This document shows positions 1 through 45,960 of a stretch of DNA of 45,960 bases, piece by piece (within the stretch, counting starts at the first letter, position 1; every line of letters starts with the position of its first letter). The stretch is from Oopsacas minuta (lineage: Eukaryota; Animalia; Porifera). The translations under genes were made by a program, and so were the position numbers. The stretch is taken from contig JAKMXF010000083.1 of assembly GCA_024704765.1 (NCBI GenBank), positions 1-45,960 on the forward strand, written 5' to 3'. The notes below the pieces were generated by a model. That model was not told the origin of the DNA, did not search any database, and saw only the letters and a program-made list of their open reading frames with translations.

Positions 1-107
1 GTTATCTCAAAAAGAAAACTTTACAAGTGTCACTACTCTAATGAATTTCTTGAGTCCACAAATTGACGAACTCGTGACAACTGGCTTCGAGAATGAAAGG
101 GGAGTTC
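1..107. repeat. Dispersed repeat; inverted near-identical copy of 35291-35397
   Basis: 1-99 is the exact reverse complement of 35299-35397 and the match extends to about 107 with one mismatch. Confidence 0.9.
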
Positions 108-109
108 TG

Positions 110-540
110 CTTACCAAAAGCAATCACGGTTTACTTAAATTATCGTATTTTCCAAAAATATCTTCAGTATTCTTACTCGTAGTTTCACCCAACTGATCCT
201 ATTAAGAAATCCTCCATTCTAAATCATTCGTTTCGCAAACAAATGACAATTTAGGATATTCAACTTTGCTAGGAATTTGAATTTCTTCAGTTAATTCAGA
301 TATACTCTTTCTTAAGGATCTCCTGGCTCCTTCCGATTTCAGAGAAGTAAATAATTGTTCCATTTCTTGTTTACATGAGTTCAATTATCGAAATTTTAGA
401 CTTGTGTTTCATACTCTTTTCCAATTTTTCTAGGTGTAGTATGAGAGCTTTCCTTCTCTCTACAACTTTCAGGAGAACAGAATCAAACTTTCTTCTATCC
501 TTTTCGAATTTTCTTGAACATATTCTCAATCAGTACCAAC
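110..540 (-). pseudogene. Degraded coiled-coil coding fragment, possibly the coiled-coil/linker of a TRIM/NHL-type protein
   Basis: Two frames joined by a frameshift: KKFDSVLLKVVERRKALILHLEKLEKSMK... then NSCKQEMEQLFTSL...PKLSFVCETNDLEWRIS*, followed by stops. The family call is by resemblance only. Confidence 0.3.
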
Positions 541-594
541 TGAATTTTCTAGTAGAAAAGTCGCCATTCATACTATTAAGTGGAAATATCAAAA

Positions 595-1260
595 TATACG
601 AGCATTTGGCTTGTCACTTCGCGATGAACTCGGCACATTGTGCCTCGAGGTATTCAACGAACAAACAACAATTGAGATTTATTAAAATTGATGTTGTTTA
701 AAATATTCAGACTCAGCATACTCGAGTATACCAGTATGCTCGTTGAAATTATGATTCTACAACAATTTTGAAATGTCTTTACTTTATGTGCCTAAAAGTA
801 AACAAATATTCACAATATGTTGTTTACAATACCATATTTGGACTTCCTATACTCGATTACTCCAGTATAGTCGTTGAAAGTATGAGTCTACAACAATTTT
901 GAAATTTGTTTACTTAATATTCATTAAAACAACAATAAATTTACATATGAGAAACTTGAAAATGCGTATTTAGTTACGCCTGGGTAGCCGTTCAGAGCAA
1001 GCGTGTATGTATAATTGAGATTTGGATAATTTGTTTACTATATATTCATAAAAACAACAAATAAAATTACATATGATTAATCCCAAAGTGTGAAAATCGG
1101 ATTCAGTATGTTGGATATTTAGTTAAGTTTTATTACTGTATCTATATTTACTTCCTTGATAAACACGATAAATAGTCATGCGACAATTTCCAAATTGCAT
1201 ACCGTAAATCCTTTCTTTGACAACGGACGGACAAACAACAATTGAGATTTAATAATATAG
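595..1260 (+). repeat. Interspersed repeat family A (non-autonomous, Helitron/Helentron-like), copy 1
   Basis: Head TATACGAGCATTTGGCTTGTCACTTCGCGATGAACTCGGC, internally duplicated modules, and a 3' (CAAA)n-like tract followed by CAATTGAGATTT. Homologous to 22912-23628, 34338-34769 and 16940-17160. Confidence 0.75.
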
Positions 1261-1289
1261 TTATAGATTATCAAGTGTACTGTATTCAA

Positions 1290-1366
1290 GTCTATTAATT
1301 AAATTTGTTTTAATAGTGCCATTTTTTAAACAAATTTAATTAATAGACTCGGCTGTCAGCACAGGT
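1290..1366. repeat. Perfect 21-bp hairpin plus one terminus of MITE family B
   Basis: GTCTATTAATTAAATTTGTTT (1290-1310) pairs with AAACAAATTTAATTAATAGAC (1328-1348). The stretch ends ...GCTGTCAGCACAGGT, like the terminus of 22141-22308. Confidence 0.7.
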
Positions 1367-1514
1367 AATATTTTTTATGCTTAAAACAGAATTACAGACC
1401 GACTTTCAGAGTCTTAAAATTTTGCAATTTCTTTCATATTTTGATTTGTGAATTATCCCCTAACGAATTAATTAAAGCTCACAGAATTTCTATACAACAA
1501 ACACCTCAGTATAA

Positions 1515-3026
1515 TTATATTCTATCTTTAATATACTCATGTAGAATAGGAATATGTGAATGAGTAGGGAATATTGTGGTAGAATTTGTTGGTTTTATTT
1601 TGCTTGGCATCTTCTTTGTCGGAGACTTTGGTCTGAGTAATTCTATATCCGGTTTTGTACCTAACATAAATTTACCTTCTGGCCCTGCACATAGCTTCAA
1701 ATACTTATCAACATTAAAGTTAGTTGTAGAGATACTAGGTCCTACAGTAACCCAGCCTCTACGAATAGTATTATCATTCCCAAACACATGCAATCTACGA
1801 GTACCCAAACAAAAGTGTTCTATAATATGGAATATCTCTTCTGGCTTATCTGTACTAGCATATTCAGGTTCTTCTGTAATAATAATATCAAGATCTACAT
1901 TAGCATGAATAAATTGGGAATCAGTGTTCCTCCTTACAGTACCTCGTATACCCATAAGGCAGTGCTCCTTCGTGTGCTCTAACACTGAGCCCATCGTCTC
2001 TAAATGCTTCATGTGTCTCGGAAACTTTGTGTTCCTTTTCACCCAGCAGATATCTTCACAACGTCTGAAGCCCCATTTCCTGAGACAATCTCTCCCGATG
2101 TCTAGACCCTCAGCTGATCCACACCACAGGAATACGAACGCTCGCTGTGAAGCTATGGTCTCTATCGGTAGATTGATTATCTCATCAAAGTCCCAGGGAG
2201 CTTGGTTGAATTTAGCACCAGGAGCTCTCCTTTGATACTCCTCTAGAGGAGGATCTATCAAAATGACGTCAAACTCACAGCCTATTTGATGCAAATCATA
2301 TACCTTAAGATCAGCATGTATGTACATAGGATCAAATGCTATATCAGCTATCTGGTCATCTTTAAGCTTAATCAACTCCCTCAGTTTAGGATACTCCTCG
2401 AATCTTTCCTCCATACCGAAGTCACGAATAAAATTCTGCGGTCTTTGTCCGGTATCTACGAAGTTTTGTGAATAGTCATTATGAGGATTCAAACTCTGTG
2501 TACCCTTTAGGAAGGTTTTGCTATCAGAAAAGAATTTAGGTTTCAAATCATCTACGTGTGACATTGTACTAGGATGTAAGGTCTTAAGAGATGAGTATCC
2601 CTCTTCAGATTTCCTAGATTTCTGAGAGTGACCGTAGTTACTTTCGTTAGAACGTGAGCGGTAATTCTTGGAGCGAGGAGAGTTAGATCTCCTGGCGTTG
2701 TGACGATCTCTCTTCCTGTTCTTAGAACGATTTCTAGTGGAACTAGAGCTAGAGCGATATGATGGTCGTGAGGAGTAGGGAGAAGTATCCTTGGTTGTTT
2801 CACTGGAAGATTTGACTGTATGCTTTGAGCTACTGCTGTGACGTATGATGTGAGTTTTCTGTGGAGGCAGAGGAGTTATTGTGGGATGTGGATAGCTATC
2901 ATTTATATTCAGAACCTCTCTGAGGCTCTGTCCCTCTGTCAGACAGAAACACTGTGATAGAATCTTGCGACGTTTGCGGGACTTTTCTCGTAATTGCTTC
3001 AACTGAATACTTATAGCTTCGTCCAT
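1515..3026 (-). CDS. METTL14: N6-adenosine methyltransferase non-catalytic subunit METTL14 (MT-A70 family), single exon, 503 aa
   Basis: Uninterrupted ORF with METTL14-diagnostic segments FLKGTQSLNPHNDYSQNFVDTGQRPQNFIRD, YPKLRELIKLKD, FLWCGSAEGLD, WGFRRCEDICWVK, KEHCLMGIRGTVRR, FIHANVD, IIEHFCLG and LRPKSP. Confidence 0.97.
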   Translation of the reverse strand: MDEAISIQLKQLREKSRKRRKILSQCFCLTEGQSLREVLNINDSYPHPTITPLPPQKTHIIRHSSSSKHTVKSSSETTKDTSPYSSRPSYRSSSSSTRNRSKNRKRDRHNARRSNSPRSKNYRSRSNESNYGHSQKSRKSEEGYSSLKTLHPSTMSHVDDLKPKFFSDSKTFLKGTQSLNPHNDYSQNFVDTGQRPQNFIRDFGMEERFEEYPKLRELIKLKDDQIADIAFDPMYIHADLKVYDLHQIGCEFDVILIDPPLEEYQRRAPGAKFNQAPWDFDEIINLPIETIASQRAFVFLWCGSAEGLDIGRDCLRKWGFRRCEDICWVKRNTKFPRHMKHLETMGSVLEHTKEHCLMGIRGTVRRNTDSQFIHANVDLDIIITEEPEYASTDKPEEIFHIIEHFCLGTRRLHVFGNDNTIRRGWVTVGPSISTTNFNVDKYLKLCAGPEGKFMLGTKPDIELLRPKSPTKKMPSKIKPTNSTTIFPTHSHIPILHEYIKDRI

Positions 3027-3206
3027 AATAATTTGCTATCCAATCTTCGAATTGTAAACCAAGGCTAGAGATTCAAATAGAAGGATTAGAATATCACCTC
3101 CTAGCTCCTTAATACAAAAAACGGATTACAAAATAAGCCTGGCATAGGGAGGGGATATCCAATTTTTATGAAATTTTCGTTATGTAACGATTTAACCAGG
3201 GTAATA

Positions 3207-3618
3207 CGTAGGGCACTCGAAAAGTTTTGACGTTGACCGACATATCAGATAGTAATAATATAAAATTGACTATTACATTTTTTCAAAATACTCTCCCTGA
3301 CAATCTATACATTTTTCATTCTGGTAAACCAATTATCAAACACATTTTTTCCACTCTTCTTTGGGTATGTCTTCGATCGCTTGGAAAAGTGCCCCTCTCA
3401 ACTCCTCATTAGTCGAAAATCTCCTCCCAGGTAATTGATCTTTGAGTCTAGGGAATAACCAGAAGTCGCCAGGGGCTAAATCAGGACAGTAGGGTGGGTG
3501 AGGTAATGTTTTGAGTCCAGAATTTTCCAAAAACTCACGAGTTCTGATTGCCGTATGCGATGATGCATTATCATGATGAAGAAGAATTCCTCTAATGCCT
3601 GTCTTCAACCCACTCCTT
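3207..3618 (-). mobile_element. Mariner (DD34D) transposon, 3' part with right TIR
   Basis: ILLHHDNASSH...PHPPYCPDLAPGDFWLFPRLK motif; TA followed by TIR-like CGTAGGGCACTCGAAAAGTTTTGAC at 3205-3231; cut off at the N at 3619. Confidence 0.9.
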
Positions 3619-3619
3619 N

Positions 3620-3942
3620 CTCCTATTGAAAATCTATGGGGTGTACTTAAAAGAAGACTGATGGTGCGAGCACCAAAAACTGTATAACAGTTGAAGAAGG
3701 GAATTATTAAGATATGGCAATCATTCGATCCTGAATTTATTCAGCCGTTGTGCCTTTCAATGGAGAAAAGAATTAAACTCTGTTTGAAAAATAAGGGTGG
3801 AAAAATTAGATATTAATTTACTCGTTGCGGGATCACATATACATATTTCTTAATCATTAGTACATTGATATATTAAAGTTCAAAATAATAAGTATAAGTA
3901 ATCGATTGTTAAAATCAATGCCAATAATTGCGGGACATACTA
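3620..3942 (+). mobile_element. Tc1-type transposon, 3' part with right TIR
   Basis: PIENLWGVLKRRL...W...SMEKRIKLCLKNKGGKIRY* starts right after the N; TIR-like CCAATAATTGCGGGACATACTA followed by TA at about 3921-3944. Confidence 0.85.
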
Positions 3943-5066
3943 TATACACACAAACATATAGGTAAGTATCTACACATATGTTAATCGCGTTTTATAGTAA
4001 CCTGATTATAACTTCTAAGTTATTAAAAAATAATTTTCCATTTGTTTCATGGCTGGTGATTACCAACTAAACTAGTACATAAGCAATGAATATATTGCAG
4101 TTTATATTTTCATTTTATAGGCAGATTTAAATTTGTTTGTGTGGCTTTTTCTAATATACAAATAATTTGAAATTATGGCTTGTTCCTCTGGTAGGAACAA
4201 TCGCAAGTGACATCGACAATTATCCCTTGTGGACATGTGTAAGATTACGAATACGAATCAAAATACAAGTGGATCTACATCTCACGCGAAAAAAGAGCTG
4301 CATTTTGATGTAGAACTACAACCAACCGTAGGGTGTATTACATCTGAGGATTTAGATCATGAAATCGTTATTGGAGAAGCTGAATTAGGAAATTCATTAT
4401 GTCCCGCAGAACACTACATTCTTCATAACTGCGTTTACCTGTCAGAGTTTTTGGGAATATCATCCGATTAGTCTTAAGCCCCCCAATACATTAGTTTGAA
4501 ACTTACAATTTCTTGGATTATACACAAGAACGCGACATCGTCATATGTCTCCCAATTACTAAAATACTACAAGAGCGGAAATTTCCAAATAATTTAAAGA
4601 TTGAACCAGCCTTCACTAATATCAATATCGGGTTTTGCAATTGGAAAGTTCAATGATCACAAGAATTCACGCCAAAATAAAGTTGCACTAGAAGTGAAGT
4701 TGTTTGCCAAGGGGCAAGATACCATTTCCGCTTAACTGGATGCAGCAATGATGGATTCACAAGAACAGTGGCGAAGCTTTCTAGTCCAAGTCATTACTAA
4801 TCTAAAATTAAAATTTCTAGCTGATGAAACTGTGCTCAACTGGATAGTACTAGCTTTGCGAAGTGTCTTTCATCCAACCATTTGGGATATATGTCACCAG
4901 ATATTCAGAATGAAATTATACAGCTATTGGCTATGATGTTCAACGACGAATTGCTGCAGAATTTAAAAAATGTAACTACTTCATGGTATGTGCCGATGAA
5001 ACTATAACAGGATAAGAACAGCTATCAATGATTCTTAGAAGTGTAGCTTCCGACTTCACTATAAAT

Positions 5067-7056
5067 CAGGGTTGGCAGGTTTTGTCCATGTGGTAAAAAC
5101 CGTTCTGTCCAAAACCTCCTGACTGGATAAAACTGGTCATAACCGGTAAAAACCTAATTGTAATACTAGTGCATGTTACTTGTATATTTAATATCTGAAT
5201 AAATACTTGTTGATAGTTTGGCGTTCGCTTTGAGAGCATTTTTCAAGATGAGTTCTAAGCCTCCCAGCCTTTCCGCTGATCATAGCACTACATTTTATAC
5301 ACATCGCTCGTATTTTTCCACCATCTTCAACTTGGATGAAAATTTCCATATTGAATCAATGGGCCTTCTTCCTTGTGCCATTTCAAACTGGTCAATTTAA
5401 GTAAGTAAGATATACAATCTGCACGATAGTATTCAATTTCTATAATATCACAAATGCTTTGGATAATTACACCCGTTTAGAAAGTATATATGTACGAAAA
5501 CGAGGGGTACTCAATAACTTTTGGGCCTAAGTATCAAAAAGCATCAATCTATATTTATTTTTAGTATAATTGTTCGAAATAGCATTCCTTAGTTTGACTA
5601 CTCTTGTTCATTCGTTTAAATCAAGCTTGAATAGGTTCTTTAAATTCCTTTTCGTTGATGTTTCCGATCACTTCTCTGAGGGCCCCCTCAAGTTCAGAAT
5701 TCGATGCAAAATTTCTGCCTTTAAGGCATTTTTTTATTCTAGGAAGAGCCAGAAGTCGCACGGTGCTAGATCTGGAGAATAAGCGGGGTGTGGCAAATAT
5801 GTAGTCCTGATTCTTCAATGAATTGTCTTGTCATTTTTGATGTATGAGAACTGGCATTATCGTGGTGCAAAAAAGTTCCCCTTAATCCTGTGTCAGGACG
5901 CTGTAAATTTATTGCTTTTATGACTAGAGGCAAACAACTCTCTGTATACTAGGTTGAATTAATTGTCTTACCAGGTTCAAGAGGTATAACAGTTTTAACA
6001 CCCGTTGTATTAAACAAAATTGTATACATTTGTTTCTTGGTGTACTGAGTTCTGCGAACCTTTGTTGGGGGACCTTCTCCAATTTCACACCTTCGCCGAC
6101 TCTTCTACTTTGTTTCTGGATCATAGTGATAGATCCATGTTTCATCACCAGTTATTATCTTGGAAACATCTCTACTGTTGCCGTTGTTGAATTTTGTAAG
6201 CATTTCATGGCACCATTTCACTCGATTCTGCTTCTACTCAGTATGAAGCTAATGTGGGATCCAGCGGGCACAAAGTTTACGTAACTGAAGGGATTGGTGT
6301 AAAACGTGTGCACTGCCCCGGATGAAATGCCAATTTCGTGCTGAATCCTCTCATATGTAACATTTGGGTCTGCTATCACGATGTCCTCAATTGACTCAAC
6401 AATTCCCTCTGTAACAGCGTATGGGGGTGGTCCAAGGCGGGGTTGGTCTTCAAGATGAAAATTCCCATACTTAAATTCTCTGTACCATCTTTTCACTGTT
6501 GCCGCAGATACCTTGTTATTTGGAAAGGCTGTACAGAAAATTTCGTGAAATTCTTTTATTGTTTCCAAAAGTTGAAACTGAAAAAGTATTATCGCACGAA
6601 TATCACGCCTTGATAACTGTATTGAGGATTTGGTAACTTAGGAATCCATAGATAATAAAACTACTGCTATCTAAAAGTATACAAGATAAAAGTTACAAGA
6701 TTTTCAGCGAAGTATATTTATCCCATGTTTATTCGAAACAAGTAATGGTTTACTTATATAAGTGCTCGCAACATAGTCAGGCTTAAAACTTATTGAGTAC
6801 CCCTCGTACTTTATTAGTATATTAATTGGTTGAAACCACACATTTTATAATCACTTTACCGTTTCATTGTAAGCCAGTGTCAATAGTATATTACCAAATT
6901 AAAATAAGATATCAACAAGTTATATATGTATTCTTATTATTGAAGGGTATAGAATTGACCAGTTTTGACCGGTTTCGACCAGTTTTGGCCGGTAAAAACC
7001 GGGTTTTTCCCACTGTCCGTCCAAAACCAGTTTTGGACAGGACAAATCCAACCCTG
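5067..7056. mobile_element. Non-autonomous hAT-type element inserted in the hAT transposase
   Basis: Perfect 8-bp TSD CTATAAAT (5059-5066 and 7057-7064), TIR CAGGGTTGG...CCAACCCTG, and subterminal AAAACTGGTC/ACCGGT repeats at both ends. Confidence 0.93.
5501..6806 (-). mobile_element. Near full-length mariner with frameshifted transposase
   Basis: TIRs CGAGGGGTACTCAATAA at both ends, right TA at 6807-6808. Minus-strand fragments TVKRWYREFKYG...LEDQPRLG, ITGDETWIYHYDPETK, PHPAYSPDLAPCDFWL. Confidence 0.92.
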
Positions 7057-7181
7057 CTATAAATGAATACTTTTTTGGTTTGGTTACAATGTCTTTGGCT
7101 ACTGGAGAGAAGATTGCATATGCAATGATGGATGTGCTTCTACGACTCAATATTAATATTGCATACTGTCGTGCTCAAGTA

Positions 7182-7762
7182 TCGGGTGGGCCAAAAAAAA
7201 CGGGCCCCGTGCACATTTCAGTCCACCTTGAAACAATTAGTCAAACAAACGAAGTAATTTCTGTTCTATTTATTCTATTTAAAGATATGTTAGATAATCT
7301 AAAGACGAAGTAATAGAGTATCAGTAGAAGTCTTTGTGAGTTCAGAGATTTTTTGAATCGCGGTTCAAGGAAATTACATACAAATTTTGCATATATACGA
7401 TGTCAAAAATGCACCTTTGGAATCGAGAATTCAGGATTGGGTTAAGAGATTTCAGGCAGAGAGAGCTATTAATAACCTAAATTGTAAGCCCGAAGACCGT
7501 GCAAGTCATTCGGGGGGGGGGAAATAGTCCTGAAGAATGTAATGGGAATTTTGCTCTAAAAATCAAAAAATGGAAAGATTTTGATGGTATTTATCTAGAA
7601 CATAAGCTCTAATCGTTGTAGACTTTCAACTACGATGATAATAGTTTGTATTCGTCTTGTACGCCATTTCAGCTCTATAACTATAAAGTTTTGTTAATCT
7701 TTCCTAAATATTATGCACATTCGAATCTAATTGTTCGGGCCCGGTTATTTTGGCCCACCCTG
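7182..7762. mobile_element. Tc1/mariner-type MITE inserted in the hAT transposase
   Basis: Flanking TA at 7180-7181 and 7763-7764; imperfect TIRs of about 27 bp (GGGTGGGCCAAAA..A.CGGGCCC). Removing it rejoins CRAQ to the Y(D)GTANM motif. Confidence 0.85.
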
Positions 7763-9062
7763 TATACGTGGGACAGCGAATATGACAAGTATTGATAAAG
7801 GTGTAAAATCACAAATCCAGAATATTGTTCCAGAACCTTTTTTATGTTTTGTAAAACCACGGTGTAAATTTGGATCTTCAATATGCTATCGAAACCACTT
7901 GTTGGACTTATGACTTGATGCAGTATATAAATTGCCAATCAAATTTCATACGTGACAGCCGTAAAGATACGAAATAGTGAAGATATTGCAGAAGGAGCTT
8001 CATCCAGACGATGAACTGAATTCCGCTGTTCGTCGACCAGCTTGTCCAACTCAGTGGTAGCTGCAGAGGTTATAAGATAGCATGAGTTCATCTGTCTACA
8101 TATTTTACAAAAATGACATATCTTCAGTAGAAGATTTACAATTCGAAATTCGGATGTTGAAACGTGTAGTAAAGTCTGAAAAGTTAACAGTTTCATCCAT
8201 CACATCGTTCATTTCAATGTACAAGTCATTAGCTAAAGAGGTTAGAGATATGCTCCCTATGTTACACGGTTAGTAACCATTTTGCTGGTGGTGGGAGTCT
8301 CCGCAGGACGAAGCATTGGCGTACTTCGCCGACTCAAAACTGACGACACAACTATCGATTCTGGCAATCGAGAAGGAGAAATCTGCTGAGATAGACAGCA
8401 TGAAGATAGCAAGAGCGTTCATAAACACTGAACACCGTGAAGGAAGTTCGGGAGATTTCCAAAGCTCTAGTTTAGACTACCTAGATTACTAAATTGAGTG
8501 TTATTATTCATGCATTCATATCATTAAATCCACCCATGAAATACCAGCTTTCGACGCATCTGAGTGTTGATTGAAGTGGCAAATGAATTCGTTGGTGGAG
8601 GCTCAGATTATCGTCAATCTCTATTTTGAAAATTTGTATTGAATGATCTTAATTAAACACTTGATTCAATTATTTATTATCGTAAGAACATTTCATTATT
8701 TGTTAAAACTTATGTAAATATATAAATTGGCCTCACTTTAATTGCTTCCTAAGCACCTGAATTATCCACGGTACATGCAGGTCAGTGCCAGTAACTTGGT
8801 GTATTAGAATACTATGGCTCATCCAAAAAATTTAGTATGTATTATTGATGACATTGAATCTAACCTCAATCTATGATCATTATACTTAACCAGGGCCATT
8901 GGAACTTCAGAAAAGTGTGGCGGTTATCGCCATATTGAATAGTCTGCTGCCTCAAGCCGTCCGAGGTCAGACAGCATTGTACTTGACAACGAACAACTCA
9001 AGAAACTGATAGCAGACAACTATTGAGATTTAATATTTAAGATATAACCCTTTATTAGATAT

Positions 9063-9755
9063 ATGGCGTCTGCCTCTGCTAGAGGAAGTAGAGCCAAAGG
9101 TAAGAGCAAGACTCAGACGACCGGAATATTCTCAGAAATACAACACAAAGGTGCTCCACACAAATTAGCACCTATTGATCATATGGTGCTTATGCCTCTT
9201 CTAAGATCCAGAGATGTACCCAAATTGCTCAACTTCTCCGCTACCTATTATTTCAATCATGAATTGTGGCTAAATGCGTGGCAAGCTGCTTTGGGCAAAT
9301 CAGATTTTGCTGTCATCAAATCGATTCGTCTTTTTGTCCAGTTAAATTCCATCCATGCCTCAAATCTGGGAGCCTATTTCTTGCCAGATGGTTCAAAAGT
9401 AACTCTCCCCAAGGACATGATTTGTAAATCTGTACAAGGAACACAGCAATATAATTGCGCACCTGTAATCTCAACAGAGCCGAGTTCTCCATTAGACACC
9501 AGTTTCCAAGTTGTGAAAAGTGACTGTTTAGTGGCAGCCTTAGACCTGGTGTCACAAGGACTGGATCCTGCAGTACTTGTATTAGCATCTGCATACAATC
9601 CAGGGGGTGGGTATATGGAGGGGGCAGGTGCTCAAGAGGAGAATCTGTGTCGAAGAACAACTTTATGGCAAAATTTGATGGATCCATTTGGAGTTGGAGG
9701 TGAACGCAAATGGGTATATCCAATACCTGAATTTGGTGCTATCTACTCCCCTAAG
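9063..9755 (+). CDS. Bacterial-type poly(ADP-ribose) glycohydrolase (DUF2263/TIGR02452-like macrodomain), exon 1
   Basis: ATG-initiated 231 codons containing DCLVAA, PGGGYMEGAGAQEENLCRRT (GGG-X7-QEE PARG signature at 9603-9641) and YPIPEFGAIYSPK; ends at the phase-0 donor AAG|GTAAG at 9756. Confidence 0.9.
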
Positions 9756-11176
9756 GTAAGGCTTTTGTTAAAAGAAATGAAAATTTTAAGCCAGTTAGCC
9801 AACCCCAGCCCTGCATGAGCTTATTAGTTAGGTGTTAGGTATGTGCAGACAGAGATAGTATGCTGCTCGGGGGTCGTATTTCTACCCAAATTGCCCTAAG
9901 TACTTTTTGATTCAGTGATTATTATTAATTGAGGTATTAGCCTAGACTTGTGGAAATATTGTTTTAATCCAGGACCATGCAAGCCTAATTTTACCTGACC
10001 AGGTCAAACCTAATTAGAGTAGACATCAGGGCTCTGTCACGGCACAACTGGTCAGACCAGGACTAGAAGTCTATATGGAAGGTCTCTTACCGGAGGTCCA
10101 TTCAGTTATTATGCTTAGAACTGATTTATAGACATACATAACCATGTGATAGTTTAGTGGGCGCCAATACTGATCCTGAAAATCGTTCTACAAAGGGTGA
10201 ACCAGTTATGGGTAACACAACTGGACCGGTGTAAATCCTAGATTATACTCCGGTATGAAGTGGGCAAGCCCAGAACCTAACCTACTACGGAGGCCGGACC
10301 AGTTATGCAAGGTCGTACCTGTTATAGTTTGCCTTAACTGGTCCCGGAACAGTTAAAGCGTGACAGACTGACAGATCTCAATGGGTTGTGACTATTCTCT
10401 GATTCATTAAGATATACTGAGTAAAATATTATGCTATTATTAATACACAGTAATTTTTTAAAAATTTTCTGATATTTAATTCAAAACCGCATAGTTATTT
10501 AATAGAACAAACAAGCGACATGGACCTACGTCTTTTCTTATCGATTAAATTACATGCGAATATATATATATACGTATAGTTACCAACTATCTAGAATCTG
10601 GATATAGCCACTATTTTCAGTGCCCAGGCTGTGGCCTGGTCAAAACCGAGTCTGGAAAATTCTGCTCAGGTTTGACTTGGTCAGATTGCATTACTCTCAC
10701 GGTCCTGTAATCATATGATAAATTTCCTAATGCAGCTTTGAAAAATATTTATATGTATCGTGGAAGTACGACATATCTCTACGTAAGATATTTATATACA
10801 TACAAGTAATGCCTAAAATAGCCGAGAACAGCATTACATCCTACCAGTACAAAACATCCTCTGTACGTCGTACGGTAAAGAGAGAAATGTCGTATTAGTC
10901 TTGTAGAAAAAAGTCTCTTTTGGAAACTTGCTCCCATCGTATCTACAGCTTCATAACCCCTGAAGATATAATGAAACAAAACACGTGTGGAAAATTACCC
11001 TACGGCTAGATGCTAATATAAGCCAATTGGCAGGGAACCAGAGTAGCCAGACATATGGTCAAATACTTTGGAAAGTATTTAATACCAAATACAAATACAT
11101 TCGTAATTAGATAATGTTGATTCCCTTGTACAGTCGAAATTGAGTATTTCTTACGTCAGATTTTACCGATTACTAA

Positions 11177-11470
11177 CTAGGGGTGGTCTTGGTGCTATAG
11201 ACCCCCAAATAGACATTGGCCAGTTATCTAATCACCATATTGGTCATTTGTACTTTATATACCGATCTAATTGAATGATATAATGTTTAGAATCTTTTAT
11301 TAGGACTTAGAAATGGATCATTTTATATTCTATTAGGGTAACTAACGTATTCTTTGATGATTTATTATCTTATTGATTAATTACTTTCGTAATTAAATCA
11401 AATATTGAGTTTTATCGACCGATTTAAATAATTGTCGGCCATCTTCTGTTTTTAGACCCCTCCCCTAGTA
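11177..11470. repeat. Possible small MITE with CTAGGGG...CCCCTAG ends
   Basis: Short terminal inverted match CTAGGGG(T/A)GG only; no clear TSD. Confidence 0.35.
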
Positions 11471-11629
11471 TATTTGGGCTGGTGGCCCTTTCTCTATTGG
11501 ACATCTCATATAGTTGACAATTAGTTGGGAATTGTTTGGGGTATCACTTGTATTACTGAGTATTGTAGAAAATAGAATAAGAGTGAGTAATCATTAATAA
11601 TTTAAACACCATTATAGATTGATTAGAAG

Positions 11630-12811
11630 CAAGGACTACTAGAATGCAAGGGCTCCACAGACCCAAACCACGGCATGTACGGTGAGGAATGCATAGGCTG
11701 AATATTGATCTATCATAACTACTTTTTTCCTTGGAACTTGTATTTATGTGAGAAATTTCGTTAAAACTAATAACGAACTCAATTTCCTTTTTAACCCTGG
11801 ATGACATTGATTTCTTATAGATGACTGTGATAAATTATTGCTGTGCCTAGCACAGAGACAATGTAAGTTATTTACAATAATTGTATTACCAACATATGAT
11901 ATTCATGCATGTGTATGACTTCTCAAATACCTCCGTTGCTATGCAAATATATTTAAACAGATCCTGGCCATAACTGAAAAATGTTGATGATAGAGGTGCA
12001 TCTGATAAATGTAGAGCTCTATCATCAATTTATAATTATACCGATGTAAATTATAAATTGATACCGATTTCTCCGCAATAGGCGACCTCCTACTCATGAA
12101 TAATACAGTTTGATACCTAACCCTAACGATTAATAAGTTATGAAGTAACCCACCATATATGGTCAATCTCGATACATGACGTAATAACTTAAATAACCGT
12201 TAGAGTTAGGAATCGAAACTGTCATGAATAGGAAGTCCCCTATTGCGGATACATCTCTATCATCAATATTTTTCAGTTATGGCATGAATCTGTTTAAATA
12301 TATTTGTATAGCAACGGAGGAGTGTGTCAAAATTTCATCAACATTTCACCTATTTTGGAAACACTTCCATGTCGCTAAATTTCCATGCAAGAAGGAAGTG
12401 TCATCCTTTCTAAATCATGGTCAAAATCGGGCTCGATATATGACCAAAATCGTCCAAAAAGGGCTATTAAGCAATGAAAGGATGACAAATCATAAATTTG
12501 AGAAGTAATACACATGTTTGAATATCATGTGTTGATAATACATTTATAGTAAATAATTTGCATAGTTTCTGTGCTATGCATCTCAATAATTTAATACAGT
12601 CATCCATCCATGCTTTAAAGAAATTGTCAGTTATGACGAAATTTCCATATAAATAAATTTATCAAATGATTTACTTGCATTTATGCACGAAAAGTATGGA
12701 ACAATTCCTACTTCCTAGGAAAACAGCAGTTATTTGTAGATTAATGTTCAGCCTATGCAATTCATCACCGTGGTTTGGCCTTGTCGCGTTCTTGTTTTCT
12801 AGTAGTCCTTG
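11630..12811. mobile_element. 1.2-kb foldback element, P-superfamily/Galileo-like
   Basis: Diverged inverted arms run from CAAGGACTACTAGAA to TTCTAGTAGTCCTTG with the centre near 12160; 7-bp direct repeat TTAGAAG at 11623-11629 and 12812-12818. Confidence 0.8.
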
Positions 12812-13322
12812 TTAGAAGTTAAAATTAACTGCGATGCATATAGATAACTTATTTTTTTGCAAATCAGAAGCGAATCCAGAAATACTAGGAGGGGATTCAG
12901 TTGTACACCAGGTAGAGAGCAACTAAGGGAGGGAAATTCTGAAATGTTTCACCATTAAACAGTATTTTTATGCAAATTTTAATTTTACATATTGTAAACC
13001 TTAGTCGACGTATTTTAGACAAATTAATGACATATATAAAGTTTGAATTTTCTAAAAGTTTCCAACCCAAACTCCTCTGTCAATTTATCTAAAAAGATTT
13101 TGAGGTATCTGACACAGAATAATCTCTAAGAAGTTGATACATATTGTGAATACCCAGGGAATTATCTTGAGTGGTGCGGTGGTGGTGCAACGCAGCGCCT
13201 CAGTATTCGGGTATTGCTCATCACTTGAGAACAATGACAATAATGTTTAGACGTATACGAAGTATCCGATTACCTATAACTACGTGATAAATAGTGCAGC
13301 TGTAATATTTACATATCGTTAG

Positions 13323-13509
13323 GTTTTGGTGTTTCGAGGTGAAGAGAAGTCTGGGTACGCTTATTTAGCTGAACCTGTCAGATTGGGATTTATCAACTCA
13401 TGTGCTTACAGAGATCCTCCTGTACAAACTGGTAAGGCAGGTGAAACCAGATTGAGTGGTAAAATAATTGGGAATTACCTTAACAAAATCAGAGCAATAT
13501 TTAGTGTCG
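13323..13509 (+). CDS. Bacterial-type PARG, exon 2
   Basis: AG acceptor at 13321-13322, phase 0. Encodes VLVFRGEEKSGYAYLAEPVRLGFINSCAYRDPPVQTGKAGETRLSGKIIGNYLNKIRAIFSV, continuing the family alignment. Donor G|GTAAGT at 13510. Confidence 0.85.
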
Positions 13510-13826
13510 GTAAGTTTGAAACAATTACATGATTACAAACGTAGTTACGTAGCTGAATATGAATTAATCTAGATCTATTATACAAATCTCAACTATTCGT
13601 GGGTCACAGTTTATCAATATACCGTATTGCTCTGAACAAGTGCCCGGGTATTCTCCTACACGATAAAATAAGCACTGAGGCTCTTATCTAGGGAAATACA
13701 GCACCTAAAAGTTATTACTCGAAATAGCGGCTATCTGCTAATTCCAAGGCTAACTATTTCAAATGTCAATGCTAAAATTAGTTTCAACTGTAAGTAAGGG
13801 GGTAATCAACTTTTGACTACCAGATT

Positions 13827-14330
13827 CAGGGGCGTAAACTTGGTGTGTGCGGCGGGTGCCTAGCACCCTGGCGGCTGTGATGCCATGGTGCCAAAGGTAC
13901 CCTGGCATTTCAAACCGAACTAACCCCACAAACTCAATTTAGCAGGTGGGAGCGAAAAATTTTCTCTTAACAAAAAATTAAGACAAGTTAGGTTTCCTAG
14001 TTTAGTGTCTGTTGTCATCCCAAGAGCAAATCCTGCTGGCGTTGCTCATTACTCATTACGAATTCATCAACAAGCTGTGATTAGTCAAGTGTATCGACGA
14101 TGTTCTTGTACACAGATACTATGCACAAATGGTTCAGTCTGTTTTGACTCATCGTCATCCTCATATAGCACCCTGTGTGTTTTGACGAAGTTTACGCCGG
14201 TGACCAGATTCGTACTTAGCGTCAATTTTCTAGCAATTTGATGAGTCATTTGAACATACTTGGGGATATTTTTTCCATAGCAACCCATAGATCCCAATAA
14301 TTTACAATCGATTGCTGATCTAGCCAGCAA
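13827..14330 (-). mobile_element. hAT element 3' end (dimerisation-domain remnant plus terminus)
   Basis: Minus-strand YMRMTMSQNRLNHLCIVSVYKNIVDTLD*SQLVDEFV; terminus-like CAGGGGCG at 13827. Confidence 0.7.
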
Positions 14331-15619
14331 TGATAATAGTTCTTATATACGATATGCTGGTTATAAGAACATTGTGTCTAGTTCCCAACGATGTCCTTAT
14401 AACCGGCATTGACTGAACTATAAATGGCTATGCTGATTCGACCATAATTTCCACGAATATTGAGTTATTATTGGATACTGGGAAAACATGTGACATCCAT
14501 GGTCTGTACGAGAACTCAGAAACGTGCGAACCTTATCATGAAAAAAATTTTTATTTTTTACAGAGAAGGTTTTAGATTATTTGGTATTTCGATATTTTGA
14601 ATAATTAACGTCACCCATGGTTTCAAAGATGGAGCAGTTCGTAATATATATTTGCCAATTACGCTAACAAATGATGTCACGTCGATCTGAAAGCATTTTT
14701 GAATTCTTACATACCAAAATACATTTACTCTGGTGAAAATGGACCAGTTTCTTATTATCGGCGATTATAGAATTTCCCATCAAAGTATATCCACTTCATG
14801 TTTCCCTGGTCCAGTGAAAATTGACTCAGTAATCAGGCCTTATCTTTAGTAGGTTATGGTAACTTATCACCAATTGATCCAAGGATGTTATCATACAAAT
14901 ATCACAAAATGGCCATAATAAAGTTCTCAAGTTCCAGAGTTATAGTAGTGACCATGGATGGCACATTTCTGCTATCATTCACCTATAACTTGACATCCTT
15001 TAATGTTAGGGCCAATCATCTTGTAAACATATGGCACAGTGGGTTATTTTGGGTAAATATTTCCAGTAGGCTATAACTTCAACAAATTTTATTATTTTCC
15101 GCTGAATATATTGGCTACTGGGGTTTTAACTAAAGACCATTTTTTTTAGCATGTCAGATTTTGAGAATGAATTAGCATTTGAAAATTATGAGGTCATATT
15201 TAATTTCCAAAAATATTGACATTTTCTTCGTTTTTATATTTCATGACTATATAGGATATTCATATAGTATCTTGTTTCAATAACGAATACTAGTAATTAG
15301 GCAATGCATTAGTTATTGAAGAATCATATCCTAATCTTGTATGAAGCATAATNTGCAGTTGAAGTACATAGGCTATTAATTACAGTGGAGTTCGCTTATT
15401 AGCAACTCGGATTTTGCAGAGATTTGGTTGCTAATAGGGCAACGAAATTAACATTATAATCCCGTTTGGGACCCGAAAGCTGGTTGCTAATGAGCAATAT
15501 TACTAATAAGCTAACTGCATTGTATATAAAAACGAAAACTTCCAAATTTATCTTGGGGGGCGAGAAAAACTTTTGGGGGAGCAACCGCCCCCCCTTGCCC
15601 CCCCGTAGCTACGTGCCTG

Positions 15620-16130
15620 ATTGAGAATGGATCTAAAATCCACAGTTGGTTATGGCATTCTTTAAATCCTCAAAGCGTTCGAGCATATCTTGATGCAGAT
15701 TGCTTGTACAGTGTTGGTTTGTCAATGAACGACATGTTCCCACTCTCACACTGTACAAGATTAGTTTTGCTTCCTGTAATTGTGTCTTATTGAGCTTCTC
15801 AAAAAAGTCAGTCATATGAAAAGTGTTATGCTCAATTGCTTTAAGCTTGGTACTTATGTGGATCATCATCTTGTTCCTCTAAAACTTTACGATTGTATCG
15901 AAGAGCTCAGAAACTCGCTTCAGATAATTTCCTTTTGAAATACATCTCTTCAGTTTGTTGTACATAATAACCGCTCGAATTCCTCACCATTTCCATGAAG
16001 TAGCTCTCAGAACATTCGATCATTCGAAGAGCGGCTTTTGATCTTATTGATAACCTTGATGATGATGTTAACTTAAATATTAATTATGCCATGAAAAGAG
16101 CTTGGTTATCAAGAGGTGAGATTCATCGAG
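15620..16130 (-). pseudogene. hAT (Buster/ZBED8-like) transposase fragment
   Basis: VINKIKSRSSNDRMF*ELL..NGEEFERLL, then SKGNYLKRVSELFDTIVKFL, and LHQDMLERFEDL; frameshifted. Confidence 0.75.
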
Positions 16131-16939
16131 TTGTAATCCAAATTCTACTTCTGAATCATTCTTATTAGTTGTAACTCAACATCTTGACCAATTTCATCAA
16201 TTCTTCGCTTGACTGTGTTATTACTTTTTGGAATGTTTTGAATATATTTACTCGGATTCTCATGCATTACCTTGAACCAACTTCAATAGTACAGGATGAT
16301 CAGTGCCTCACCCAGTGCAGCCAAGTGAATTCAGAAAAATTTACGGAGATTGACGGAAAAATTTACGTAGAAACGAAATTTTTTACGGAGCATTTTAAAA
16401 TCCCTTAATGACTCCCAACAGGTCTTAATTTGCTTTTAGAATGCCATTAACTAACAACATTTTATTAATATTCATCAGTAAATGTATATCCATATTGATG
16501 CTTTCGCGTTTGTAAACAAAATCACTATCAGCATGCAACAAACTATCATATTACTATTTTACATGGTCGTAGTAACTTTAAGAAAATAATCGTACATTTT
16601 TGAGGTCGTTACAAACGTTGAGGAATTTTGAATATTGACCTTCATCGTTAACAAAAGTATTACACGTAAATGTAATTCCCTAGAAATATATAGAAATAAG
16701 TCTTCATACGTAGATAAGTAAATAGCAATCAAATTTACACATCTATATATTTTACAGGGCATAGCAGCACTGGATAAATAAGATGTATAGAACCAGATTT
16801 AGATTATAGTCAGTCTTATGTATATCTCTAAATTTACCAGAATCATAACTCATTACCAAACACTAATAAACTCCAAAGTCAAAACAAGGATACTCAAAAA
16901 TGCATTCATTAAACAAGATTTTCATCAAAATATCTGTAC

Positions 16940-17160
16940 ATAGATTTGTTTACTTAATTCTCTACAAACAACAATATATTTACATATGATTGATCCAAAA
17001 GTGTGAAAATCGGAGTTCGATATATTTATTGAAGTTTTAATTCCTTAATAAACACGATAAATTCATAGTTATATGACAATTTCAAAATTGCATACCATAA
17101 ATCCTTTCCTTGACAACGGACAAACAAACAATTGACAAACAACAATTGAGATTTAATTAT
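16940..17160 (+). repeat. Repeat family A, partial 3' copy
   Basis: CAAAAGTGTGAAAATCGG...AAATCCTTTCCTTGACAACGGACAAACAAACAATTG...CAATTGAGATTT matches 1030-1260. Confidence 0.8.
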
Positions 17161-17188
17161 ATGCGTATATTTGTGAATTACATTGTTC

Positions 17189-17194
<6 letters not shown>

Positions 17195-17219
<25 letters not shown>
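17195..17219. repeat. (TA)n microsatellite
   Basis: Directly visible; a second one lies at 42967-42988 in the intron next to spectrin exon C. Confidence 0.95.
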
Positions 17220-18140
17220 CAAGATACTCAAAAGGGACGTCAATTTGGAGAATAATGGATATCTCGAGGCGCAATGCATAGTTAATAACGAAGCGACGAG
17301 CCAAAGTTTCGTTTATTCAGAAAAAGTCATATGAGCACAGCGTATTAGGATCAGTAAGCGACTGTATTTATGAATAAATGTCAAACTACATGCGGGTTTA
17401 ACACAAAAAGATTTTGTAGGACGGCCGGACGATCCTCTAGGCGAATGATTCTGATGAAATTAAACTGAGGAGCGTGAAAATTGAGGATCTTTCCCTATAT
17501 CGTAGCACTAATATACTGACTTAGACGTATGAAATTCTGGAGGAGGAGCGCTAGGACAGTGTTCGAAAAACCTTGTATAACCCCTCCCTATTTAACACCC
17601 TCTTAAACTGAGACAAGGCCACCAAACATTCGTAAGCTGTGAGTGAAAATTCAAATAAGTTTGTCACCCTAAATAATCATCCTGTGTGGTAACAAACTTA
17701 CCACCACACCATCTAGCTATTAACTCCTGCAATTGAGAATTATACTTTACCATCAATATATGATAAAATATAATAGATTAGAGATTGGTAAATAGAGTAG
17801 TTATTATGTAGTGAATGGCTTGCTGGATGGTTGGAGTTAGAGGCTGGAGTGAGACTAGCATTTATAATTAGAAGTAATTAATACAGATTGTGTAGGAAAG
17901 ACAGTGGATATTACAGTCACTCCCGTTATATCGAAACCCAAGGAATCCGAATATTTTCTAGGATATGATGAATAGATTTATGTTGCTTTTATAGTTTGGG
18001 ACCGTATTTGTACTGTTGCGTGTCAGAATTGCTGCCACTGTTATATGACTTCTTTGATTATATATGCGGAAATTAGTTCTAATTACACCTTATGATTTAT
18101 TACTATGATGAATAAATATGTCTATAGACATTGAAACAGA

Positions 18141-20900
18141 TTATTCGATAATAATTGCATCACTGAAGCTGTATGTGTTAAAAAAAGTGGGATTTCGTGT
18201 ATGTATCAAGTCAATAACTGGCTCATAGTAGTGATCGTAGTTTGATAAATATATTGCAGGAGTTGAGAAACCATCATGTGTACTGTGAAATTCGTACCAT
18301 CTTGACCCGCCCAACCTATCTCCATTATTGTTGTGGAGGTTGGAAATGAAGATATCTACTCCAAGGCTAGAGGACAGAGCTAAAATTTCGATGTCAGTAC
18401 TCATACTTTACTTAGGTCCACCTGAGAATGGAATAAATATCCAGTAGGTGTGAAAGGGTTGAACTTTGATTTAAGGTCTCGTGAAATGAAGCTTCATCCT
18501 TGGACAGCTATGTATCTACATACTTCAGCGCGAATCTTAACATGAGCATCTTGACTGCCTGTCAATACTGCTGAAATGGCTCGGAATAAACAATTTCCGT
18601 CTTTTGCGATAGAGAACTCAGCTAAAGGAGCAACACTGCAGTTGATTACCAATATGTGTTAGTGGTTGGACCAAGATGGCAATGAACTCTATTACAAGAT
18701 GATTGCACTTGGATCTCAGCCATTCTGGTCCTGCTGGTGAGTACGTCGGACCATCTTCTGGGAGTGCTGGTGCTTGAATTCTGTAGGAAAATTACTTGTG
18801 TCAGATTGAATTTTCCCCCTGAGAACTCTTCAAGAAATTCGATAATCTAAAATAGACGAATAGTATAATTTGTAGCGGTTCACATTTTGATAATTTGCAC
18901 ATCAATGATATATTTAGTACCTACCGTAGCGTAAATTACATGTAGCACATACTCGATAGGACTTAATTAGGGTGGTGACGCCATAAGGGAGAAAGCGGTT
19001 TCGATCCATACTGTTAAAGTAGAGGCTATCTCTTGTCGCTACCAACAAGGCATTGTTTATGAACACTTCAAGGATAGAAAACACATATTTTCTTACTATT
19101 TCAGATGGACTGCAATCTTTCAGAACAAAGACAAGGACAGATTGTGTGTGCATCATACTTTTACCATCCGTAGTAGCCAATTTCTTGTATAGCTCTGATA
19201 AATAAGTTCTGTTCTTTATGTGGTCGATCACTGTATCCTATAATAAATATATCAGCAAGTGTTGCTAATTGAGACCGATGCTGACCTTCAAATTTATCAA
19301 TTCGTTGATGACCGTTTTTTTGTATACCTCATACGTGTATGCGGGTTCCTTGCAATCAATCCAAGAGAAGATCATAAATCAGTATTACCATTAACCATAG
19401 CCTACGGCATTAACATATTTAATGATATTACCATGGAACGCCTAAATTTCTTCGAAGTAGTGTTTGTGGTTGTACTTCTTCTCTTTTTGGTACAAACCGG
19501 TGTTGTGCTAACCAGTGGCGGAGGAGCAGATAGATCTTCATTCTAAAGATAAGAAATGATTTAATTCAGGAATCAGGTTAATACAAGTACTAATACTCAC
19601 GTTTCGATCACGTATATGATATTTTCTAGCATGAATAGGATGTTTTCTTTCTTTGCCATTTGATGAAGAATGAGATAGCTTTCAGTCACCCTCACAATAT
19701 TAAAAGGCCCTTTATACTTAGGTTTATCTTTAGTGCCCTTTATTTTCTTCTCTTTGGCCTTGTCGAGGACCAAAAATAAATCATCTTCTTTAAAGTCAGG
19801 TCTACAAATAATTTAGGGACAGTAACTTATCATAAGAAACTTTGGCATAGTAATTCGAACATATAAATTACGAACCTGTTGGCTTGTACTTTCATGTCAT
19901 ATAACTTTTTCTGCTTTATCTGTTGTTTTAATGTTAGCTTATGTATTGCCCCTCTATTGTTGTCTAATGTGATCTTAGTCTAGTTCCCATGTCGTAGAAA
20001 AATGGTCTTCAACTAAATCTTGCTCAAGGTAATCAATCTCTATATCAGTATCATTGCTTTCTTCTTCTACCTTCTCTTCCTTAAAATTCAACAGGCGGAT
20101 AAGTGGAAGATGGTCAAACTCACGTCCAAACATTAGCTGAATGGGACTATAGTTGGTCGCCCGTTTCCAATGGATATTGGCAGAAAGGCCTGCTGGTTGT
20201 AGTTTGCTAGGCTAGTCCATTCAGTATCAACATCAGGTACAAATCGTGAGATTTTCCTAGCGTTTAATTGCCAAATGTACATTAAAGTTTAATTCATATC
20301 CATTACCGTTTTAATATCTTGTTATGCGCTTCAACCAATCCGTTGCTTTGAGCGTGGTAAGCAGTTGTCGACCGATAATCTACATTAAGCGCATAGTGGT
20401 ATTGCTTGAACTCCTAAAGTGAAAACATCTATTCGAAATTTTTCCTCATTTTTGTTTATCATAATTTGTGGGTTTTCAGAATTTACTTGCCTTGTTTGTA
20501 AACTCTTTTCCTTGATCAGGTTGTATAATTTTGTGTACGCCATAGGTTAGATAAATCTCTGATAATGCATCAAGAACAGACTTCGTTGTTTTAGTAAAGA
20601 GAGGCCCAGCTGTTACAAATTTACTCAGATAACAGACAACAACTAGAATATGTTTATATCCCGATGAATTACTGGGTAAATCGACAACTAAATCAATTCC
20701 CACAGGATACCAAGGTTGTTTAGGTGGTACTATAGGGTGAAGTCTGCGTTGGGGCTGAGGTAGAAGAGATGCAGTCATCTGACACTACTCGTAGCTTTGA
20801 ACCTAAATATTTTAACGATCTTTGGCCTTGCACACAAAATTCTAACATACAATTCTTCTATTTTGATTTTACAATAGCCTTTCGTTAATACTCATACCAG
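18141..20900 (-). mobile_element. Degenerate Ginger-like element: spliced Gypsy-type integrase, GPY/F module, possible PHD remnant and OTU protease domain
   Basis: Integrase PWYPVGIDLV...SKFV...IQPDQGKEF (20491-20778), AYHAQSNGLVE (20307-20413), NYSPIQLMFGR (about 20130-20170), KPKYKGPFNIV (about 19700); OTU KDGNCLFRAISAVLTGSQDAH...IR, EILALSSSLGVDIFI, DHYYEPV (18141-18640). Stops and frameshifts present; no TIRs found. Confidence 0.85.
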
Positions 20901-22140
20901 GGGACAAACGAAATTAGTACATATTATTGTAGTAACAAGATTTGTTGTTAGTAGTAAATTATTACTATATTGTGAGGTGCCAAATATACAACTAGACAAT
21001 ATGAAGATATAACTCCAGCAGGCTTCAACCAATGCCTAGATGTGTGAAGTTTCTGTTGAAAATACTTCCCAACTGGTATCAACATTATAATATGAAAATA
21101 ACTATAAAGAAACTATGAAGGGGGAGATAATACCCACAAGGGAATAACCCCCATCGTAGCTGGTATATGATTATTTCAAACAAGTATCGAGAATGTCGAA
21201 CCGGGGTGTAAATTATTGTACATTATATCCCTCCTAAATTGGAAGAATGTTCTTATAAATTCGAAAATAATTTAATACTCACTCACAATTATAGGGGGGA
21301 TTATCCCCCTCTGTCTAAATCATGGAGGGGATGAGTACCCCCATCACCCCCACTTCCGACGCCTCTGTCAACGCTGGCCAGAACAAATTGGAAACTAATT
21401 AAACAATTGAAAGGCTGGACGTACGGCAGTGTTAGTCGAAAATGTTTTCGACATAGCTGTGACTTAAATTGTTGCACTATTTTGATAGTCCCAAAAAAGG
21501 TGGAGGGGCTAGAATATTTAACATCTAAGAACAATAGAATTATTACAGATGAGATATTGCTATATAATGAATATTTTCATTTACCTTCAGCAAAAAGACC
21601 TTAACCAATATAAAAATTCTAGAAGAGTATGAAGGTGTAGAATTCTTTTCTCTTTCGAAAAAGGCGTGAAAGATTTGCGACCTTTCATAATTTTTTTTAG
21701 AGGCCAGACTAAAGAAAACAAAATAATAATATAGGCACCCATTTCAATACGTATGTAGATTCATTTAATAGCTAAGTTTAACAATAGCTTTAATTATTTA
21801 TATAATATTTATGAATAAAATATTTTTCAATTTAACAATAGATCATGTAAAAGAAATGTAGTTCCTCGATTAAATAACCTTGGAATAATCGTAGAAGATT
21901 ATTCTAAACAGCAAAAGACGGCAATTCAATGCGCTAATTCCGAATTTCAGATTCTTGAATTTGTACCGATCGAATCTTCTCCAGTATTCCCTTCTATTAA
22001 TATTCTTTAGTCAACCGATAATTAATGCAAACAAATTGAACTTTATATGGACTGTATGTCTGTATGATCATAGTTATTGTAAATATAGTGTTTGAGAGAT
22101 TTTAAATCCGAGCGGAGCGAGGAAATAATAGATAATTATA

Positions 22141-22308
22141 ACCTGTGCCGTCAGCTTAGCCTATGGATTGAATTTGTTTAAAAAGTGCCATTATTCATTG
22201 GAGGCACTATGGAAGGTTCGGTTTAATCCCAATACACTTAGTGCCTCCAATGAATAGCGGCACCTTTCCAAATAAATGTATTTAATAGACTAAACTGTCG
22301 GCACAGGT
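22141..22308. mobile_element. MITE family B, complete palindromic copy
   Basis: ACCTGTGCCGTCAGCTTAGCCTAT...ATAGACTAAACTGTCGGCACAGGT with an internal inverted pair ATTCATTGGAGGCACTA / TAGTGCCTCCAATGAAT. Confidence 0.85.
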
Positions 22309-22911
22309 TGTAATTTTATATTTTTTTCTGTGAAAGCCCTACAGCCAAACTTGTTAGAATTAAAACGCAATTAATCTATATATGTAAGTATATACGTATA
22401 TATGTTACTATGTCCAGAATTGATTGAAGAAACTGGAGAACCCCCAGGTCTGATTTTTGGCATACAGGGGTATTTGGCCTGATTCGGACAAGTCCACACA
22501 ATATCTTGCTGTTTGTTCACCAGAATTTCCCATTGACGACACTACGATTAAAAGAGATATTATTATATTGTAATGAATATATACTCATCAGTACCAATTA
22601 CTTTGACTAGGCTATTTTATTCCGTTGTACTTATATCTAACTTCATCAGTTTTTTGTTATTTGAACAGATTGGTAATTATACATCTTTGAACATGAGTGA
22701 TCGTGAGAGAGTATATGAATCAGGAGCAGCAAAAGAAGAGAAACATCACAAAAGGAAGATTGCGTCAGAATACTGATACAAATATTCCAACCTTAGACAA
22801 GTTCTGTTTTGCTCATCTAACTCTGTTCATACACAATCTTTTCTCATATTTCCCCACTTGATGTTGACGAACCCGAAAATTGGTCTGGATGTGATTCTGA
22901 CTCACAAATCT

Positions 22912-23628
22912 ATGTTATAAAATCTCAATTGTTGTCTGTATGTCTGTTTGTTGTTTGTTTGTTTGTTTGTCCGTTGTCAAGGAAAGGATTTGCGGTATGC
23001 AATTTTACAATTGTTCGTAACTATGTATTTATCATGTTTATCAAGTAAATAGAATTCAATAAAACTTCACTAAATATATCGAACATGCTGAACCCGATTT
23101 TCACACTTTTGGATTAATCATGTGTAAATTCATTGTTGTTTTTATGAATATAAAGTAAACAAATTAGCTAAATCTCAAAATATACATGCAGTCTTGCTCT
23201 TAACGGTTACCCAGGGGTAACTAAGTACAGTAAATCCGAATCTCGCATTTTAAGTTTCTCATATGTAAATTTATTGTTGTTTTTTATGAGTATAAAGTAA
23301 ACATTTCAAAATTGAGGTAGAATCATACTTTCAACCACTATTCTGGGGTATTCGAGTGTGCTGAGTCCGAATATGGTATTGTAAACAATATATTGTGAAT
23401 ATTTGTTTACTTTTAGGTACCTAAAGTAAACAATTTCAAAATTGTTGTAGAATCATACTTTCAACGACTATACTGGTGTACTCGAGTCTGCTGAGTCTAA
23501 ATATTGTAAACAACATCAATATTATTTAAGCTCAATTGTTGTTTATCAATTTGTTTGTCCGTTGAATAGCTCGAGGCGCAATGCAAAGAGTTCATCGCAA
23601 AGCGACGAGCCAAAGGCTCGTAGTATAT
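22912..23628 (-). repeat. Repeat family A, copy 2
   Basis: Reverse-complement homology to 595-1260 along its length, with a longer (TTTG)n tract. Confidence 0.85.
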
Positions 23629-24159
23629 ACATCTAGACCTGACAATGAACAAGACAATTAGACCTCGAGTAACACACAAGTCAAGTTTTTCGGATGGAAA
23701 TATATGACAAAGGCTGCATCGTTGAACCTAATATATTAAGTCGGATGGAACGCTATAAATACGATTTTTTTGTCGTAATTGAGACTGCTTTAAAGGAGTT
23801 AACTTAAAGATTCAACTGAATCACTAAATAGTGTACAACATTTTGATTTTGTGCAATATTGAATCAATTAGTAGTATGCAAATGTCTGATATTAACCATA
23901 CTGTCATAATTTAGAAAAACTTCTACAATTTGTGACCAAATTGGCCTTGATAAGATACAATTGGAGTTGGAATTAAAGAATTTTAGTTGTATTATGCCAG
24001 AAAAGATTTGAGGCAACATAGTTTTTTCTCAGACAACTATGTTGCCCTTAATACCTTGAGTTTATCCTTTCTATAAAGAAAACAACAGGAAAATCGATTT
24101 CATATGATAGTATCGTCGAGAATATGGTTATAAGATGGTTATAACGGTGTTAGTACCAG

Positions 24160-24790
24160 ACGCCTCAAATTACCAACAGATTTGTGTTGTCAAATTACAA
24201 ACAATAGATAATCTATTATTGGTAATATGCTGAAGTAAAGGCTTGTAAATTACCAACACATGTAGGAAAATTACCAACACAAGATCATTACAAATAGGAC
24301 TAAAATACCAGCGAATCAAAATCAATCGTCACTAATCTATCACCGCATATGTATAGGTATAGAATATCACTAACAAGTCATATTCACGGCTAAATCCTAT
24401 CTAATTAGATAATCCAAGAAATGTCCATTCAATCACATTCTTAGTGAATGATAATGAAACTCTGCAAGATGTGGGGTAGAGAAACTTCCGGTCAGATCCC
24501 AGGGCCAAGATTCATCCACTAATGTCATGAAAATCCACAACTAGTATCCATTGTATCCATTATGTGACTGAATAATGTTGACTTCCTTTTTTTCTAGCTG
24601 ACAAACTCGTTTGCAAATTACCAACACTATATTATTAGAAATATAACAACATTTGTTGAGAATTTGATATGTGTTGGTATTATGAACTGATTAAATTCAG
24701 CAGATTACTAACAATATATTCTCTATCGTTGGTAATATTACAACATGTGTGGATATTATGCAGACATATGTTGGCAATTTGCAAAGGTAA
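24160..24790. repeat. Element with dispersed AAATTACCAACA motifs in both orientations
   Basis: Forward motif at about 24167, 24248, 24270 and 24617; reverse (TTGGTAAT/TTGGCAAT) at about 24220, 24675, 24730 and 24772. Confidence 0.5.
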
Positions 24791-25177
24791 TTTGTTCATA
24801 AAATGCAGCAATCCTATTATAGTTAAACCTTAGGTTTATAATTATATACTCAGATAATTAGAGAAATTTACCACTTTATTATCGTATCAAATGCATATCA
24901 ATACATGTATCAAATTGGTTGGGTTGTTTACATAGCAGTACGTATACTCCCCAAATTGCCATTGCTTCCTCGACCAAAGTCGATTAATAAAGGATAATGA
25001 CTCACCATCTTCACTACCGTTTTTAGCATATGTAAGAATGTGTCCCTAAGAGGGGGACCAAATAATTAAAATGTAGGGCTCTAATATTTCAATTGCAAGG
25101 GCTCCGAAAAATTCTCCAGCCGCGACTGTATGTAACCATAATATAGAGTAGTTTTAATGTCTATACGTACGTATGCC

Positions 25178-25592
25178 TGGGGCATTAGTCGATCACGATA
25201 CCGATCGTTCAATAAAAAATGATTGGAAATCATGATTCCGAACCTTGTACCAAAAAGGGTCGCGATCACCATCACGATCATTTCGATCACATTTCTAAAA
25301 TTTTGAGCACCTCATTTAGGGAGATACTCTATTACCTGCGGCAGTCAGTCCGTCCGGACGGCCATGCGAAATCTACCAGTCCGATTGCAACTGAAATTAG
25401 TACATACATTATATAAACATTTTGGGGTCTAGATTCTCAAATTTTCTAATTCTGTCTGCCTAAAAGATTGAAAATTTTCAGGGAAAAATGATCCCGATCT
25501 ACACACGATGACTGTTTATAAAATGATCAGCGATCATTCTCCGATCGTCAAAAACAGATCGCGATCAATGATCACACGATACTAATGCCCTA
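25178..25592. mobile_element. MITE with (T)AGGGCATTAG TIRs and CGATC-rich subterminal repeats (family C)
   Basis: TGGGGCATTAGTCGATC at the left, GATACTAATGCCCTA at the right, many CGATCA units. A related left end starts at 43720. Confidence 0.65.
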
Positions 25593-26357
25593 CCTGGTAT
25601 ACTCACCTACAGAATGCTATGATTCAACATTAATCAAATTTAAATGATAACAAGAGGGACCAAAAGATGCCTGCTGCTGACAAGGTGTGTTCGTAGGCAG
25701 CGCAGGGCAAAGCTTGCTTGTATTGTAAGTATGAACGGTGGAAACATAAACTTTGGTCCGACAATAATAGTTAAATCAATGGTAGATTTGAGAACATGCC
25801 CGAATCTGAGGTATCTTTCCGCCAGCTGGCAGTCCTGTATAAGAATGATAAATTGCCGAAATATAATGATAAGAAAGTATGTATTAACATATGATTGCAA
25901 TGCATAATATAAAATATAAATATAATCAGTGGTTCCCAACTGGGGCGATTATCGCTCAAGGAGGGGAGAATTTCGATAAATACTTAAAGAGGGAGAGATG
26001 CTATTTTAAACACCTTAAAATGTCCAATCCTAATTGTTATCTTGGAGAAAATAATAAAATTATGACATTCTGAATTATGTCAAATTGTAAACCAATTTAT
26101 ATATCTCGTATTCTCTATATATTTCAAGCCATATCAATTGTAACTCAAATTGTGATTTCTAGAATATATTATTTTTATGATTCATTGATACGTATTGTTG
26201 GGTTGTATTATATACACCTAGCACGCTTCGCTTGCTAGGATCCGATGTATTCTTGAGCTTTGTGCCTTGTTTTAGCATAAGTATGAAACAGGCCATCCCA
26301 CCGCCCCGCTCGTAGGGATGGAAAGAATGGGTTGATTTTTCCAATAAAATCATTATA

Positions 26358-27267
26358 CAGTCAAGGGACAAAAGTATTCGACCACACAAATATATTGTCA
26401 TAAATTGTATACTCTTTCCCGCTCCTATATATTGTGTAGTCTATATTCGTAGCTGCAATCTAGTAATTTCCATAGAATAACATGTTTTTCAAGAATTTCA
26501 AAAAAATATTTTCGATTTACACTTTCTGAAGGTGTTAATTATTAATAATTATCAGATAATTATTGATAACCAAATATGTGGTAATTCAAAACCTATTAAT
26601 AATCTATAATTTCTGACTTGATATTTGAATTCTACGTAGGCGAGTTACCCCAGATTGAAATTTCCAATCGGATTGGGCAAATTTACCAGAGTTATGGATG
26701 AATTTCAATTTTGTGCCATTTGTGCCACCTTTTGCCGAAGGTGGCACAAGTGGCCGCTATCAAGAGGTTATTTTGGAATTCAAGGGTTAGCATAGTCATA
26801 TCATTCGAAAATATTACTTCGACTTATTCCTCCTAACCCTAGTTGATTTCCTTGTAGTGGCACTTTTTCCTGCCACTTGTGCCACTTTTTCAAAAAGTGG
26901 CACAAGTGGGACAAATTGAAATTCTGTTATAACTTTGGTAAAATTGTTCAATCCGATTGGAAATTTCAACCTGGGGTAACTCGCCTACGTAGAATTCAAA
27001 TATCAAGTCAGAAATTATAGATTATTAATAGGTTTTGAATTACCACATATTTTGATTATCAATAATTATCTAATAATTATTAATAATTAACACCTTCAAA
27101 ATGTGTAAATCGAAAATATTTTTGAAATTCTTGAAAAACATATGTTATTCTATACAAATTACTAGATAGCAGCTACGAATATAGACTACACAATATATAG
27201 GAGCAGGAAAGAGTATACAATTTATGACAATATATTTGTGTGGTCGAATACTTTTGTCCCCTGACTG
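26358..27267. mobile_element. 910-bp Tc1/mariner-type foldback MITE with very long TIRs
   Basis: TA|CAGTCAAGGGACAAAAGTATTCGACCACAC ... GTGTGGTCGAATACTTTTGTCCCCTGACTG|TA; arms are complementary over roughly 370 bp. Confidence 0.93.
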
Positions 27268-27522
27268 TATAGGCCAGGTTTACTCTCGTTTCTACTAGAG
27301 TTGTTATTTTAGCAATTTCAGTATTCCTCTTAAGAGGTAACCAGCGAAGATTTTTGTTTAGTTTTGCATCTTGCCTGATTTTGTTTGTTTCTTGCAGCAG
27401 AGATTCGAATATATGATATTTTATGCCTGGATACAAGAATATTGTCAGGATCAATCTGGTCTTCGTTCTTCTAGTGTTGAGGCTACTTTTGTTTAGCCTG
27501 CTGCTCGAGTTTTATAAGAAAA

Positions 27523-28078
27523 ATGTCATCTAAACGAAGAAGTTGTATCAATGATCCAGACGTATTTTGTTACATATGCGGAAGCTATGTTCCATCTGTT
27601 CAACGGCAGAATTTAACACCTTTTGTCAAAAATGTCTATTATGCCTATTTCGGTGTGAAATTAGGGGACCAAGAAAAACCATGAGCCCCGCACAAAGTGT
27701 GTCGTACTTCTGTGTCATCATTGAGGTAGTGGAGCATTGGAAAACAAAAATCTTTAGCATTTGGTGTGCCAATGGTTTGGAGAGAGCCGAATGGACATGG
27801 AAAAGAATGTTACTTTTGCTCATGTGTTGTTTTTGGATTCAATGTCAAAAATAAGCATAAAATTCAATACCCTAATTTGCCTTGCGCAATACGACGGATT
27901 CCTCATGGGACAGATGTCCCAATTCCATTGCCTCCAAAAGTTTTACAAACAGTTGAAGAAGATTCTCTCAGCGAAGAGTCTTTGTCTGAAGAATGTTCCG
28001 AGTATGAGTGTGATGATGATCAGCAGCCAAAGTTCAATCAAGCGGAACTAAATGACTTTGTCAGAGATTTAAATTTAC
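27523..28078 (+). pseudogene. Chapaev (CMC superfamily) transposase N-terminal Cys-rich fragment
   Basis: MSSKRRSCINDPDVFCYICG...YFGVKLGDQEKP*APHKVC...FGVPMVWREP.GH.KECYFC...YPNLPCAIR.IPH..DVPIP; contains stops and ends at the N at 28079. Confidence 0.8.
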
Positions 28079-28431
28079 NATCTCAAAAACGTGACATGTT
28101 AGAAAAAATCTAAGGCCAGATTTGGATTCAGCATGGCCATATTAGTCTAGGTAAACTTGAAACGAGCAAGGAATAAAAAATAAGTTGTAAAATGTTGTCC
28201 AGTGTAATTCATTCTATCAATGGACCAGTTTCAGTGACTAATATCAACAATAAATTTCTAATAAAATTCTAGCACAATGGAAATAATATTTTGGCAAATT
28301 TCCAACCAAATTCAATGAAAATAAGTCCTAATGAGCCGTGTTTTAGGAAAATAGGCCTTTAGCCAATTTCATTTTAAATTTCTATGTTAAACAGAAACTT
28401 GGTCCCTGCCTTCTCTATTAATCGAATACTG

Positions 28432-28560
28432 CCGGGAAAATATGTGCATTTATGACGTGAAGAAGGAGCTAAAATCCCGATTTGGGTGCGGGAATTGGTT
28501 AAAATGAAGTGGTAAATTTTATTTTTCCTTTTTATCACGAACGTAACACTTCGGCAGTAA
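28432..28560 (+). repeat. Dispersed repeat, direct copy of about 30688-30817
   Basis: Shared core GGTGCGGGAATTGGTTAAAATGAAGTG.TAAA with flanking similarity. Confidence 0.7.
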
Positions 28561-29151
28561 TCGGTTAAGGAAGTAAGGAAGAGTAATATGCTACATTGGT
28601 TAAAACATTGATCAAAATGAGACTATATTTTGATCAATGTGATAATTTACCCGATGTAGGATTCTAATCCCTTCATTATTTGACGCGAACGAGCGTAGCG
28701 ATATTGGAGCGCGAATGATGCGGGAAGCGGTATCCCAAGTCCTAAGCCTATTGAAATTTGTGCTCGCAATAATTTAGACAAATTGGAAATTTTATCAAAG
28801 TTCTACATTTTGATTCAAGTATGTTTTGAACTTAAATCCTTAAGTTTGATCAAAGTTCTACTGAGGGAATTTGATCAGAATATTGCACTTCAATTTTATC
28901 AAAGTGTGCAGATTCGGCAAATTATTAATTTGTATTCCCGAGAATTTGCTGTCCCAAGACACCTCTATATGGAAAATGTCAATACATGTATATTTGGAAG
29001 TATTAAAGGAAATTCTTAAATAATTAGAAACAAGGTTTGGTTAAATAATAATAGCGATGCGTCAGACGTATAGCTTTCCCAGATCGTGATACGACTTAAT
29101 AAGAGAATTGTACTAGTATTCTCTATGGATAAATTAATGCAGAAAACATAC

Positions 29152-29777
29152 CTTTGAAAATGCTTTGAATTTGGTTTGTAATTCGCAAACTTCATCCAAG
29201 TTACTCCCATAGTTTGTCGATTCTACCTCTTCCAATTTTTGAGAAATAGAAAGAATCATCTCATCTGCATCGAACATAAACTGCAGTTTCTCGGACAAGC
29301 TCTTCAGCTCATCACTTCTTAACTGACAAGCAGTCTGTAATTCAGAATACTTAATTTCTGCTGTATGATACAATTCTTTGGCATTACCCAGAACAAAATT
29401 TTCATCATCTTTCATTCGAGAATATAATTGGAACAATTTTGATAAAACATCTTGATGTGCGGCAATTTCAACTTCAAATGCAAGTAGTTTCTGTTTTGCG
29501 ATCGATAAATTGGAAGAATCTTGGAGAGATTGTTCCTTAAGGATGTCAAACTTATCAGTAACCCATGTTACCAACTCATCAACCAATCGTTTAAATTGAA
29601 TAAATTGTTTAGTAGCTTCTAATTTGAATTTTCTAGTTTGCAAAGAATTTTTAAATTCATAAAACTTATCAACCACTTCGCGCCTTCGACGATCTATATC
29701 ATCAATTGTAGGTTGCTGCTTTGTAACATGTGAAGTTACAATATTCATCAAAGAATAAGACGAAGCAGTATATAATT
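29152..29777 (-). CDS. SPTAN1: Alpha-spectrin exon A: N-terminal tetramerisation helix, repeat 1 and start of repeat 2
   Basis: TIDDIDRRRREVVDKFYEFKNSLQTRKFKLE...FKRLVDELVTWVTDK...QKLLAFEVEIAAH and LDEVCELQTKFKAFSK match the alpha-spectrin N-terminus as I recall it. Acceptor TTCTAG at 29778, first ATG at 29748, phase-0 donor GTATGT at 29151. Confidence 0.85.
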
Positions 29778-31024
29778 CTAGAATGTAAAATAAAACAGAA
29801 ATTCACTACAAAACAGATTAATAGAAGTATAGCATTGGGCTGTGAAATGTAAGTGTATGGTAGGCAGGGTTGCCGTGGATATGGAAATCCCCATACCCAT
29901 CAACCTGGAAACCTTCAAATCGTGAGATTCGACAAAATCTCACGATTCTATGATGTGACATGCAATCTGGTATAAGTTTTTCTGTGAAAAGACCAGGAAT
30001 TCTGAAGTGTTCATAGACCCGAAATCGTGAGAGTTGAGAGCCCTGCCATTGGTATGGAATGGGTAGGGGAATGATATTTTCCTGTGGGAATCCCCATATA
30101 TGGGGATCCATAAGAAGATTCTCATGGGGATCAGGGACGTCGCCAAGGCGTGGGCAATGCCCCCCTAACAAAATCTCGGGCCCGAGGCATGTCCCCCTTG
30201 TTTAAATTGCAAACTGTAAATTTCGGCTCGCTCCCCACATAGCTCCCAAGTGACCCGCATTGGAGCATTGAAACCCGCCGTCCCGCTAGGCCAGGCAGAA
30301 AACCCCCATTTCGGGTTCCATTTCAACTAGGTAGGACGTCGGGAAGCAGTCATCAATAACTTCACCCTCTGCCACAACAATACATACTTGCCAACCATCC
30401 AGGACTTGACCTATGATACAGGGGAAAAATTGCTAAATCCAGGAAATAATATAGGATATTTCTGGCATTTTTATAAATAGGGAAAATCGTATTATTTGAA
30501 TAGAAATTAGAAATCCAGAGAAATTTTGAAAATCCTGAGATTTCGAGATAAATATCCAAGGAAACAGTTATAAGGGGTTGGTAAGTATGCAATGGATATT
30601 TGTAAAATTATTGCATTATTCCATAAAGCATTATAACCACCTTTTTCGAATTTCGTTTTCTTATCCATGTCGTGCTTAAGCGGATACTGCAGGGAAAACG
30701 TGTGATTTTATTACGTCAAAAAGTTGGTAAATCTCGTTTTTGGTGCGGGAATTGGTTAAAATGAAGTGATAAAATTTTAGTGCTCCTTTCGTTACAAACG
30801 TAACAATTCGGCCGTGATATGTCTCCAGGAATTGAATCAATTGAGAACAGGCACGTAGCTAGAGCAAGACATTCAGCGGGCAAGAAGTATTTAGGGAGGG
30901 CAATTGCAGGGATAAATATTTTTGAAAAGTTAATTACTTGTGTATAACAAGTACGACCCAGTCTCCTTTTCTTACATGTATAACCTTTTTAATTCATAAA
31001 GTACCAGATTACTAGGCTAGGGAN

Positions 31025-31178
31025 GACGTCATTACTTTCACACCCAAAGACTTAGAAAAAATCTAGTTACGTCAATCGATTCCTTGGGTACGATTCCCCA
31101 TATGTCAATAATATAGTTTAATACGTTATCTAGTACCCTAATACCTACTTCCAGTTTTAGCCATTTCGTGCCACTGTG
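31025..31178 (+). mobile_element. Right end of a Transib-type element (TIR GTGCCACTGTG)
   Basis: The 11-bp TIR at 31168-31178 is the reverse complement of CACAGTGGCAC at 41161-41171 and is followed by CATGA, the same 5-mer that precedes the other end. Confidence 0.75.
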
Positions 31179-31556
31179 CATGACAACGCAAGGCCCCCAT
31201 GTAAGCTCCAAGACAATGGCTGGAATTGACGACTTTGGATTCGAATGCCTCCCTCATCCCCCATATAGTCCAGAACTGGCTCCCAGCGACTACTGGCTGT
31301 TTGGAAAGATGAAGAGACCTCTTCGAGGGAAGAGATTTGAGGATTTCAAACGGCTGGAGTATGAAATAAAATAGTGGGAAAAAGGAACCCCTAAAGAATT
31401 CTATACCACTGGGCTGGAAAAGTTACCAGAACGATGGAAACGATCTATAAAGTTAAAGGGGGAATTTATCGGAACATTTGATAATCAATTATGATAAGTA
31501 TAGGTTTACTAAGTTAATTATGAATACAAGTCTCATTATTTATTGAACAACCCTTG
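31179..31556 (+). mobile_element. Mariner 3' half (continuation of 40252-41160)
   Basis: HDNARPH...PHPPYSPELAPSDYWLFGKMK...LPERWK; right TIR GTCTCATTATTTATTGAACAACCCTTG|TA matches the left TIR at 40252. Confidence 0.92.
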
Positions 31557-31560
31557 TATA

Positions 31561-31918
31561 TCCTATAGTATTGTTTCAATTCATCTCACTAATCCGAATT
31601 ACTTTGCAATATTAACAGTGCTTTTGGATTAGTGAGCGTATACTTGTTTGTACTTTGTAAGCCACTCTGGGCCTTATCACTAAACATTTTACGAATTTTT
31701 CATAAAAATATTCTTGAGCCAATCTATTAATAAACTCGTATAGAATTCTAACACGATTCTTAGAATTTTTCTTAGAGAAAATTCACAAAATGTTTAGTAA
31801 TAAGGCCCCTAGTGATTTACAAATTACGAACACAGGTCACGCCACAAATCCAAAAAAACACAATTAATATTGCAGAATAATTCGGATTAGTGAAATGCAT
31901 TGAAACAATACTATAGGA
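31561..31918. mobile_element. Palindromic MITE of about 360 bp
   Basis: TCCTATAGTATTGTTTCAAT ... ATTGAAACAATACTATAGGA with inverted arms continuing inward (CACTAATCCGAATTA/TAATTCGGATTAGTG, GGGCCTTAT/ATAAGGCCC). Confidence 0.85.
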
Positions 31919-32317
31919 AATAGGTAATCATATAGGAGTACGTTTTTCGAAAGTCGTGCAAATGATGAAACAACTTCCAAGGTGTGTAATATAGCATTAT
32001 GTAATTGTCCGCAGGCAGTAGAATTGGGAACAAATGGTCCTATTAAAAACTTAGAACACTTTCCAAAGTTGTGTAACCTTCAGGCCTTGTTTGGAGTAAC
32101 AAGTTTCGGATTAGAGGGTAGACAAAACCTGTATCAGGTCAGCGTATGTACTATGTGCATGTAAATATACAAAATCAGTGCAAAGCGCAGTGTACAACGA
32201 GCCAAATCCGCGTAGAATAGTAATACAAGATCATGGATTATTTTCATCCTGGGTCAGGTACGTCATTTTGCCATAGAATAATAATCAGAACATACAATTT
32301 AAAAAAAGGTTACTTAC

Positions 32318-32497
32318 CTCATGTGCTGCTTCTAAATGTTTTTCCCTTTCTATTGTTGCATGTTCAAGATTTTTCCATCGAGCCAATAGATCGTCCAACT
32401 TAGATTGAATAATCTCAGAATTAGGGTGCTTAGAAGACAAAAGGATATTTCCTAGTTTGAGAACCATATCCCACCTTGATTCCTCAGTAGACAAACT
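32318..32497 (-). CDS. SPTAN1: Alpha-spectrin exon B: remainder of repeat 2
   Basis: 180 nt, phase 0/0, TTAG acceptor and GTAAGT donor. SLSTEESRWDMVLKLGNILLSSKHPNSEIIQSKLDDLLARWKNLEHATIEREKHLEAAHE has helix B/C spectrin-repeat spacing. Confidence 0.85.
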
Positions 32498-33439
32498 CTA
32501 ATAATACAAAATGATTTTATCATGGAATGTTAGATTATCCAACAAGTACACCGAATCATATTCAAATATCCATGGATATGACCAAACTTCGATATCTCTA
32601 AATGAAGATTTCCATAGATATGCATAATTGCATATCCATGAGAAGGCGAGACAATATAAATATCAAATTGAGAGGGTAGATAATTTAGTCATATTCAAAA
32701 CTTGAAACTATAGCATATGGAAACGCGGAATTAGTCCAACAGAAACTCGGATTATGTACTACACATAGAGTTATGAATTTGTCCTACACTATATTGAAGA
32801 TAGGAATCTGTCCTACAAGGCTAAAACCAATCTCGGTATTTGTCCAACACTGTTTTGTATTTGTCACTAGTATTGTATTTTAGATTCACACCCAATAGGT
32901 GAGGATAAGAAATTAATAGTGCTTGTTTGATATTCATTGCTTGTAAGGTATTTGAAAATGAGACCAACAAGTGCTTATACATTCTGGATCTGAGGGTTCT
33001 ACTATTAGACAATTGTATATCAAGGTATTTATCGCAAAACTATCCATATTTCCTCAAATTTGATTTTCTACTGACTAGTAACTTTCTTCTTTCAACTGAT
33101 CTTATGGAATATACCGTCACTGAAGGTAAAAAGAAAAAATGATCGAATTATCTCTAAAATCCTTCCGTTATGTCAAGGTTATGGAATCTGACTCGTGTAT
33201 TAATGTCAAGTGTAGCTTATTTCGAACTCACTCTTGTGAAAGTTATGGGAAATTCACAAAATAGCAAATTTACTCGAAATCTCTACTTGTCACAATCATG
33301 AAGCTGTAGCTCAAAATCATGACGCAATTATACTAAATAATAAAATTAAGTGAAAGCTGAAACCTTTATCATGAACCTTCGAGAGATATTTAGTGATACT
33401 TGCCGAGAATCTGAGGGGTCATCTTCTGTTACCTTCAAA

Positions 33440-34080
33440 AAGTAGGAAAAAGGGATGTGAAAAGAGAAGAAGACTCCTGCAACCTAAATTGCCTTCGAAA
33501 GTATTAGAATTTGATCAATTATCACAATAGTTTCGACATTGTTCGAACCATTTGCAAACTGTCATCGATAGAGATCAGATTGCCGTTATTTTGGTTCAAG
33601 TTGTAGAAGCAGTGTGCTAAATAGTTCAACGACTATTCACTTTGATGGAACTTTTAAAGTTGTTCCTGGACTTTTCTATCAACTGTCCATGTCGATATCC
33701 ATGTTCTTCCCGCTCTACCTGTCTTCATGTCAAGTAAAACTGAAGCTCTATATTATGCTGTATTCTTATCAACTCGCCAATTATTTATAATTATAAACCT
33801 TCTTTCGCGATTGGTGATTTTGAAATAGCTCCATAGAATGCGCAAGTACAAACATATACATATATCACAGCAATCGGTTGCTGGTTCCATGTACAAAGCA
33901 GTCTTTGAAAAGGATAAGAAAACCGGCCTTGCAAAATTATATCGACATAGTCAAGCTTTCAAATTATGGATCCGAAAGCTAATGGAATTACCACTACTAC
34001 AGGAAGAAAAGACATATCATAAGAGAAACCACGTGGTGTAGTCGATTCAGACAAAAAATGAATCAGAAGATTTAAAAGTA
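33440..34080 (+). pseudogene. MULE/Mutator transposase fragment
   Basis: IHFDGTFKVVPGLFYQL, KTEALY, IGDFEIA and GCWFH motifs; stops and frameshifts. Confidence 0.8.
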
Positions 34081-34337
34081 TTGTAATAAAACATGGATTA
34101 ATGGTAAGTTGAAACCGATCGAACCGAATATCAGTATTCATGAATAGTGACCTACTGATAATATTCGGTTTGGGCCAACCGAATATTGAAGAATTCTCCA
34201 AATATTATTCGGATGAACCGAATATTGAACAATTTGGTTGCGACCTTGATTAATGGCACAATGGGTTATTCGGTTCCAGCAGGGGAAATTTTAATACTTA
34301 AATCTTGCCAATTTATATATTGAGAATGACTAGAAAT

Positions 34338-34769
34338 CTATAATATTAAATCTCAATTGCTGTTAATCTGTTTGTTTGTTTGTTTGTTGTCAAGGAAAGG
34401 ATTTATGGTATGGAATTTGAAATTATCGCGTAGCTATGTATTTATCGTGTTTATCAAGGATGCAAATAGAACTCAATAAAACTTCACTAAAATATATCGA
34501 ACATGCTGAACACATTATCACACTTTTGGATTAATCATATGTAAATTTATTGTTGTTTTTATGAATATATAGTAAACAAATTTCAAAATTGAGGTAATCA
34601 TACTTTCAACCACTATACTGGTATACTCGAGTATGCTGAGTCTAAATAATGTAAACAACATCAATATTATTAAATCCCAATTGTTGTTTGTCTGTGTATT
34701 TGTCCATTGAATACTTCGAGGCACAATGCGCCGAGTTCATCGCGAAGCGACGAGCCAAAGGCTTGTATA
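34338..34769 (-). repeat. Repeat family A, copy 3 (internally shorter)
   Basis: Both termini match copies 1 and 2 but the central duplicated modules are missing. Confidence 0.85.
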
Positions 34770-35429
34770 TAGGTGTATCCAAATTCAAAATTGCACTTTA
34801 TCTGAATCAACTTACATGAGTGTTGTTCTATCTCAAAGTCTCACCAAAATATGTTAATTTCGGGCCTTTAGACTCATATTTTGTCCACCCAACTTAAATT
34901 CCTATAAAGATAATTTCAACCTTAACAATACTATCAAATTTATACTGGGTGTAGTTCTAATGGTACTTTTACAGCTCAAACCCAATTTAGGTGAATTATC
35001 ATTAATTTTCTCGACATAAACTTTGTGATGATACAGCATAATTATGGGTCAAATAAAATTAATCAAGCGAACCTATTTTGTTGTGAACAAAATTTTCTCG
35101 TGATTCTCGCACTATTCAGGATATTACACGCATGACACACTATCTAATAAAACTATTCTATAAACATTTGTTTAGCGAAGTTCAACGGAACCAAAATAAC
35201 ACCAACATTCCATTTTATTCTTTTGGTTGCCATGGCATGTCAAGCTCAATGCTACTATGTTGATGTAATGTTTAACTCAACTATTATTCACAACTCCACT
35301 TTCATTCTCGAAGCCAGTTGTCACGAGTTCGTCAATTTGTGGACTCAAGAAATTCATTAGAGTAGTGACACTTGTAAAGTTTTCTTTTTGAGATAACAAT
35401 GCGATTAGCTGGTTGGAGAATCTACAATN

Positions 35430-35590
35430 AATTCAATGTGTCGTTATCTGACAGGTCGTTATACCCGAGGTATGGTGTGTGCAGAATAATGCTGCGAGAT
35501 TCTGGGCTAGCAAAATGAGTCGTTATAAGCGATTTGTCGTTAAAGCAGATGTCGTTAAAGCAGATGTCGTTAAATCCAATGTTTACTGTA
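35430..35590. repeat. One end of a pogo/Tigger-type MITE with short GATGTCGTTAAAGCA tandem units
   Basis: ...GTCGTTAAATCCAATGTTTACTG|TA terminus; begins at the N at 35429. Confidence 0.55.
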
Positions 35591-36099
35591 CAAGGATATG
35601 GGAAATCTGGTAAATACTATAAATTGGCTATGCTTATTGGGCAATAATTTTAACGATTATCGAATTCCAATTGGATATTCATGAAATGTGTCATCCACGG
35701 TATCTCCAGTAACTCTTGCAAAACGAGGTAACTTTATAATGACCAAATTTTGATATTTTGTAAATAGAATCTATAGATCATTTCACAACTTCTCTTTGAA
35801 ATGAAAGATGAAATATTTACCATTCTACAAGGCATAAAGGAATGGCATATATTGAACAAATAAATGCTTAACAAACACATATTTCCACATATTCGTAAAT
35901 TTCTAGCATATGCATAATGGTTGATAATATATTATTCTACAAATAAACAATACAAATATTCGCGCAAAAATGCACCGTTTCTGGGATATTCAATCGACAC
36001 GTAAATACCTTTATCTCGGACCGCATCCCTGCTCCAAAATTCACAACAGGTTAGCAGTCCTTATATTGGAGTAGGCTATGCTCAAGTCCATTAAATTTG

Positions 36100-37025
36100 G
36101 TAGGCAATATATAAATTCTCGACAATATCGAATTGGTATATTTTGGCTGGAATAAATCTGTTAATATTTATAGATAATAATCAATACAAGTCATGTAATC
36201 CGACTATCCCCAGTTAGAGATGAAGTCATCTGTTCCGGCAATATGTTGTTAAAAATCTCACAATTTCTAAAGCTCTGATAAACGATCACTAGTGCGTCTT
36301 TGAGTTCAAGATAAATACTAAGTGATCTGAGGATGTTAGACAGGAAATTTAAATTTTTGTAATTATAAAATGATCATGGATAGCCATCTTTTGGCCAATA
36401 TCCACTTATAACTCGATTGTCGTGAGAATTGTAGTCAAATCAGTCTAGCCAATATGTAATGCATACCCAACTTCCCATACCCTTGTAATATATTTTGATA
36501 CGATTTCTCTAACCGGTGTAATGCAATCATGAATATGCCCATATTTGGTCATTATCAAGATTTATACAAAAGTGCTTAGAGATATCGTATCAAAATATAT
36601 TACAAGGGGATGGAAAGTAAGCTATGTAGTACATATTGGCTGGAGTAATTTGAATAAAACTCTAGCGACAATCGAGTTATAAGTGGATAATGGCCAAAAA
36701 AGGGCCATCCATAGTATCTAGTATAACTCAATAACGTGACAACTGTATACTTACAAAAATTCAAATTTCATGTATAAACAGCCTCAGATCACTTGAAATT
36801 AATCCTAAATCAAAGACACACTAGTGATCATTTATCAAAGCTTTTGAAATGGGAGATTATTAACAACTTGTTGCCCTGTTAACCAAATAGATGACGTCAT
36901 TTCGATGGGGAATACGTAGTTGGATTACATGACTTGCATTGATTACTATCTATCAATAATACATTTATTCGAGCAAAAAAGTACTAATTCGATATTATCG
37001 AGAATATTGTTTTCATATGGCAACA
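36100..37025. repeat. Diverged foldback of about 0.9 kb
   Basis: Inverted pairs TATCCACTTATAACTCGATTGTCG / CGACAATCGAGTTATAAGTGGATA, CCCTTGTAATATATTTTGATACGAT / ATCGTATCAAAATATATTACAAGGG and CAAGTCATGTAATCC / GGATTACATGACTTG, centred near 36540. Confidence 0.8.
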
Positions 37026-39220
37026 AAGGCACAGACTGTTGGCCCCAAAGAAATCTCATGTCATTTGTTGGGATATTTACATAATTTTTAAGTCATATAT
37101 ACTTTTATAGCCTATTTGACCAAACATAAAAATCAATTCATCCTGATTGATCTGGGTGTGGTCAAATTACAAATACGAATAATTAGAAACTGTAGCCATA
37201 GCTCTTGTGAGTTTAAGAACACTGATCAAGAAACAAAATTCAATGCTCCTACATGTTGTGCCAATATCTATTTCCGAGTTTGGATTTGTTGAGCTAGTTT
37301 TCAGATGGGTTAGCTGAATTTTGGGAACAATTGTTGTTGACGATAATTAGTTAGCTGACTTTTGATTTCTGTCAAGAGATTTCTATCGAATCAACCTCAA
37401 ACCTAAAACATCCTTTAGAAATACTAGAAAGAAAGGGTAAGTTAACTCACAAATCCTGAAATCTGGTAATCAGAAAATTCATATTCTCTTCAGTATTTGA
37501 TATCATACTCAGCAATGGCGAATCCAAGGGTGGGCAAGGGTGGGCAAATGCCCACCCTGGCAAAATTGATTCCTACCCTTGCAATAACGACTAAGTCCTG
37601 TCACAAAAATTGTCCTCAATTTGGTATCTTAATTCAAATACTATGATATTATTAGATAACAACTATATTACAGTTGATGCTGCATAAATGTTAGTAAAAT
37701 TGATCCGACAGTAAAGTCATAGCATGTAAAACTTGCCAAATGTTACAAGATGGGATTGCTTTTACCATCGGATCAACCGAATCAACCGAATCATTTGAGT
37801 CGTGGAGGGCTGATAATCCTGACTACGTAAATGATAATATATACTTATAATCATCTATCAATTCTTTGGTTTCGTTTCTATTGTGAATCCACATAGATAT
37901 AAGATATAATATAATGCACAAATAATGATATAAATTATTGTATTACTGTTATTAAACATTAAGCAGGACAATAGTTTTGAATAGAAAAGAGTAAACAATT
38001 TGAAAACACATTATCGCTTGACTATTATGAAATTTAGATACAACAAGTACATCAAAATATCCTGAAATACTCATTGATGGCAGCATCCAGATAAGCCCGG
38101 GGACACCTATGCATCATCCACACAGGTAACCCAATAGAAGAAATGCTAGTCACCCCACTGAAAAAGTTAATACTTGGTTGCAGTCTAAATGTTGATTATA
38201 CGTACAACGAAACTGAAAATTTGCGTGTTTAATATTCGTAGAATAAATGGAAAGGTTAGAGGGACTGTTAGGGGATATAGCTATAGGCATATATAGGGAG
38301 CAACCGAAATACCAGGTTCCTTGAAACTATCATCACTCTAGAAACTTTTCAATACATACTATAACTCACAAAGTATTGTATTACATTACTCAGCTATATA
38401 TACTCAGAATAATATGTATACTAATTAATTTTTACTGTGCAAATTATATAAGCATAGTGACACAGTTCTAAAATGGTTGACTTTCTAAGTCGGTAGGTAT
38501 TTATATGTTCTCTCTTCTGTTCAAACCTTGGAGATTAAGACTCCAAATATGGCAAGTATACTCGAGTGACATCTAGTTGTGCACCTGACATTTTAAAATT
38601 TCTGATGTATTCCCACACCTTGTAAGTGATTAATCATATTTCCATAAATTTCTATGTAAAATTCAAATAAATGCTAGAGATTAGATTTCAACATGTTATC
38701 ATGGGGTTAACAGACATATAGGCGTAATCATACTAATCAAGTACGCTGAATCCGAATTTCGCATTTCAATTTTATCATATGTAAATGTATTGTCGTTCTG
38801 TAAATATAAAGTAAACAAATAATTGAATTTCAATATATAAGTGGATACTTGCTCTTCACGGCTATACAGAGGTATTTGAGTACGCTGAATCTTTTTGCAT
38901 TTTCAAGATTCATATGTTTAAATACTAAGTTGTTTAATAAGTCTTTCAATGAAGACGTAGTACATAGATTATGTATTTATAAAACGTATTATATGTTCAA
39001 TCTACAATTTTTGGTGACGCAACTTCTATTAGGCTGATTTCTGCGATTGATATGAGATTTTAAGTATAAATCCGTCATCAAAGACTCTTGGATCGGTACT
39101 TCCATGGGTCGGGATTCCTCTGATCCTGCTTCTTTCTGAAAGAAACATACTCATTACATGCATGAAGTGGGACTAGTAATTGGAAGCACTATGTGTATTG
39201 GGGTAAAACTTAACTTGTAT

Positions 39221-39284
39221 AGTGCCTCCAATTACTAGTGCACTTATCACAAATTTCATTTATAGGCTAAGCCGTCGGCACAGA
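39221..39284. repeat. MITE family B, right half only
   Basis: TAGTGCCTCCAAT...ATAGGCTAAGCCGTCGGCACAG matches 22230-22308. Confidence 0.65.
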
Positions 39285-40251
39285 TTGAAATCTTAGATTT
39301 TTGCTCGCTACGCTCGCAGTTTATTGTAAAATTATAAACACACATTAGTAATTTGCTGAATTTTGAGATTAGTCACTGTTGTAAATTAGATATGTCATCA
39401 TCGCTAACACTATGCTGACGTCATTATTATTATTGCTAATACATCCCTTTAACATGTATTACACTTCATCAATTACGAATATTCTCTCATAAAAACGTAG
39501 TTAGGAGTTCAAGTATCCTGTGACGTCCTGTTGACTTAGCACGAATATATCATATTTTGTAATGTATGCAAACTCTCCTGTTACATCAAAATTTGAATAC
39601 TAATGTGTCAGTCCTAACAACTATTGCACTTAATCAATTGGTATTATTCTAGCTGACATCGTTAGTGAGGTATTCACATTTCAAGTTTGGTGGTTCACGA
39701 TGTCACCTAAATTGCTCCGATTTGTGTCGATAATTACTGTTTACAGATGAAATAAAAGAATATATGGTTTTCAATATATTATCCAATAATCTTGGTTTAC
39801 AAATTCCAATTCGCATATAAATATTTCTAAATACCTACCACAGTTAAATTATTCAAAGAAAATAGAGACAACAAAATCAGAACAATTAAATTCCGATTAA
39901 AAGAAATTACATATAAGTTCAAGTTTTTGAATTTTCTATAAGTTAATACAATTTCAATGGGAAATGAAATGGGCAAAGGGAAATATGAATTGTGTCAAAA
40001 TCAATAATCGCATACAGAGGTGCAAATTTTGAGTTTATAATGAACCATTTGACAAATTTTCAAGTTCGCTTTTTAAGTTTCGTATTCCCTATACAGCCCA
40101 TATATCATAAACGATGTCGGCTGTAGAAGGAATACGGACCTAAAAAACAACTTTCCATGAGTTTAATACTGTGTCAGTGAGCCTTATACTAAAATTTAGT
40201 AGGTACAGTAAAAAATGACTTTCGAAAAACGTACTCGTATATGACTACGTA

Positions 40252-41160
40252 CAAGGGTTGTTCAATAAGTAATGAGACTAATGTATCGAATTCATATTCT
40301 AGATAATACAGCACTAAGCTATTCAATATACTCTTTACTCTACTAGCATATTCTTCAGTATAAAGTTTCATTTGTATCCACTAGTTTTTTCAACTAATGG
40401 ATTTTAGCAAAGAAGGAAAACGACAAATAATTTGGAACCTGTGAAAAAAGGGGAAGACTGGATCATACATTCTTCGTGAAATGCAGAATATTTTCAGTGA
40501 TGAATGTCCTTCGAAAGCCACCATATATATGGATCGAACGTTTTGATAATGGCGATGAGGAACTCCACGATGACCCTCGCGCAGGTCGTCCGACTTCCTC
40601 AAAATCCCGCAATAATATCGAGAGGATCCAAACAATTTTGGACGAGGACAGACGAATAACCTTGCGAGAGTTAGAAGAGAGGGTAGGCATCTCAAAAGCC
40701 ACACTACACTCGATTATCACTGAAGATCTGGAAATGTCGAAGGCAACTGAGCGTTGGGTCCCAAAACTTCTTCCAAAAGAACAAAAACGCGAAAGGGTCA
40801 GAGTTAGCAAAGAATTACTTTCAAGATACAAGGCAGAAGAAGACTTTTTGGATTGTATAATAACGGCCTAACGGGGGATGAAACTTGGTTTCATTATTAT
40901 GAATCAGAGAGCAAAACTCAAACGAAGCAGTGGAAGAAACGTGATGCACCTGTACCCATCAAGGTAAAGGACGCAAAATTAGCCGGGAAGAGAATGGAAA
41001 CAGTATTTTGGGATAGGGAAGGAATTATACACCTCGACTCGTTGCCTCAGAAGACAACCATAAACAGTGATTACTACGTTGACGAATTGAAAGAATTGCG
41101 TCAAGCGATTAAACGTGAGGGGCGAGGCAAGTTGACACGTAACGTATTGCTACAACATGA
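40252..41160 (+). mobile_element. Mariner 5' half with frameshifted transposase
   Basis: TA|CAAGGGTTGTTCAATAAGTAATGAGAC left TIR; W..RF..G.EEL.DDPRAGRP, ERWVPKLL, TGDETWFHYY, NVLLQHD, interrupted at CATGA. Confidence 0.92.
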
Positions 41161-41456
41161 CACAGTGGCACACCCCCTGGAAATTGGTCAAAATTTCAAC
41201 CTGATATTTAGTTACCATTTAAAGTTTATTGGAAAGAGAAATATCCAATTACTTGAAATATCTAAAATTGTTATGATCCATCATTTAGTTTAGGAACAGC
41301 TGGAATGTGTATATGCATTACAATTTCTTGCTCAGAAATTATTCTTGAAAACCACAGACATTCATTTATATCAATGAACTTAAATTCCAGTATCTAAGCA
41401 ACTAATACATTCCAAAGACTTCATTCCATTGCATTTTCGACTACTCTCTTATTATA
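41161..41456 (+). mobile_element. Left end of the Transib-type element (TIR CACAGTGGCAC)
   Basis: Starts immediately after CATGA (41156-41160) inside the mariner HDN codons and runs to the N at 41457. Confidence 0.75.
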
Positions 41457-42993
41457 NAATTTTTACGTCCATTTTCGTCATCGATGCCAAAAAGAGTCAA
41501 ATTAGTACGGAAAAGTAACGGAAATAAGATAAATTATTAGGCCTACTATATTATTGATTGTTTAAGGATTCTAATAACATATTTAGAATAGAAATACACT
41601 AAATGTACTTGTAGCTAGGGCAAAACAAAGATCTTCCCAATTTCAAGTTGACAGACTGTAAACAATAAAATTAAATGTATTCAAGAACTCGAAAAAATAC
41701 AATTTTCAAGACTTACAAGGCGGTAAGACAGCATGTTCAAGATCCATCAAGCAAATCTAGTATTCATCCATATCCAAAATCTCCATTCAAATAATACAAT
41801 AGTGGGCCTATTCTTGACGTCAATACAGTAAAAGATTATAATTCAAAGGCTACTACAAGTCTGAAATACGCGAAATTTATCATGACAAAATTTTGATATT
41901 TCGTATGAAAACATCTTGAAATCCCATGGTAAAAATTTCGTAATAAAATATGTAATAATATACTCTTGATGGCGCTTCCAAATGGGGCATTTTGGTAACG
42001 ATTTGTCTAGTGAGGAATCTGGTGACGTATTTCGTCCTGAAAGTGTTTTAGATTTTGATTGTATGTATATTTAAATATCACTAATAAATTTGTCGTGCAG
42101 AAATGTGCCATTTTGATACTATAGGAAATAATTGGATTCCCTATGTAAATTAATTGCTATATACAGCTGTCCTTGGTCCAATTTTTCAATGGATTATCAT
42201 TGCCTTAGTGTATAGAATACTATGATTTTATAATAAAAATATATGAGAAAATATAAAACTCATAGAAATGCTAGGGTCATCACATAAATGGAGCCAAAAC
42301 GAGATTTAAAACACAGGTAGACACGTTGAGTGGATAAATAATTTATGTATCTTGAAAAACAAGAAGTAAATAGAATAAAAACATGATATAATTTTATATT
42401 AGTCAATACATAGATAAAGAGGAGAGGAATTAAGCAACTAAATTTTAGCTAAAAAGTAAATTCACCCGGATAATTATAAACATGGTATGCAAGAAGACAA
42501 GTAGAGTCGAAATCTGGTATTTTTGCCCCTAAAATGCACGGAAAATGATAGAAAAATAACCCGTTTTAGATACTAAACCATTTTACGCTTCGAGGTGAAA
42601 TTTTTGGTATTAAGGTTTATCGAATTAGTCTATATACCATAGAGACAACAAAATCAATAAGTTGAGTAATACCCAAACAATTAACATGATTTAATCATTT
42701 TGAAAAATGAAAACTCACTCTAAATCTGGAATTTTTCATCAAAGGCATGAAAAAGGGAAAGAAATAAAGATGCAAATAATCCGAAAGAAAATAAATTAAA
42801 CTTAACTTGTTAAATGATTAAGGTATCAAAAAACTAGATTATTAAAACTCGTTGGAAAAAATTTTTGTATATAATAGTATTTGGGGGAAACCAGCAATCG
42901 CAAGGAGGAGAAAAACAAAGAGAGGCAAAATTCAGGGGGCAAAAAATTAGATTTCGACTGTAAGTGTATATATATATATATATATATACTAAC

Positions 42994-43536
42994 CAAGAGA
43001 GTCTCTGAATGGTGTGAGGTAATAAGTGAATTTCCAAATGCAATTGTATCCAAAAAAGATGCATTTCGTGCAGTAAATTCTCCTTCGTATTCTAAAATTC
43101 GTTCTAGCAGTGAAGTAGCATCAGGTAAAGTGGAAGGTTCGGAATCGCCTTCGATGAGTTGTTGCATATCAGCTATCCAAGATAGTATATCAGAAGAATC
43201 ACGTAAGAATCTTTGAAACTTTTGTGATTCAGATAATGCTAGGCCTCTTTGATCTGAATTCTGACGGAGACATTCCCAACAACTTATTAGATCTGCTTGA
43301 GTCTCTAAAATAATATCTGAATATTTGTAATGATTTTCTAATAGAATGGCTGAGTCAGATTCGAGTTGTTTTACGCTCTCTTCTATTATGACCAGATCAC
43401 GAACCATAACCAAATGATGCCTCAACAGAGCTTCTGAAGTAGCTGGATCCTTCCCAACATCCTCAATCGACAAAACAATCACTTTATCAGCTATCCAAGA
43501 TTGGATCTCTTGTGTTTTATCGATATATAGATATAC
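42994..43536 (-). CDS. SPTAN1: Alpha-spectrin exon C: repeat 3 and most of repeat 4
   Basis: 543 nt, phase 0/0, CTTTAG acceptor and GTTAGT donor. VYLYIDKTQEIQSWIADK...EDVGKDPATSEALLRHH...LISCWECLR...FQRFLRDSSDILSWIADMQQLI...ATSLLER. Confidence 0.85.
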
Positions 43537-43719
43537 CTAAAGGAAAGGTAAAGGTGAATATCATATACAACCCATATGCTCTCTTGCATAAGAATACATA
43601 CAGCTTAAATCGGGTTATTCTGTATATTCGATTACACTGCCAAAACGACAAATAAACCGATTGACAAAATCCCCATCATGCTTAATACTGAAGGACAATA
43701 ATTTTTTGATAGCTAATAT

Positions 43720-44474
43720 TAGGGCATTAGACGATCCTCAATTAAAGGATCTAAATCCCGATTCCGGCTGAAATTATGATCGGCGTTCCCGATTCCGATC
43801 CAATTTAAGATCCAATTGATGATATAATTGATGATCCATTATCGAAATATAGTTGAACAATTTGAATGCTGTAGCAGGATATTTCGACTAAAAATTCGGA
43901 TATCATTATCTCCGTATTCATATATACATGGGCGGTACATCATTACAAAAAATACTACCATGTATATTTAAGTAATTCTATGTAGGTGTTTGAGCCACTC
44001 TTCTATACATAAACATAGTTAGTATACAATAACAACTTTGCTTCTATATACCGCCGAAACCGGTATTTCCTAACAGTTATTTGGAGGCAAATGTAGTTGG
44101 AAAAACAATGGAAATAGATGTAAATCCCACATGATTTAAAATCTGAGAAATACATAAAGTTAAAACAACTGATAAGCACTATTACTTGTAGATGTATTAG
44201 TGATAGTCGGAGAAGTGAAATTGTCCTGCGACAAAATACTATTGCCTCCAAAGCTGAGTTAGACAAGTGGGCAAGGAATGATCAAATTTGCTAAATCCTA
44301 ATAGTTTTGTATTAGTATTGGCCAATAAGAAATGTTTGTTGTGAAATATGATCATATTATCAAGTGCTGTACTTGAAATACTGAGGAGATTATTTTATGA
44401 GAATTAATTGCAAAACGACCCAAAAACTTTACTCGAATTTTTTGAAAATAATCGCTTCCGATCCCGATCCCGAT
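43720..44474. repeat. Family C (CGATC-rich) element, left part, apparently interrupted by the hAT at 44475
   Basis: TAGGGCATTAGACGATC start and CCCGATC/TCCGAT units at both ends of the segment. Confidence 0.5.
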
Positions 44475-45960
44475 CAGGGTTGTTTGATTTAAATCACTTC
44501 AAAAATCAACATGATGATTTTTTATTTATTTAAATTTTGACACTTCGCTAATAGTGTCATGTTTTCAGAGAACAATAGAATGGTGCTTTTGTTTTCAATA
44601 GATTGAAGCCATTACTAAATCATAGTAACGGCTACAATCTATTGAAGTCATTACTATGATGTATTGCATATAAATATGGAATCCCTTGCATGTGAATGCA
44701 TAATCATTATGACTGGACGAAAGAGTGACTGCGTTTGGAAGTATTTTGATACGAAAAAAGAAGTTGGGAAAGCAGGGTGTCGTGCAACATGCCTGAAGTG
44801 TGGGAAGGAGGTGCAAGGACTAGTTGCTAGGTTAAAGCAACAGCATAATGTGTGTGCTGAATTTATCGACTCCACTGATGATGAATTGTGTATTTTGAAT
44901 CCGGAAATCCAAGCTCTTTCCCAGAGGAAACGTAGTGTGACAGATATAAGATTAGTATCACAAGCAAAGAAACAGAAATCCGTCATGTCAAGTATGACTA
45001 ACTTTGTTGTGCAAACATCAACAACTGCAAAAGCTGCCATTGATCTCCAAATAGCACGGTTTGTTTGTGCAACTAACTCACCTTTCACTATTGTTGAACA
45101 TCCTGAATTTTTAAAGTTAATAGCAATGTTTCGTCCTGGATACCATCCTCCTAATCGACACAATGTTGGCAATTAACTACTCGATGAGCTTTATGTTGCT
45201 ATGCAATGACAGTGCAAGGAACAACATGGCGGAAAATGTATCCATGATGTTAGACGGATGGAGTAATATCCATAATAAGCCAGTTGTCTGCGTGTCAGTG
45301 ACAACATCCGATGGGGATCGTTATCTTACCGAAACGGTAGATACATCAGGCCATGCACACACTGCTGAATATCCACAAGAAGTGACCACGTCCGCTATTA
45401 TATAGACTGAACAGAGATACAGTTGTAAAGTAGGTACCTTTGCCACAGACAACGCATCAAACAGGGTCAAAATGTGGCGACAACTGACATTTGATAGTGT
45501 TACTACTGATACAAACATCATATCCTATGGTTGTTCTGCTCACTATCTTAATCTATTGGCCATAGATATTGAAATACCGGGCGTGAAAGAACACATTGTT
45601 CAGATCGTGAAATAATTTAGGAACACCCATCTCCCAGCTGCATGGTATAAATTTGCTGCCGGAAAGAAACTAGTACTACCACAAGAAGTTCGCTGGGACA
45701 CTATCGCGGATTCTCTGCAATGCTATTTGGAAAACTGGACAATAATCCTCAAAGTGTGCGAGGAACACCGCGACACTATTAACGGTACGATCGCCATGAA
45801 AGTGCAAAATATTAACATCAAGAGAAATGCTGAGGACTATCTAAAACAGATGAAGCCAATCGCTGTCGCTCTTGATAAAGTGCAGAGTGACAGTTGCAAA
45901 CTGAGTGATGCTGTTGAAGTTTGGAAAGCACTGAAGAGAGATATGGATTCATTAATGCCC
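44475..45960 (+). mobile_element. hAT transposon with BED-finger transposase pseudogene, running off the window
   Basis: Terminus CAGGGTTG at 44475; ATG 44709 MTGRKSDCVWKYF...CLKCGK, SPFTIVEHPEF, MLDGWSNI, TDNASN, GCSAHYLNLL, EVRW. In-frame stops at about 45174 and 45520-45615. Confidence 0.9.

Follow-up and report, generated by a model that had tools for sequence, protein, structure and literature searches.

Does the genome of the glass sponge Oopsacas minuta hold a PARG of the compact microbial type as a gene of its own and, if so, is this gene complete and where did it come from? In order to answer this, we analyzed the window, i.e. the whole stretch of 45,960 bases of contig JAKMXF010000083.1, in which the gene is annotated by NCBI as LOD99_10982. 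The coding part of the locus and its first intron comprise the following features:

9063-9755, + strand: exon 1, 231 codons, ending in phase 0; matches PF10021 and TIGR02452
9081-9110, + strand: basic patch at aa 7-16, RGSRAKGKSK; disorder is predicted for the tail around it
9576-9593, + strand: LVLASA strand, with Val at the position of the Asn in the usual LN(F/M)AS
9603-9641, + strand: PARG signature and catalytic loop GGG-X7-QEE, GGGYMEGAGAQEE, aa 181-193
9756-13322, + strand: intron 1, 3567 nt, GT...AG, phase 0
13323-13509, + strand: exon 2, 62 codons plus 1 nt, ending in phase 1; HMM match

The product of exon 1 begins with a disordered basic tail, which is followed by a helical extension of the N-terminus and by the first half of the PARG macrodomain with the catalytic loop in it. 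On its own, it matched the profiles PF10021 (PARG_cat_microb; E 1.2e-25, 91 bits, cut-off 23.5) and TIGR02452 (E 1.2e-15, 57.8 bits, cut-off 50), both above cut-off. PF10021 was the sole family matched in a Pfam scan of this exon at E values up to 1, in which the canonical PARG family (PF05028) was not found. Exon 2, which covers the central strands of the macrodomain and one helix, matched an HMM built from full-length homologues (E 2.3e-18) and shows 80% DNA identity to exon 2 of the related sponge contig L002, while exon 1 shares 63-76% amino acid identity with seven sponge-type homologues. These profile searches bear out an earlier note on this DNA, which had described the locus as a DUF2263/TIGR02452-like PARG; judged by its sequence, the gene is a member of the microbial-type PARG family (PF10021/TIGR02452).

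The catalytic loop, which the same note had called intact, was found as GGGYMEGAGAQEE and aligns with the PARG signature (GGG-X6-8-QEE, both glutamates) of the structures 3SIG and 5ZDx. Residues G180, G181, Q189, E190 and E191 of the Aphrocallistes beatrix orthologue (P0008) are invariant in the 40-sequence family alignment. As had also been noticed before, the Val of LVLASA occupies the column in which the PARGs of T. curvata and D. radiodurans (TcPARG and DrPARG; 3SIG, 5ZDx) have the Asn of their LNFAS. This column is V, I or C in the sponges and in the homologues P0009, P0014, P0026, P0029 and P0038 and N elsewhere in the family alignment, and the Asn-to-Val change adjoins the active site.

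The fold was tested on P0008. Its AlphaFold model (pLDDT 90.6) gave TcPARG (3SIH; E 9e-18, target TM 0.77-0.81) and DrPARG as best Foldseek matches, and according to this model the A. beatrix orthologue has a PARG macrodomain fold that is superposable on both. Compared to TcPARG (3SIG/3SIH) and DrPARG (5ZDA-5ZDG), the sponge protein belongs to the same Pfam family and has in common the GGG-X6-8-QEE loop, the diphosphate loop (GCGAY in sponge exon 3, GCGVF in DrPARG) and, in the A. beatrix model, the macrodomain fold, but the identity is only 25-30%. It further differs by the Val in place of the conserved Asn ahead of the catalytic loop and by a C-terminal DDHNA...HNPEGNFKPF that is common to close eukaryotic and Bacteroidales-type homologues. 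Moreover, the sponge gene is spliced and eukaryotic, and the exon with the diphosphate loop is missing in the O. minuta window. At the N-terminus, the sponge protein has ~94 residues more than TcPARG, which form several helices preceded by a basic disordered tail. The extension and its basic patch are therefore present as reported, but not with the length of about 60 aa originally given, and only residues ~1-20 are disordered: in the A. beatrix model, residues 1-20 form a basic patch with pLDDT <55, whereas residues ~22-102 form confident helices that can mostly be aligned with other family members. K/R-rich N-termini are kept in all sponge-type sequences, and RGSRAKGKSK may represent a nuclear localisation signal.

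Canonical PARGs (PF05028) have a catalytic domain with a helical accessory domain. The sponge protein has neither this accessory domain nor the tyrosine clasp and matches PF10021 only, but it shares with canonical enzymes such as human PARG the catalytic signature and the proposed mechanism, hydrolysis of the ribose-ribose bond (PMC4030884). The intact protein is predicted, on the model of the enzymes from T. curvata and D. radiodurans, to bind a terminal ADP-ribose and to cut the ribose-ribose (2'-O-C1'') bond by means of the second Glu of QEE. Activity on poly(ADP-ribose) or 2'-OH-linked ADP-ribose is known for TcPARG, DrPARG and SCO0909 (PMC6445106, PMC11833690).

The gene is a real spliced host gene and not bacterial contamination. 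The GT-AG introns described before were recovered, with intron 1 running from GT to AG over 3567 nt and exon 2 ending in a phase-1 G|GTAAGT donor. In five contigs from five other assemblies (L002-L006), both introns have the same positions and the boundary of exon 1 is identical, with intron 1 ranging in length from ~0.3 to 4.4 kb; the boundaries of exon 2 are common to all relatives. Both introns are spliced out in a full-length transcript contig from an A. beatrix metatranscriptome (SRR29297749; L001), which runs unbroken across the intron 1 junction, and the gene is expressed in at least one species. Exons 1-2 showed a dN/dS of 0.10-0.16 against the nearest relatives, a value pointing to evolution under purifying selection. 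Taken together, the shared introns, the spliced transcript and this dN/dS uphold the earlier statement that simple bacterial contamination does not account for the locus. The contigs with the L002-L006 orthologues measure 0.14-1.0 Mb, have high coverage and carry SH3BP5, UVSSA and an IFT122-like gene beside the orthologue. The gene has two fixed introns and is older than the divergence of Aphrocallistes and the Oopsacas group.

The O. minuta scaffold itself is eukaryotic by its GC content (35%) and its other content, namely an MT-A70 gene, an rve integrase and a mariner HTH remnant. As holobiont DNA went into the assembly (PMC10280926), another eukaryote present in the sponge sample could in principle be the source of the scaffold or the gene. 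This is hardly credible, since the GC content agrees with the 36 ± 2.1% reported for the sponge genome (PMC10280926), and orthologues of the same structure were found beside animal-type genes in five other assemblies as well as in the A. beatrix transcriptome.

The earlier note had taken positions 9063-13509 for the whole gene. This does not hold, because the last exon of every relative is absent from the window. Downstream of exon 2, we distinguish the following features:

13510-13516, + strand: intact intron 2 donor GTAAGTT, the last stretch homologous to relatives
13573-13691, + strand: terminal exon of LOD99_10982 as annotated by NCBI, 39 codons plus stop; no family match
15353, no strand: single N at which two pieces of the scaffold are joined, 1.84 kb past exon 2

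All five contigs (L002-L006) and the A. beatrix transcript have three exons with identical junctions, and exon 3 with its diphosphate loop is present in 6/6 relatives. It encodes 77 aa, comprising two core strands and the GCGAY diphosphate-binding loop, and aligns with the DrPARG segment that bears the GCGVF loop. In DrPARG, the pyrophosphate is bound by main-chain amides of Gly224, Gly226, Val227 and Phe228 (PMC6445106). Exon 3 was not found on either strand of the 45,960 bases by tblastn, motif scan or six-frame HMM search, and the whole window contains neither the diphosphate loop (G-C-G-[AV]-[FY]) nor the C-terminal strands needed to complete the macrodomain sheet. Matches of the C-terminal part obtained by tblastn near 29.8 kb were not exon 3 on inspection, and the HMM scores there were noise. 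A word search with the L002 exon-3 peptide returned two unrelated short matches only, a blank that is uninformative on exon 3 elsewhere.

Homology to L002 ends at 13516, 7 nt past the start of the exon 2 donor. Residues 294-332 of the public protein of LOD99_10982 (P0001) match no relative's exon 3, and the underlying sequence (13573-13691) has no similarity to the L002 locus; this terminal exon is probably an artefact of the gene predictor. By these comparisons, the scaffold copy consists of the first two exons only and 9063-13509 is not a whole gene, so that the family assignment holds while the product as assembled in the window is incomplete. Comparative studies should treat the public protein with caution, as it has a spurious C-terminus and misses an essential exon.

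We consider it fairly probable that a three-exon gene occurs across the glass sponges and that the locus represents the first two exons of its orthologue in O. minuta. The protein of intact orthologues comprises the disordered basic tail, the helical N-extension and a PARG macrodomain with GGG-X7-QEE in exon 1 and GCGAY in exon 3. On this reading, the gene is a long-standing host gene of Hexactinellida from a eukaryotic clade of the family instead of a recent bacterial import. As to why exon 3 is missing, we lean slightly towards an assembly gap or mis-join in a repeat-rich intron 2, in preference to a real truncation, because the 293-codon frame of exons 1-2 is intact (no stop, no frameshift), as is the intron 2 donor, because N joins and repeats follow downstream, and because scaffolds <1 kb were discarded from the assembly, which was built with SSPACE and GapFiller (PMC10280926). 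Six single-N joins (3619, 15353, 28079, 31024, 35429 and 41457) show that the scaffold was stitched from seven pieces. The join at 15353 is a candidate site at which the assembly lost exon 3, and dispersed repeat copies (~14417-14993) lie between exon 2 and this join. As intron 1 already measures 3.6 kb in O. minuta, a long, repeat-bearing intron 2 is credible.

Alternatively, exon 3 may have been deleted or displaced in O. minuta, e.g. by transposon activity. The locus would then be a young pseudogene or encode a truncated protein that, without the diphosphate loop and two core strands, would be unable to hydrolyse ADP-ribose. Such a truncation would fit the absence of exon 3 from both strands of all 45,960 bases and the break of homology 7 nt into intron 2, after which 1.84 kb of contiguous sequence extend beyond the length of intron 2 in any relative (~0.13-1.2 kb). 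It would also fit the loss of synteny with SH3BP5, the conserved upstream neighbour in L002-L006 (5/5), which was not found in the O. minuta window in a relaxed search, and the many gene losses reported for O. minuta (PMC10280926). At four sites of exon 2, O. minuta alone departs from the residue that the six other sequences share, which may be a sign of relaxed constraint. However, 293 codons without stop or frameshift, a dN/dS of ~0.1-0.16 and an intact intron 2 donor speak against truncation, as do the 3.6 kb already reached by intron 1 and the seven-piece scaffold, whose pieces meet at single Ns, in one case 1.84 kb past exon 2; overall, we regard truncation as unlikely, without dismissing it. 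The absent exon 3 is one more sign of unreliable assembly in JAKMXF010000083.1.

Next, we investigated the origin of the gene, which the earlier note had described as horizontally acquired or patchily retained, on the premise that animals lack the compact type. This premise is too strong: among the matches listed, close homologues occur in Exaiptasia and Montipora (anthozoans) and in Rotaria (bdelloid rotifers). Exaiptasia AC249_AIPGENE3144, Montipora capricornis and Rotaria sp. fall into the same eukaryotic clade as the sponge protein with 38-45% identity to it, and Hexactinellida are added to the few animals with a single-domain microbial-type PARG. Rotaria likewise has a basic N-terminus, starting with MASAN, but the anthozoan and rotifer homologues show no supported sister relation to the sponges and keep the Asn where the sponges have Val. 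The homologue set consisted of the best 120 of 755 matches, the bacterial sample being drawn from the same 120, and origin was tested with trees of 116 and 52 rows, among them a quick PMSF tree, and with AU tests; O. minuta was represented in alignments and trees by residues 1-293 of P0001.

In the 116-row and 52-row trees, the named homologues from eukaryotes (sponges, anthozoans, bdelloid rotifers, Amoebozoa and others) all fall into a single clade to which none of the sampled bacteria belongs, and the split between eukaryotic and sampled bacterial rows has 97-98% SH-type support. The sponge rows lie within a clade of 35-40 eukaryote-type rows, apart from the Bacteroidales-type rows, and neither nesting in a bacterial donor clade nor a sister relation to one was seen among the best 120 of 755 matches. 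This makes a recent transfer from bacteria unlikely, and the trees give no indication that sponges took the gene directly from bacteria, which would be the strongest version of the horizontal acquisition proposed earlier. It is true that the family is mainly bacterial and that, among the best 120 of 755 matches, identity to Bacteroidales-type bacteria (42-43%) comes close to that of the best non-sponge eukaryotes (44-46%). Nevertheless, a direct and relatively recent bacteria-to-sponge transfer followed by intron gain is very unlikely given the 97-98% branch parting the named eukaryotes, including sponges, from the sampled bacteria and a gene that predates the Aphrocallistes/Oopsacas-group split with two fixed introns.

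Patchy retention, the other half of the proposal, fits better and appears plausible but unproven from the trees. According to Perina et al. 2014 (PMC4245714), bacterial-type PARGs are found in every eukaryotic supergroup but Plantae; one of the carriers is a choanoflagellate, which fits a presence in the holozoan ancestor. Like the sponge gene, the bacterial-type PARGs of that survey (filamentous fungi, Monosiga brevicollis, Naegleria, Bigelowiella) are single-domain, nuclear and patchy, and they sometimes occur alongside a canonical PARG; the sponge gene differs in being fixed in several hexactinellid genomes with conserved introns. For the sponge Amphimedon, the survey gives no PARGs but canonical ones, and it mentions neither glass sponges nor anthozoans (PMC4245714). 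As a tentative alternative to retention, the hexactinellid ancestor may have gained the gene laterally from a protist, e.g. an amoebozoan-like one that served as prey or lived as a symbiont; cnidarians and rotifers would then have gained their copies separately. In the free trees, sponges, cnidarians and rotifers are not grouped together and the sponge clade stands among amoebozoan and other eukaryotic rows, but the inner branches of the eukaryotic clade are poorly supported. Forcing sponges, cnidarians and rotifers together costs 46.6 lnL units (AU p 0.065), whereas a sponge+cnidarian clade was not rejected (AU p 0.29), in line with retention. None of the five introns of the Rotaria gene is at a sponge position, and other animal phyla have no homologue among the best 120 of 755 matches, a sample that itself limits the argument; the choanoflagellate gene (PMC4245714) likewise weighs against a protist source. 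The finding is useful for reconstructing gain and loss of ADP-ribose erasers in early animals.

Bacterial-type PARGs were recently shown to remove toxin-added ADP-ribose from nucleic acids (PMC11833690). By analogy, glass sponges, and perhaps anthozoans, might have retained a microbial-type PARG of the holozoan ancestor that disappeared from most animals, and this PARG may act as a repair or defence enzyme instead of acting on protein-bound PAR; we rate this combined scenario as improbable. Its clade-specific features would be the Val for Asn beside the catalytic loop, the helical N-extension and the conserved basic tail, and the enzyme may free RNA or DNA of the ADP-ribose that bacterial ADP-ribosyltransferase toxins attach to it. 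If true, such a role would suit a filter feeder that constantly meets bacteria.

Finally, intron 1, which had been described as filled with transposable elements, contains one such candidate:

11630-12811, no strand: foldback-type long inverted repeat found by self-BLAST, ~1.2 kb, arms of ~530 nt, centre near 12160

Pfam searches found no transposase domain in ORFs of intron 1 or after exon 2, and the ORFs of the repeat itself carry no Pfam domain; of the former description, the single foldback repeat of ~1.2 kb stands. Its arms are 74-90% complementary and pair at 11630-11736/12712-12811, 11817-11928/12496-12607 and 11930-12002/12248-12320, and the repeat is probably a non-autonomous DNA element.

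Oopsacas minuta is a glass sponge (Hexactinellida), and the window matches JAKMXF010000083.1, positions 1–45,960, of GCA_024704765.1 exactly. Its GC content of ~35% agrees with the published genome value of 36 ± 2.1% (PMC10280926). The gene LOD99_10982 carries the annotation "hypothetical protein" (332 aa, P0001), and UniRef names its product "microbial-type PARG catalytic domain-containing protein". The microbial-type PARG family has been documented in eukaryotes before, and this gene is already auto-annotated in public databases. What is new is its conservation, with fixed introns, among glass sponges and its expression in Aphrocallistes, its place in a eukaryotic rather than a bacterial clade, and the finding that the public O. 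minuta model is incomplete and flawed at its C-terminus. The gene comprises the following features:

9063–9755, plus strand: exon 1, matching PF10021 with 91 bits (cut-off 23.5) and TIGR02452 with 57.8 bits (cut-off 50)
9603–9641, plus strand: catalytic signature GGGYMEGAGAQEE (GGG-X7-QEE), in exon 1
9756–13322, plus strand: intron 1, 3567 nt, GT-AG
13323–13509, plus strand: exon 2, ending at a phase-1 donor (G/GTAAGT)

The assignment to the bacterial-type PARGs made in an earlier note is borne out by exon 1, which scores above both cut-offs, and the GGG-X7-QEE loop, the GT-AG intron and the Val in LVLASA were confirmed from the sequence and by alignment to solved PARGs. The signature aligns with those of the Thermomonospora curvata (TcPARG) and Deinococcus radiodurans (DrPARG) enzymes, in which the position of the Val is occupied by the Asn of LNFAS. 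This Asn-to-Val change is common to all sponge sequences, and V, I or C stands at the same column in five other eukaryotic members of the family alignment. It is a clade-tolerated variant and not a unique lesion. Two further descriptions held in part. The first intron, described as TE-filled, contains a foldback-type inverted repeat of ~1.2 kb (11630–12811), but this is the only repeat demonstrated there, and a domain search of the intron ORFs returned no transposase domains. The N-terminal extension with its basic patch is present, but it measures ~94 residues relative to TcPARG instead of ~60 and is mostly helical: in the orthologue model, disorder is confined to the first ~20 residues, which hold the basic patch, and residues ~22–102 form confident helices. 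The basic tail is conserved and may serve as a localisation signal. In columns 1–60 of family alignment A1, Balamuthia, Rotaria and four other eukaryotic members (P0009, P0014, P0029, P0038) begin with a K/R-rich stretch and continue with a short PFGI motif, where the sponges instead share G[IT]F[AS][ED][IV]QHKGAPHK; these conserved stretches look like short linear motifs.

Upstream of the gene, a 114-aa NCBI gene with no Pfam match on record lies at 8082–8492 (plus strand), 570 nt before the PARG start codon, and could be either a small gene in its own right or a 5' portion of the PARG locus that was mis-called. A mariner remnant (6218–6568, minus strand; 116-aa ORF with a Mos1/mariner HTH, PF17906, E 1e-5) is located 2.5 kb upstream of the same start.

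A word search revealed seven close homologues of exon 1 (63–76% identity). The exons served as queries one at a time, and in the alignments O. minuta is represented by residues 1–293 of the NCBI protein P0001. Five of them (loci L002–L006) lie on contigs of 0.14–1.0 Mb from five different ENA assemblies, with coverage labels of 115x–282x in the contig names. The sixth, P0008 (368 aa), comes from an Aphrocallistes beatrix (glass sponge) metatranscriptome, SRR29297749 (PMC11525543), in which a 1285-nt contig carries its complete CDS. The seventh (P0002) is found on contigs of ≤4 kb, and the structure comparison rests on L002–L006 and P0008. Each of the five genomic loci consists of exactly three exons, the first junction following ...YSPK (phase 0) and the second lying one base past ...FSV (phase 1); their introns are all GT-AG, intron 1 measuring ~0.3–4.4 kb and intron 2 ~0.13–1.2 kb. 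The A. beatrix transcript is contiguous across both junctions. SH3BP5 is the same-strand upstream neighbour in 5/5 loci, with further animal-type genes nearby, and pairwise dN/dS between the O. minuta exons and their nearest relatives is 0.10–0.16. Based on the three-exon structure in five assemblies and the transcript spanning the junctions, this host gene of Hexactinellida is fixed, spliced and expressed, with expression seen in Aphrocallistes, and the earlier view that it is not plain bacterial contamination stands.

In several species, the SH3BP5–PARG neighbourhood is also a place where transposons have landed. A FLYWCH+MULE transposase gene lies between the two genes in L002 (4636–8749) and L006 (7105–8820), and L002 additionally carries a hAT-like gene. 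In both of these closest relatives, the first intron is long (3.7–4.4 kb).

The span 9063–13509 had been taken as the whole gene; it lacks the relatives' third exon, 77 residues that are highly conserved in every one of them (consensus A[IL]EQGHDS.VLSAYGCGAY.NPP...FAIL[DN]DHNA...HNPEGNFKPF). For this exon, tblastn of thirteen homologues against the window gave nothing significant past exon 2, a six-frame motif scan gave no match, and neither did an HMM of full-length homologues run against all stop-to-stop pieces of the window. DNA homology to L002 extends for the first 7 nt of intron 2, up to 13516. The terminal exon of the NCBI model (13573–13691) has no counterpart in any relative and is probably a gene-prediction artefact. 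The O. minuta gene model thus falls short of the full protein and ends in a spurious C-terminus. What exon 3 contributes can be read from the AlphaFold model of P0008 (pLDDT 90.6, pTM 0.90):

Residues 292–368 (exon 3): strand 299–302, GCGAY loop 306–310, helix 314–325, strand 336–340 and a C-terminal helix

The GCGAY loop aligns with GCGVF of DrPARG, where the main-chain amides of Gly224, Gly226, Val227 and Phe228 hold the ADP-ribose pyrophosphate (PMC6445106). A product ending with exon 2 would be most unlikely to adopt the macrodomain fold or to bind substrate.

The O. minuta gene models were produced with BRAKER and Augustus (PMC10280926), and we consider it somewhat probable that exon 3 was lost in an assembly gap and that the predictor supplied a terminal exon. 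Six single-N joins (3619, 15353, 28079, 31024, 35429, 41457) divide the window into seven pieces, so that the "contig" is a scaffold in which errors of order or orientation are possible anywhere. Exon 2 ends 1.84 kb before the join at 15353, and the interval between them contains dispersed repeat sequence (14417–14993, 70–75% identity to 35616–36748). A 53-nt inverted pair (14488–14540 / 14914–14966) also occurs here. Three points speak for a real truncation in O. minuta: the 1.84 kb after exon 2 exceeds intron 2 of every relative, SH3BP5 was not found in the window by a relaxed search, and at four exon 2 sites where the other six sequences are invariant, O. minuta alone has a replacement. The 293-codon frame and the intron 2 donor are intact and dN/dS is low, which favours the assembly gap. 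A real truncation is the less likely reading.

The fold and signature of the intact orthologues match TcPARG and DrPARG. By analogy with these enzymes, the orthologue protein would bind terminal ADP-ribose, the diphosphate being held by the exon 3 loop and the Gln of QEE, and would cleave the 2'-O-C1'' ribose–ribose bond with the second Glu of QEE as the acid (on the PARG mechanism, see PMC4030884, PMC8120803). As bacterial-type PARGs also strip ADP-ribose from RNA 2'-OH and 5'-phosphate ends (PMC11833690), nucleic-acid substrates are possible for the sponge enzyme.

Full-length P0008 as query gave 755 matches, and rankings were taken from the best 120. Among the matches listed, the best outside sponges were eukaryotic, from Amoebozoa (Balamuthia, Stenamoeba, Arcella, Pyxidicula, Cavostelium, Pelomyxa) as well as Ancoracysta, Eutreptiella and Paratrimastix; animals were represented by the anthozoans Exaiptasia and Montipora and the bdelloid rotifers Rotaria, and Bacteroidales-type bacterial proteins ranked next (42–43% identity). 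In both trees (FastTree, 116 rows; IQ-TREE LG+C20 PMSF, quick search, 52 rows), all named eukaryotes form one clade apart from the bacterial rows with 97–98% SH-type support. The sponge gene belongs to this eukaryotic clade, and the split from the bacterial rows sampled makes a recent bacterial transfer into sponges very improbable. The sponge clade itself has 100% support, with Aphrocallistes sister to the others and O. minuta grouping with L002 and L006.

The trees do not resolve the branching order inside the eukaryotic clade. Constraining sponges with cnidarians cost 15.6 lnL units (AU p 0.29), and adding rotifers raised this to 46.6 (AU p 0.065). None of the five introns of the Rotaria gene is at a sponge position. 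A published survey reports bacterial-type PARGs from every eukaryotic supergroup but Plantae, with Monosiga among the carriers; for the demosponge Amphimedon it lists no PARGs other than canonical ones (Perina et al. 2014, PMC4245714). Of the two origins proposed earlier, old horizontal acquisition or patchy retention, the data are most simply explained by patchy retention of a gene of ancient eukaryotic ancestry; a transfer from another eukaryote into the sponge lineage is a tentative but credible alternative. In Rotaria sp. Silwood2 (locus L008, 6001–9524; CAJOBN010000854.1), the gene has five GT-AG introns, one of them inside the catalytic loop, and its model reads GGG-X9-QEE versus X7 in the paralogue P0020; the loop's two extra residues fall at the splice junction and may stem from an annotation slip.

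What the first reader, a model, noticed from the sequence alone, without database searches (positions are those of the whole stretch)
29152..43536. Alpha-spectrin exons are all on the minus strand but lie in the reverse of their splicing order
Seen: the three exons are all phase 0. Joined A(29152-29777) to B(32318-32497) to C(42994-43536) they give seamless repeat register: ...TKFKAFSK|SLSTEESRW...LEAAHE|VYLYIDKTQEIQSWIADK.... Established: this is the canonical alpha-spectrin order (repeat 0-1-2-3-4). Minus-strand transcription of the window as written would meet them as C, B, A. Inference: either the scaffold lists contigs in reversed order (favoured, because single Ns at 31024, 35429 and 41457 separate the exons, and see the split-mariner finding) or the gene is truly scrambled and needs trans-splicing. 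Either way, automated gene models here will be wrong.
Basis: partly seen in the sequence, partly recalled or inferred. Interest (0 to 1): 0.75.

Follow-up and report, generated by a model that had tools for sequence, protein, structure and literature searches.

The report
Alpha-spectrin exons shuffled by scaffolding error
The three exons are the true start of an ordinary alpha-spectrin gene, and their back-to-front order comes from the genome assembly joining small contigs in reversed order, so it is an artefact that breaks gene models and not a scrambled gene.

Summary
Three minus-strand, phase-0 exons with canonical AG/GT sites sit at A 29152-29748, B 32318-32497 and C 42994-43536. They encode alpha-spectrin residues about 1-445, but the minus strand meets them as C, B, A. 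Single Ns at 31024, 35429 and 41457 separate their blocks.

The cause is an assembly artefact.
- A related sponge's N-free contig carries the orthologous exons as A, B, C on one strand.
- The rest of the gene lies on two other scaffolds of this assembly, C154 and C5. There too the exon-bearing blocks are in exactly reversed order with strand kept. Exons that share a block are in the right order.
- A mariner copy is split by one Transib insertion with an 11-bp inverted repeat and a 5-bp target duplication. The insertion's left end is the last 296 bp of block b6 and its right end is the first 154 bp of block b5. So b6 truly precedes b5, with about 2.8 kb unassembled.
- The assembly statistics match Oopsacas minuta, which was built with SPAdes, then SSPACE and GapFiller, using paired-end and Nextera mate-pair reads.

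True scrambling is very unlikely. Other first-stage notes report reversed exons elsewhere in this genome; I did not test them.

The parts
29152..29748 (-). Alpha-spectrin exon A (199 aa): start codon, N-terminal partial repeat, repeat 1 and the first half of repeat 2. Lies in block b4.
   Evidence: Translation and splice donor. Pfam Spectrin 1.1e-12. Matches PDB 8iah_8 residues 17-203 and the N-terminal tetramerisation fragments 3f31, 3lbx and 1owa. 61% identical to the relative's exon at L009 10025-10588.
32318..32497 (-). Alpha-spectrin exon B (60 aa): second half of repeat 2. Lies in block b5.
   Evidence: Spectrin profile positions 50-104. Orthologous to L009 12384-12560, which lies between A and C in the relative.
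42994..43536 (-). Alpha-spectrin exon C (181 aa): repeat 3 and most of repeat 4. Lies in block b7.
   Evidence: Matches PDB 8iah_8 residues 274-442. 56% identical to L009 15235-15762. It is the only strong copy in the genome.
31024..31024 (.). Single-N scaffold join between b4 and b5. The sequence is not contiguous here.
   Evidence: b5 starts with the last 154 bp of a 3.28-kb Transib element, and b4's end has no similarity to that element's interior.
35429..35429 (.). Single-N scaffold join between b5 and b6.
   Evidence: b5 ends in an old repeat family, and b6 starts with the last 138 bp of a high-copy element.
41457..41457 (.). Single-N scaffold join between b6 and b7. The sequence is not contiguous here.
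   Evidence: b6 ends with the first 296 bp of the Transib element, and b7's start has no similarity to the element's interior.
40319..41160 (+). Left part of a mariner copy (HTH and Transposase_1 domains), ending at the target-site duplication CATGA (41156-41160).
   Evidence: Pfam PF01359 7e-20. At least 40 family copies align up to 41162. Sequence shown.
41161..41456 (+). Left end of the Transib insertion (inverted repeat CACAGTGGCAC at 41161-41171), cut off by the end of b6.
31025..31178 (+). Right end of the same Transib insertion (inverted repeat GTGCCACTGTG at 31168-31178), starting at the first base of b5.
31179..31559 (+). Right part of the same mariner copy, starting with the duplicated CATGA (31179-31183).
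   Evidence: In full-length copies such as C188, C10, C343 and C304, this part directly follows the part that ends at 41162. Sequence shown.
44473..45960 (+). Left 1.49 kb of a hAT-like element about 2.1 kb long, cut off by the scaffold end in the intron upstream of exon C.
   Evidence: Three other copies run about 640 bp further, and that stretch is absent from the window.

Best explanation
This is a scaffolding artefact. The animal has one ordinary alpha-spectrin gene with exons in the usual order. The locus is full of young, high-copy transposons, so the assembler broke it into many small contigs of 1.7-12.7 kb. The scaffolder then chained these contigs with their orientation kept but their order reversed. 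That is the same thing as correct order with each contig flipped. It left a single N, or an N run, at each join. The gene is therefore spread over three scaffolds: C83 (which is this window), C154 and C5. Each scaffold has its exon-bearing blocks back to front.

Shown: the reversal, its coincidence with the N joins, and the non-contiguity at those joins.

Inferred: the cause. Read pairs of opposite orientation (Nextera mate pairs versus paired ends) were fed together to SSPACE. A pair read with the wrong orientation links X->Y as Y->X without flipping either contig.
For: 1. In a relative's contig (ENA ERZ25072740 ctg126361, 685 kb, no N in the 47 kb examined) the orthologous exons lie on one strand in the order A 10.0 kb, B 12.4 kb, C 15.2 kb, and onward to the EF-hand exon at 39.4-41.1 kb. 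A second contig of that sample holds the part of the gene that was read (from exon D onward) in the same order.

2. Orthologues of the later exons sit on two other scaffolds.
- On C154, minus strand: c2 at 4434-4063, D at 18442-17348, SH3a at 26172-25927, SH3b at 22642-22247. Ns lie at 10940, 12622-14924 and 20380-21517.
- On C5, plus strand: x at 40425-40667, E at 24905-25231, F at 28759-29313, H at 14427-14993, I at 10325-11989. Ns lie at 12737, 20741, 23051, 35087, 39708 and 41984.
- In both scaffolds the block order is exactly reversed. Exons sharing a block (E then F; SH3a then SH3b) are in the right order.

3. One Transib insertion with an 11-bp inverted repeat and the 5-bp duplication CATGA splits a mariner copy. 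Its left end ends b6 and its right end starts b5. The family is 3.28 kb long, so about 2.8 kb is missing, and b6 must precede b5 on the plus strand, the opposite of the scaffold as drawn.

4. Every block end examined lies inside a high-copy repeat.

5. The assembly has 61,460,524 bp in 365 scaffolds. This matches Oopsacas minuta, which was built with SPAdes, SSPACE, pilon and GapFiller from paired-end, Nextera mate-pair and PacBio data (PMC10280926). Pairs of opposite orientation are known to confuse contig ordering (bioRxiv 10.1101/025650).
Against: - No read-level data were available, so no join was tested directly.
- The adjacencies b7->b6 and b5->b4 rest on exon order and analogy only. The repeats at those ends gave no bridging copy.
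- Complete reversal of all of C5 cannot be literally true, because C83 and C154 would then have to lie inside it. The true layout of blocks without exons is unknown.
- Exon G of the relative was not found in this assembly.
- The exact software step that produced the single Ns is my inference. It could be an SSPACE negative-gap placeholder or a GapFiller residue.
Confidence: 0.93

Rival explanations
1. The order is real. The alpha-spectrin gene is scrambled in the genome, and the cell recovers the A-B-C message by trans-splicing or by DNA rearrangement.
For: The exons are intact, phase 0 and have good splice sites. The gene is single-copy, so a working message must be made somehow. No reads were available to exclude this directly.
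Against: Every change of order coincides with an N join, in three scaffolds and across at least 7 joins, and never occurs within a block. A Transib element and the mariner it split are permuted in the same way, and selection on splicing would not do that. The joins cut repeats mid-element, so the drawn sequence is not contiguous. The relative has the normal order.
Confidence: 0.02
2. A, B and C are separate leftovers such as paralogue fragments, pseudogene pieces or exon duplicates. They are not consecutive exons of one gene, so their order means nothing.
For: Spectrin repeats resemble each other. Exon C scores almost as well at about 1200-1370 of some alpha-spectrins as at about 270-445, and exon B is not placeable by sequence alone.
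Against: Each exon is the reciprocal counterpart of one of three consecutive exons in the relative, at 46-61% identity and with the same boundaries. The 1167-1376 position is filled by other exons, x and E on C5. There are no stops or frameshifts. Only one strong genomic match exists for C. Together the 12 pieces tile a whole alpha-spectrin from the start codon to the EF-hands.
Confidence: 0.02
3. The single Ns are only ambiguous base calls in contiguous sequence, and a real local rearrangement such as nested inversions produced the order.
For: Open reading frames run through the Ns at 3619 and 28079.
Against: At 41457 and 31024 a 3.28-kb element is cut to 296 bp and 154 bp exactly at the N, with unrelated sequence on the other side. 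At 3619 the two sides carry different transposase remnants on opposite strands, so that read-through is chance. C154 shows the same reversal across N runs of 2303 and 1138 bases.
Confidence: 0.03

Closest known systems
Alpha-spectrin (vertebrate SPTAN1/SPTA1; full-length animal homologues P0002, P0005, P0017 of about 2,410-2,430 aa)
   Same: It has the N-terminal partial repeat, a run of 106-residue spectrin repeats, an SH3 domain in the middle, and C-terminal EF-hands plus a Ca-insensitive EF-hand. The exons tile residues about 24-2424 of P0002 in order.
   Different: It is only about 23-39% identical to bilaterian proteins. One repeat-bearing exon (G, about residues 1555-1695) is not in the assembly. 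The introns are larger than in the relative because of transposon insertions.
Mis-scaffolding by read pairs of the wrong orientation (paired-end contamination or mis-declared orientation of mate-pair libraries in stand-alone scaffolders such as SSPACE; Sahlin et al., bioRxiv 10.1101/025650)
   Same: Small contigs are wrongly ordered while each is internally correct. The breakpoints lie at scaffold gaps. The data types and the scaffolder match the published method.
   Different: The reversal here is strikingly regular: every exon-bearing block in three scaffolds. This suggests a whole library read in the wrong orientation and not sporadic contamination. That cannot be checked without the reads.
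Truly scrambled or trans-spliced genes (ciliate micronuclear scrambled genes; Drosophila mod(mdg4) trans-splicing) - recalled from my own knowledge
   Same: Exon order in the DNA as written differs from exon order in the message.
   Different: In those systems the permuted segments lie on contiguous, read-verified DNA. Here every permutation boundary is an assembly join, and neighbouring transposons are permuted too.

Membership tests
Alpha-spectrin | N-terminal partial repeat (lone helix used for tetramerisation), followed by complete repeats | tested here: met
   Exon A residues 11-118 match the N-terminal tetramerisation fragments 3f31_A (1.3e-13), 3lbx_A and 1owa_A. They also match residues 17-203 of full-length 8iah_8, and residues 24-209 or 20-204 of P0002 and P0005.
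Alpha-spectrin | Tandem spectrin repeats (Pfam PF00435) in continuous register | tested here: met
   PF00435 hits in A, B, C and the last exon. The register carries across A|B and B|C.
Alpha-spectrin | SH3 domain inserted in a central repeat | tested here: inconclusive
   The two C154 exons align to P0002 residues 935-1004 and 1004-1108, the SH3 region, at 18 and 37 bits. They show an SH3-like motif. Pfam found no SH3 in either half-exon alone. I did not search the joined exons, because joining spliced exons was barred.
Alpha-spectrin | C-terminal calmodulin-like EF-hand domain | tested here: met
   C5 10352-11986 hits EF-hand_7, EF-hand_6, EF-hand_1 and EFhand_Ca_insen at 9.1e-13. It scores 379 bits against P0002 residues 1881-2404.
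Scrambled or trans-spliced gene | Permuted exons lie on contiguous, verified DNA | tested here: not met
   All order changes fall at N joins. The joins at 31024 and 41457 cut a transposon mid-element, with unrelated sequence beyond.
Scrambled or trans-spliced gene | Read or transcript evidence for the genomic arrangement and for trans-splicing | not testable with these tools
   No reads or transcripts of this species could be reached. An exact-product look-up found nothing.
Scaffold misjoin (contig order reversed) | Breakpoints coincide with gaps, order is right inside contigs, and contig ends lie in repeats | tested here: met
   E before F, SH3a before SH3b within blocks; repeat ends.
Scaffold misjoin (contig order reversed) | An independent non-genic marker demands the alternative order | tested here: met
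   The mariner halves, the Transib inverted repeats and the 5-bp duplication require b6 -> b5.

The most novel reading that the evidence does not exclude
The reversed order is real in the sponge's genome. A conserved cytoskeletal gene would then be stored as same-strand segments in reverse order across a transposon-rich region, and expressed by trans-splicing or by programmed DNA rearrangement.
Probability: 0.02. Interest if true: 0.85.

Novelty: not a real feature. Interest (0 to 1): 0.15.

Why it matters
As biology this is ordinary: a glass sponge has a normal alpha-spectrin gene with an N-terminal partial repeat, an SH3 region and EF-hands.

The practical point is about the assembly. In a published reference genome, at least three scaffolds hold chains of small contigs in reversed order. 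One 2,000+ residue gene is cut into at least 10 blocks that no gene predictor can join. If the same artefact is widespread, as other first-stage notes on this genome suggest, two things follow. Gene models, intron statistics and some calls of missing or fragmentary genes for this species need checking against transcripts or long reads. Apparent "scrambled gene" or "permuted gene" findings in this genome should be treated as artefacts until the joins are verified.

Tried and rejected
- Exact suffix-prefix overlaps between block ends in any order or orientation: none of 8 bp or more, so the contigs cannot simply be re-merged.
- Placing exon B by sequence on pig or other alpha-spectrins: not decisive, with scores of 5-17 bits at several repeats. 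Orthology settled it instead.
- Reading the mariner as split at the block ends: wrong. Both fragments keep an HD(N)A..PH-like stretch only by appearance. Family copies show that the true split is a Transib insertion.
- Bridging b7 -> b6 with other copies of the hAT-like element: those copies end about 640 bp beyond the scaffold end and do not contain b6's first 138 bp.
- Bridging b5 -> b4 with the 1.2-kb element whose last 128 bp open b4: no block end carries its left part.
- Synteny of neighbouring genes with the relative: only the spectrin exons are conserved.
- Exon G of the relative: not found on C5, C154 or C83.
- Exact-product look-up for independent assemblies of this species: nothing on record.
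- ORFs reading through the Ns at 3619 and 28079: judged chance or repeat-family continuity, not proof of contiguity.
Every search was made exon by exon by reference.
- The large word-indexed protein search was not used, because it would not separate the rival explanations.
Full report
**What is in the window.** The window is the whole of scaffold C83 (45,960 bp) of an assembly of 61,460,524 bp in 365 scaffolds. Six single Ns at 3619, 15353, 28079, 31024, 35429 and 41457 cut it into blocks b1-b7. The coding part runs from the ATG at 29748 to 29152, 199 aa, ending TKFKAFSK. B and C are preceded by AG, all three exons are followed by GT, and all three are multiples of three. Each exon hits Pfam Spectrin, and the repeat register runs on across A|B and B|C.

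**What the exons encode.**
- Exon A matches the N-terminal tetramerisation fragments of alpha-spectrin (3f31, 3lbx, 1owa) and residues 17-203 of full-length pig alpha-spectrin 8iah_8.
- Exon C matches residues 274-442 of the same chain.
- Exon B is too short to place by itself.
- Exon C also scores well at about 1200-1370 of some alpha-spectrins, because of the protein's internal duplication.
- An exhaustive profile search with exon A returned full-length alpha-spectrins and a 207-aa product, P0001. P0001 is 61% identical and ends at the same exon boundary.

**The relative gives the reference order.** P0001 lies on a 685-kb contig of ENA sample ERZ25072740. On that contig the orthologues of A, B and C sit at 10025-10588, 12384-12560 and 15235-15762, all on one strand and in that order. 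I walked down the contig and merged the four loci. The overlaps agreed perfectly and there is no N in 47,179 bp. This gave the whole gene: exons A, B, C, c2, D, SH3a, SH3b, x, E, F, G, H and I. The last exon carries EF-hands and a Ca-insensitive EF-hand. A second contig of the same sample holds the part that was read, from exon D onward, in the same order.

**The rest of the gene in this assembly.** tblastx of the relative's gene against this genome finds the later exons on two other scaffolds.
- C154 (27,045 bp; Ns at 10940, 12622-14924 and 20380-21517), minus strand: c2 at 4434-4063, D at 18442-17348, SH3a at 26172-25927, SH3b at 22642-22247.
- C5 (Ns at 12737, 20741, 23051, 35087, 39708, 41984 and 46006), plus strand: x at 40425-40667, E at 24905-25231, F at 28759-29313, H at 14427-14993, I at 10325-11989.
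- Against a 2,426-aa alpha-spectrin (P0002) the pieces tile 24-209, [B], 279-449, about 455-563, 591-928, 935-1004, 1004-1108, 1167-1243, 1275-1376, 1388-1552, [G missing], 1698-1880 and 1881-2404.
- This tiling also removes the ambiguity about exon C, because the 1167-1376 position is filled by exons x and E.
- The last exon has the EF-hand domains.

This is one complete, ordinary alpha-spectrin gene.

**The pattern of disorder.** In all three scaffolds the exon-bearing blocks keep the gene's strand but stand in exactly the reverse of the gene's order:
- b7, b5, b4 on C83;
- 21518-27045, 14925-20379, 1-10939 on C154;
- 1-12736, 12738-20740, 23052-35086, 39709-41983 on C5.

Exons that share a block are in the right order (E before F; SH3a before SH3b). 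The order changes only at N joins. "Order reversed with orientation kept" is the same as "order kept with each block flipped", so the two cannot be told apart and need not be.

**An independent, non-genic marker.** A mariner family about 1.2 kb long has at least 40 copies.
- The copy here aligns up to 41162 in b6 and resumes at 31179 in b5. In intact copies the two parts abut.
- Between them lies a Transib insertion. It has the inverted repeat CACAGTGGCAC at 41161-41171 and GTGCCACTGTG at 31168-31178, flanked by the duplication CATGA at 41156-41160 and 31179-31183.
- Full-length family members are 3.28 kb, for example C88:38462-41740, and carry a 685-aa RAG1-like ORF.
- The window holds only the first 296 bp, which are the last bases of b6, and the last 154 bp, which are the first bases of b5.
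- The blocks drawn next to them (the start of b7 and the end of b4) have no similarity to the element's interior.

So b6 is followed in the real genome by about 2.8 kb of unassembled Transib and then by b5, which is the opposite of the drawn order. The single Ns at 41457 and 31024 are therefore not one-base gaps.

**Other block ends.** These also lie in repeats.
- b4 opens with the last 128 bp of a 1.2-kb element present in at least 32 copies at 95-99% identity.
- b6 opens with the last 138 bp of another high-copy element.
- b7 ends 1.49 kb into a hAT-like element of about 2.1 kb.
- b5's end and b1's start lie at the same point of an older repeat family.

None of these repeats gave a bridging copy, so b7 -> b6 and b5 -> b4 rest on exon order and on analogy.

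**Likely cause (inferred).** That genome was built from Illumina paired-end reads, Nextera mate-pair reads and PacBio reads with SPAdes. It was then run through SSPACE (-n 15), pilon and GapFiller, with all selected Illumina reads going to SSPACE (PMC10280926).

A pair whose orientation is read the wrong way round links contig X to Y as Y->X without flipping either. This can only happen for contigs about as short as the insert. Pairs of opposite orientation are known to confuse contig ordering in stand-alone scaffolders (bioRxiv 10.1101/025650). From my own knowledge, not checked here, SSPACE writes a single n when the estimated gap is not positive and no overlap is found, and GapFiller leaves one N in a gap it cannot close. 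Either would explain the single Ns.

**Rivals.**
- A truly scrambled gene is not excluded by reads, but it would have to be scrambled only at assembly joins, in three scaffolds, and together with a nested transposon. I give it 0.02.
- Unrelated paralogue fragments are excluded by one-to-one orthology with consecutive exons of the relative, by intact frames and by single-copy status.
- Single Ns as mere ambiguous bases are refuted and by the same reversal across long N runs in C154.

All searches were made exon by exon by reference. The SH3 call therefore rests on alignments of the two half-exons and stays formally inconclusive. I did not use the large word-indexed protein search.

**Other notes from this scan.** Other first-stage notes report the same pattern on other DNA of this genome: PCCA, ALG2, a hAT in two reversed halves, and MAP3K19. 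I did not test them. They are leads suggesting that the artefact is widespread.

**Verdict.** This is not a real biological feature. Its value is as a warning about this assembly.

Noticed in passing
window 41161-41456 and 31025-31178; full copy at G000:C88:38462-41740 (L023/L029): A young Transib family. It is 3.28 kb long with CACAGTG... termini and a 5-bp target duplication. It carries an open 685-aa ORF that hits Pfam RAG1 (4.5e-8). At least 40 copies at 88-99% identity occur in this glass-sponge genome, so it looks recently active.
   Followed up: partly
G000:C154 (whole, 27,045 bp) and G000:C5:1-46005: The rest of the alpha-spectrin gene lies on these two scaffolds, again with block order reversed. 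The exon corresponding to the relative's exon G (about residues 1555-1695) was not found anywhere in the assembly.
   Followed up: yes
G000:C365:447-456 kb, minus strand: Stop-free frames of 2231, 905 and 205 aa full of spectrin repeats, apparently with almost no introns. This is possibly beta-spectrin and contrasts with the alpha-spectrin gene, which has at least 13 exons.
   Followed up: no
window 28080-28207; copies L039-L041: b4 opens with the last 128 bp of a 1.2-kb inverted-repeat element (termini ACACTGGGCAAC... / ...GTTGTCCAGTGT). At least 32 copies at 95-99% identity. The rest of this copy is not in the window.
   Followed up: partly
window 1-109 versus 35289-35397: The first 109 bp of the scaffold are 98% identical to the reverse complement of a stretch 31 bp from the end of b5. 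Both are ends of copies of one older repeat family. In other copies, sequence like the end of b2 (15027-15352) follows about 780 bp further on, which fits a true b2 -> b1 adjacency.
   Followed up: partly
window 3339-3740 (N at 3619) and 27730-28110 (N at 28079): Open frames read through two single Ns. At 3619 the two sides carry different transposase remnants on opposite strands: a Tc1-like PIENLW motif on the plus strand in b2, and a DDE_3 match on the minus strand in b1. That read-through is therefore chance. The one at 28079 is unresolved.
   Followed up: partly
other scaffolds of this genome (earlier notes s1-293550, s1-209505, s1-277133, s1-252725): Other first-stage notes describe reversed or permuted exon order (PCCA, ALG2, MAP3K19) and a hAT in two reversed halves. 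A follow-up read the MAP3K19 case as a real rearrangement. In the light of the systematic block reversal shown here, those cases should be re-checked against the positions of Ns.
   Followed up: no
window 44473-45960: A hAT-like element with a BED-finger-like N-terminus and a weak DUF659 hit, cut off by the scaffold end. Three other copies at 93-97% identity extend about 640 bp further, giving an element of about 2.1 kb.
   Followed up: partly
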